Under the pieces are notes generated by a model. The model did not search any database. It had not been told where the DNA came from and saw nothing but the letters and a program-made list of their open reading frames with translations. The translations under genes were made by a program, and so were the position numbers. Of a DNA stretch of 64,000 nucleotides, positions 1 to 64,000 are shown piece by piece. The stretch comes from Octopus sinensis (lineage: Eukaryota), in contig NC_043017.1 of NCBI RefSeq assembly GCF_006345805.1, positions 19,406,001 to 19,470,000 of the forward strand. The letters run 5' to 3'. The first letter of the stretch is position 1. Each line of letters begins with the position of its first letter.

Positions 1-3000
1 ACTCTTCTCCTTTTAACATACATTTTTTTGTGTGTGAAACTTTCAAAAGTGTCATTGTAAATACTTAAATGGAAAACTGGATAAATTAGCAGATACAAAA
101 AAAATGAATAATTAAATAGCTGATGTTAATTAGCCAGAGATGACATAAGCAAGAAAAGTGGTAATTAAGTTAGTGTTAATGACCATCAATGAAATCTAAT
201 TAGAAATATTTGTGCATTGAGGAAAAAGACAACATTAGCTGAATAACTTATTATTAATTGATTTTTGTGTGCAAGAAGTGGAGTTAATTCTGGACATGTT
301 TAAGTCTTATTGGACCTCCTCAGCAAAACATAGACTTGAGATATTAAAGAGAGAATCACTGTGTAAATATTAGGATACTGTAGATGATTAGGTGTGAAAA
401 ATTAGCATGTTGAGAAATGAATTAGTTACTCAGTAACACCATCTGTATGGAAAAACAATAGTTAAGTTAGTGGTAACATTCAAAATAAAAAAAAATTTTC
501 TCTAATAATTATAATAATGCCAGAAGACAAATCCTATACCTGATACAATTATTGTTTAATATTTGTAAAGCAGCTGGTTGCAGAGTGGAGTGGGGGATGA
601 GAATTGAGATAAGGCGGAATGGGAATGATAAAAAAAAAAAGAAAAAAAATTAAATAAAAACTTTAAATGTTAGATGAAAATATCAAAACTTAAATCCCTT
701 AAATATCATTGGCCCCCTCATAATTTTTAGGAATTCATCCTCTATGAAAGAAAATTTTTTTAGCATAGTTCCAAAAGACCACCAATTGTTTGGGGGAAGG
801 TGGGGGGTGGGTAGTCGGTCGATGCTAGTGCCCCCCCCCACCTCCCAGTAGTGGAACAGTACCATAATTTGTTGATACCCTGGAGAGAGAAAGGTAACTC
901 CAACAGGATTTGAACTCAGAAGAGGAAAAACCAGAACAAATTCAAGACGTTTTTTCCCTCATCAAGGTAATGGTTCTGCCGATTTAACTCCCTTAATAAT
1001 GGTTTCAAATTTTGGCACTGGACCAGTCGGAAGGATGAATGGCAAAGTCAACCCCAACAGAATTGGAGTTCAAAACACAAAGACTGTGAAGGAATGCTGT
1101 GAAGCATTTTGTCCAATTCCTCAACAATTCTATCAGCTTGCCATCTTGGAACTTTTTAGCATCCAGATTATTCAGACAAATGTAATGGTTATCCCTCCAC
1201 ATTGGTCTGAATTAATCATGTATTATCTCACAGCTTTGAGATTTTGATGACGAGGCAGCTTACTTTCAGAATGACAATGTAGGGTAGGTGAGAGAGGCTT
1301 GATCTAGCTGGTTTCACCATAAAACAGGTAGAATATTTGGGCCACATATGGCTGGTTTAAATGTTAAAGTCAGGGGTGGACTGAGAGGCACGTGCCCTCC
1401 CACCCCGTGCAACTCAAGAAGTGCACCCTTCTAAATAATGTTATTACACCCTTTTCTCCTGGAATTGTATTCCCCTCTGACCTTGTGCCCTCCCTTTGGA
1501 AAATTCCTGGGACTGCACCTGAAAGGGTTAATAATCGTTTGAAATTTTGGCATAAGCCAGCAATTTCAGGACAGGGGTCGTCAATTAGATAGACCCCAGT
1601 GTCCAACTGGTACTTATTTTATCAACTGCTGAAAGGATGAAAGGCAAAGTTAACCGTGGTAGGATTTGAACTCAAGGACATAATACTAACTTTAATAATA
1701 ACTATTTCTAATCTGGCTCAAGGCCACCAATTTTTGAGGAAAGGAGGTCAGTCAATACTATTCAATTCAGTAATTGATTGATATTTTAATTTATTGTCCT
1801 GGAGAGACAAAAGGTAAAGTTGACCTCAGCAGGATTTGAACTCAGAGCATAATACACTTCAAGCTATTTTCCCGATGCTCAAACAATTCAACCAGTTTGC
1901 TGCCTTAATCCATTAGCATTCGGATTACTCTGTCAAATGTTAAGACCCCCTTTGGTCATGAATGACCATGGGATTGCCCCTGTCCAGGCAAGGTTGCTTA
2001 TGGAAGACCAGCAGTCGTCCATGCATGCCAACCTCCTCTCTCTATGCCACTGATGTAATCCAAGGGAAAGGCAAACACTGATACAGCTTGGCACCAGTGA
2101 CATTGCAACTCATTTCTACAGATGAGTGAACTAAAAACAACGTGAAATAAAATGCCTTGTTCAAGAACACAACACACAGCCTCGTCTGGGAACTGAAATC
2201 ACAATCTCATGATTGTGAGCCCGACAGCCTAACCACTGAACCAGGTGCCTTCCCATGCGCTGTCAAATGTAATGCTTATTTGTTCACTTTGTTCTATATT
2301 AATCATGCATTATCTTGTAACTTTGAGATATTGAGGATGTGATTGTTTGTTTTTACAATGACATTGTAGGGTAGGTGTGAAGGGCCAGATGTGGCCAGTT
2401 TGAACATAAAGCAGGTAGAATATTTAACCAAAAGGTTAAATAATGGTTTCTGATTTGGGAACAAGACCGGCAATTTTGAGGACTTTAGCACCTGACTTGT
2501 ATTTTATCGACACTAAAAGGATGAGAGACAAAGATGACCTTGGTGAAAAAATAGAACTCAGAGTCTAGAAAATTGCTAAGACAAGGCATTTTATCCAGTT
2601 CTTAAGTAGCTGTGCCAGCTCAAGGACAGGAAACGATAGACTTTATTTGATGGACATCACCAAAATAATACGGTCATATTTGGCTTTGCATCAGGAAACA
2701 CACACGAAGCTTAAAATTGCTTTGTCCATGACTAACACCAACCCATGGGGCATAAGTCTTCTTTTTTACCTTTGAAAAAGTAATATTTTTTAATATTTTG
2801 TTTCACTTTTTGCCACCACCAAGCCTGTTCCTAACATAAAAGGGGCCATGAATCTCTGGCCAGTATGTCTGTAAAGTCATCAATATTGTCTAATGGCAAT
2901 ATTCGGTGTGAAACCAATGGTAACATTCTGACCACTTACATGGTTCCATTGAGCTGAAATGTCTGTTTTGGCATGGTTTCTACGACTGGATACCTTTCTT

Positions 3001-3273
3001 AATACCAACCACTTTACACAGTGTACTGGGTACTTTTTTTGTATAGCACCAGTATTAGTGAAGTCACCAGGTATTCACAAGGCAAAATCCCTTAGCTGAG
3101 GGGAGTGCCGAAGGATGAGAAAATGAGAGATACATACACATAGGCAGTTTTTATTACTGATGTGAAATGAAATGTCTACAAAATTGGTGCTCATTGTAAG
3201 GATGCTGTGGCTCTCATCACATAAGGAAATGATACACAACATCAAGAAGATTCTATAGGAGTCACTTGAAGTC

Positions 3274-3572
3274 ATCATCATCATCGTTTAATGTCCGTTT
3301 TCCATGCTAGCATGGGTTGGACAGTTCAACTGGGGTCTGGGAAGCCAGTAGGCTGCGCCAGGCCCAGCCTGATCTGGCAGTGTTTCTACAGCTGGATGCT
3401 CTTCCTAATGCCAACCACTCCGTGAGTGTAGTGAGTGCCTTTTACGTGCCACCTGCACAGGTGCCAGACGAGGCTGGCAAACGGCCATGATTGGATGGTG
3501 CTTTTTACGTGCCACTGGCACGGGGGCAGACGAGGCTGGCAAACGGCCACGATCGGATGGTGCTTTTTACGT
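3274..3572 (-). mobile_element. SINE family C with (GAT)n tail (also 14794-14945, 26068-26300, 30481-30731 on +, 38115-38290 on +)
   Basis: Recurrent catcatcgtttaacgtccgttttccatgctagcatgggttggacggttc...gatctggcagtgtttctacagctggatgcccttcctaacgccaacc. Confidence 0.8.
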
Positions 3573-4211
3573 GTTCAATGAAAAAGAAAAATCTTTTGAC
3601 AAATTCATTATTTGATTTTAATATGGTGACCACATGTTTGAAGTCCTAAAACTTACAAGAAGGAAGGACATAGGGAGCAGTCATAAAATCTGATATCCTA
3701 GAAACCTGGCGACAATCTGAAAAATGTGTTCCTAGTTCTTCAAATTTAAATGCCATGAAATGCAAAAAATCTAATATTTGAAGTATCAATACCATTTTCT
3801 TTACCCTTCCACACTCTCAGACACAGAGAATGACCTCGAAATGTTAAATTTCTCATTATTTACAGCCAGTTTATTAGATTACTCTAAAAAATTCTCTCAA
3901 AAAGACCATATCCTTACCAAACCAAAAACTCACAGAAATGTTCAATCAATAACGTCTGCAGAATGTGTTGTTAATGATAAAATTCCTAAAACCTAATCTC
4001 TCTCTCTCTATCTCCACACATGTGCCTATAACTTTTGGTTATTCAAAATTATCTGATATTTCTTACAGAGCGAAGAAATTTACGCTAAAAAAATTAAGAA
4101 AATTTTCTTCTTTGGTAAATTGGTTAACCATGCTAATTATTATTGGAAGATAAGACTAAGTTAGTTGGTGAAAAGAAGTTATGAATTAGAAGTTTTGTAT
4201 GCCTTAGAAGA

Positions 4212-4311
<100 letters not shown>

Positions 4312-4508
4312 GCAATAGTAAGAGAAAAGGTTCAAAAAGAAGTTGAGTAGAATTAGCAAAATAAATAAGAAATAAACACATTTAAAATAACGAACAGAAA
4401 GAACTGATTAATTAACGTCACAATTGAAATAAATTATAATGAATAATTAAATTTAAATAAAAATATGATTGGAACAGAGGTCATTATTTTGAGAAGGTAG
4501 AAAGAGGC

Positions 4509-4539
<31 letters not shown>

Positions 4540-5667
4540 TATATGCACATATACGCAGTGCTATGTGTGTGGCAAGTTTTCTACGGCCGGATGCCCTTCC
4601 TGACGCCAACCCCCACCTGTTGCCAAGCAAGGTAGTTAAATATATATATATATACACACGCACACACACATATATATATATATATATACACACATATATA
4701 TAGATACATACACACACGTATTTACTCATGTATAAGTTGAACCCTGAATTTTCAGTTAAAATCAAGTTTAAAATAGTAAAATACTGTGACTTATACACAA
4801 GTAAATACAATATGTATGCTTGTATATATGTAATGTGTGTATAAATATATATATATATATACATACACACACATACATAAATAAATGTGTATATATAAAT
4901 AGGAGGAAATATGAAGAGAACTGTGATGGAAGAGGGGAGAAGGGTATGTACGAGAAGACATGAGGAAGAGACAGGGGGAGGAGAGAAAGGAGGTTGTGGG
5001 GTCAATGGTTAAAACTTACATGATTTCATGGATAAGGGGGGAATTTCAGCAAATATTTATGTTCGACGTCAAACATTGGTTTGGACCTGCCTTCCAGCTT
5101 AAATATTGATTCATTTCCTGTACGATGGGAGACAGTATATGATTAGTATACGATTAATTAAAAACAAACAGTCATCAAAATATATAATAATATATATATA
5201 AAGATATGTGTATGTGAATATGTGTTGTGTCTGGAAAATTCAGTGTAAGAAATTTCACTGTATAGGAAAATTTGCTATATGGATAATGATAAAACATATT
5301 ATATAAGCTTATTTTAGAATTTAAAAAAAAAAATTATAAAATGTTTTATAAAAAGCCTTTATTTAATGTCAAACATTAAAAAAAAAATGTGGTGAGGTCA
5401 TTTAAAATGGAATTTCTTAAGGTGAATTTTCCGATGGCAAAAATGGTTATGGTGAAATTTCATATAACCAGCATGTGTGTATGTGTTCCTCTAGAATAAA
5501 AACCAAATTTGGACCACCTTGACAAAGACAATTTTCATGAATTTAAACTGATTCTGGATGTAAGACAGCAATTGAAAAAAAAGATTTGTAATTATTAATG
5601 AACTAATTAACCATTTAACCAATTAATTAACTCATCCGTTTGATAAATCATTTGGTCAATCAATCGG

Positions 5668-5784
5668 GGTTACAGTCATATCACGTTGAAAACATGGGCT
5701 CTCGTCTGATCACTAATGTTAAGCAATGTTGAACGAGTTGGAACTTAGATGTGTGATCCCTTGGGAAATGTAGGAGACGGAAGT
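5668..5784 (+). pseudogene. Near full-length degenerate 5S rRNA pseudogene
   Basis: ggttacagtcatatcacgttgaaaac...ctcgtctgatcactaatgttaagcaatgttgaacgagttggaacttagatgtgtgatcccttgggaaatgtagg is collinear with metazoan 5S rRNA, with many CpG-type substitutions. Confidence 0.8.
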
Positions 5785-6056
5785 AAAATTTTAATCCCTC
5801 TTTTGTTTTAATTTCAGGGTTGTGAAGCAAATGATTAACAAAGCAGCTAGGAAATATATACAATCAGTGCAAGCATGGCTGGGTGGTTAGAAATTTGTTT
5901 CCCAACCACATGGTTTTGAGTTCAGTCCCATTGCATGGCACCTTGGGCAAGTGTCTTCTAGCATAGTCTCAGGCTGACCAAAGCCTTTTGAGTGGATTTC
6001 ACAGATGGAAACTGAAAGCATTTTCTCGGAAGAAAAAGAAGAGTTGCCTCCCATGG

Positions 6057-6520
6057 TATTATGTAAATTAATTTTCTTATTATGAAGGCAGCAACTAAAT
6101 ACTTTGATTTTTGAGTTTAAGGAAGTACTTCTATTGGGTGAAATTCTTAGAATTTTTCTCCCCTAGACCAAGCAAAACTTGCAACACCTGTTCAACTATG
6201 GCCCAGGTTGTTCAAGCAGTTACCAGTCAATTTTGTATGGTGTACTTTCCTCTTTTACCCACCATATATACGTGACTAATGTTGTAACATTGTGTCTCTT
6301 AGATCCTCAAAGAGTACCTATGGTTATTTAGCCCAGCTTTAAAAGGGCTCTGTGTTGCTCCAACACATTTTCGTGTGTGTCCCTTCTTTGTTGTTGCTGT
6401 TTTTGAGAACACTACTGCTGCTTCATAGACCATAACCTCAATGCTACATCGACCATTCACGGCTAACCCTACACAAGCGTCCTGCCTCTGCGCACAACTC
6501 TGGGTGTTCACTATTATTCT
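6057..6520 (-). mobile_element. Degenerate Penelope-like retroelement, GIY-YIG endonuclease 3' end
   Basis: Minus-strand translation C..VNGRC..VMVYEAAV...CVGATQSPFKAGLNNHRYS, then TTLVTYIW..K....YKIDW...CKFCL...LNSK..VFSCCLH. This is the PLE GIY-YIG/CCHH pattern, with stops and frameshifts. Confidence 0.8.
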
Positions 6521-7919
6521 TATGGTATCATTTGTGTGACTCAGGCCATCCAGTTTGTGTGAACATGCCCTGCTTTCACATGAACCAATTCTAGCTAAGA
6601 GTTTAATAGGCTCTGTGTCTCAAAGGTAAGCTTAAGAGAGCAGGGGACAAGCAGAATAAACTGTAAACTTAGCAAAGGCAATGGAAAATCACTGCTGTAT
6701 CTTTTCCATGAGAAATCTTGAATCTTTAAACTTTGGCATACAAGTCCAAGATTGCCGATGCTGGTAGACATGGCACATGGAAGGAGAGGGAGAGAGAGAG
6801 AGAGAGAGAGGGAGGGAGGGAAAGACACATATATCATATAGTGTTAGAAAGATAACCCACCACCAAAAAATAAGGTAGGATGGTCACAATTTGGATGTTT
6901 TTGATAAAAGGACTGCCTAATCTGGGCCAACATAGGTAAAATTGTTAGCAGGAAAAAAAGCGAGAGAGGAAATGTGTGTGTATGTATATATATATATAGG
7001 TAGGTAGGGTAAAATCCAAGTAAAACCTTGGAATCCCTATTAGGAAATGAAACATGTGTAATGGTGAATAAAGAATACTAAAAAATTTCTCGACTTCCTG
7101 TTTTGTTATATGTGTGTGTGCGTGTGTATAATATTTGAAAGAAATGAATAAAATGACTTTTCTGGTAAATATTTTTCACTTTAAAAATTAGATGTTTACA
7201 AATTGTATCATTTACTAAACAACATAATTTGCGAACATTTAATTATTTAAGTAGAAAATAATTCCTAGAAAATTTTGTTTTTGGATTTGGTTTGCAAGAT
7301 TCTTTATATGAGTTCGTGTGTTGAAGCATATTCTGTTGTGTCTGGAGGGAGTCATTCTCTTTTAGTGCCTTATTATTTAACACACTCACCAGTAAAGAGT
7401 CAAGACTATTGAAAAGGTTGCAAGATGCAACGAAAATTTTAGAAAATAAAAATAAGAAATAAGTGGAAATTTTACCGGTGTGTGTGTGTTACATTATAAG
7501 GTACTAAAAGAGAATGACTCTACTCAGACACAACAGAATTCCTAGAAAAGTCATTCATTTTCTTCAAATATACACTAATGCAACAAGGATTTCCTAATTC
7601 TATTATACTGACATAGACATGTGTGTATGTGTGTGTTTGTATTATTGTAGGTAGGTAGGGGAAAGACCGAGAGAGAAGGGAATGGCTTGAGAATGTATGA
7701 AGAATTTATCTAGTTTGAAACATTTTTTTCTCACTCAGACATATATATGTACAAATCATACTTTCTTACAACAGACACGTGCCGTAAGGTGTGGCTTTTG
7801 ATTCTTATGACATGAATGCATTGTAAAAAGGTGTGAAGTCACACCTAGTCAATTATTAGACAGCAAAATCTCAATTCCAAAGAATTACCTTGAAAAGGAA
7901 ACAAAACAAAGTAAGGTAA

Positions 7920-8244
7920 GTAGATAGAGAGATAAATGGATAGAAAGATAGATAGATATAGATAGATTACATAGATCAATAGCGATAGAGACTGGAAGAT
8001 GGACAGACAGATAGGTACATAGAGACAGATAGAGCGACATATTAGATAGAGAGATAGATAAATAGGTAGAGCGACAGACAAGACAGACAGACAGATAGAT
8101 AGATAGACAGACAGACAGATAGATAGACAGACAGACAGATAGATAGACAGATAGATAGACAGACAGACAGATAGATAGACAGACAGATAGATAGACAGAC
8201 AGACAGATAGACAGACAGACAGATAGACAGACAGACAGACAGAC

Positions 8245-8283
<39 letters not shown>

Positions 8284-8284
8284 C

Positions 8285-8315
<31 letters not shown>

Positions 8316-8395
8316 TAGATAGATAGACAGATAGATATAGACAAATAGGCAGTGTGACAGACAGAGTGTCAGACTGATAGAAAGATAGATAGATA
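7920..8395. repeat. (GATA/GACA)n compound microsatellite (another at 11497-11720)
   Basis: Direct inspection. It explains the 207-aa YLSI/CLSV ORF. Confidence 0.95.
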
Positions 8396-10519
8396 GGTGA
8401 GAGGGAGATGGAAAAGAGAGAGAGAAAAGGTAATGGATGTAATGAAAAAGATAAAGAAACCCAACCAAGGTTTTAAGTTTCTGGGTACTTCATGAAAATA
8501 GTTTTAGAAGCGGAGATATGTTACAAGCGAGACATGACTGTTTTTGAGAGACATAAATAACTGTAATGGATATTTAGTTTATCCAAGGACGGGAGTGGGG
8601 GGGGGGGAAGAAGAAAAAGAAACCAAGATAAGGTTTAATGAAGTAAGGTAAGAGCCAGACTATATTTTGGTATGTCTAAAGAAAATGTGGTTTTGGCGTC
8701 GGCAGCAATTTAAAAATGATCTAAAATAAGAATATAGGATTTAAAAATCAAGATCAAAATTAAAATGTGAATAATGTAATGATATTATGGTGGAAATGTA
8801 AATTGCTTTCAAGAAATGCTTAAAATACAGAAAAAGGTATGAGATGATGTTGAGTTGATGAAGGTAGTAAATTCTTTGCAAGGTACATAAAGTTTAAATG
8901 TCTTGTTGAAGAGGTTTTATGAAAAACCTGAAAATATAGGACCAATCTGTGAAACATATTCTTCCTTTAAACATTACAAATTTCAGATAATTTTTTTTTA
9001 AAGAAATTACTGGATTTTTAATTAAAAAATAAATATTATAATTTTCATTTTGTTTGCAGCAATGTCGTAGATATTTGTACAAAATAATTAGAAATGAGTT
9101 TCCTAAAGTCCCTTATTGTCTTTCATTAAGAAACTTAGTCGTAAGAAACATGTATGCTATATTTCTATAATTTTCTTAATAATATTTGATAAATCTGTAA
9201 ACATTTTACCAAACTTACAATTTTTAAAATAAAGTCTTCTTTGTATCTTCAGCCAACTTTAGCTAAGTAAGGAAATATTTGAAATATTTTGGGCTTCAAG
9301 AATAACTGAACCATTTCATCTAATCAGAATTACTGCATCATTAGATTATAATTAAGACAATGTTCTGAGCAATGGCAAGATGAAATGTAGATAACAGAGA
9401 GAAAAAACCCCAGTCAAAGGGGGGAAAAAAAAGGAATGCCATTAGAGTACTGTAACAAATAGGTAAATGTATGTTATTGATAACTCTTAGAAGAAGGTGC
9501 TTCTTTTCCATTCACTTTGGTGAATGGAGTATTGATCAGGAGGAACTGATGTTATCAGATGGCATCCAATGATCATCAGGTGTTCTGACCCTGAACTGTA
9601 ACACACCCTCCTAATTGTGGGTGCTATGGTTCAAAGTTGAAACAATTAGGCACACACACTAAATAAGAACAACAAAATATAAAATATATATGCTTCTACT
9701 TTGGCATATTGAGACTTAGTTCTCATTTCTGTACCTATCTATCTCACTCTCATACACACACATATATGTATAATAAACATATTTGTCCAATCAAATTAAT
9801 GTATTGAGTTTTATATCCGATAATGTTTACCTTAAGTAAAATATATTTTACAACTCTAACATTGTTACATATTATAATATTTTTTTCTCTCCTTGTTTTT
9901 TCTGTGTCCCTTACTGTAGAAGAGCATAGACTCGAAATGTAAAAGACATTTTCTATTCCTGAGCATTATACTAATACATCTGTTTGTTTTGTACACCACC
10001 TGTCTTCGTCTTTTGTTTTTTTTTTCGTAAACTCCCCCTTAAATATTATAATGTATGTATCAAATTTATGTATAAATATACAATGAATGTAAGTATGTAC
10101 ATATGTATGCGTGTATGAAATTCCATTCATATGAAAGCTGAGAAGTGGAAAAGAACACAGAGTTTAATTCCAAGTTGTGAAGCAGATAACAAGCTGTGGC
10201 CAAGTCCCAAGTAAATACATCACAACTGTCATTGTTACAAACTGATGACACTTCTTCCATTTTGTGGATTACATAAGAATGTGTGGGATCCGTCAAATTA
10301 CATACAAGTAATATTTCTTTTGTCTATTCTCAGTGTTACCAAATATTTATTTTAACACATTCTAACCATTAACATACAATATAAAGATGACAAACTATCA
10401 GCTTTAGCTCTGTGGTAATTGCCTCCCTTGAGTCGTTCACCTCTCTTTTTATGAGTCAAATATATTTTCACAGCATCTCTGATCTTTTTCTTTTTAAATC
10501 ATAATCTGATAATCTTTAA

Positions 10520-10874
10520 CCCCTTACCCAACAATTATTTTGAAAATAAATGTAATTTTTCAGACATATTTTTTAATTGTTTTATTTTACTATGTTTTGA
10601 ATGGTGATTTCGAGGTATATTTCAAACCTTATTTATTATGAATTTTAATTCAATAATATTGATTTTAAATTACCGCTTTGGGCAGAAACGAGTTAACCCG
10701 TTTTTTTCATAATCATATTACTTTTACAAAAAATCATGTTATTTTATTTGGTTATCTTATTTTCCGTTTGCTGTCGATTTTGGCGAGTCTATCTTTTGAC
10801 GAGTTAACTCGCCAGAGATAGAAAAAAACGATTTCGGTCAAAACGCATCAAAACGGTTTCTGCCGGGTAAGGGG
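10520..10874. mobile_element. piggyBac-like MITE
   Basis: TTAA-CCCCTTACCC ... GGGTAAGGGG-TTAA: perfect 10-bp TIRs with TTAA target-site duplications. Confidence 0.85.
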
Positions 10875-11731
10875 TTAATGAAGATAATAATCCTTATTAC
10901 TCCAGCTAGACTGACACTATAGGCTTCTGTAAATTCATATTAATTTTTTTCATTTTCTCCCCTTCTAATTTAAATATGAAACTTTTAAATAAATGTTCAG
11001 CCTTAAGTCTTTTGATACTAATCTGCTTGAGACTGCTTCAGGTCCTGTGAGACAAACTTATTGTTTTAAAATAATCTAAATTAAACATTTACTTATACTG
11101 TATAAAATAATCTTAGATAATTAGATGGAATCATAATTTCTGAAATGTGTAATGTTTACTGAAGAAGAACATTACAATGTTATCACATCAATTGTAATTT
11201 CACAGATAAAAGGCTTTCAAATAATTTAAACTGTTGAGGTTTTTATTTTAGACATGTTTCAGGTTAGTACGTGAATTTAAATTGTATAAATTTTAATAAT
11301 TTTACCATTAATGCAGACACAATAAGTACCGATGTTTATGGTTTAGAAATAGCCTGAGATGGTCTCTTGTGTCATTGTTTCAATGCAAAAATAAAAGAAC
11401 ATTTCTTTTTTCATTTAAAAATAAGGGGGAGAGAGAGAGAGAGAGAGAATGATGGGGAGGAAGAGAGTCAGAAAGAAAAAGACAGACGAAGAGAAAACAG
11501 ATAGATGGACAGACAGATAGATAATTGGACAGACAGAAGATAGATTGACACACAGGTGGATAAACATATAGATAGACAGACAAATAGGTAGATAGATAGA
11601 TAAACAGATGCTAGACAGAAGACAGGATAGATAGTCAGACAAATAGATGGATAGATAAATAGAAAAAGAGACAGATAGATAGATTGACAGACAGATAAAC
11701 AGAAGGATAGATAGACAGAGAATATACCAAC

Positions 11732-11941
11732 CAAAGCATCACTCTCTATTCCGTCATTGGTTGTATTATTTTCAGACTTTGATTTCGGTGAGTCGGGGGG
11801 CGCTGGTTGAGTGTCATAGCCAACATCTTCTGGTCGCAGACGTTGCAAAGATGGCGCATCATGATTACCTGAAGTATTCCATGGGTAAGTTTCATTCACC
11901 CATTCTGCGGGGTCTTCCCATGGTGCCCTTCTACCGTAGAG
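11732..11941 (-). CDS. NAV2: NAV exon [21 protein letters not shown]...LRPEDVGYD...ESDAL (probably penultimate)
   Basis: Acceptor ttctattatctag, donor TTG|gttggt, 210 nt, phase 0-0. Follows a 19.26-kb intron. Confidence 0.93.
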
Positions 11942-14030
11942 CTAGATAATAGAAGAAACGAGAAAAAGAAAGAAGAGGATAAATGATAAGCTTCCTGGCA
12001 AACAGGACAGATTTATAAGGATGACGTCAATGTCTGAGGTTAATGAGTAATTAACAAAAATGTTCTGATTATTAAAAATCTTTCCATTTCAACCGGTTTC
12101 TGATTATCCCTGATTCTGTGAAATCGTATCACCTATTTAACAAATATTTATATTCTAATTAAAACTCACCATTAATTTTATGTTTTTAAGAGGGGCAGAC
12201 ATAGTTGTGTGGGTAAGAAATCTGCTTCCCAACCACATAGTTCCGGGTTCAGTCTCACTGTGTGGCACCTTGGGCAAGTGTCTTCTACTATAGCCCCAGG
12301 TCAACCAAAGCCTTGCGAGTAGATTTAGTAGATGGAAACTTAAAAGAAGCCTGCTGTACATATATATGTGTGGGTTGAGTGTGAATCTATGTTTGTGTTT
12401 GACATCACATGATAGTTGTAAATGAGTGTCACTGTTATACAAGCAGTGTCATTAATTTCTAATATTCTGCAAAAACATGTCCAGCCATGTGGAAGCCTTA
12501 CTTTGCTTGGAAACAGGTTAGGGTTGGTGTCAAGAAGGACATTTAGCCATAGAATGTCTGCTTGAATAAACTCCACCTGACCCATGCAAGCATGGAAATG
12601 TGGACGTTAAAATGATGACGATGATGATAAAGAAATGCATTTTATATTAACCCCACCCCACCAATGAAGTTTATGATTTAAAAAACATGGGCAGTGGTAC
12701 AATAATCTCTTGATTTTTTTTTTCTTCCCCAAAGGACCCTTTGTGTTGATATACCACAAAGTCTTTTTTCGGTTTTGCTCTTTTCACAAATTCTACCATC
12801 CACCATAATACTACTACTACTACTACTACTACTAATAATAATAATTTCAAATTTTGGCTCAAGGCCAGCAATTGCAGGGGAGGGGCTAAATCAACTACAC
12901 TGACTCCAGTGTTCAACTGGGAATTATTTTAAGGATCACAGGCAAAGCTGACCTTGGCGGAATTTGAACTCAGAGTGTGAAGACAGACAAAATACCACTA
13001 AGCATTTCACCTGGTGAGCTACTGATTCTGCCAGTTCATCACCTTAATAATAATAATAATAATAATGCTTTCTACTAAAGGCACAGGGCCATATGCTTTT
13101 GGGGATGGGTCTAGTCAGTTACCTCAACCCCAGTACTCAACTGGTACTTATTTAATCAATCCCGAAAGGATGAAAGGTAAAGTTGACCTCGGCAGAATTT
13201 GAACTCAGAACATAGTGGCAAATGAAATACCACTAGGCATTTCACCCAACATGCTAATGATTCTGCCAACTTGCTGCCTTAATACGATGATGATGACGAC
13301 GATGGTAATAATAATAATAATAATATAATAATAATAATAATGATAATAATAATGAAGAAAAAGATCCCTTATGATTTGTATAATATTTGAAAGATAAGCC
13401 GTATCAGAATTAAGACAGGCGTAAATATTTTATATTGCATTTAGTAGAAATACACGAAATTATTCAATTAAATAAATTGAGACAGAATTGATAAATGAGA
13501 TTGGTATGGAGGACAATGTAAAATAAATATGAAAAAACAAACCCCAACAAAACAAAGCAATTTTGGGTTGAAGAAGGTTGTTATTAAGTATTGGAGAAAC
13601 CAATCATATCGAAAATATATTTTGAGAGTGGAGGATGGACATTGTGTGTGTGTGCCATAGGTGAAGTGTACAAGTAACCTTAATAGACTAAAAAAAAAAT
13701 CAGTCAATCAATCAATCCATATTCACACGCACGTGCACACACATACATGTATGTGTATATATGTATGTATGTATATACATGTATTATATAATTTTCTAGA
13801 ACAAACAGAAATAAAATTAAATTATGAGTTTATGCGGACTTTTTGTTGATTAAGAAAAGAGAAAAAAAAAAATCATCCTCAAATATCCGTTGTGTCCATG
13901 TGTGTGTATATGTATGTGTGTGTGCAACAATTTATCATTTGATTTATGTTTGTGTACATTTGTGAGTTTGTGTCTATGTATGTGTGAATATACACACACA
14001 CACACACATGTATGGATATATATATATATA

Positions 14031-14092
<62 letters not shown>

Positions 14093-15030
14093 ACAAGTTA
14101 CCAGTTGATTTGTGTGTGTACCTATGTATGTGAGCATATGTATGTGTGTGTATACACACCAATATTTATATTTGATGAACAAATATTTAGTCTTGTTATG
14201 TAAATATATATTACTATCTATCTATCTGTCTATCTACCTACCTATAGCATTACACATGCAAGCATGCATAAATATGGAAGAACAGAACTCAATACATGTG
14301 GTGAAGTATGACCAGTGATTCAATGCTGAAAATTATCTCTGCCACACCTCAGAGCTTTTCTCTGTACTTCATCTTTCAAGCAACAAAAATAGAGTATCCT
14401 CTTCAGACAGAGTACTCTACGTCCCAAGCATTCCTAGTAAAAACACTCAGGAGTAGTCACTGGAAAATTCTAGATTTTGTAGAGGGGACAAAAAAACCTT
14501 TGAATTACTTACTGAAAATACAGGCTGAGTCAGAAGTCCCTTCTCTATTTTAAAACTATTTATCATTTAAATGCTAAAGGCACACTGAATCACCCCGTGT
14601 ACTGTTCAGTTATCTTTTATTTGTTGACCATGCTGGGGCACCACCTTGAAGGGTTTTAGTCAAACAAATTGACCCTAGTAACTAGTTCTAAGTCTAGTAT
14701 TTATTCTATTGGTCTCTAATGCTGAACTTCTAAGTTATGATGATGTAAACAAACCAACACTGGTTGTCAAGAAATAGTGTGTATGTATATATATCATCAT
14801 CATCGTTTAACGTTCGTTTTCCATGCTAGCATGGGTTGGACGGTTCAACTGGGGTCTGGGAAGCCAGAAGGCTGCGCCAGGCCCAGTCTGATCTGGCAGT
14901 ATTTCTACAGCTGGATGCCCTTCCTAACGCCAACCACTCCATGAGTGTACCATATATATATATATACATACATGTGTACCATATATATATATGTACCATA
15001 TATATACATGTACCATGTATAATATATATA

Positions 15031-15081
<51 letters not shown>

Positions 15082-18000
15082 ATACATACATACACACACA
15101 CACTCACATGCATGTGTATACATTATGAGCTTCCATGCAGTTTCTGTCAACCAAAGCCACTCATCAGACATTGGTCAGCCTGGAGCTATAACAGAAGACA
15201 CTTGCCCAGGTGCCATGCAATGGGACTTGTCCCAAAACCATGTTCGTTACAAGACAAAGATTCCCAGCCATACATCCAAGCCTGCATCTGCATGTTGTTT
15301 AATCCCAGGTAAATGCTGATCAAGCAAACCTACGAAAATATTCCCACCATGACCATCCACCTTACTTTCAAACAACGTATCCTTCATCATATATTCATGT
15401 TTTCCAGCATGTGCTTCCTTTATAATGATGGTAAGGTGTCATGTGGCTGCTATTTCTAGCAGCTCAAGCAACCATACACAGACTCCCTTCTTGGTGTGTT
15501 TTTATCTTTTAACTGTGAAATTTCACAATTATTCCAATAATGGTTTTAAATATCTACCAGAAAATAGAATTGGTATTTTCTGCTTCTATAAACTTGACAT
15601 ATCTCAACAAGAAATTGCTTCAAAAATGACATTCTCCTTTACTCTTTTACTTGTTTCAGTCATTTGACTGCGGCCATACTGGAGCACCGACTTTAGTCGA
15701 GCAAATCGACACCGGGAGTTATTCTTTGTAAGCCCAGTACTTATTCTATCGGTCTCTTTTGCCGAACCGCTAAGTGACGGGGACATAAACACACCAGCAT
15801 CGGTTGTCAAGCAATGCTAGGGGGACAAAAACAGACACACATACACACACATATATATATATATAGATATATATATATATATATACATATATACGACAGG
15901 CTTCTTTCAGTTTCCGTCTACCAAATCCACTCACAAGGCATTGGTCAGCCCGGGGCTATAGCAGAAGACACTTGCCCAAGATGCCACGCAGTGGGACTGA
16001 ACCCGGAACCATGTGGTTGGTTAGCAAGCTACTTACCACACAGCCACTCCTGCGCCTACAAAAGATAAATTGGTTACATAAAACTGATCTCTGTAGTTAA
16101 AAGTTAATGAAATTTTGAATGGATGTATATGAGGTTTCTGCAGTAGAAGGGTTAACGAAGATAAATTCTTTTCTCTTCTTTTTTTTTTTTTAATTAAATG
16201 TGCAAATTAAAGGAGCTAAATTTCTTTTGTTTGAATGCTAGTGTATGAAGCGTGTGAAAGTGAAGAATGAAATTCTAAAGAAATTTTGCCAATTGCTCAC
16301 AGACCGAATTATATTACGGTGCAAATGTGCACAGTGTACAAACAGCGCCATCTATACATACGTAAATGCAATGACGATGACAACGCGATGACAACAAGAG
16401 GTACGAGACGGACACGATACAAGAGGAGCGAACGTTTCGTTGATTTTGGATCTCGGAACTGACGACGACAGAAATGAACATCACGACACGTCACAAACAT
16501 AACGACTGTGGCGGAAACTAAGACAACATCGAAGAAGGACATGCAGCTGGCGGAGGAGGAGGAAGAGGAAGAGACAACATGTGACAACAATGAGAGGAAA
16601 ACATGCAGAGAATGATAATAATAATAATGCTTTCTACTGAAGGCACAGGGCCATATGTTTTTGGGGATGGGTCTAGTCAATTACCTCAACCCCAGTACTC
16701 AACTGGTACTTATTTAATCAATCCCGAAAGGATGAAAGGTAAAGTTGACCTCGGCAGAATTTGAACTCAGAACGTAGTGGCAAATGAAATACCACTAGGC
16801 ATTTCACCCGACATGCTAATGATTTTGCCAGCTTGCTGCCTTAATACGATGATGATGATGATGATGATGGTAATAATAAAGGTGATATGCTTCGAATCAA
16901 TTTGGGCTTTCCCGTCACCGATTTACTGTTAGAATAATTTCGTTAATGAGAAAATTGATTGCTTACTAACTGGGGATATTCTTAGATTGGTGTGGGGATA
17001 TGGGGGAAGGAGAGAATTGCTTTTGAGAGATGAAAGCATACGAGAAAGTTCTGCAAATTCACTTTTGACCACTGAAGAAGCTGCCGCAAAACAAGAAGCA
17101 GTTGTACATTAGCTAGAGTATAGTGATCCCTAGTTAGGGTACAAGGGTCATTAGCTTGCATACAGGGGTCATTTGCTAGGATACAATAACAATTAGCTAG
17201 AGTACAACGATCATTAGCTTGAGTACAACGATCATTAGCTAGAGTACAACGATCATTAGCTAGAGTACAATGACCATTAGCTAGAGTACAGCGATCATTA
17301 GCTAGAGTACAATGACCATTAGCTAGAGTACAACGATCATTAGCTAGAGTACAATGATCATTAGAGTACAGCGATCATTAGCTAGAGTACAACGATCATT
17401 AGCTAGAGTACAATGATCATTAGCTAGAGTACAATGATCATTAGCTAGAGTACAGCGATCATTAGCTAGAGTACAATGATCATTAGCTAGAGTACAGCGA
17501 TCATTAGCTAGAGTACAGCGATCATTAGCTAGAGTACAATGATCGTTAGCTAGAGTACAATGATCATTAGCTAGAGTACAATGATCATTAGCTAGAGTAC
17601 AATGATCATTAGAGTACAGCGATCACTGACAAGGAGTGGTTACTTAGTATTCTTAGCAGCACATACACTCAGTGACAATGTTGTGTGAAACCAAGCAGTA
17701 AATACCCCATAAGAGTTTATTTTGAAGCTGAGATGCACTGATAACATAAGCGATGTGTGTTGGTTTGTTTTTGTTTAATGTGATTACGCACGTGTGTATG
17801 TGTGAAGATCAAATCAAGAATGACTGTAGACGGTTAACAGTGTTTTGGGGAACAGCTCAAGGTAGAACTTGCAGAGGGAGAGAGAGGAAATGAAACAACA
17901 GCCCAGACTGGTGTAGCTTTGCCTAAGTTAACAACTATGCTTCAGATACAGAAACCCACATTGGTGAATATTGCATCAAACATCTGAGGGTCAAAGTAGC

Positions 18001-21000
18001 TGTTTTAGAGAAATAGGGCAGGTGTCTTCCACTATAGCCCCGAGCCGACCAAAGCTTTGTGATTGAATTCGGCAGGCGGAAATTACTGCCGTGTATGTAT
18101 ATGTGTGTGTAGGTGCTTGTGCCTCTCCAAAAGAGAGAGAGAGAGTTGAGGGATTTCTAGAAATTTGGGTTAAAATTGTAAGGAAGCTGTATACGTCTGT
18201 CATTATCATCATCACTATTTAGAAGTCCATGTCCCATGCTGCCTTGGGTTGGACAGTTTAACAGGATCTGATGGAGCGCAAGGACTGCATCATGCTCAAG
18301 TGTCTGGCATGGTTTCCATGGTTATTACTCTTCCTAACACCAACCGTTTTACAGTGTGTACTGGGTACTTTTTCATGCCAGCAGCACTGTTGAGGTTGCA
18401 AGTCTAAGACCCCTGAGTGTGTATTGGGGTAGGAGCACTTTACAGCCTTGAGAATAGGGAACAGAGAGGGGTTAAGTATGAGATAAAAGGGCCAGAGCAG
18501 GAAAGGCTTCTTGTAGTAGGGGAGCAACATGGCTACTCACATTTTAGAAGGGAGGGTAGGGGAAGGCAGGGGTGGATCCAGAGAGTAATATAAGTGGTGA
18601 TGAGGTACATATTCATAAACAGCATCTAGATCACTGGTAACCCACAGGCTTGGACAAGTGGCAGGGGGGAATTGAATGCCATTTACGAAAGGACAATTAA
18701 CTAATGGTTAACTGCCCACCCCTCCACCTTCATATTTACATATATCTGAAGGAGATGCATTTTGTGAGAATGAAGATGATGATGATTTAAGAGGATGATG
18801 ATGGTCGTTATTATTGGTTTCAAATTTTGGTACAAGGCCACTATTTTCAAGGGAGTGGGTGAGTTGATTACATATGACTCCAGTACGCAACTGGTACTTA
18901 TTTTATTGACCCCTGAAAGGATGAAAGGCAAAGCTAACCTTGGCAAGATTTGAACTTAGAACCTGAAAATGGATGGTATACTAACAATTCTGTCAGTACG
19001 CCACCTTCCTATGTTGATTATTATTATTTTATTATTATTATTATTGAGTGAGAGAGCAGTTCATGCCATCAAAGTGACACTGGGGTAAAATATACGAAGT
19101 TTGCTGTAGCCCATCTTTTATACCAAGACAAAACAATGTACATGATAACACTTCCAATCAGTTAAGATCAGAAGCCATGAGAGCCACTGCCTGGTACTAT
19201 TGTTGTTGCACTGTTTTATACAAGATGCTTCAAGTCTTCATACAGGGACCTCAAGTAACAGCAAATTGCATGTTTCACCGTGGCTGTTATTTCTGCTTAG
19301 CAATGGATATATTCCAAGGAAAGGAGTCTAAATACTGAGAATTAAGATTCTGTTAAAAGTTTGTTGTACAATTTGTGATTTTGAAAAAAGTTTTAAATGA
19401 ATCAAATAATCTCAGGTTGACAAGTGCTTCTCTTAGGATATGGGCTGCACCAAAAAAGAACAATTTTTGTAGTTCTGATATTTGGGGTTTCCTGGTATTT
19501 GAGCATTGGGTTTAAAAGTGCCATTTGGTATTATACTCAAAGCTTCCATGGTCAGAGGTGCACTTGTTATTCTTAGATGCCCATTTCTAAGACCTCTGTT
19601 TCAAGGTTCTTATATTATCATTATTATTATCATTATGTTTATGATAGAAACTATATCAAACGTGTCCTCAATGGTGTCCCTACAAATAAATATATATTAA
19701 AGGTACATGATGTGTGTGTGTGTGTATATTTAACTATATGTATGTATATATAGGAATATTTGCAAGTTGGTTCTGTGAATCTATGTTGTAGCATTGGATT
19801 GTCAAATTCCTAAAGAAATTTCAAGGGTGGACATCCGTCTTCGTACCAGCCATTTGGCAGAGCACCAGGTTGACCAATGGAATCAAAGCGATGAACTTTG
19901 CTCAAGGACACAACTGCCCTTACTCAATGGGTCACCATCCTTGACCCACTGGGCCGCTCAACTGTTTATTTTTTTTTTTTTATACCTGAGGAAGTGATTC
20001 TTCAATATAAACTGTATATATATATATATAAAAAAAAAACAAAAACAACATAACTGTAAATCAAATATGCTGGAGAAAAAAAAAATAGGGGGGAGAGGTA
20101 GTGCTTATAAAGTACCAGTGACTAAAGAAGAACTTCACAGAAGACATGCTGTAGTCTGTTTACTTACCTCATTGTCATTCAGTTTACGTGACTGGGAGAA
20201 AAAATAGGAGGCAGTTGGAAGCAATATTTTCAATCATTTCAATAAAATAGGCAAATAACAATAACGTCTCTACAACTAGCAAATACGACAGCCCTAAACA
20301 CTATCAAATAATGGGTTCAAAGTTTTGGCCCAAGGCCAACAGGTTTTAAGAGGGGGGAAAGGAGTTAAGTCGATTACATGACCCCAGTAGTGTTCAACTG
20401 GTACTTTATTTCATCAACCACAAAAGGATGAAAGGCAAAGTCAACCTTGATGGGATTTGAACTCAGAATGTAAAGAGTCGGAAGAAATGCTGCTGAGGAT
20501 TTTGTCCAATGTGCTAATGATTCTGCCAGCTCATCACAATAATGATAATAATAATAATAATAATAATAGTCCTTCCTACAATAGGCACAAGGTTGAAAAT
20601 TTGGGGGAAGAGAACTAGTCGATTATGTCGACCCCTGTGTTTCACAGGTACTTAATCTATTGACCCCAAAAGGATGAAAGGCAACGTGTACCTTGGCGGC
20701 ATTTGAACTCAGAATGCAAAGGCAGATGAAATGCTGCTAAGCATTTTGCCTGGCTTGCTAATGATTCTGCCAGCTTGAATAATTCTTACCATTATAGGGG
20801 CACAGGGCCTGAAATTTGGGGGAAGAGGGGCTAATTGAATACAATGATTCCAGAGTTTAACTGTTACTTATTTCATCGACCCTGAAAGGATGAAAGGTAA
20901 TGTTGATCTTAGTGGGATTTGAACTTGAAACGTAAACCTGGAAGAAATTCTGCTAAGCATTTTATCCGGCATGTTTTCATACTTTGGCACAAGGCTACAA

Positions 21001-23711
21001 ATTTTTAAAGGGGAATGATATGGTCAAGTCACTTACAGTGGCTCCAATGCTCAAAGGGTGCTCTATTTTAACAACGCTGGAAAGATGAATGGCAAAAGCT
21101 GACCTCGGCAAAATTTGAACTTAGAATGTAGACTTAGAAGAAATGCCACAGAACATTTTGTCTGATGTGCTAATGATTTCACCAGCTTGCCACCTTATAA
21201 ACATCATCAAATAAGATCTAAACACTATCAAATGATAATATTTAAAAAAACTATGAAATAATAGCATTGAACATGACCAAATATTTGCCTTAAACACGAT
21301 TAAAAGAAAACAGTAAAAAAACATGAACAAATAACTCTAAACACTACATAACAAGAGCTAAACCCAATGAAATAATAGCCCTAAACATTATCAGGTATCA
21401 CCCATAAACACTATTAAATGCTTGCCTTAACCCTTTTGTTACCAACCCGGCTGAAACTGGCTCTGTTGTACAAATGTCTTGTTTTCATAAGGTTTAAATT
21501 AAGATCTTCAACCAAACAGTCATAATTTATGTTCTTAACACTAGCTGAATGATAACTAAGTTATTTTACTAAATTCTTTATTATATTTAAAGTAATTGAA
21601 AGAAACACAGAGCACCTCAAAATAAATACAGTAATGAAAGAGTGAAACACCATAAATGTTGCCCTAAATGCTATAAAATCCCAATCATAAACACTATGGA
21701 ATGTTTGTTTGTTCTGTTCCCTTCTTTCATTTTTTCTTAACCTTTCATCACCCTGGCATAAAACTGTCTCCCTGTCTACTGTAGTCTGGTTCCATCAAAG
21801 GAAATCTTAGTCTCGTGAGCTACACGGTAACCTCTCTAGTGCTGGTGCTATGTAAAAAGCACCCAGTACACTCTGTAAAGTGGCTTGCATTAGGAAAGGC
21901 ATCCAACCATGGCAACCATTATAAAACAGACACTGGAGCACAATGCAGTCCGCCAATTCATTGAATCCTGTCAGACTAACCAAAGTATGAAAGACGGGCA
22001 TTAAAAGCTGATCTTTGGGTTTGTGTTGTCTTTCTAAGACAATAAGAAAACTGAAGGGAAAAATAATTATAAAATATATTTTTATCTTCTGACAAATTAA
22101 GATAAATTATTAATCAACAGATCAGAAACTTAACATAAGGCACAGGAGTGGCTGTGTGGTAAGTAGCTTGCTAACCAACCACATGGTTCTGGGTTCAGTT
22201 CCACTGCGTAGCATCTTGGGCAAGTGTCTTCTGCTATAGCCCCGCGCCGAACAATGCCTTGCGAGTGGATTTGGTAGACGGAAACTGAAAGAAGCCTGTC
22301 GTATATATGTATATATATATAAGTGTGTGTGTATATGTTTGTGTGTCTGTGTTTGTCCCCCTAGCATTGCTTGACAATCGATGCTGGTGTGTTTACGTCC
22401 CTGTCACTTAGCGGTTCGGCAAAAGAGACCGATAGAATAAGTACTGGGCTTACAAAGAATAAGTCCCGGGGTCGATTTGCTCGACTAAAGGCGGTGCTCC
22501 AGCATGGCCGCAGTCAAATGACTGAAACAAGTAAAAGAGTAAAAAGAGAGTATAACTTGACAGACAAACGTCTACAAAAGTTTACCTCATACCTTTAACC
22601 CTTCAGCATTCGGATTATTCGCCCCTTGGTCATGACTCACCGTGAGATAGCACCTAGGAAGTTCCTCTCCAAGGCACAAGTCCGAACAAGGTTGGTTATG
22701 AAAGACCAGTAGTTGCCCATGCATACTGGCCACCCCATCTCCATGTCAACCGATGTTATTGAAGGGAAAGGCAAAGAGGCTGATACAGCTTGCCACCAGT
22801 GATGTCACAGCTCATTTCTACAGATGAGTGAATTGGAGCAATGTGAAATAAAGTATCTTGTTCAAGAACACAACACACAGCCCAGTCCAGGAATCGAACT
22901 CACTACCTCATGATCGTGATCCCGATGCTCTAACCACTGTTTTGAATTAAACATGCATTATCTTGTGGCTTTGAGATTCTGATGATGTCATTATTTATTT
23001 CTAGAATGACATTGTAGGGTGGGTGTGAGAGGCTCGATATAGTCAGTTTGGACATAAAACCAGAAGGATGTTTAGCCTTGATGTGGCCAGTTTAAATGCT
23101 AAAGAGTTAGGGCCCATGAACTTGGAGTTCATCTGCATTTCTAATGTAATTAGAAGACAGACAGAACAAGAGCCCTCACTGCCGCTCCCCAAATGGGATA
23201 TAAGCTTGTTGCCGAGTTATCTCCAGTGTAGCACTGGTATTTATCTTCAGCTGAACAAACAAAAGCAATGTGAAATGAAATGCCTTGCTCAAGGACACAA
23301 CATCACATCCAGCCTAGAAATTGAACCCACAACAAACCGCTGGTGAGCTCAACATCTTAACTACTAAGCCCAGGCACCTTCATAACTTGATGGAGTTATA
23401 GAAATTAGTTAATTAATTGATTAATTGAGGTAAAATTTACTTCGTAGTTTTTAATGTGCTATTTATAGAAGTAATTATATTTTACTTAATACATATAATA
23501 AATAAAGAGAAAAGTATTTTTTTTATGGTGGGAAGGGATGAAGGGAATTGAGAAAGCTGAGATAGCTTAAAGTTGAGAGGCTTAATTAATTACATATGCA
23601 CATATTAATCATTCACACACACACACACAAAGTACTCAAATATTAATTAAAGGATTATTCAACACCTTTAAGAAGAGTATCATATTTATTTTTACAAAAA
23701 GTTATATATAC

Positions 23712-23759
<48 letters not shown>

Positions 23760-26531
23760 ATATATATATATACATATATATATACACACATACACATATA
23801 TATATATATACACACACACACATACACACCTATGTAATTATGATATGGGATGTTATTTTTAAATGAATTAGTCAAGAGAAAGGGTCTTATCTAGGATTTT
23901 TGCAGACCCTCCCAGGCAGGTGAGATTGGAGGTGTGGAGGAGTACACAACTGGAAGAACCATCTGCAGGTGTAATGTCTTCATTAAAAACGAAGAGCAGA
24001 AAGGGAAACAGTGTTGGTGCCCTTCCTGTCATCAACCCTCACCTGTTTCCAAGCAAGGTAATATTTCCTCAAGGCCAGACATGCTTTCAGGAAAAATTGA
24101 AAAGGAACAACACTGCTTGTATGATGGTGACACTCATTTACAACTATCATGTGATGTCAAGAAAAAAGCACACACACACACACACATCAGTGGTTCTCAA
24201 ATATTTCCCACCTCTGGACCCCTTTGAATTTTACTTTATGTGAGTGGACCCTAATAGCCATTTGTTGTTTAAAAACCCCTATTATATTTTTATAATTATT
24301 ATAAGAAATTGTATTTAAAAAAACTGTTAAATTTTCTTTTGTATTGTAGACGTATAACCAATTTATTGCAGATAAATTTAAATAACAAAATCTTATGTGG
24401 ACCCCCAAGGGCCATATGGACCTTGGTTGGAAAACACAGATATATATATATATATGATGGACTTCTTTCAGTTTTCATCTACCAAACCCATTCGCAAAGG
24501 CTTTTATTGGCCAGGGGTGTAGAAGTTACTTGCCCAAGGTGCCACACAGTGGGACTGAACATGAAATCACATGGTTAAGAAATGAACTCCTGGTCCATAC
24601 ACATATACATATATACATACATACACACAATGAGCTTCTTTTAGTCTCCATTTAGCAATCACATACACATGTATGTATGTGTGTGTGTATATATCATCAT
24701 CATCTTCATTCAACATCTGCTTTCCATGCTGGCATGGGTTGGATGGTTTGACTGAGGACTGGAAAACCAGGAGGCCGCACCAGGCCCCAATCTGATCTGG
24801 CAAGGTTTCTACAGCCGGATGCCCTTTCTAACACTAACCACACCGTGAGTGTGGTGGGTGCTCTTTACGTGCCACCAGTACGGTATATATATATATATAT
24901 ATATGTGCATATATATATATACATATATATATACACACATACACATATATATATATATACACACACACACATACACACCTATGTAATTATGATATGGGAT
25001 GTTATTTTTAAATGAATTAGTCAAGAGAAAGGGTCTTATCTAGGATTTTTGCAGACCCTCCCAGGCAGGTGAGATTGGAGGTGTGGAGGAGTACACAACT
25101 GGAAGAACCATCTGCAGGTGTAATGTCTTCATTAAAAACGAAGAGCAGAAAGGGAAACAGTGTTGGTGCCCTTCCTGTCATCAACCCTCACCTGTTTCCA
25201 AGCAAGGTAATATTTCCTCAAGGCCAGACATGCTTTCAGGAAAAATTGAAAAGGAACAACACTGCTTGTATGATGGTGACACTCATTTACAACTATCATG
25301 TGATGTCAGAAAAAGCACACACACACACACACATCAGTGGTTCTCAATATTTCCCACCTCTGGACCCCTTTGAATTTTACTTTATGTGAGTGGACCCTAA
25401 TAGCCATTTGTTGTTTAAAAACCCCTATTATATTTTTATAATTATTATAAGAAATTGTATTTAAAAAAACTGTTAAATTTTCTTTTGTATTGTAGACGTA
25501 TAACCAATTTATTGCAGATAAATTTAAATAACAAAATCTTATGTGGACCCCCAAGGGCCATATGGACCTTGGTTGGAAAACACAGATATATATATATATG
25601 ATGGACTTCTTTCAGTTTTCATCTACCAAACCCATTCGCAAAGGCTTTTATTGGCCAGGGGTGTAGAAGTTACTTGCCCAGGTGCCACACAGTGGGACTG
25701 AACATGAAATCACATGGTTAAGAAATGAACTCCTGGTCCATACACATATACATATATACATACATACACACAATGAGCTTCTTTTAGTCTCCATTTAGCA
25801 ATCACATACACATGTATGTATGTGTGTGTGTATATATCATCATCATCTTCATTTAACATCTGCTTTCCATGCTGGCATGGGTTGGATGGTTTGACTGAGG
25901 ACTGGAAAACCAGGAGGCCGCACCAGGCCCCAATCTGATCTGGCAAGGTTTCTACAGCCGGATGCCCTTTCTAACACTAACCACACCGTGAGTGTGGTGG
26001 GTGCTCTTTACGTGCCACCAGTACGGTATATATATATATATATATATACATATGCATATATATATCATCATCATTGTTTAACGTCCGTTTTCTGTGTTAG
26101 CATGGGTTGGACGGTTCGACCAGGGTCTGGGAAGCCAGGAGGCTGCACCAGGCTCCAGTCTGATCTGGCAGTGTTCCTACAGCTGGATGCCCTTTCTAAC
26201 GCCAACCACTCCATGAATGTAGTGGGTGCTTTTTACGTGCCACCGGCACAGAAGCCAGTCAAGGTGGCGCTGGCATCGGCCACGTTCGGATGGTGCTTCG
26301 ACCACGTATATATATATATTATATATATATATGCATACACAAATGTATACATAATTGATGGTGGGGAGTCAATTACATCAACCTCAGTACATGACTGGTA
26401 TTTATTTTATTGACTCTCAACAGGATGAAGGGCAAAGTTGACCTTGGTGGGATTAGAACCCAGAACATAAAGACAAAGGAAATGCTGCCACGTAGTCTGT
26501 CTGGTGTGCTAACACTTCTGCTAGCTTGCTA

Positions 26532-26564
<33 letters not shown>

Positions 26565-27133
26565 TCAGTCTGTTGCTATCTCTCGTTAGCATATAAGTTG
26601 TGTTAAGCGGATCATTAACGATGAACAGCCACACATAGGCCGAAGAAATTTATTTTAGGTACAAACTGGGATTAAATGAAATGACGCAAAGATAAAATGA
26701 GGAAACGAGGAGAAGTCGTTATTAATAGAGCTGAGTACAGGTTAAATAGTTTGAAGTACCATTCATTAAGATGGTATTTCATAAGTAATCTCTAACAAGT
26801 TATTGATTGCAGCAAGCATTTCTTTCTTTCCTTGTAACTTTTTTTTTTTAATTGCATGTTGAGTGGAATTAAATTATTTTGATTAATGTTTTTATGAGGT
26901 AGATTTCTTTTTTGACTGTTTTTTTTTTTCATACAAGAGCGAGGGGAAGGGGAAAAGATATAAGGGATTGGGAATGTTAATTAAATAGCGGGGAAGATGG
27001 AATTCAGGCCCCTAAAAATAGAATATAATTTATGTTGATTACTGTCAGCCGAAAGATGAGGGTTTAAGATGTTAGGAACAGATATAGAATATGCATAAAA
27101 TTGGTATAGACAACATGCTACTCTGCTTGAGAG

Positions 27134-27220
<87 letters not shown>

Positions 27221-27790
27221 TGTGTGTGTGTCTCAAACATCAGCACATGATTTCCTTTCATAGACAACAAAATTTCCTTCAGGGCAAAACTCCAGAATGG
27301 CCTTAACTGCCATAGCTAACACACACACACACATATACACATGATGAGCAGACTTATGATCAGAGGTATTCCAGTTGTGACCATCCCGGCTTTTGCTTTT
27401 GTGTGTGTACGCATGGGGCACTTGTCTAAAACTACGCTAAGTGCTTTTCTTACACAAGGACCAGAAGAAATACTGCCCTAATAATAATAATCCTTCCACT
27501 ATAGGCACAAGACCTGAAATTTGGGGGCTGGGAGTCAGTTGATTATACTGACCCCCAGCATTGTAGTAGTAGTAGTAGTAGTAATAATAATAATAATAAT
27601 GATGATATTTTCAAATTTTGGCACAAGGCTAGCAAGTTCAGTGGAGTGGGTAAGTTGATTACATTGCTCCCAAGAGGATGAAATGCAAAGTCAACCTCAG
27701 TGGAATTTGAACTCAGTATGTAAGAACAGACAAAATGTTATTAGTAATTTTGCCTGGTGTGCTAATGATTCTGCCAGCTCGCTGCCTTGC

Positions 27791-27828
<38 letters not shown>

Positions 27829-29391
27829 TGATGATGATGGTGATGATGATGGTTTCTATAAAAGAAAGGCAAAGTCAACATTGGCAGAATTTGAACTCAG
27901 AATCTAAAAATGGACAAAATACCACTAGGCATTTTCTCCCATGTGCTAACAACTCTGCCAGCTCATTTGCCAAAAAAAAAAATGATGATGATGATGATGA
28001 TGATGGTGATCCTTTCTACTAAAGTCACAAGGCCTGGAATTTTAGGGGAGGCTACTAGTCAATTACATTGACCCCAGTGTTTCACTGGCACTTAATTTAT
28101 CGACTCTAAAAGGATGAAAAGGCAAAGTCGACCTCGACGGAATTTGAACTCAGAACGTAAGGATGGATGAAATGACGCTAAGGATTTTGCCCGGCGTTTT
28201 AACAATTCTGCCAGCTCACCACCTTAAATGATGATAATAATGATAAGAAGAATAATAATGCTAGTAATTATGTGAGTAAATATTGCTTTTAGCTGTCCGG
28301 GAATTAAGGAAAAAGTGACAAAAACAAAACGAAAACAAACTAATCACTGCAGGGTAGATACAATGACGATAGAAGAGTACAAGAAGTTTTATAAGGGTAG
28401 GGGATGTGCCACAACAACGGGAGACAAAAAATAGACAGGACTAAGCTACTAAAGATGCTAGGGATCAATTGCACAAGGATGGTGTTTTGAAAGGGTTCGA
28501 TCTAGCTTTTCAGGTGGGATTTAGGGGGAAAACAATTAGTGAAGGAAACAGACTAAACTACTAATTAAACTAGATGACAAATTGGTAATTAAAAAAAAAA
28601 TAAAGTTTTTTTTTGGGGTTTTAAAAACAATAAACAAAAACAAATGAGCCATTTTGAAAATTTGACATTTGAGAAAATTTTGTTTTTAGATGAAACAAAA
28701 ACAACATTAATAAACAACTGAAATAATTAATTAATCAATCACATATTTACATGTTAATTAAATTATCAGTGATTGTTTTCATATATTACACACATACACA
28801 CACATAATATATGTATAAGTGCAAGCATGGCTGTGAGGTAAAGAAATTCATTTTGAAACCATGTCCTTTTGGGTTCAATCCCACTGCACAGTACCTTGGA
28901 CAGTGTCTTCTTCTAAAGTACTGGGTTGACTGATGCCTATGGGAGTTGGAAACTGTGTGGAAGCCCATTGTGCGTGTGTGTGTGTGTATATATATGTATC
29001 AGACTGGAGCCTGGTGCAGCCACTGGCTCTCCAGACCTCAGTCAAACTGTCCAACCCATGCCAGCATGGAAAAACGGACGTTAATCAATGATGATGATGA
29101 TATACACATCATAAAGAATGGAGAATTATACATCTCCAAAATTCATTTATTACATATATATTTACCAAAAATCAGACTAAGAGAATTTTATTGTTGTTTT
29201 AAAAGAACATTATTCATATTTCTATTCTAAGTTTCAAAAATTTATTGTTCCTCATATTACAAGTCTAACCATATTTAAACATATCTGATAAAAACCCTTA
29301 AGACCCCACCTTTTCCTTACAGGAAACAAGTAATTCTTATCATCATTATTATCATTACTACAAGCACTCTACTATTATCATTATTATTATT

Positions 29392-29426
<35 letters not shown>

Positions 29427-32400
29427 TATTTTATCAGTTTGTTTTGGTTGCCAGTCCCTAGCATCCATTTTTACCCACATTCACAGGCAGAATGGTGTTA
29501 GTTGTTGGAGCTTTTGTTTTTCCAGCTGGATGTCTTTTCCTACCACAAAACCACTCAACCATGAAGTGAAGCTGGGAGTGTCAGCTCGTTCTTCAGCTTT
29601 AATCAGTCCAGGCTGAAGGACAGACAAAGCTGTGTGCCTTCCTCTGAACCAAATGTTTTTGGTAAGTATTCAACTTGACAGTCACTGCATATCACATTAT
29701 CAATCTTTGGACTTGAGCTGGTAGAATCATTAACCAGACAAAAAGCTTAGTGTCATTTCATCAGTGTGTTGTGGAGGGAACTGACACCCCCCACACATAA
29801 GTGTCAGTAGACTGGATGAGTCTTATAAATTGAGGAACTAGTGGACAGAAGAGGTCAAACTGTGTGAGAACATTAGTATCATTATTGATTTGGCCATGGT
29901 TCTTACCATCACTGAAGTTAAGCAACATCGAGCCTAGTTAGTACTTAGATGGGTGACCGCTTGGGAAACCTAGGTGCAGTAAGCATTCCATTTTTAAGGC
30001 GGTGAGCTGGCAGAAACGTTAGCACGCCGGGAGAAATGCCTAGCAGTATTTCGTCTGCCGTTATGTTCTGAGTTCAAATTCCACCAAGGTCGACTTTGCC
30101 TTTCATCCTTTCGGGGTCGATTAAATAAGTACCAGTTACGCACTGGGCTCGATATAATCGACTTAATCCGTTTGTCTGTCCTTGTTTGTCCCCTCTGTGT
30201 TTAGCCCCTTGTGGGTAGTAAAGAAATATATTGATTCTGTATTGGAGTGTTGGATTGTTATTGTGCTTATTGTTATATGGCTATATTCGGTATTGTGATA
30301 TATCGTTATGCACACACATCATATATCATTGCTGATGATATAACACAGTCTTTACATTCTGAGTTCAAATTCCACTGCAGTTGACTTTGCCTTTCATTCT
30401 TTTGGGTCAATAAAATAAGTAGCAGTTGAGAACAGGGGTTGATGTAATTGACCAGGCCCCTCCCCACAAATTTCAGGCATTGTGCCGGTGGCACGTAAAA
30501 AGCACCATCCGATCGTGGCCGTTTGCCAGCCTCGTCTGGCACCTGTGCCGGCGGCACGTAAAAGCACCCACTACACTCACGGAGTGGTTGGCGTTAGGAA
30601 GGGCATCCAGCCGTAGAAACATTGCCAGATCAGACTGGGCCTGGTGCAGCCTTCTGGCTTCCCAGACCCCAGTTGAACCGTCCAACCCATGCTAGCATGG
30701 AAAACAGATGCTAAACGATAATGATGATGATGTGCCTCTAGCAGAATGGTCTACTTTTATTATTGGCTCTTCATGACACTTTTACTGTTTCACATAGTGG
30801 GACCCCAAAAGCACACCAATCAGGAAGCAAACTTCTTAATCACACAACCACACATATTATTTGTCTGTGTGTCTCTATAAATACATATATGTATTTGTCT
30901 TAGGTATCTATATCTATGTATGCATATGTGTATATGTATGTGTAAGTATATATGTAACTATGTTTACACACACACACACACATTTATATATACATATGTG
31001 TGCGTATGCATTTTTTAAATATAAAACCTTTTGATTTGAAGGTATCTTACCACTGATTCCTGGCTATGGACTAAATACAAATTTAGTACACAAGATAACG
31101 AGAAATGGAATTATCATACATTATTATTATTATTACTATTAATAATAATAACAGCAACAACAGGCTGCAGTTAGAAATGTTTTAAAAGATCAAGAATTAC
31201 CTGTAAACCTCCTTTAACAGCTTCTAATAGGTAAGGAACAATGGAATAATTCCATAAATCTGTGAACCATGCTTGGGATCCTGAGATGTCCATTGGACAG
31301 CATAAGAACAACCTGGGGCCTACAAAATAAATATGTTGAAAAATGTTAGATTACAATATGTGTGTGTGTGTGTATATATATACACACACACACACAGGGT
31401 TGGCCAAAGTTTACCTACATGACAGAAAAATCAAAACCATTTAATTCCAAAATTAAAACCAAAAATTATTTTATATGAGACTTCACTAATAAATAGACAA
31501 ATGTTGACAAAAAAACCAGACTGTTACATGCATGCATTTCAGAGTCGTTATTTCCTCTTCAGCAGCAGAGGTCAGAAAGGGTCACAAATGTATACATGTG
31601 TTGTTTATCAGCCAATAACAACAACAAAAAAAAAAGACCCAGTTTATTATGTAATGCATGTGTAGTTTCTTACCAATGGTGACATCTGAAGAACTGTGGG
31701 TCTCTAAGAATTTATTAAGATGCTGCCATACTTTGGGAATCCAATCGATGATTTTGTTTAGGTCATTATTTCGGGTACCCATGTGTACCTCGGCTTCTAC
31801 CAATTTGCGGCGTAGGTAACGACCAAGGAATCCCTTTACTGGTTCCATATGGTTGGCACAAAGAACCCATCTGCAATGTTTAAAAAAAATATATAAATAA
31901 AATGAAATAAAAATAAGTAATAAAAAAAAATATCAAGGAAAACAACAGCAAAAAAAACCAAACATTCAAGGTGGACTTAGGTGAAATTTTTATGTCTTTC
32001 TTTTGGACTGGGGTCTTGCTGGAGCACCACCTAAAATGGCTCGGTTACTCAAACTGATTCCAATTTTTTCAAGTACATATTTTGTCAGTCTCTTTTGTTG
32101 AAGCACCAGCTTACAGGGACATAAACAAACCAACACTGGTTGTGAAGTATTGAGGTGGGAGACAAGGACACACACTTACACATAAATGTATGATAGGCTT
32201 CCACACAGTTTCTGCCATCTAAATTTAACTCAATAGACACTGATTGGCTCAGGACTATAACAGAAGATACTTGCCCAAGTGGCTGTGCCTCTGTGAAGAT
32301 GCGTGGCCTACTGGTTAGGGTGTTGGGTTCATGATCATAAAATCATGGGTTCAATTCCTGAACTGAGTCTTCTTGAAAGCTAAGAATTTTAGTAAAGGTT

Positions 32401-35400
32401 TTGTGCTTGCTTAAATTGTTACTTATTTTCATGGTCTAGCCAGAGAGAAAGGGCATTTTCTATGGGACCTCTCAGGTGCTTTGATAAACCTGGTGGGAGC
32501 AAGGTTATCCTCAGACCAGAACCCTGGTGTGAAGCCAGCAAATAGCGTGGGCTCCACAGCAGGTATCCAAGAACACGTACAAGATCCCTGAGCTGGAAGG
32601 AGGGAGAGAGGACAGCATCAACACTTGGCTGGCACCTAGTTACATCCGAGTAGACTGGTGCTATGTGAGATGAAGTGTCCAGCGCAAGGAGACACAGAAC
32701 ACTGTTTGGTCCAGGAACCAAAACCCATGACATTATGATTGTGAACCCAACACCTTAACCGTTTGGCCAGGCATTTTCGCAACAGATAAAGGAAGTGCTA
32801 AACATTCGTTGGCAGGAAACTCACCTGAAGTTATGGTGTAGTTGCAGGTTGGTGGTTAGTCCAGTAGCTTGGTTCATCGTTCCTATTATGTAAGGGCTGC
32901 AAAGAAATAAAAAGGACAAGAATTTGTAAAAACAACGAGGGAACAGTGGTCAATAATTTGGAAATAATTTATAGTAATTTCGAAGAATTCAGTAAAATAA
33001 CTGTCATTATTGAATTGGTGTTTGGAACACTTTAACTCTTTTGTTACCATATTTCTGTTGAAATATACAGCCTTTGTGCCATTTAATTTTGAAAACAATA
33101 AAGAATTAGTAAAATAACTTTATCATTACTAAGTTGGTGTTTGGAGCATAAATTAACATAAATTTTGATGGAAAGTTTTAAATTAAATCACTTAAACCTT
33201 TTTATTACTGTTTTTGTTAAAATACACCAATTTTGTTTCAATTAATTTTGAAAATAATGTCCTTATTAACATTTTTGTTACCAACCCGGCTGAAACCGGC
33301 TCTGGCTCTTTAGTACAAATGTCTTGTTTTCATAAGTTTTGAATTCAAAATTTCCACCAAACCTTAGTCACAATTTATGTTCCTAACACCAGCTCAATGA
33401 TAACGATGTTATTTTACTAAATTCTTTCTTATATTTAAAGTAATTGAAAGAAACACAGAGCATCTCAAAATAAATACAGTAATGAAAGGGTTAAGTTGGT
33501 GTTTGGGACATAAACCAACATGAAATCTTGATGGGAGGTTTTTAAAGCAGGAAGTTTGTATCATAGAACTAACAGCAGTCTTAGGTGTGTTGATATCAGG
33601 AGAGTTAAGCAGATTGTAAGTTGGCAGGCAAAGAACCAGGCCTGGTTGAAATGTTTGTCATTCAGTGAAATGACAGAGAAGGGTCCACTTAACAAATCCT
33701 ACTTAGTCCTTTAGCTACCATATTTCTGTTGAAATTCACTGCCTTTGTTTAAATTAATTTTGAAAATAATGAAGAATTTACTAGAATAATATTGTCATTA
33801 TTGATCTGCTAATTGGAATATGAATTGGTATCAAATTTTAACAGATTTTATATTTAGATCATTTTAAAGCAAGGTGTCGTAAAAACCCACGTAATTTAAG
33901 CATTTTTTTTTTACAAAAATGAAAACAAACTTTAGGGTGCAGAAATTACACGAGTAGATCATTTCCAGAATATTTTTAGAAATTTTTTCTTTTGTTGAAA
34001 AAAGATGTACAAAATGTAAACATTTGTACTGGAGGTTGACTCATTTAATGTCTGAATAGGTCTTTACAGAAAAAAAATTAAGGGCTTAAATATAACGAAG
34101 TTGATTTTTATTTATGCTGGATGGTATAGTGGTTACCTTTTCTGTATAAATTTACTAAAACCATTAATGCTTATTGGCAATTAAACTTAATTTGCAACAC
34201 TTGTGCGTATTTATCAGCTTTGTTTTTGTTGATAAGAATTATCAACAACTTTTCCTGTGATTGTGATTTGGGAAGACATACAGCAGTATGCTAAAGATTG
34301 GACATAATTTCTTGTGGGCAAGAAATGTAAAATAAAGTTTATTATAAATAACACAAACACTGTAATTTCATAGCTTTCAATGTGATACCTGTTAAACAGA
34401 AATTACTTTTATTTAATGAAAATTTAATAAAATCTAATCATAAGTGAAATTATGCTAAATGCAACTAAATTGAAAACCTTTTTCCCCTGGTCATACTGGC
34501 AATTCTGAAAACTTTTGTGTGTGAATTTAACATGAGTTTTCTTTAACAAATTCTATCCTGAAAATCATGTTTAACCCTTTCGTTACCAACCTGGCTGAAA
34601 CCGGCTCTGGCTTTCTAGTACAAATGTCTGGTTTTCAAAAGTTTTGAATTAAAATCTTTCACCAAACCTTAGTCACAATTTATGTCCCTAACTCTAGCTT
34701 AATGATAACGATGTTATTTTACTTAATTCTTTGTTACATTTAAAATAATTGGAAGAAACACTGAGCATCTCAAAATAAATTCAGTAACGAAAGGGTTAAA
34801 TTACACAGGTGTGCAAATTACATGGGTTTTTACGGTACTCGTATCATTGAACCAAGAACAGTTTTAGGCAGGTTAATATTGAAATGGTTAGAATCCTATC
34901 AAAGAAACTGATATACTCACCACTTTTGGTATTTGACACTCAGAAAGCCATTGAAGACTTCCCCCAAAGAGCCAACATGGTGTAAATTGTCCAATATAAT
35001 AACACTAGGTAGTTCTCCGGCACTCGTACTCTCACACTGCTCTGCAATGTTTGACAGGTACTGGCGAAGTTCTTTTCCAGACTTATGGTCAACGTTAAAT
35101 GTTGCCACTGACCCTGCAGTAAGTTCTCGCCCAGACCTAAAAGAAAAACAAAACACATTAATAAATAATAAAAAAGAAAGAGAAATCAACCAAAACAAGC
35201 CATCCATCCATCTCCTCCTCCTCCTCCTCATATGTCCATGTTCCATACTGTTATGGATTGGATGGTTTGATAAGGGACTGATGAGTTGAAGGACTGCATC
35301 CTGTTCCAGTGACAATTTTGGTTTGATTTCTACAGCTCTTCCTAATGCCATCACTCTACAGAATGTACTGGGTGTTTTATTTTAACGCCACCAATACTAC

Positions 35401-38400
35401 TGAGGTCACCATGTAGCTTACAAGTCTACAAACCCAGGAATGGAGGATGCTGTGTCTGTATATTACATGGCATCTGGTGATACCTCAACAATATATTCAT
35501 CTAACCCATGCTGGCACAGAAAAAAAAACTAGACATAAAACTGAACAATATCAGAAGGAGACACATACTCACACAGACATATATATATCACAATATAGAG
35601 GGTGGACAAAAGTAGATATGCAGTTTTAATAGTTATAATTCAGAATGATTATTTTATTACAGAAAGAATTAAAATTAATTAACCCTTTAGTGTTCAGATT
35701 ATTCTGTCAAATGTGATGTTTGTTTATTTAAAATGGTTTGAATTAATCATGCATTATCTTGTAGTTTAGAGATCTCAGTGATGTAATTTTTTAGGTTTAG
35801 AATGACATTGTAGGGCTGAGGTGAGAGGCGAGATCTGGTCAGTTTCAATATAAAACATGTTAAATATTTTGGCCAGATATGGCTGGTTTGAATGCTAAAG
35901 GGTTAAAGAACATATCAAGTATGTCTACCCGCTGGAAATAACAGTAAAAACTTTTCAGCTAGACATACTTAGTATGTCCTTTGATTAATTTTAATCCTTC
36001 AGCTATTTAATGCTTTTTTGGGGGCCTGCAATCACCTATATTGATGATTCTTTTATTATCATTTTTAAATTGCTACACTAGATAATAATAGAGTCAATGG
36101 TATCTTTGCAAATATTTTCTCATGAACTATTTGCTCCATATTACAGAAAGAACTAGTTAAAAAGAACATAGAATTTCTATCCTAAAACAAGAAATAGAGA
36201 AATGGAAAGAACATTCCACTCATATAAGGCAACTGTTTACCTGCTTTTGCCCACCCCTGTACATAAAAAGCCAATCAGTCTTACCTTAGTACTAAGTGTT
36301 CAGCTAATTTCTGCGCCAGGTAGGTTTTACCTGTTCCACTTGGTCCACACAGTATAATCCTTCGGTGTTCTAAAAGCAGTGAAACGTACCGCTGAATAAT
36401 TGATTTGGGGATTTGGGTTTCAAATGCCAGCGAATCAACACTGTTCTGCTTGGTACCTGAAAGTAAAAGAAAGGACCAGATTTTTAATGCCATAGAAATA
36501 TTTGGACAGTTTGAAATATTTGTAAAAGTTGGAGTTGTGGTTAAGAGTTTTGGTTTCCAACTATGTGGATTTCAGCTTCAATCTCACTGCATGGCACCTA
36601 AGGCATGTATTTTCCACTATAGTTCTGAACTGAGCGGAGACTTATGAGTCGATTTGGTAGATGGAAACTAAAAGAAGCCCATTGTATATTTTATTTACAC
36701 ACACACACACATACATATATACAGGGTGCAATGGATAAATTGTCACCATTTTATATTTTAAATTTTGCAAAGACACATTGTTTTTGATTTTGTTGACTAC
36801 ACAGTATAGTAGGGTCAGTTGGGCACCATCTGTGAGATAAATAGCACCATGATGCAATTCACTCTACTGGAAATGAGATGCTGTACTGCTTGACATTCAT
36901 GTTGGAAGCTCCAATACGAACATTTCAGAGTGTTTGGGTGTCAATCTGAGGACATGTACTGAGAGTGAGAAAAATCAAACATCCAGTCGATATCATGGTG
37001 TTTATGAATATTAGTCCATATATCATATATCACTAGTAACGGCAATGTTACACTGCCATTCATCTTCCCACATGGCCTCAGACTCAACACAGAGGCCTAC
37101 ATCAAGTGCCTGGAGGCGGTAGTGCTGCCAAGGGTCAAGAGGGTGGCTGCTGGAAGACCCTGTGTCTAGCAACAGGACTCTGCACCATGCTACACAAGCA
37201 AAAGAATCTAGTCATGGCTGTCAGACAACTTCTGCAACCACATCACCCCTAACATCTGGCCACCTAATTCCCCAGACTGCAACCCCCTTGATTATTATGT
37301 GTGGGGTACAATTAAGTGAGAGATCAACAAAACTCCTTGTGAGACCAAAGATGAACTGAAGGCAAGGATTATGACAGCATTCACCAACTTAAACAAGGAG
37401 ACCATCCAGAAGAGTTGCAGGAGATTCCAAAGTCGTCTGGAGGTCTTGGTTGATGCCAATAGCGATTTAATTGAATAAATTTACTCTTTAGTATTTTAAA
37501 ATATTTGTATGTAATTTTGGTAAATATATCTGTTAGAATGAAATGTCAGTGTTATTTTCATTTCTGTGTAATTTAGATGACAGTTTATTCACATGTGTAT
37601 ATATTGAGAGATGTATCAAATTTATTTCAAGAAGCTTTACATTTCACCAGACATTTATCACCAAATATCATCACAACGGTGACACCTGGCAATATGGTTC
37701 CATGTGGTAATGGCAGAGACCTCCATGATGGGTTCCTGCACAAATTCCGTTTACCAAATTCTGTTCAGACGGTAACTAGTCGAGCTTCTTAACCACATCC
37801 CCATGTTTGCACTTGTCACAAAATCCCTCAAAATTTACACAAGACGTTTGTTGATAGTTTACCTTTAAGACAAATACCGATTTGCATCGTGTCCCCGACA
37901 AGATAGCCGATAGGTAGCAACTCAGGAACCTCAGCGTCTGAAACAGAAAATAAATACTCATAGAGAACAGACATATAAGAAAAATACAGAGAACCTAATA
38001 ATGGTTCATTAATCAATTAAGGCTGTCCATCTTTCTTTTTTCAATCTATGGAGAAATAGATAAATTGACCCTGTTTATATATCTATTGCACAGATTTTAT
38101 ATCATATATACAGATAAGCACCCACTACACTCACGGAGTGGTTGGCGTTAGGAAGGGCATCCAGCTGTAGAAACATTGCCAGATAAGACTGGAGCCTGGT
38201 GCAGCCTTCTGGCTTCCCAGATCCCCGGTCGAACCGTCCAACCCATGCTAGCATGGAGAACGGACGTTAAACGATGATGATGATGATGATAATATATATA
38301 TATATATATCTCTATATATAATATATATATATATATATTATGTTTCATTTCATGCCTGCTTTTCCCTGCTGGCATGATTTAGACAGGAGTAAATAGGCAT

Positions 38401-39932
38401 TAAAAGGGTTAACAAGAGAGACTGGCTTATAAAAGTCTCATTTTTACAGATCCCCATACCATAAACCTAACCTCCTACACTATTGAAACTTCATCCTAAC
38501 TACCAAACGAAACAATAAATATCACTTTTTGGAAAGACATTAGCAGTCAGATAAGCTCACTGTGTGTTCACGCATGTTTGTGTTAATGAAACACATCATA
38601 CATAAATTATGCTAATGACTAATTTATTTATGCATATATATTCCACTATTTTTACATCAATTTCTCTCTCTCTCTTTTTATTTTTTAACAAGTATCAGCA
38701 AGTTTTTTTTTTTCTTGAAGCAATTGTTTTTACAGCTGGTTGTCTCTTCTTACTGCTAAAGTCATTCAACCATGAAGTAAAGGCTGGAAGAACAAGCAAA
38801 CCTATGTGCTTTTCTCAGGGGCATAACAGTGACTGCATTGTTAAGTATGAACTCACCTGATCTGTAGGCCAGCACCCATCTTAACCCTTTTCACAGCAAC
38901 CTACCTGAGACTGTCTTTGGTTCTTTTACATAAAAAAACTGCTTGTTTTAAGCCAGGCATGGGCCACGATTTTTGAGAAGCAGGCCACAAGACACGATTC
39001 ATTATATCAAGCAAGCTGCACTTCTAAAACAAATTCAAGTTACTTTTTTCTTTAGATGTGTCATCCAGAAAGTCCCGTGGGCCATACTTTGCCCATGGCT
39101 GATCTTAAGTGTTTAGTATGCAAACTTCCTTCTACCTGGCACCACTGGGATCAGAGGGCTGCCAGATAACTGAATTTTCCAGATATCTGATCACCAGTTA
39201 TTAAATTACTGTTGTACCTTACAAAATTCATTAAATTTCCCTATTTTTCAAGCTGTGAGTAAAACTTTTTTTTTTTTTACATATTTAATGATTTTAGTTA
39301 GAGATGAAAAGACGAAGATATCTTCTGAATGGACACTTGCTCTGAAAGCTTGTAACAGAAAGGATAGTACTAAAGGTAGCCAAGAACGAGGAGCGGTGTT
39401 AAACAAGGTGACAACAGAGTGAGCTCTGCTAAAGGTACCCAGGGACCAGGTAGTGGTGTTAAACTGGGAGGCAACAGAGTGGGCTCTACTAAAAGTACTT
39501 AAAGACTAGGGGTCAGAATTAAACGGAGCAACACATTAAATTTAACCATTCCCTGTTTTAGTTTTTAACTAATTGTTCCTTCAAAAAGATTCGTTAGTTT
39601 AGTTATTAAGAATACATTAATTGCAAACAGAGCAGTACGCTTGCTTTTAGACAAGACACATTACTCCACTTGCCCACATAACTGACATACTTGAAATTAT
39701 TATGTAAGTCTGCAAATCTCTACAGTTGAAGTAGACAGCATCTTGCAGTAAATATATATATATACATACACACACACACACAAATGCATGTTTGTATCAG
39801 TGTGTGTGCAAATGGCAATATCTATTTAACAGTCAGTATATCTATCTGTATATAAGTGCATATATATATATGTGTTTATATTTATATACATATTATATAT
39901 ATACATATATATATATACATACATAATATATA

Positions 39933-40010
<78 letters not shown>

Positions 40011-40011
40011 G

Positions 40012-40067
<56 letters not shown>

Positions 40068-40121
40068 TATATAATATATATATATATATATATATACATA
40101 TATATATGTATATATATATAG

Positions 40122-40158
<37 letters not shown>

Positions 40159-40186
40159 ATATATATATATATACATACATATATAG

Positions 40187-40218
<32 letters not shown>

Positions 40219-40320
40219 ATACATACATACATATATATATACACATATATATATACATACATATATACACATATATATATATACATACATATATACATAC
40301 ATACATACATACACACACAC

Positions 40321-40354
<34 letters not shown>

Positions 40355-41677
40355 AAGTTAATGAAGTGTGTAAAATAAGTAAAAAAAAAAAAACCGCAAA
40401 AATAACAAAACCCAAATATTAACAAATGAATAAAAAAAGAAAATAAAAAAGAGGGACAGGATAAAAAAAAAGCAACAAACAAAAACCCCTCTCCCCCAAG
40501 GCTAAAAGAGCAGAGCAGCAGCCTCAGGTTTCTAATCAGTTTAGCTAAAAGCAAATAATCCACATTCTGAAACTCTACTCAATGCTATGTCTGTCTTCGT
40601 TCAGTTACGCAAACACTTTTTTTTTCATGCATTTGCACCACCCCACCCTGGGGCCTTAATCTATTTTTCATCTTATATAATGTGTCCCTTAGGGACTGGG
40701 AAAAACTGCATCGTTTTCTCATCCATTATCACATTATCATAACACAAACATTCAGAAAAGAGAAGAAAAATAATATAAAATGATAACTAAAGAGAGACAA
40801 AAAAAATGTTTATTTTTAGTGTCTGTGAGTTCTCCATGCTTAATTTTACTTAAGATATTCCATTCTTAGAATATGGATCTGTTCTCATGCATGCCGCTGC
40901 ACTGATTGCAAAAGATGATATTTCAGATTATGATATGACAAAAACACACACACACATGAATATTGGCCCTCTTGATAGTTGCTATCATCCACGGCATTTT
41001 TTTTTGGTAACTCCACCACCACCACCACCACCACCACAATCTACGGCAGTCATTGTAATCATCATCATTTAATGTCGATTTTCTATGCTGGCATGGGTTG
41101 GACAGTTTGACTGGAGTTGGCAAAAGTTAGGGAGCTGCACCAGGTTCTACTGTCTTTTGATGTGGTACCAGTATGAGTGCCTTTAACATGGTGCTGGCAT
41201 GGGTGCTTTTAGTGTGGTGCTGGCTCGGGTGCTTTTAGTATGGTACTGGCATGGGTGCTTTTAGTGTGGTACTGGCATGGGTGCTTTTAGTGTGGTACTG
41301 GCATAGGTGCTTTTAGTGTGGTGCTGGCATAAGTTCTTTTAGTGTGGTGTTGGCATGGGTGGTTTTAGTGTGGTACTGGCATAGGTGCTTTTAGTGTGGT
41401 GCTGGCACGGGTGCTTTTAGCGTGGTACTGGCATAGATACTTTTAGTGTGGTGCTAGCATGGGTGCTTTTAGTGTGGTACTGGCATGGGTGCTTTTAGTG
41501 TGGTACTGGCATGGGTGCTTTTAGTGTGGTGCTGGCACGGGTGCTTTTAGTGAGGTACTGGCATCGGTGCTTTTAGTGCGGTACTGGTATGGGTACTTTT
41601 AGTGTGGTATTGGCATGGGTACTTTTAGTGTACCTTGTGAGTGTATTTGGTAGATGGAAACTTGAAAGAAGCCCGTC

Positions 41678-41709
<32 letters not shown>

Positions 41710-42831
41710 ATCTGTATGTCTGTTTATGTCCCCGTAACTTAGAAGTTTGGCAAAAAGAGAGCAATAGAATAAGTACTAGGCTTACAAGGAATAAGTTCTG
41801 GGGTTGATTTGCTTGACTAAAAGGCGGTGCTCCAGCATGGCCACAGTCAAATGACAAACAAATAAAAGAATAATAGAATAAAAGAAGAAAATAGAAAAAC
41901 AAAGAAGGAAAAAAAAACAGTAAAAGAAGGTATGAATTACCTTTGGTACGTATAATTTCACCGATGTGATAAGAAAACACACTTTCAGCACTCAGTCCTA
42001 AATTGGTGATTGGGTCGATTCGTAAAACATACTCCTGTGCAGAAAAAAAAAATGGATCAGTGAGAAAGAAAAGCATAGGGTTCCCTGAAAATAAAACTTA
42101 AAATATAAATGTAAACTAATCTTGAGAAATGCCTTATTTGTAACTTAGGTATCCCTGCATTTTATCTTAAGTACCTTCAAAGGTACTTTATACCCCAGTT
42201 TAAGAGAGCCTTCCCTGATCTGAAAAAATGCTTTATTCATAACCTTGATATATATATGCATATACACCTTTTCCTCGAGTCATGACCTATGCGACTTACG
42301 ACCATAAAAAATAAAAAAATAAATAAATAAATGATTTTCGGACATGGGGCAGCCAGGCATATGATAACAATGGTAGCGTCCGGCAATGCAGGTCTCCCTC
42401 AGACCCAGGCATCCACTTACCTGCCATTGTCTCTCACTCAGTTGTTTTTAAGAATCAGTTGTGTTTGTATGAAAATAGTGTGGAAAAATATAAATCTAAC
42501 ATACAACCACATTGATTTACAACCTGTCAGTCAGAATGGAATTGGGTCCCAAGTCGAGGAGAAGCTGTATATAAATACATGATTAATTCAACAAGGCAAA
42601 AGCAGTGTTTCTTTTTTTTTTCCACAAATCTCATGTACCCCAGCTTGACAGACCCACACTTGATCTCAGTATATATATATATATATGATTAATTTAACAA
42701 GTAGTCTTTTTACCAATGTCATGTATTCTTGTAATTTCTTTTGTGTACCTCTAAGAGTAAACACACCCCAGACTGAGAGACCCCCCACCCCACTACAATG
42801 ATCTTAAAAAATGCTTTATTCATAATGTTGT

Positions 42832-42863
<32 letters not shown>

Positions 42864-44303
42864 GTATAAAACACAAAGAGAAATTGCCTGTTATAGGCAA
42901 TTTCTCTGTATTTCAAATGTACACTATTTTATATTGAATAATATGTAGTCTATTGACTTTTTATGCATGCTAGGCCACTGGTAATAAATTTGTAAAAATT
43001 TAATACCCTATATAGATATTTAAGTATATATATATATATAAAACAAGGTAAGCAATAATTTCCTTTATATATATATTTCTTAATTTTCAAACTTCTACAG
43101 TTTTTTTTCAGAGTTTCCTAAACAAGTAATTTTAATCTTATTTAATTCTTGATGCACCACAGAGTAAAAAAATATCTAAATAAAATAAAAAAAGAATAAA
43201 AATAAAATGGCCACATGATTACATTGTTATTCCTAAAAAGTTTTAGAAGAAAAGGAAAAAAATGTCTTAAAAAACAAAACACAAAAAAACAACAACCTTA
43301 CCTTAAATATCTTTCGTACAATATTGTCTAGAATATCCCATTTGGTTTTGCCACTTACAGATAAAGAGCCAATAAGAACCTCTGGCAACTTCTGCAATTG
43401 GAAAAAAAAAAAAAAACACATGATACTATTACTAATAATAATAATTAATTCTTTTATTGGCCACAAGGGCTGACAAAAATTAATTATAACATAAAGGGAC
43501 AAAACACAGGACGAAAGTTACAAAGGGTTTTGTCCGTTTGTAAAATCCGAGTAAAAAACAGTTTAACAATGAAAATATAACAACGAAAAACTCCCAATAG
43601 GGGGAGGCATTTCAAAAGGTTCCTGATGGAAAAACCCATAAAAGCCATGGGAGCCTGGTCAAAAGGAGGGTAGAGAGCCCCTTTCTCCTTTTATATTACC
43701 TTTTTAATTACAGGTGTATCCTCAGAAAGGCTCCTTTCATACTGGCCTCAAATTTTGCGGAAGGGATTAATTTGAATACATCGAATCTAGTGCGTAATTG
43801 GTACTTAATTTATTGACCCCCAAAAGAATGAAAGGCAAAGTTGACCTTGGTTGCATTTGAACTCAGAGCGTGAAGATGGATGAAATACTGCTAAGCATTT
43901 CGCCCAGCGTGTTAACGGTTTTGCCAGCTTACTACCTTAATAATAATAATAATAATAATAATAACAACGAATGTGGACTATGAGGGGAGTGTCTGTCATT
44001 CCAGTAGTTGAAAGGGTACTCTTTTAAAATAAGCAATTTGTAATCTGGAATGGTAATAATATGGAATGTTTAGTAAGTACTGAAATCTATTAAGATCACC
44101 ATAGTAACAGGTACTGCCCCACCCCTTAAACAGAAAGAATAGAAGAGAACCTCCCGGATCACAAAAATACCCAACTGTTTACAAGATACACACACACACA
44201 CATATATATATATATATCATCATCATCGTTTAACGTCCGTTTTCCATGCTAGCATGCATACACATAGATATATACATACATACACACACACACATACACA
44301 TAG

Positions 44304-44338
<35 letters not shown>

Positions 44339-46461
44339 TATATATGCACATACACATAGATATACATACATATATATTTACATATGTATATGAATATAAA
44401 TATATATTTCATCTGTTGCTTTATTCTCTAAAAACAACAAAAAAAAAAAACCAACCCAAAAAGCTAACAACAAACAAAAGACCCATTATTCTTCTGCTAA
44501 ATGCTGATATGATAATCAAGAATGGAACTGCTTTGGTGTGGAGCAGATTTATTATTATTTTATTTTTTACCCCCCCCCCCACTCCATTTTTTGGCTGCCA
44601 GTGAGAGAGATAACGCACATGATGGAACGGCTGAATGAATATATCTTTTTTGGGGAAAAATGTAGATTATTGTTGTTTCTCATTCATTCGATGATTGCTT
44701 TCAGAGAGAGAGAGGAGACGGGAGGTGGGTGGTTGGGGAGAATTACTCAACTGACCGGGGTGGGTGGGGTGGGGGGAATAAAATAGTTTCCTGTTTATAA
44801 TTTATTTAATATAAACAGGAAGAAGAAGAAAAAAAATTAAAAAGAAACCAACAAAGCAAAACAAAACATACAAAAATCATAATGAAAAATGGAAGCAGGC
44901 AAAGCTACATAATGTTATGTAGTTCAATGTTTGGTCATGGATGGCATTGATGATGATGATGATGATGATTGATGATTGAGTATTGCATGATGATGATGAT
45001 GATGTATGGCATGATGATGATGAAAATGTATGGCATGATGATGATGAAAATGTATGATGATGATGATGATGATGATGATGAAAATGTATGATGATGATGA
45101 TGATGATGAAAATGTATGGCGTGATGATGATAATGTAAACAATGATAATGAATCATCGTTATCGTTATCACAGTACTTGTCATTATCATCGTACTCATTA
45201 TCATCTACATTTCCATAGGGGCAGAGTATTTTTTTATGGCTGAATTTCTTCGTTTTACCAATTTAGATTGCTTTAGAACAGGATGTTTGTATCACAGATT
45301 CAGAGCAGTGTCAGACAGGTTGGTATCAAAAGGGTTAAGAAACTTATAAGTTGGCAGGTAGGGAACCAGAAGGTCTGGTCTAAATGTTTTGCCATTCTAT
45401 AAAAAGCTGAGAAGGATCCACTTAGTGACTTCTACTTAACTGTTTTGTTACTATATTTCTGTTAAAAAACAGTGCATTGGTTTAAATCAATTTTGAAAAT
45501 TATAAAGAATTTAGTAAAATAACTTTGTCATTATTGATCTGCTCTTTGGAACATAAATTAGCATAAAATTTTCATGGGAGAAGGCTTTATTATAGATAAT
45601 TTTAAAAGAAGAAATTTGGGTCACAGAATCAGGGGGCTGGTTTAGATTGGCATCTAAAGGGTTAAGAAGTTGTAAGTTGGCAGGCAGGGAACCAGAAGTT
45701 TGGTTTAAATGTTTGCCATTCTGTAAGAGACAGCAAAGAATTCACTTAACAATTCCTACTTAATCCTTCTGTTACCATATTCCTGTTGAAATACACTGAC
45801 TTATTTTGAAAATAATGAAGAATTCAGTAGAATAACTTTGTCATTGATAAGTTTTTGATTGGAACAGAAATTAACAGGAAATTTTGATGAAAGGTTTTTA
45901 ATTTAGATTACGTTAAATCAAGGAGTAGGTATCAAAGAACCAAAAACAGTCTTTGATAGATTGGCGTCAAAAGGGTTAAAAAGCTTAAAGTCTGGCAGGA
46001 AGGGAACCAAAAGGTCAGTTCAGATGTTTGCCATTCTGTAAAGGGCAGAGAATGACCCACTTCAAAACTCCTACTTAAACCTGCTAGGAGTTAGCTTGTA
46101 TCAAAATAGTTGACCATTTTGTTATATTTCTGTTAAAATATGCCGCCTTTGTTTGAGTTAATCGAGAAAATAATGAAGAATTTAGTGAAATAATTTTGTG
46201 GTAATTTAAGCTGGTGTTTGGAACATAAATTAACATCAAACTTTGGTGGAAGGTTTTAATTCAGATTACTTTAAAACAAGAAGTTTGTATTGTAGAAGTC
46301 ACAGGTAGTTTGGCATGAAAAGGGTTAAAGAAATCTTTGTGAGTAAAGTACTAAGGAACTGACCTCTGGAGCCCTAGTTGGATCAGGATTTGACCCCAAG
46401 TAAACAGTGATTGTTACTCGCTTTCCTTCGCGATCAGGTGTCTCTGGGATCTGCATTATAT
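11732..46461 (-). CDS. NAV2: Neuron navigator (NAV2/NAV3/UNC-53/sickie-like) gene, partial: 10 spliced exons encoding the C-terminal AAA+ region; 5' exons and final exon not found in the window
   Basis: Joined exons 46364-46461, 43302-43391, 41941-42034, 37863-37937, 36285-36456, 34921-35136, 32825-32896, 31674-31870, 31201-31319 and 11732-11941 are all GT-AG and phase-compatible. They give one open frame with the NAV-family motifs VSGKTKWD, ELLPxGYLVG, [69 protein letters not shown] and [11 protein letters not shown]. The paralogue number is nominal for an invertebrate. Confidence 0.95.
15640..16057 (-). mobile_element. SINE family B, full copy, inverted relative to 22138-22550
   Basis: Its reverse complement is nearly identical to 22138-22550. 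Confidence 0.85.
17108..17625. repeat. 21-bp minisatellite, about 24 copies (ATTAGCTAGAGTACAAYGATC)
   Basis: Direct inspection. Units are diverged at the left end and homogeneous at the right, and two units carry the same 4-bp deletion. Confidence 0.95.
19412..19606 (-). mobile_element. 3' fragment of an RLE-type LINE (R4/Dong-like)
   Basis: Frameshifted translation LETEV..M..L....P..MEALSIIP...QIPGNP..SELQK...[10 protein letters not shown] matches the C-terminus of restriction-like endonuclease LINEs. It abuts an (ATT)n tract. Confidence 0.7.
20168..20191 (-). CDS. Candidate 24-nt cassette microexon of NAV (SRKLNDNE)
   Basis: Sequence aactgcctcctattttttctcccag|TCACGTAAACTGAATGACAATGAG|gtaagta. 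Phase 0-0 matches the host intron and there is no stop. Confidence 0.6.
22138..22550 (+). mobile_element. tRNA-derived SINE family B, full copy
   Basis: ggcacaggagtggctgtgtggtaag (A box), ggttcagttcc (B box), cttgggcaagtgtctt core, internal TA/TG tract, and tail tgactgaaacaagtaaaagagtaaaa. Confidence 0.85.
23755..26046. repeat. Tandem duplication of about 1.15 kb (23755-24903 and 24904-26046)
   Basis: Near-identical copies with an offset of 1149 falling to 1143. The ORF track shows duplicated ORFs. Confidence 0.95.
24188..24439. mobile_element. hAT-type MITE (duplicated at about 25335-25584)
   Basis: Termini cagtggttctcaa ... ttggaaaacacag, a Charlie-like CAGTGGTTCTCAA TIR. Confidence 0.6.
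27129..27217. repeat. (GA)n microsatellite
   Basis: Direct inspection. Confidence 0.95.
29898..29984 (+). pseudogene. 5'-truncated 5S rRNA pseudogene or 5S-derived fragment
   Basis: atcactgaagttaagcaacatcgagcctagttagtacttagatgggtgaccgcttgggaaacctaggtgcagtaagc retains the A box, intermediate element and C box, and is followed by a T run. Confidence 0.85.
31201..31319 (-). CDS. NAV2: NAV exon (G)[39 protein letters not shown]
   Basis: Acceptor ttattttgtag, donor CAG|gtaatt, 119 nt, phase 1 to 0. Not in the ORF track. Confidence 0.97.
31674..31870 (-). CDS. NAV2: NAV exon [23 protein letters not shown]...[15 protein letters not shown](G)
   Basis: Acceptor cattgcag, donor TTG|gtaaga, 197 nt, phase 2 to 1. 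Confidence 0.97.
32825..32896 (-). CDS. NAV2: NAV exon (C)[23 protein letters not shown](R), sensor-1 region
   Basis: Acceptor tatttctttgcag, donor CAG|gtgagt, 72 nt, phase 2-2. Not in the ORF track. Confidence 0.96.
33876..34836. mobile_element. Old non-autonomous DNA transposon (pogo/Tigger-like) containing a nested piggyBac MITE
   Basis: Inverted termini cgtaaaaacccacgtaattt and aaattacatgggtttttacggta. Confidence 0.55.
34575..34795. mobile_element. piggyBac-like MITE family 1 (other copies at about 21430-21645, 33270-33490 and 45230-46325)
   Basis: TTAA-CCCTTTCGTTAC ... GTAACGAAAGGG-TTAA, with several similar copies in the window. Confidence 0.85.
34921..35136 (-). CDS. NAV2: NAV exon carrying the Walker B-like motif ([24 protein letters not shown]...[16 protein letters not shown])
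   Basis: Acceptor ttttcttttag, donor GTG|gtgagt, 216 nt, phase 2-2. Confidence 0.97.
36285..36456 (-). CDS. NAV2: NAV exon carrying the AAA+ Walker A motif ([28 protein letters not shown])
   Basis: Acceptor ttttactttcag, donor AAG|gtaaga, 172 nt, phase 1 to 2. Confidence 0.97.
36722..37597 (+). mobile_element. Internally deleted Tc1/mariner element of the DD37D (maT) type
   Basis: TA-CAGGGTG...GATAAATTGTCACC left end and degenerate right TIR. Pseudo-ORF ...[11 protein letters not shown]...[17 protein letters not shown]... has 37 residues between the 2nd and 3rd Asp and several stops. Confidence 0.88.
37863..37937 (-). CDS. NAV2: NAV exon (D)[24 protein letters not shown](G)
   Basis: Acceptor ttctgtttcag, donor AAG|gtaaac, 75 nt, phase 1-1. 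Confidence 0.95.
39850..40350. repeat. Long imperfect (TA)n/(CA)n microsatellite
   Basis: Direct inspection. Confidence 0.95.
41160..41632. repeat. 26-bp minisatellite, about 18 copies (GTGTGGTACTGGCATGGGTGCTTTTA)
   Basis: Direct inspection. It follows a SINE C 3' fragment at 41058-41155. Confidence 0.95.
41941..42034 (-). CDS. NAV2: NAV exon [31 protein letters not shown]
   Basis: Acceptor ttttttctgcacag, donor AAG|gtaatt, 94 nt, phase 0 to 1. Confidence 0.95.
43302..43391 (-). CDS. NAV2: NAV exon [30 protein letters not shown]
   Basis: Acceptor poly-T ccaattgcag, donor AAG|gtaagg, 90 nt, phase 0-0. Carries the conserved VSGKTKWD motif. Confidence 0.95.
45230..46328. repeat. Tandem array with a period of about 320 bp (MITE plus about 100-bp spacer)
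   Basis: Spacer aagttggcagg.agggaaccag...gtttgccattct...ccactt..c..ttcctactt at about 45338, 45666 and 45980, alternating with MITE family 1. Confidence 0.8.
46364..46461 (-). CDS. NAV2: NAV exon (D)[32 protein letters not shown]
   Basis: Acceptor tactttcag, donor GAG|gtcagt, 98 nt, phase 1 to 0. Resembles the NAV2 segment DMLL...EGGRHVKIVV. Confidence 0.85.
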
Positions 46462-46777
46462 CTGAAAGTAGAACAAAAAGAAAAGTTAAATATTAATAAT
46501 AATAATAATAATAATAATGACAAATAATGGTTTCAAATTTTGGTACAAGGCCAGCAATTTTGGGGGAGGGTGTAGGTCGATTACATTGACCGCAGTGCTT
46601 AACAGGTACTTATTTCATTGACCCCCCAAAAGGTTGAAAGGGAAAATCGACCTCGGCTGAATTTGAACACAGAACATGAAGGCAGATGAAATTGCATTTT
46701 GTCCCGTGTGCTAACGAATCTGTCAAGTCATTGCCTTAAAAATTAATAATAATAATGATAATAATAATAATGATGAT

Positions 46778-47145
46778 GTAGTACCAGGCAGTGGCTCTCA
46801 TGGCTTCTGAACTCAACTGATTGGAAGTGTTATCATGTACATTGTTTTGTCTTGGCATAAAGGATGGGCTACAGCAAATATTCTGCTCAATACCACAGAT
46901 TTGCTTGTCAGTTGTTTGACCGTAACCAGTTGAGCAAGTTCCTTGGTGGCCTTAAGTGCATCTCTGATCATGAACAGGAGTTGTGGGGGAGCATCATAGC
47001 CATGTGTTGAGAGGGGTTCTTTGTGGTTTGGATAATTCATCTCTGGAAACGTGGGTGTTTCATTCAACATCCTTAAACAATCCTTATTCAGGGACCTATT
47101 GATGGGGATAACTGGGCCCCACCTGCAAGGTCATGCATTGTTTAT
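46778..47145 (+). mobile_element. Dispersed repeat inserted in (AAT/GAT)n; partial inverse copy at about 19045-19198
   Basis: gtagtaccaggcagtggctctcatggcttctga..actgattggaagtgttatcatgtacattgttttgtcttgg recurs reverse-complemented at 19120-19198. Confidence 0.65.
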
Positions 47146-48522
47146 CTGGAAGATGTTCCCCAGTGGGTGGGAAGGTGGAAGTTATTTATGTATTGCTTTT
47201 GTTTTTTTTTTATTTTGTACTCTTTTAGTCAGGAGGGAAGGGAGTTCCTGTAACTCTTCACATGGCTTCTGGGACTGGTGGGTGGTAAGACAGAAATATA
47301 ACCAGACCCCTAGCCTGGCCTGAATTCTTGCAACAGAATGAGCTCCAATAAAGACCACCCCCAAGGTGCCAGATGGTGGCGTTAAACCGGGTGACATATT
47401 AGGTCTACCATCAATGGTTATGTGTGTCTGTCTAAGTAAATAATTTGATATGCAAGAGTCAATTCAAAACACAATTTTAAAAAAAGGTAGAAACGAAAAT
47501 GCTAAGTAGAGGTTAATGTGAAAACAAAAGCTTGTTAATGAACAAGTGTGTTAAAGTCTCATGCTCATAACCTAATTGTTTCGTTACAGTCTGTTGTCAT
47601 AAACGAACACAATATAATAAATGTATGTATGTATGTATACAGGCACATGATGGAGAGACAGATTTTTCAAAACTGCATAAAAAAACAAACAAAATTTCTT
47701 TATTATTTGATGATGATGATGTTTAATATGAATGAAATTGTGATGAATAAGAGGAAAAAATGGGAAACAAAGAACCCTTACTGACCCCAAAAGGAAAAAG
47801 ATAAAGAATCAAATTTACTGATATCAGATAATACCAGCAAACATATATGTATATATATGTATGTATATGTGTGTGTGTGTTTATGTGTGCGTGTGTATTT
47901 TATGATGTAATTAATTAAATTGATAAAATAGAAATTCTGTCTTTTTTTGTTGTTAACTATATAAGTGAAAAAAAACACAGAAAATATTTTAAAATCATTT
48001 TCAATCATTTTTGTTTTTTTTTAGGGTCTTTTGTTGAGGACAGAAACAAAACAAAACAATGCAAAACACACGATAAAAAACAAGTTAATTGTTCTAGTAA
48101 AATGAAAACAAGCTTCAATGTTCTGAGCTAATTTTGACAAACAAAATGTTATAATGGAATTAAAAATAATAGAAAATATAACAATTCTTTATAAAATTTT
48201 GTCTTGTATTTGGTTTGCAAGATTCTTGACATGAACTCTTGTCATGAAACTGATTTTGTTGTATCTTGGGAGGGTCAATATGCAGATAATAAACACACAC
48301 TGGTTCTATTTCACTTCTTCATTATTTATTTGTTAACTGGTTAACCATTCAATCAATTAAGTAATTGTTTGGTTAATCAATAAATCAGTTACGTTTGTCA
48401 AAGTCCTATCACCATTCATGACCCCTCCAATGACATGCTCCTTAGAAAGGGGTGAAACAAGGGAGATGCTATGCAGTTGCCATGAACCAAATAGAAACAG
48501 TAGCCAAATATCCCTCAATTTG

Positions 48523-48553
<31 letters not shown>

Positions 48554-50941
48554 CCATCATAAATGTCATGTGGTTGTCTGCTATTTTATTTTATTAGCCC
48601 CCAAAGAATGAAAAACAATTGACTCCAGCAGGATTTGAACTCAGACCATAAAGAACTGGAATAAGCACCATGAGGTTTTTGGTCTGGTGCTCCAATGATT
48701 CCACTGTTCACTGATTATGTAGGTTTGATATGGAAGTGGGCCATTTAGGTTGCTAGGCAACAGATGTTCTTTATTGAATTCCAAAGAAAATTCATTTATT
48801 CTTTGGAAAGTCTGTTTGCAACAACAGTTTCCTGTATTTCAATGAGGGAGATGGTAAGGAATGGACACTTTTATCATAGAACAGTGATACAAGTCTGGGA
48901 ATTATTTTGGTATGGAAATGTACACACACACACATACAAACACTAACAATGGACACTCATAAACACAGATGAATACATAAAAAATAAACAGAGGCACACA
49001 CACTCATACACAAACATAGACACACATAAACAACACAAGTTTATACAAACACACACACACACACACTGATAAAATTCAGAGTGAATTCTAAGATAATCCC
49101 ATTGTTCCAATTGTATTAGGATGGAACAGAAAGAGGAGACCAGAGCAGCATCATCATCACCACCAACAACAACACATGTATGGTTTTGCTTTGCTTGTTT
49201 GATAAAACTAAAAAGTCCTTTGGGGAGGGGGCCAGTCGATCAGATAGATTCCAGTACATAACTGGTACTTAATTTATTGACCCCCGAAAGGATGAAAGGC
49301 AAAGCTGACTTCGGCAGAGTTTGAACTCAGAACACAAAGGCATGAAATACCTATTTCTTTATTACCAACAAGGGGCTAAACATAGAGGGGACAAACAAGG
49401 ACAGACATAGGTATTAAGTCGATTACATCGACCCCAGTGCATAACTTGGTCCTTAATTTATTGACGCCGAAAGGATGAAAGGCAAAACTGACTTTGGCAG
49501 AGTTTGAACTTAGAATATAAGGACATGAAATACCACTAAGCATTTTGCCCGGCATGCTAAAGGTTTTGTCGCCTCTAATAATGGTAATGTCTATAAATGT
49601 CTTTGCTTTGTTTAACTAATCCATTGTTACAAAAGATTCTAATCTTACACCACCGCTGCCACCGTCACCTCACACTCCTTTTATTCCTTTGACTTCATTT
49701 TAAAACCAAACAACTTGTGAATTTGTGATAGAAATTGTCTCCACATCACATCTAATAGTAATAACAACCTCCCCACCCACCTACTCTCTGATTGTTAATC
49801 TTTCTACTTCCTGCTTTGCCCGGCATCATTCTTGTCTCTTGAAGTCAACACATATAGGGTGGGGTGGGGTGGGGGTAGAACAAAAAAAAAGAAAGAAAAG
49901 AAAAAGATATGTCTTTCTTTGGGATTCCTCTTGGAAACCTTTGAGTGTAAACATTTGGATGTCATCTAATATAGGTTTTGTAATTAAAGGTGTCTCGTTG
50001 GTGGTGGCGGAGAAAGAGAAGGGAAGAGGTGAAAGTGGAGAAGGAGAGGTGGAGGAAAAGAAGGAGGAACATGAAGAAGGCAAAAGAAAAGGAAAAAGGT
50101 GAAGAAGTTGGTGGTGGAGGTCGTGAGTCAAATGGTAAACATTTGATTAAGTTTTGTTGTTGTGAACTCTTAGGTTGTTGGTTGAAGAAATGAATCGGTA
50201 AGAAATCCTAATAAAATATCACTGTTGTATTTATTCAACGATCTGGATTCCAGGAATTTCAGTTTGGGAAAGACAAAGATGGTTAAGGAACGGAAACCAA
50301 TAATAAAAAAAACAAACAAAAGAAAACAAAACAAAATGTAAACAAAAATCGTTAGAAACAGAAATATTTTGATGTAATAGATGCACTCCTACACACACAC
50401 ACACACACAGATGGTAATAATAATGCTACAAGATATGACGGAATCGTTCCTTTGTTTATTTATATACAGATACAGAAAGTCTTCAAATTAGTCAAGGAAA
50501 TGAAATGAAATAAAAAAACAAAACCATCATTTAATGTCTGTTTTCTATGCTGGCATGGGTTGGATGGTTTGACAGGGACTGGTTAATGAGGAGACAGCAC
50601 CTAGCTCCACTGTCTACTTTGGCATGGTTTCTTAGTTAAGCACCAGTACCGGTGGGGTCACTAACTAACTTGTGAGATAAAGACCCCAGCTATGGTGGGG
50701 ACAATTGCATGAATATTCCTCTTTTATTTCACTCTATTTCATCTCATTTCATTACCTTGAGAAATTTGAAGACTTTCCATAAATAAACTAAAGAATAATT
50801 AATTCCTTTATTATTAATACCAATAAATAAACTATTCTGTTCACTACCAAAAACATTTTATTCCAACGTATTTATAAAATGATTAACTGCAAGTGTAACA
50901 ACAAAAGAAGTAGACCTCAATATCATTGACAGAGAGGACTA

Positions 50942-51184
50942 TATATTTAATACTCAGCATATTATACAAACATGGAACCCTCACAGACGGTACTCAGAGT
51001 TTCCCAGCAAGCCACAGGTATGGAGTTAACCAATTTTTGATTTGTAATCAACACACAAGCCACTGGGTATTAGCTGTTGTGTGAAGCCACTACAGGATAA
51101 CTTCATACCCGTGACTTGCTGGAAATCTCCAAGTACTGTAAGAGAGTGTTACACGTTTGTATAATATATTCAATAATAAATATA
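50942..51184. repeat. Long imperfect inverted repeat (arms of about 90 bp, loop of about 63 nt), probably a MITE
   Basis: 50942-51031 aligns without gaps to the reverse complement of 51095-51184 and is flanked by TA. Confidence 0.8.
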
Positions 51185-51462
51185 TATATATATATATATT
51201 AATGGCCACAACCTTAGGCCTAAACTGTATCAAAGAGTAAAAGAATAAACACAAACAAGCATGCGTATGAGTATAACTACATCAGTGAGTAAGTGAATAA
51301 GCAACTCTATGTTTAGCTGTAATATTGTGTGGTTAGTGTTAAATGGTGTTCTATATTTTTGCTATAACAAGTGCACTATTTTCTCTCTTTATATATAAAT
51401 CATTAAGCAGTTCTATGTCAGGCCATAACATTGTGTGTTAGTGTTAAACGCTGGTTCTATAC

Positions 51463-51507
51463 CTGACTGTGTAGGAGATTTCATTCCCATTTTTTGTTTT
51501 CTTCTGC
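51463..51507 (-). CDS. Candidate 45-nt microexon of NAV ((G)RRKQKMGMKSPTQS(D))
   Basis: Acceptor tactttctctttgcttttcag, donor CAG|gtatag. Phase 1-1 matches the phase-1 acceptor at 46461, and the frame is open. Confidence 0.6.
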
Positions 51508-52694
51508 CTGAAAAGCAAAGAGAAAGTATTATAAGAAAATACCAGAACGACCTACTCTACTCTTCTTTTTGGTTTCATTCACATTTGATGCAGGAATGGA
51601 TTCCATGTTTATGATCATGCTCATTCACCAACTTCAATCCCAGTTTCAATATGTGAGCATTAGAATATATTTGTGTGTGAGTGGGTGTGTTTTCTTTTTG
51701 AAGGCATTGAAACTGTTAGAATCCTGAGTGAGGCAGCTGATGAAGACTTTTTTTATTTATATTTTTCATTCATTCTGTCTGATGTGGGCTATTATTATTC
51801 GGGCCCAATCCTTAGACTTACATTTACGATTGCAGAATACTGGAAAGAAATGACACTGCTTTTATAACAGTGACACTCATTTACAGCCATCACATAATGA
51901 CAATACACACACATGTTAAGTGACAAAAACTTGAAAATGAAAAGACTAAAAACGTGTCCTATCTAAACAGAAACTAAAATGTAGTCAAATTTTTGACTTT
52001 GTTCAAAATGAAAACATATTTGTAATTAAGAAACAAAATCCAAAAAGAAGCAAAAGAAAACGTTAAACAAAAATCTACATAATTAATAATGATGGTTGGA
52101 AATTTTTGGCACAAGACCAGTATATTTAGTTGGGGGGGGGGGGGCAGTATATTCCATCAATCCCAGTATGTAACTGGTACTATTTTATGGACCCTGAAAG
52201 GATGAAAGGCAAAGTTGACCTAGGCATAATTTGAACCCAGAACATAAAATATATATATATATAAAAAATTCACATGGACCTCGAACACACAAGAGTAAGC
52301 AAGAGAGACAGAGAAAGGCAGAAACAAGGAAAATGCCACTTGTATTTGAACACTATACAAATATTCTTTAAAAAAAAGCTTTTCTTTTAATTTTTCTAAA
52401 TTTAATTATTTAATTGTTACAGTTGAAAAGGTCTCAATGACTGAAACCAGTACTGAAATGTTCTTTATAAAATTATTTTAGCATTTTCTATCCTGACTTG
52501 TTTTTTCATATATATATATATATATATGACGAACGGGAACATGAAACTCCAAGTAACAGGTTTTGTTGAATTTCTGCTGCTTTTAAATAAAGCATATTAC
52601 TCTACCCCTGGTATTTGAGTACTCTTTTTTTCCCACCTTGTTTCACATTTATATGTTTACTCCGGTATATATATATATATATATATATAGATAT

Positions 52695-52728
<34 letters not shown>

Positions 52729-53571
52729 GTCAGTCCTTTTACATACATCAAAATACGTTTAAGTACTTCACAACCAACCCCGTTTCTTTTTTTTCAGTCA
52801 GACATGTGTTCATACAATAAAGTACTTAGTTTTAACATTGACTTTCAGTATTCTAACAAAGAACTTCTAGATTGCCCCCACCCCACCTGCTCTCTCTCTT
52901 GGTGTCGTTCTCTCATTTTCCATCATCTGAACATAATTGATATACAGACGCACAACTGCCTTGTCACTCAACATGCAAAAATTACAGACAGAAATTTGGA
53001 AATTAATCTCCCCTTAATAAGTCCATAAGCCAAACATTGGCACCGCATGACATGGAGGATCTTGCTTGTCGGGGACCCGTTAGTGCAATCAAACGGCTGC
53101 TCCACCCCTTCCCACCTCATTTGTCACAATTAATTCTTCTAAATAACAGAAGCTATCTTTGACATTTAGTGTAACCATAGTAACATACTGATAAGCTCCT
53201 TTACTTTTTTTTCGTTTTTTTGGGGGGGGGGACGAACTTTTTCTTCGTTAAGTGACAACTTATAACATGATATTTCTGTATCCCTTCTTCCATAGCTAAT
53301 ATCTTTAAAACTGTACACACACACACGTGAAATGTAGATACATATGCAGCCGTATGTCACTAACAGTTCAAGCACACTTTCACAGAACAAGAAAAAGAAA
53401 AACAAAAAATCAAAACAAAATCCTGAATGGTTTACTAATAGGGATTTAAGTATATTCTTAAATATCACTGAAGATTAACCTTGAAAATCAAACCTTTTCC
53501 CTTTCTCTTCTTCTTCTCTCTCTCTCTCTCTCAAATTGAATATTGTTCTCTCCTTCCATCTCTCAATGAGG

Positions 53572-53605
<34 letters not shown>

Positions 53606-54983
53606 CTCTCCACCCCTGAAGCCATCATCAGCAATTATGTCATCTTTAAGTTTGTCTCATCTCTTACAAAGTGACAAGTCCAACTTAAAAAATATTTGCA
53701 TGTCTCATGTCTCCCAGTGGTTGAGCGATGTGGTGGTGGTGGTGGGGGGGACGTGATGAAAGGGGGCCCTTTCAGCAGGGGGGGGAGAGCAGGGAGAGCT
53801 GAGAGAATGTCATTTTGTCAGAGGAGAAAGAGGCAGCTATTTGATACGGGGTACATGCTACACGCTAAAGAAGCTGCACGTGTTATCATCAACCGCAATC
53901 TCAGAACCAATTACTTGTGCCATTATCGTATTTTCTTTTTGTTTTTAATTTTTTTTTTAACACCCTGTTGAGCCCAGTACCCCCAACCCCCACCCACTCC
54001 CACTTTGCACCCCTTTTCCTTCCTGATACCTATCATCCATGCCTGCCTGCCTGTCTGCTTGCCTGCCCTACCTCTTGCAGAGATTCTAGGAATAATTCCC
54101 TTATAAGGAGTTGCGTGGTAAGAAGTTTGCTTCCAAACCATGTGGCTTGGGGTTCAGTTCCAATGTGTGGTACTTAGAGCAAGTGTCCTCAGGCTGACCA
54201 AAGCCTTGTGAGTGGATTTGGTAGATGGAAACTGTAAGAAGCCTGCTGTGTATATGTGTGTGTGGTGTGACTCCCCACCCCCTACAGGCAGAACAGGATT
54301 GCAGGGGCACAAAGAAAACGAGAACTGTGCAAGTCCAGAACCAATTCCTTGTCTTCAATTCCTGCAGATCACCAATCCCCGACCTGTGACAGAGCCCTTC
54401 GACTGATTGGCCACAACCGGACATGCTGTGACTCATCTTCTTCTCTCATGTGATGGATAACGATAATAATGACGGACTAACATAACGTAATATGTGTGTG
54501 TGTGTGTGTGTGTTACGTATTAGTTGTTATCATACGCTGTGAGAAAACGTTCACTAATTATCCATCTTAATATGTGATTTGCAATTAAGCAAAACACGGG
54601 ATCTAACACACATACACGCATGTGCATGCATGCACATGGCTGTTCATTTTTCATTTTTGGAGATAACCGAGAACCTGCCTCTCATATTACTGCAACAACA
54701 GAGCAAGCAGATGCACAAGGGACCAGAGATTCTTGATGTCTCCTGCTTATATTACATATTCTGTGCAACGAAAACATTCCACTATCGCAGATGCACATCG
54801 CGCCCTGACCACTCACACAAATATGCGCACACATACATCATCATCATCATCATCATCAACAGCATTGCTGCCATTGTTGTTTTAACTTCTGCATTTTCAC
54901 GTCTGCATGGGTTGGATAAGATTTATCAAAGGCAGATTTTTTTTTCCTTTGGCTGGATGTTCTTCCTGTTTCCCATCCTTTAA

Positions 54984-55205
54984 CCCTTTAGTGTTCGCAT
55001 TATTCTGCCAAAGTTAATCCTTTTTTTATCCACATTGATTTGAATTAATCAGGCATTATCTTGTAGTTATGAGATTTTGATGAGGTAGCCGTTAATTTTT
55101 AAAACGATATTGTAGGGTTGGTGTGAGAGACCAGATCTGGCCAGTTTGAACATAAAACAGGCAGAATACTTTTGGCCGGATATGGCCGGTTTAAATGCTA
55201 AAGGG
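54984..55205. mobile_element. piggyBac-like MITE family 2 (also 35683-35902; SINE-interrupted copies at about 1907-2437 and 22596-23110)
   Basis: TTAA-CCCTTTAG ... CTAAAGGG-TTAA with a shared internal sequence across copies. Confidence 0.85.
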
Positions 55206-56129
55206 TTAAACAAATTTATGTGCAGCATGATATTATAACGGGACAATATTCTTTGGCAAGCTGGCAGAATCGTTAGCATGCCAGAGTAAAAGAAAGTCAA
55301 ATAATATACCAGTCAAATACGCGGGTTGATGTGATTGACCTCTTCACCCTGACCTTGAAGATTACTGGCCTTGTGCCTTTAATGAGATGCAACAACAGCT
55401 AGCATGACGAAGTCAGTGCCACCACCGCTGCCACCACCACCACCACAACCACCATCACTGCCACAATATTGTGTCTGAAGAAACTGACAATACATAAGAG
55501 TATTTTAAACTACAGGCAAATACTTCAGTGATGATGATGATGATGATGGCGATGACAATGACGAAAGAGTTTGAAGAATATCGCTTTGCAACATTTTTAA
55601 AACTACAATTAAAATCAGATTTCAGATATTTAGGTCCATTAAATGAAGCCAAACAAATTTCTATATTTTCCAAAATGTTGCCAAACGATTTTTTTTTCTT
55701 AGATTTTTTTTTTTTTTTTTTTTTTCATTTTCCCTTAAGTTTTACATAACCTACTAGAGACATCTTAAAATCTAGAGTTATTGTGTTTTACTGATATTAT
55801 TCACTACTCTCAGAAATGTTGGTGGAAACATTCAATCTGCTTTATTTATTAATGTCTTTCTTTTTCGTTTGCATCTCTGGTAAATTTTTCTTATTTCATG
55901 TTCGCAGAATTACGATCCAAATTAATTCTAAAACTAATAACTAAAGTGCTTCAATGTTAAGAGGTAAGTTCTTCAGGTGTGTGAATGGGTACCTGGTTGT
56001 GCGGAGTAGGACATAGGACAGCACCTTAGCAAGCATGGAAGATGTGGTGTGTAGTTGTGTTGTTAACCCAGGTGAAGCTAACTGGTTACAAATAGATCTT
56101 GGGTGCATATCTATCTATCTACATACCCA

Positions 56130-56175
<46 letters not shown>

Positions 56176-56182
56176 ATATATA

Positions 56183-56220
<38 letters not shown>

Positions 56221-56223
<3 letters not shown>

Positions 56224-56429
56224 ATCCAAACGTGAAAACACCAAGAGAAAACACAACAACGCGAGGACGTGGAACAAATATAGTATTATTGGATGCTCAG
56301 GAAGGAATGGAAGAAGGAGGGTTTTACGTTTCGAGCGGAGCTCTTCGTCAGAAACATAGGAAAAGGAAAGATCCAGAGAAGGGAAGACGGAGGAAAAAAA
56401 ATCGCCAACGATACACACGCGGTCACATT
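56221..56429 (-). mobile_element. Penelope-type pseudo-LTR fragment with a minimal hammerhead ribozyme core, inserted in (TA)n
   Basis: Minus strand GTTT-CTGACGA-A-GAGC(TCC)GCTC-GAAA-CG-TA-AAAC at 56355-56321. Confidence 0.65.
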
Positions 56430-56634
56430 TATATATATATATATATATATAAAGAAAACAGAAAATGGAAAACCCATGTTAATCCTTGTCTATAACTTAT
56501 GAACATATCTTTGCATGTGTATGCCCATGGTTATATATAAGTAAAATACCGGTAGTGTAATAGCTACTTCTACCCCTTAGATGGTTATTTTAAGCCTCTA
56601 ACTAACCCACCCATATATATATGTGTGTGTGTGT

Positions 56635-56926
56635 GGAGGCGCAATGGCCCAGTGGTTAGGGCAGTGGACTCGCGGTCTTAGGATCGCGGTTTTGATTCCC
56701 AGACCAGGCGTTGTGAGTGTTTATTGAGCGAAAACACCTAAAAGCTCCACGAGGCTCTGGCAGGGGGTGGTGATCCCTGCTGTACTCTTTCACCACTCTT
56801 TCTTCTTTTGGCCTGCTCGCTTAGCCAGCAGGGTGGCGTCATTTGAAGGCTAAAACAATGCAAACACATTGTGACCAGCGATGTGTAACTACATCTGATG
56901 GACTGGTTGGTCACGTGATCACGTGA
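56635..56926 (+). mobile_element. tRNA-derived SINE family D; interrupted inverse copy at 58300-58797
   Basis: Head ggaggcgcaatggcccagtggttagggcag...gattccc, with the body shared with 58300-58797. Confidence 0.75.
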
Positions 56927-58012
56927 TATATATATATTGCTTGCTGTCTTGAGGTGTGTGTGTGTATGCTAGTGTATATGTTTGTACCTCCTTTTAGCAA
57001 TAGGCAATAGTTGTAAATGAGCATCACCTTCACACAGGCGGTGTCGATTCACACTCAATTTTCAGTGAAAACATGTCCAGCCATGGAGAAATATTACATT
57101 ACATGGAAACTGTTGAGGGCTGGTGACAGGAAGGGTATCCTGCTGTAGAAGATTTGTCCCGACGAATTCCATATCACCCATGCAAGCATGGAAAAGTGGA
57201 TGCTGATGATGATGATGATGTCAGACACTGAATTTTGACAGCGGCGAAACACCCGCAGGATTTCAAGTATTGAAATACACGTCACACAAAAAATTCCAAA
57301 TAATTTTCACAAAGCATCTCCTAGTAGGAGCGCAATGTGTATGTAAGTAGGTGCAAATAATAAACATTTCTAAATCTGGTGTGCTCAGATTGAAACGACA
57401 GCATAACAAATACGGACAGAGAGTATTGTGGTTGACTATTACAACTACAAGATTAAAAAAAAAAAATCAAACAACCTAAATATTATCACATCACGTTCAG
57501 CTCATCCGTACAATAGATTCCAAAGACTGCGCGAGTAATTTATACCATTTCATTGTTTTTTATTTTATTTTTCAATAATAGAAAGTAAATTTCTATTTCA
57601 AATATTCTATATGCATATCGTTGTCTGTTTTGTAGCATTCTGGGGACAAATTTATTCTTTACTTCTTTCTTTCTTTCTATTTTTGATTTTTGGTATGCAC
57701 AAGTGGCGTTTCCATTTACCAAATTACTAAAACCATGCATAGATGGCAACAGATTCTTGTTATCAAAACCATTCCAATACAAGCAGTTAGAAAATAGTGC
57801 TTTCATAGAATTTCTTCTTCTCTTTCTGCCCCACCATCTCTCTTTTTCAAATAAGTAATGTATACATATATGAATATATTCATAACATACACAATATATA
57901 CACACTCATAAATATACACATGAATATATATATAATAAAATATTACACACACACACACATGTATACATTTGAAGAATTTGGAAGTCAGTCCTTTTATGAA
58001 GTTGCTAAAATG

Positions 58013-58054
<42 letters not shown>

Positions 58055-59229
58055 TTTGCTTTTTCTTACACAGACACACATTTCTCATTACATATTGAAA
58101 TCACATTCTCTCATTTCTAAAGCCATGTATATAAGCAGTTACCGTGTACCACCTTGGGAATCGAGTGTCTTCTACTCTAGCCCTGGGTCGACCAAAGCCT
58201 TGTGACTGGATTTGGTAGATGGAAACTGAAAGAAGCCTGTCATGTGTATATATATATATACATATATATATATACATATACATATATATATATATATATC
58301 ATGTGATCACGTGACCGACCAGACCATCAGATGTTGCTACACATCGCTGGTCACAATGCGTTCGCATTGTTTTATAATATATATAATGAAATTATTGTAT
58401 ACAGTGCTCAGGTGCACCACAACTTGTCAGAAAGTCCATATAAAGTACATGCAGTAATGTAGAAATGTCTGGAAAGCGAACAATGTATGAGTCAGATACA
58501 TGCTTGTGTGTGTATGGAGGGGAGAAAATCAAGTGTAGTGTTGGCGAATCTCAGGAAGCATGGAAGTTTTGAAGGATGCAAGCCTTCGAATGATGCCACC
58601 CCGCTGGCTAAGCGAGCAGGCCAACAAGAAAGAGTGAGAGAAAGAGTGGTGAAAGAGTACAGCAAGGATCACCACCCCCTGCTGGAGCCTTGTGGAGCTT
58701 TTAGGTGTTTTGCTCAATAAACCCTCACAACACCCGATTTGGGAATCGAACCCATGATCTCACAATCGTGAGTATGACATCCTAACCACTAAGCCATGGA
58801 TCTGTGTTTGTCATTCGGTGTTGGTGTGGTTACATCTCTGTAACCTAGTGGTTCAGCAAAAGAGACTGATAGAATAAGTACCAGGCTTAAAAGAAAAATA
58901 AATACTGGGGTCAATTAGTTCGACTAAAATTTCTCAAGGCGGTGCCCCAGCATGGCCACAGTCTAATGACTGAAACAAGTAAAAAATAAAATAAAATATA
59001 TATATATATTCTTTTACTTGTTTCAGTCAGTTTACTGCGACCATGCCGGAGCACCACCTTTAGTCGAACAAATCGACCCCAGGACTTATTATTTCTAAGC
59101 CCAGTACCTATTCTATCGGTCTCTTTTGCTGAACTGTTAAGTTATGGGGGATGTAAACACACCAGCATCAGTTGTCAAGCAACAGTGGGGGGACAAACAC
59201 ACTAATACATACTATACATACCTATATAC

Positions 59230-59262
<33 letters not shown>

Positions 59263-59867
59263 CATATATATATACATACCTATATACATAAATATATATA
59301 TATATATATTTATGTATATAGGTATGTATAGTATGTATTAGTGTGTTTGTCCCCCTATATATATATATATGATGGGCTTCTTTCAGTTTCTGTTTACCAA
59401 ATCCACTCACAAGGCTTAGGTTGGCCTGAGGCTATAGGGGAAGACACTTGCCCAAGGTGTGTATGTGTGTGTGTGTAATATTTCTTATTATATATATGCA
59501 TGTATTTATTTACGAGCGTGTATATATAATGTATGTTATGAATACATTCAATATATGTATATATATGTGTGTGTGTGTGCAAGTATGCATACACTAAAAA
59601 ATGACTTGAACTTATATTACAGAGAAAGTGGAAAAATTTGTTAAGAAGCAACCAAAAGACCCCCTCCCCACACACACCTGGCTGACACAACCAAATTCTA
59701 AAAAGTACTTTAGTCACATGAAAATCAATGCAACTCAGGCACTTTTAGTATTTGTAGGGTCTACCACTACTACTGCTGCTGCTACTACTACTACTAGTTG
59801 CGTAAGATACCTTAATCTAGATATAATAGACTGGTTGTAATGAAAATGTGTGTATGTTGGCACATGG

Positions 59868-59905
<38 letters not shown>

Positions 59906-60020
59906 AAAATAATAAATAACGAAAACGGAATAAAATAAAAAGGAAACCTTGTAATAAAGCCATGGAATCTGTTTCCAGAATGACTAATGTACAAATACCT
60001 GTACAAGTCCAAAGATAATA

Positions 60021-60062
<42 letters not shown>

Positions 60063-60144
60063 CATTTGATATGCATTTGTTGCATACCTTGGTAGAAAAA
60101 AAAGGGGGAAAGAAGAAGAGAAAGAGACAGAGGGAACAAAGTAA

Positions 60145-60182
<38 letters not shown>

Positions 60183-60307
60183 GTGAGATCCTTAACAGAA
60201 CTCATCGTACCAAGGTTTTCAAACAATCTCTTTCTCTCTTATCTCATACAGAATATTCCTTGTACTAATTGTCTAATCATGTTACATAGTTACATGGTTC
60301 TGAGCTT

Positions 60308-60354
<47 letters not shown>

Positions 60355-63300
60355 TCCCCTCTTTTCTCACTAATTTGCCTAAGGTTTCGGTTATTTCTTG
60401 GTTTTGGAATCTGATCTCGCCTTCGCCATCAACTGCAGACCTAACTAACATCTTACTCATTAGTAACACATGCACACACACACACGTACACATTTTTGAA
60501 AGACAACATGACTGTATCTTTAGGGTGCAAAGTCTACCAAAGGGTCCAGTAGAAGAATGCAGAGCAATTATATTTGTTCATTTACTTTACATCAGATTTT
60601 CCATGATAGCATGGGTTAGAGAAGAACATTCTACTGAGATATTATTCTACAGATGTCGTCATTGATCCTTACCGGCATTTTCAAGTAAGGGAGTTTCCTT
60701 TTGACTCTGAGCTAAAATTCATTATTATTAATAATAATAACAATAATAATCCTTTCTATTATAGGCACAAAGCCTGACATCTTTTTTTAGGAGGCGGGGA
60801 CCAGTCGATTACATCGACCCCAGTGCGTAAGTGGTACTTAATTTATCAAGGATGAAAGGCAAAATCAGCCTCAGCGGAATTTGAACTCAGAACGTAAGGA
60901 TGGGCGAAATGCTGCTAAGTATTTTGCCTGGTGTGCTAATGATTCTGCCAGCTCACCACCTTAATAATAATAATAATAGTCCTTTCTACTACAGGTACAA
61001 GGCCTGAAATTTGGGGACAGGGAGTAAGTTGATTGCATTGACCCCAGTGTTTGACTGGTGCTTATTTCATCGACCCTGAAATGATGAAAAGCAAAGTCGA
61101 GCTCGGCAAAATTTGGACCCAGAATATACAGATGGATGAAATGCCACTCAGCACCTTGTCTGGTGTGCTAACAATTCCACCAGCTTGACACCTTAATAAT
61201 AACAATAATAATTCTTTCTAATTTTTGGCACAAGCCTACCAATTCATCCCAGTATTTGATTAGTAACAGTGTTTTGTCAAACCCTAGAGTATGAAAGGCA
61301 AAGTTGATCACAGTAGAATTTGAACTCAGATCATGAAGAGCCCAAAGAAATAGTGTTAAGCATTGTGTCTGACAGGCTAATGATTCTGCCAGCTCACCAC
61401 TTTAATTAATAACTAATAATATAAAGTGACAAATTAGGAGAAAGAAAGGCCCCTCTTCATATTAAAAGAAGTGGAGGGGCCACCACAGAAAAACTTAGAT
61501 TGCTCTGACACACCAGACCCCCAGATCTTCCTCCCTCCTCTTGCCCACCAACATACAGCTATGTATTTCATACCCATCAGTTTAACCGAAGTGAAGTTGC
61601 ATGGCCTAGTTGTTTGAGCAGCAGTTCTCAACCATGGCTCAGAGGGCCTCATGTAGCCCTCAAACATCCTTCCAGTAGCTCTTGATGGTCTTCCCTCTAT
61701 AAATATAATAAATTCTTCTTTAATTGACTTGTGGTTTACTCTTTTGGTGTGGCCCCTAAAAAAATCCTCATCAACCTTTCATACATTTTTGCCTGAAACA
61801 AGAATTTCCTCAAAGAAACTGAAGAGGAAAAGCTCAGTTGTCAAACACCCAACCTTTGGTGCTGCAGCAGCCACTGAGCAGAAAGAAAAGACGACTGGCA
61901 ACCCACCCTTCGTAGCCAAAGCAAAGCAAAGCAAAACGGTGGGTGGATCTTCATGACAGATTTGGCTGAAAGCCGGATCCGTTATGCATGTGATAACAGC
62001 TGTTTTGGAACGCAAAATAAGAACAGTGATTCTTGGAATTCAAGACAGAGGCTTCCTGCAGTTTCTCTGCACAAATGCTATTTATTTCCTTGCTCTACAC
62101 TGCAACCACGACCATGACAACCACCACCGATACCAGCACCGCCGCCATTTAATAATCTATCAATGCAACTAACGAAAAAATATGACCTCACCTTCCTTTG
62201 CTTCTTATTTAAACACATCCTGTTAATAATATAGATTTTATTTTAGATTATAATGTTAAAAATTTAATATATTTTTAATATTCAATTTGGAGCTAGGTAC
62301 ATATTTTCTTTAACACACACACACGCACATGTACAGTATGGGAATATATCGACACATGGCGGAGGCAATGATGTGTAGATCCTATATTTTAAAGGATATT
62401 TTCGTACTTAATAAAAACCTATTACTGAAACCTTATACTCGGATATATCTATGAGCACACACTGATTAGGCAAGGTGGGTAGTGAGTGTGTGTGTGTGTG
62501 TGTGTGTGGATGTCTATATGCTTGTGTATACACACACACACATATATATAAGGAGAGAGAGAAGGAAATATATACATGTATATACATATATATAGATATA
62601 CACACCTATATACACATTTAAATATACCTGCATATACACGCATGCACTCAAACACAAAGAATGACACACACGCACACACACACATATATATATACAAATA
62701 CACACACACATACAAACACAAAAATAATATTTGGCTAAAAGCAGTTCTTATACCTCTATTATTACTGCTGCTACTGCTGCTACTACTACTACTACTATTT
62801 TATATTTATACTTATTATCATTATTAGTGTTTTTTTTTTCTTCCTAATTTTATTTTATTTTTCCTTCTCCCTTCTACATAGTTTATTGATCTTTGAAAGC
62901 AGGGGGTATGTCATTTTAGCACAGTTAGCAACGTATTAGATTCCGCAGAAACAAAACTCTGTATCTATCAATAGAACAAAAAAAAAGTAAAAAAAAAGAA
63001 TTTTTAAAAGTTATCTTTGGGAGCAAGGGTAAAAACAGCCCCCCACCAGCCCTCACACCTCATCCTAAAAAACAGGGGATAAAGGTTTACTATAAAGCAG
63101 TCGTAGTAAAAACATTTCGGCATCTAGATAATATTTCTCAGGTTTCTTCTACAGACTGGAGAATTCAGAGTTGAGTTTGTTTCTTTACTCTTGTGTAAAA
63201 TTCCAGAATGACTCACCTAAGTTACAACAAAACGGAGAATTTGGTTTTCCAACCATGTGCTTTTTGGTTCAATCCCAATGTGCGGAACCTTGAGCCAGTG

Positions 63301-63626
63301 TCTTTGGTATGTAAAAAAGCACCATTCGGGCATGGTTGATGTCAGTGTTGCTTGAGTGGCACACACGACGGTAGCACATAAAAGGCACTGGTGCCACTTA
63401 AAAAGCACCCAGTACACTGAGTTGATGTTAGGAAGGGCATTGGGCCATAGAAATCATGCTAAAACAGACAAAATGGAGCCTGGTGCAGCTCTCTGGCTTG
63501 CCAGCTCCTGTCAAACCATCCAACCCATGCCAGCATGAAAAACGGATGTTAAATGATGATAATGGTAATGATGATGGTGTGTGTGTGTCTGTGAGTGATG
63601 CCTTGTCTTGACAAGATGTGGTACTA

Positions 63627-63859
63627 AGGCGGCGAGCTGGCAGAAACGTTAGCACGCCGGGCGAAATGCTGAGAGGTATTCCGACTGCCGTTACGTTCTG
63701 AGTTCAAATTCCGCCGAGGTCGACTTTGCCTTTCATCCTTTCGGGGTCGATAAATTAAGTACCAGTTTCGCACTGGGGTCGATATAATCGACTTAATCCC
63801 TTTGTCTGTCCTTGTTTGTCCCCTCTATGTTTAGCCCCTTGTGGGCAATAAAGAAATAA
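63627..63859 (+). mobile_element. tRNA-derived SINE family A, young full copy (also 29996-30228 on +; more than 20 copies on -)
   Basis: Head aaggcggcgagctggcagaaacgttagcacgccgggcgaaatgc, B box gttcaaattcc, and central domain gcctttcatcctttcggggtcgataaa..agtaccag (Meta/Deu-like). Confidence 0.85.
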
Positions 63860-64000
63860 GATGTGGAACTTGTAAACGAGCATCATCAAAGAAGTGGTGG
63901 CCTTTGTTTTCCATCATCCATGAAAATATGTCTGGCCATGGGGAAATACTATCTTATTTGGAAGCAAGGAATGGCAACAGGACGGGCATTGGGCCATTGA

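Follow-up and report, generated by a model that had tools for sequence, protein, structure and literature searches.

The octopus Navigator gene contains a real, alternatively spliced cassette microexon of 24 nt that inserts the octapeptide SRKLNDNE in phase 0 (20168..20191 on the minus strand of the window, that is, of the whole 64-kb stretch of DNA analysed). The exon was read from the sequence and recovered in a transcript contig (X14) and in the peptides P0001, P0121, and P0124. On the minus strand, ...ttccaactgcctcctattttttctcccag runs directly into the 24 nt (20191-20168), which form eight codons without a stop and are followed by gtaagt, giving a very short internal exon with canonical AG and GT sites (CAG, 24 nt, GTAAGT). 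Its 3′ splice site (20192..20214, minus) has pyrimidines at 18 of 20 positions in a tract adjoining the CAG and is the joint strongest of 13 acceptors in the gene, as judged by simple counts rather than by a trained splice-site model; the donor GTAAGT (20162..20167, minus) matches the consensus. The microexon divides a phase-0 host intron of 19,259 nt (11942..31200, minus) into 11,009 and 8,226 nt, and its own phase agrees with both flanking exons: the upstream one (31201..31319, minus; PRLF...GGLQ), which supplies most of the last lid helix, and the downstream one (11732..11941, minus), which starts LYGRR, ends SDAL, and encodes the end of the AAA+ lid. The original prediction of an in-frame 24-nt microexon thus holds in sequence and splice sites, in both predicted junctions in X14, and in a cuttlefish peptide.

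Public transcripts contained both splice forms. Of 24 public runs, 20 included the downstream exon; their records give neither an RNA label nor a library or tissue entry. We compared eight runs from seven studies over window positions 11731-12010, with one contig per run. All eight contigs ceased to match the genome at the acceptor of exon 11941, and both types of loose end agreed with the form predicted from the window, without a mismatch in the 30 letters displayed. In seven contigs the upstream exon was joined directly to 11941, and this skip junction was the sole form of the run. The eighth contig, X14 (679 nt, depth 17.7), had the inclusion form, again as the sole form: beyond exon 11941 it continued with 22 letters of the microexon and then 8 of the upstream exon, matching the predicted inclusion product throughout. 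Both junctions that had been proposed for a search were therefore found in this run, the upstream one resting on those 8 displayed letters. Since the contigs join sequences across 8 to 19 kb of intron, they derive from spliced RNA; and since contigs drop rare variants, they reveal the dominant form per run (included in one of eight, skipped in seven) rather than a level of inclusion. Both forms also occur among the cuttlefish gene models.

The octapeptide is not confined to one species. SRKLNDNE stands at the identical site, between GLQ and (L/V)YG, in XP_052831527.1 and UniRef100_A0A0L8G0B3 from Octopus bimaculoides and in CAE1311282.1 from the pharaoh cuttlefish, all three being automatic gene models; two cuttlefish sister models (CAE1311285.1 and CAE1311283.1) and four more proteins of the same cluster lack it. 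Between octopus and cuttlefish, the insert is identical at 8 of 8 residues, the next exon at only 73-74%. The two animals represent different superorders (Octopodiformes and Decapodiformes), and the octopus–decapodiform split is dated to ~275 Mya (according to PMC9068888), arguing that the phase-0 exon, compared here as protein rather than as DNA, has been conserved across that divide. Conservation in other cephalopods had been named as a check, and the cuttlefish model bears it out at the level of the protein. The expectation that the exon would be easily missed by annotation failed, as it is present in gene models from both RefSeq (O. bimaculoides) and GenBank (cuttlefish). The SRKLNDNE exon is one more conserved alternative microexon, a class that is well known.

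A pattern applied to the 448 fetched proteins picked out 306 that span the junction, nine of them coleoid-type. Three of these nine carry the insert, as compared with none of the 297 others (mostly vertebrate; named non-cephalopods together with records without a species name), so the statement that vertebrate NAV proteins have no insert holds for the proteins fetched. As many as 296 of the 297 have no insert of any kind at the junction. The exception is a gene model from the nemertean Lineus longissimus (XP_064627307.1; P0178), with three extra residues, VRN, that look like donor read-through. A wasp cluster (P0205, Microctonus) and four similar proteins have an 8-residue insert five residues beyond the junction. 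Because the named non-cephalopod molluscs sampled were few (two scallop isoforms) and Nautilus was not among them, we call the exon coleoid-specific provisionally. A degenerate exon pattern had 0 matches in metagenome contigs, and the octopus's own genome gave one match to the exon region. Our literature search returned no paper on the SRKLNDNE exon and no dedicated study of short-exon control in cephalopods; the supplements of 10.64898/2026.09.05.749416, which cover eight O. bimaculoides tissues, may list it with its tissue, and 24,410 characters of the PMC9699675 supplements (PDF excluded) gave 0 matches to navigator or sickie.

We also asked how readily such an exon arises by chance. Scanning for a pyrimidine-rich YAG, 3-30 nt in frame, and GTRAG, with thresholds set with the candidate in view, returned the microexon as the only candidate on both strands of the 64-kb window; within the host intron, the sense strand gave this exon alone and the antisense strand nothing. 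In block shuffles of the intron, look-alikes appeared in 0 of 200 under strict, 5 of 200 under medium, and 40 of 200 under loose settings. RNA around the microexon showed no unusual folding (z 0.75, equalled by 153 of 200 shuffles). A second pyrimidine tract with CAG about 100 nt downstream (window 20090-20070, minus) resembles the microexon's acceptor, and we rejected it as there is no in-frame GTRAG donor within 30 nt.

The host gene, of which 13 exons were mapped in the window and whose 5′ part extends beyond it, is a Navigator: its product matches PF25408 (AAA_lid_NAV1; E 4e-48), PF00004 (AAA+), and PF23092, with a ubiquitin-like domain preceding the AAA+ module, and an O. bimaculoides entry named neuron navigator 2 matches the downstream exon at 100% identity. 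In these domains—ubiquitin-like, AAA+, and NAV lid—it resembles the Navigator/Unc-53/Sickie isoforms described in PMC9877351. The insert occupies residues 268-275 of P0001, within the PF25408 match (188-303), which places it in the AAA+ lid as had been proposed. There the likeness ends: in the human and fly isoforms compared in PMC9877351 the conserved domains are unchanged, whereas the octopus exon alters the lid. To find isoforms that differ inside the AAA+ lid of a Navigator is accordingly mildly new, the comparisons given in that paper having found none there.

Structure prediction was confident over the lid of the skip form. AF2 (P0002, 88 sequences) modelled it with block pLDDT values of 92-98 over residues 691-750, including a 31-residue helix (702-732) in which the exon junction, Q730|V731, falls two residues before the helix end, ahead of a conserved Gly. 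The included form was of low confidence at the site (pLDDT <50 over 216-287), and the position of the insert in the lid helix is thus a prediction from the skip form. Insertions and deletions in the family occur after R735, five residues past the junction, in 46 of 124 rows, where a loop accommodates inserts of 1-31 residues. The closest solved fold was the McrB AAA+ domain (Foldseek E 1e-7; VIA Z 15.3, rmsd 3.6, 240 aligned, with model residues 472-746 on McrB chain residues 168-456), in agreement with the McrB-clade assignment of the Navigator AAA+ module in PMC9877351; a sequence search of the PDB gave one weak match (PCH-2, E 0.005). McrB is described as a hexamer that holds nucleotides at its subunit interfaces and makes in-trans contacts, one of them via Phe428 (PMC7680126). 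For Navigators, PMC9877351 states that neither oligomerisation nor NTPase activity has been demonstrated for any member.

Taken with the transcript data, these observations make it fairly probable, in our judgement, that SRKLNDNE marks a tissue-switched lid exon of the Navigator (Unc-53/Sickie) gene, tuning the contacts of the AAA+ ring or of its partners and leaving the catalytic site alone. Most of the transcriptomes sampled lacked the exon and one had it, with one form per run, a pattern that would suit switching between tissues. Inclusion would add eight residues at what is predicted to be the terminal turn of the last long helix of the lid, where the polar, charged octapeptide may extend or uncap the helix end on the lid surface and so could alter ring or partner contacts of the McrB-like module. 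Walker A lies more than 200 residues upstream of the insert in P0001, and it is the location of the helix end, on the lid surface and far in sequence from the Walker motifs, that suggests a change of contacts rather than of chemistry. What the Navigator AAA+ domain does is treated as an open question in PMC9877351. The exon provides a natural eight-residue variant of the lid, unchanged for ~275 My in coleoids, and were the lid-switch reading true, the two natural isoforms would be a ready pair for probing the role of the module. In addition, it offers a specific case in which the control of short exons in cephalopods could be tested.

A second microexon of the same gene lies ~37 kb past the window end (L006:1502-1522; G000:C21:19506884-19506904, minus). 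It is 21 nt long, encodes WPHHLPM in the coiled-coil region, and combines an acceptor with CTAAT and a UCUC-type tract with a weak donor, GTACCG. Seven proteins of the decapodiform cluster span both sites: five have WPHHLPM only, one has SRKLNDNE only, and one has neither, counts that do not establish the phase between the two inserts, as the seven are short-read assemblies and gene models. That the two never occur together nevertheless counts against a simple shared splicing programme. A more specific version of the favoured reading—a coleoid neuron-specific lid switch, opposed to the coiled-coil microexon and resetting McrB-like ring assembly or partner binding in axon growth—strikes us as improbable.

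Which tissue uses the exon, and under which factor, bears on two further readings. The motifs named in the original prediction, a TGC about 22 nt upstream and a GCATG about 20 nt downstream, are indeed there: TGC as a pair of putative role at −22 (20213-20211) and −32 (20223-20221; together 20211..20223, minus), and GCATG, in the context AGCATG, at +19 (20145..20149, minus), a putative Rbfox site. Their presence near the microexon is not clearly beyond chance, with TGC in 23% of 22-nt windows and GCATG in 6% of 50-nt windows of the host intron.

Rbfox is active in muscle, and we give appreciable, if limited, credence to a regulated exon of non-neural use (for example, in muscle or at a developmental stage) that is driven by Rbfox-like or other factors. 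Across the 13 exons, the first 100 nt downstream contain a single GCATG, the one at +19, and TGCATG is reported as the RBFOX motif enriched downstream of alternative microexons (PMC4317164); the octopus exon is like the RBFOX-enhanced microexons described there in having a GCAUG shortly downstream and long flanking introns. It is unlike them in that it has a single AGCAUG, weaker than UGCAUG, and strong splice sites, the RBFOX targets of that paper having weaker ones. Skipping in seven of eight runs, the many tissues in which Navigators are expressed according to PMC9877351, and the lack of any protein combining SRKLNDNE with WPHHLPM all speak for non-neural use, and the first would count against pan-neural inclusion if many of the runs were neural. 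Against it stand the weaker motif, its frequency in the intron, and the report (10.64898/2026.09.05.749416) that, across bilaterians, most short and deeply conserved exons with tissue-specific use are neural. A Fox-1_C profile search of the genome gave no match, and the control of the same search likewise matched nowhere, which leaves the result uninformative.

The converse reading, in which the eMIC domain of Srrm234 acts through the upstream UGC to turn the microexon on specifically in neurons, appears rather unlikely. In several respects the exon is like the bilaterian eMIC (SRRM3/4, Srrm234) neural microexons: it is a conserved, frame-keeping cassette of very small size whose donor is strong, it belongs to a cytoskeletal/neurite gene, it is switch-like from sample to sample, and its TGCs at −22 and −32 fall inside the AG-free zone. 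The genome also holds a match to PF15230, SRRM_C (32.6 bits, cut-off 27, profile positions 13-55), a family that we take to be the eMIC domain; there, an SR-rich exon (L002, G000:C11337:11167-11301, minus) ends in the first part of the SRRM_C (eMIC-like) domain, and the locus is probably an Srrm234 gene. As described in 10.1101/2024.09.17.613571 and PMC8797185, eMIC targets combine a weak 3′ site, in which UGC separates the AG from a pyrimidine tract placed farther upstream, with UCUC-rich tracts, a strong CUAAY branch point, and an extended region free of AG. The octopus exon has, in contrast, an ordinary strong acceptor whose tract adjoins the AG, TGCs at or upstream of the tract's 5′ edge, an AG-free zone of 74 nt that equals the median of the 13 acceptors, and no clear branch-point motif (no YTRAY within 100 nt, as opposed to one at 11 of the 12 other acceptors). 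TGC was, moreover, found within 60 nt of six of the 12 other acceptors (three of 12 excluding TGCAG cases). The TGC originally proposed as an eMIC signature is present, and its position, the AG-exclusion zone, and the branch point fit the published architecture poorly, with the reservation that the SRRM4 response does not strictly need UGC according to 10.1101/2024.09.17.613571.

Splicing in octopus is reported to be highest in neural tissue (PMC9699675), and all told we consider the chances of neural use of the microexon to be about even and eMIC control to be doubtful. Inclusion is as likely to be driven by an Rbfox-type downstream enhancer, acting with the strong splice sites, as by eMIC and UGC, and the microexon is not to be classed among eMIC targets.

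At the level of the protein, the insert could act as an off-switch, the octapeptide uncapping the lid helix and displacing the conserved YG..W-DP to leave a poorly assembling or dominant-negative module. We think this unlikely, despite several observations in its favour: the junction lies inside the modelled helix, the flanking residues Q267, Y277, G278, and W283-P286 are invariant in 52 aligned proteins, and 296 of 297 other proteins have no insert there. Counting against the favoured tuning role, the family indels fall five residues past the junction instead of at it, so the insert may disturb rather than tune. The Pfam lid score also falls from 169.2 bits without the insert to 157.8 bits with it, a drop that any gap would cause. 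Conversely, the junction is two residues from the helix end and adjoins the insert-tolerant loop, the L. longissimus model has its three extra residues at the same point, and preservation of the exact peptide over ~275 My suggests a specific contact over mere disruption. Splicing noise or a gene-model artefact, for which the single including run of eight with its 8 upstream-exon letters might be cited, is scarcely credible given the same peptide in independent annotations of two superorders, its status as the sole form in X14, and the rarity of look-alikes in the intron shuffles.

The gene and the window showed further features besides the tissue-switched lid exon that we favour. A 45-nt exon (GRRKQKMGMKSPTQS; window 51507-51463, minus) is absent from O. 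bimaculoides P0121 and present in seven decapodiform-cluster proteins; with a TGC at −10, between tract and AG, its layout is more eMIC-like than that of the 24-nt exon. Two donors lie in tandem, 4 nt apart, where exon 11941 ends (window 11732-11728, minus); they would give the exon at 5117-5025 (minus) two frames, reading EMNQYLSWK...NIC or VGNESIFKLE...PYP before the stop, and both endings have counterparts in the decapodiform cluster (P0130; P0132 and P0134). Neither the window nor the 30 kb that follow it yielded the terminal exon usual elsewhere in animals (LNMLM..LQE). Within the intron, a near-exact tandem duplication of ~1.15 kb (window 23755-24904 and the next ~1.15 kb) is either a recent duplication or an assembly artefact, and a 21-nt minisatellite of ~23 copies occupies window positions 17107-17612.

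Follow-up and report, generated by a model that had tools for sequence, protein, structure and literature searches.

A 45-nt alternatively spliced exon of the octopus neuron navigator, shared with cuttlefish: a candidate short-motif switch before the UBL/AAA module

In the octopus neuron navigator gene we describe an alternatively spliced 45-nt exon that is shared by octopods and cuttlefish, and we give an even chance to the view that it acts as a short-motif switch in a linker, predicted to be disordered, before the UBL/AAA module. That it is a real cassette exon is as good as certain; for the switching function taken by itself, our estimate lies slightly below an even balance. Overall, the exon is an ordinary, annotated cassette conserved in coleoids, and the motif switch is a testable addition to it. 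The window means the whole 64,000-nt stretch of Octopus sinensis DNA analysed, and positions refer to it unless another locus is named.

Splice sites, host gene and transcripts

An earlier note on this DNA had proposed the exon from the letters, and its sequence, coordinates, minus strand, acceptor, CAG/gtatag donor, length, phase and peptide were all confirmed (Table 1). On the minus strand the acceptor reads ...tactttctctttgcttttcag, followed by 45 exonic bases (51507-51463) and then gtatag. The frame is open in phase 1/1, the peptide in context is (G)RRKQKMGMKSPTQS(D), and the length is a multiple of three with phase 1 on both sides, as in a cassette exon. A 401-base stretch around the exon matches the genome at one place. 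The proposed in-frame splicing to the exon at 46461 was borne out: that exon begins in phase 1, and the inclusion junction ACAGTCAG/ATATAATG, suggested for a check in RNA, is present by letters in a contig of run X16, leading from the downstream exon to the 45-nt exon. The true upstream exon ends in phase 1, which is the phase that the splice calls for. It was located 5.6 kb outside the window when a 2246-residue cephalopod-type protein was aligned by tblastn to the window and 200 kb upstream, with the exons falling in order; tblastn with full-length cephalopod Navigator gave nothing else up to this upstream exon, in agreement with the claim that the 45-nt exon is the sole convincing exon in the 17.5 kb upstream of 46461.

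The host gene was identified from its domains. An AAA-domain exon within the window matches Octopus neuron navigator 2 with 100% identity and gave 353 hits among 426 candidates, and nearly all those named among the matches listed are Navigators. Full-length models carry PF23092, PF00004 and PF25408, and the order of two coiled coils followed by UBL (PF23092), AAA (PF00004) and the NAV1-like lid (PF25408) is that of the Navigator family.

Table 1. Coordinates of the exon, its splice sites and the neighbouring parts of the navigator gene.
Feature	Position	Strand	Remarks
45-nt phase-1/phase-1 cassette exon	51463..51507	minus	encodes (G)RRKQKMGMKSPTQS; residues 1747-1761 of RefSeq isoform X1 (P0199)
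3' splice site: polypyrimidine tract + CAG	51508..51529	minus	single UGC at -10 (51517-51515)
5' splice site CAG/GTATAG	51457..51462	minus	used in contig of run X16
Host gene: octopus neuron navigator (NAV2-like), 3' part	5049..64000	minus	
UBL, AAA and AAA-lid exons of host gene	43391, 42034, 37937, 36456, 35136, 32896, 31870, 31319, 20191, 11941, 5117	minus	
Downstream exon, 98 nt	46364..46461	minus	encodes (D) and 32 further residues; start of NAV1-like ubiquitin-like domain (PF23092)
Downstream intron, 5,001 nt	46462..51462	minus	several high-copy repeats
Upstream intron, 18,066 nt in total	51508..64000	minus	5,573 nt of it beyond the window; phase-1 donor G/GTAAGT at L002:5574
Upstream exon	L002:5730-5574 = G000:C21:19475574-19475730		ends CTT G/GTAAGT, phase 1
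24-nt phase-0 exon SRKLNDNE	20191-20168	minus	inside AAA lid (PF25408)
21-nt exon WPHHLPM	G000:C21:19506884-19506904 (in L005)	minus	in coiled coil 1

Other features of the gene were seen along the way. RefSeq isoform X7 uses an alternative last exon, EMNQYLSW...NINIC, at 5117-5049 (minus strand), while an exact search for the other C-terminal peptide, TNKLTKFQ..., gave no match in the window and the upstream loci. One intron of the gene contains a stretch of about 1.15 kb that is duplicated in tandem (about 23650-25970, with the same open frames at 23872 and 25021); the duplication is either real or an assembly artefact. In parts of the AAA region that are otherwise highly conserved, Octopus has ATGLTTN and ETQIPK for the ATCSTTN and ETLIPK/ETMIPK of decapods and other molluscs (32896-32825 and 36456-36285, minus strand).

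For transcript evidence, contigs from 5 runs of 5 studies (24 runs listed) were mapped to the locus. These runs are without an RNA label on record, and we take the contigs as transcripts because they hold spliced junctions. Mapping over 46300-51600 was swamped by intronic repeats and gave no splice joints, and a short repeat-free stretch was used instead. The skip junction, from the downstream exon directly to the upstream exon, was found by letters in contigs of runs X1, X13 (with one substitution) and X24. For run X9, a depth of 14.4 x 46/168 predicts 3.94 in the exon bin against 3.95 seen; since the contig thus accounts for the exon-bin depth at 46/168 bases, X9 probably includes the exon, and the same arithmetic holds for X16. 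The zero depth of X24 on the exon bin was counted only jointly with its skip junction. A further contig of run X13, 1002 nt long, covers 50524-51508 and leaves 28 letters unplaced; it probably represents a precursor that was partly spliced. As X1, X16 and X24 share one organism code, inclusion and skipping are both seen under the same label. Minor variants are lost from contigs and the tissue of the runs is unrecorded, so these data speak for the presence of the forms and not for the level of inclusion or a tissue bias.

The RefSeq models agree with the two junctions. In O. sinensis the exon is included in 8 of the 9 isoforms among those listed (15 of 20 cluster members shown) and skipped in X3; in O. 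bimaculoides, X1 (XP_052831530.1) includes it and X2 (XP_052831531.1) skips it. With inclusion and skip junctions in transcripts and isoform pairs in RefSeq, the frame-preserving cassette just before the UBL/AAA module stands as proposed. Since RefSeq models both forms, the exon is already annotated as alternative: the same exon is included in neuron navigator 2-like XP_036367785.1 (X1) and skipped in XP_036367787.1 (X3). These models of the two octopus species are automatic annotation alone, without lineage range, regulation or function. The earlier note was right about the exon but overlooked both this annotation and the short-motif swap at the junction.

We found no description of the exon in the literature, and the isoform table of PMC9699675 or the exon tables of 10.64898/2026.09.05.749416 (O. 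bimaculoides included) may list it. The supplements of PMC9699675 gave no match in the 24,410 characters of text searched. In the accessible part of PMC9699675, Navigator is not mentioned, and octopus alternative splicing is described as highest in neural tissue, yet without departure from other invertebrates.

A chance pseudo-exon, or splicing noise within a long intron, has a negligible probability. A simple splice-site scan of the window does give several false small candidates, but a spliced junction in an RNA contig, the RefSeq models in two octopus species and the identical Sepia peptide refute this explanation. Because the peptide is identical in cuttlefish models and the 401-base region is unique in the genome, the exon is not a chance feature. 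RNA editing within the exon was also considered and rejected: its last 30 nt in X16 equal the genome, and the between-species differences Q/P and M/I are not of the A-to-I type.

Taxonomic range and conservation

The range was surveyed in 271 fetched proteins covering the linker, consisting of 21 cephalopod-type and 250 other sequences. Four of the 21 are unnamed contig proteins assigned through clustering with Sepia. The 250 others, which form redundant sets of isoforms, come from bivalves, gastropods, a chiton, annelids, a nemertean, arthropods and deuterostomes. Nautilus is not represented, the homologue searches having returned no sequence from it. The exon is included in 17 of the 21 cephalopod-type sequences and skipped in the other 4, while its peptide occurs in 0/250 non-cephalopod Navigators, where the best local score is 25 versus 67-77. 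It is quite probable that the exon is restricted to coleoids.

Within cephalopods, where the earlier note had suggested a peptide search, the identical peptide is present in cuttlefish models: identity to octopus is 15/15 in Sepia, 14/15 in one contig protein and 13/15 in Argonauta. Thirteen of the 15 residues, among them all five basic ones and KSPTQS, do not vary between octopods and decapods. In favour of the motif switch, the exon is 15/15 identical between octopus and a decapod-type contig protein, a level reached by 226 of 1292 IDR 15-mers. Against it, the flanking linker is equally conserved (38/39 and 12/12), so the conservation of the exon is not special in its region. As a side observation, the contig-derived decapod-type proteins P0002, P0130, P0132 and P0134 show S>G and K>G in WLRSSFSKAF relative to genome-derived models. 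These differences match the pattern of A-to-I recoding; species differences are also possible.

The intron looks older than the exon, judging from read-through translations of mussel-like and snail-like contigs (P0308, P0310) that diverge at the same phase-1 position. Mytilus also has an optional insert, of 30 residues, at the same Navigator junction and the same phase-1 position, present or absent among models. Unlike the cephalopod exon, it resembles a duplicated end of the upstream exon and leaves the net charge unchanged, and its sequence is unrelated. Judged from the models, it is likely an independent gain. A homology of the two, hinted at by an RK....M..P spacing, was rejected: the insert falls outside the best 25 non-cephalopod scores and looks like the duplicated exon end. 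For human NAV1 and NAV2, the accessible text of PMC9877351 places isoform differences in disordered low-complexity regions with the CC and AAA+ parts intact, as with the octopus exon, but no fetched vertebrate sequence has an insert like it at this junction.

Residues and motifs added to the linker

In the AlphaFold structure predicted for the inclusion form of Sepia, residue 239 is the last of coiled coil 2 and residue 301 the first of the UBL; residues 240-297 have pLDDT under 50 and the exon occupies 273-287. The linker that joins coiled coil 2 to the ubiquitin-like domain, in which the exon lies, is accordingly predicted to be disordered. The exon adds five basic residues and one SP site, and the net charge of the linker shifts from -3 to +2, which bears out the basic patch claimed earlier.

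The exon also changes the residues that follow the serine-leucine pair at the junction. In the skip form, S-L is joined to D-I-M and the ancestral S-L-D-hydrophobic motif is kept; in the inclusion form, S-L is joined to G-R-R-K, giving SLGRRK. Because the skip junction DHGSLDIM matches NSDHGSLDILL of Asterias, SSEHGSLDILL of Saccoglossus and ESTSLDMLL of human NAV2, skipping is the ancestral state. In cephalopods, however, even the skip form no longer carries the ancestral motif unchanged, having DIMQI in place of DMLL, which tells against the switch. In a Lottia model, which has no insert, the SSLDMLL stretch lies in a low-confidence helix (H326-339, pLDDT mostly under 50). The pattern [ST]L.R[RK], which was noticed post hoc, occurs twice in the N-terminal IDR versus 0.11 in shuffles (P = 0.0055). 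An upstream [ST]LGR site is kept in 14/14 mollusc representatives, with SLGRRK in two clams, and G-R-[RK] follows 18 of 12,629 AG positions in the region.

Kinases of the TNIK/MINK type have the consensus S/T-L-x-R, to which we give no weight as evidence; in the literature examined no kinase consensus for SLGRRK was confirmed. The context of CDK sites is S/T-P-x-K/R and that of MAPK sites is P-x-S/T-P. For the proline-directed kinase site that had been proposed, the S/T-P core is present as KSP at 1756-1758 and is invariant in all 17 inclusion sequences; but as KSP sits in M-K-S-P-T-Q, with TQ after it, it has neither full context. SLK phosphorylates mouse NAV1 fragments in vitro according to the accessible part of PMC13632193, which shows just that Navigators are kinase substrates.

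The basic patch had also been read as NLS-like, and an added nuclear localisation signal would give a nuclear or shuttling Navigator isoform. The core of a classical monopartite signal is K-K/R-x-K/R. RRKQK is basic, but inclusion creates no such match, and two clusters of this kind, KKNK at 1579 and 1598, are present with or without the exon, so the NLS-like reading is weak. The accessible text of PMC9877351 mentions predicted Navigator NLSs and a single study that placed NAV3 at nuclear pores, but deems these motifs of uncertain significance in proteins that are mostly cytoplasmic; we regard a nuclear role of the exon as improbable. The same text places the proposed Navigator microtubule-binding regions in poorly conserved IDRs.

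If the exon is a motif switch, its basic patch would make the protein's electrostatic contact with microtubules, or with some other acidic partner, stronger. The new serines of SLGRRK and KSPTQS may then put this contact under kinase control, switching it off, and inclusion would vary by tissue, probably with a neural bias. A rival reading, which we find rather unlikely, is that the exon mainly acts as a spacer, lengthening the CC2-UBL linker by 15 residues or displacing the ancestral SLD-hydrophobic motif, with its residues kept for a splicing enhancer. The purine-rich 5' end of the exon and the unrelated, charge-neutral mussel insert at the same junction suit a spacer. The invariance of 13/15 residues, basic residues and KSPTQS included, argues against it, as does the end of the mussel insert, a repeat of QPSL by which SLEMLL is preserved, whereas the cephalopod exon splits the motif.

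Splicing control, other small exons and significance

Under a looser limit, microexons extend to 51 nt. The 45-nt exon fits this size but exceeds the strict limit of 27 nt given in the accessible part of PMC8378409, so the microexon label used earlier holds only in the loose sense. Like the neural microexons controlled by the eMIC (SRRM3/4, Srrm234), the exon is short, frame-preserving, skippable and in a cytoskeletal gene, but it shows the splice code of such exons only in part. Fly eMIC targets, as described in the accessible text of PMC8797185, combine a UGC close to the 3' splice site with long AG-exclusion zones and strong branch points. Here the UGC noticed earlier is present, at -10, but it is not distinctive: TGC occurs within 45 nt in 5 of 17 other acceptors of the gene, in 3 of those only as TGCAG. 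The AG-exclusion zone is short, 42 nt against a median of 73 in the 17 other acceptors, and the 120 nt upstream of the exon hold no YURAY branch-point match. By the accessible part of 10.1101/2024.09.17.613571, UGC is neither universal nor strictly needed. A match to SRRM_C (PF15230) above cut-off was found on a small contig at L022:1501-1635 (G000:C11337:11167-11301, minus strand), covering profile positions 13-55 only, and is likely an Srrm234 exon. Control of the 45-nt exon by the eMIC is possible.

Two further small optional exons were found in the gene. Models of O. bimaculoides and Sepia show the 24-nt exon SRKLNDNE as optional; its peptide does not differ between the two lineages and is absent from the other taxa, with a 3-residue insert at its place in a nemertean. 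With two UGCs (-22 and -32), an AG-exclusion zone of 74 nt and the donor GAG/gtaagt, it is the stronger candidate of the two for a microexon in the strict sense. The 21-nt exon WPHHLPM is common to octopods and decapods, and some models skip it. The inserts that oysters, abalones, scallops and a whelk carry at its junction all differ from it and from one another, which suggests repeated independent exon gain. The most far-reaching account, which we consider doubtful as a whole, is that the 45-nt exon is a coleoid-born, neuron-enriched exon by which a shared serine-leucine pair becomes part of either the ancestral bilaterian S-L-D-hydrophobic motif or an extra S/T-L-G-R-R kinase-type copy in an axon-guidance +TIP, and that, together with the 21-nt and 24-nt exons, also small, optional and conserved in coleoids, it diversifies Navigator in the nervous system of cephalopods.

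Short frame-preserving exons in disordered regions commonly tune cytoskeletal proteins; since such exons are common and this one is in the automatic annotation, it will not surprise a specialist. It is nevertheless a clean test case, a lineage-specific gain that is near-unchanged in octopods and cuttlefish, in a neurite-growth gene and at a junction where mussels gained another insert. If the switch is true, it would indicate what two short, conserved motifs of Navigators may do, motifs that are absent from the domain section of PMC9877351 in its accessible form. If inclusion is neural and the phospho-motif is switched, splicing, and not RNA editing or microRNAs, would here add to the neural protein diversity of coleoids.
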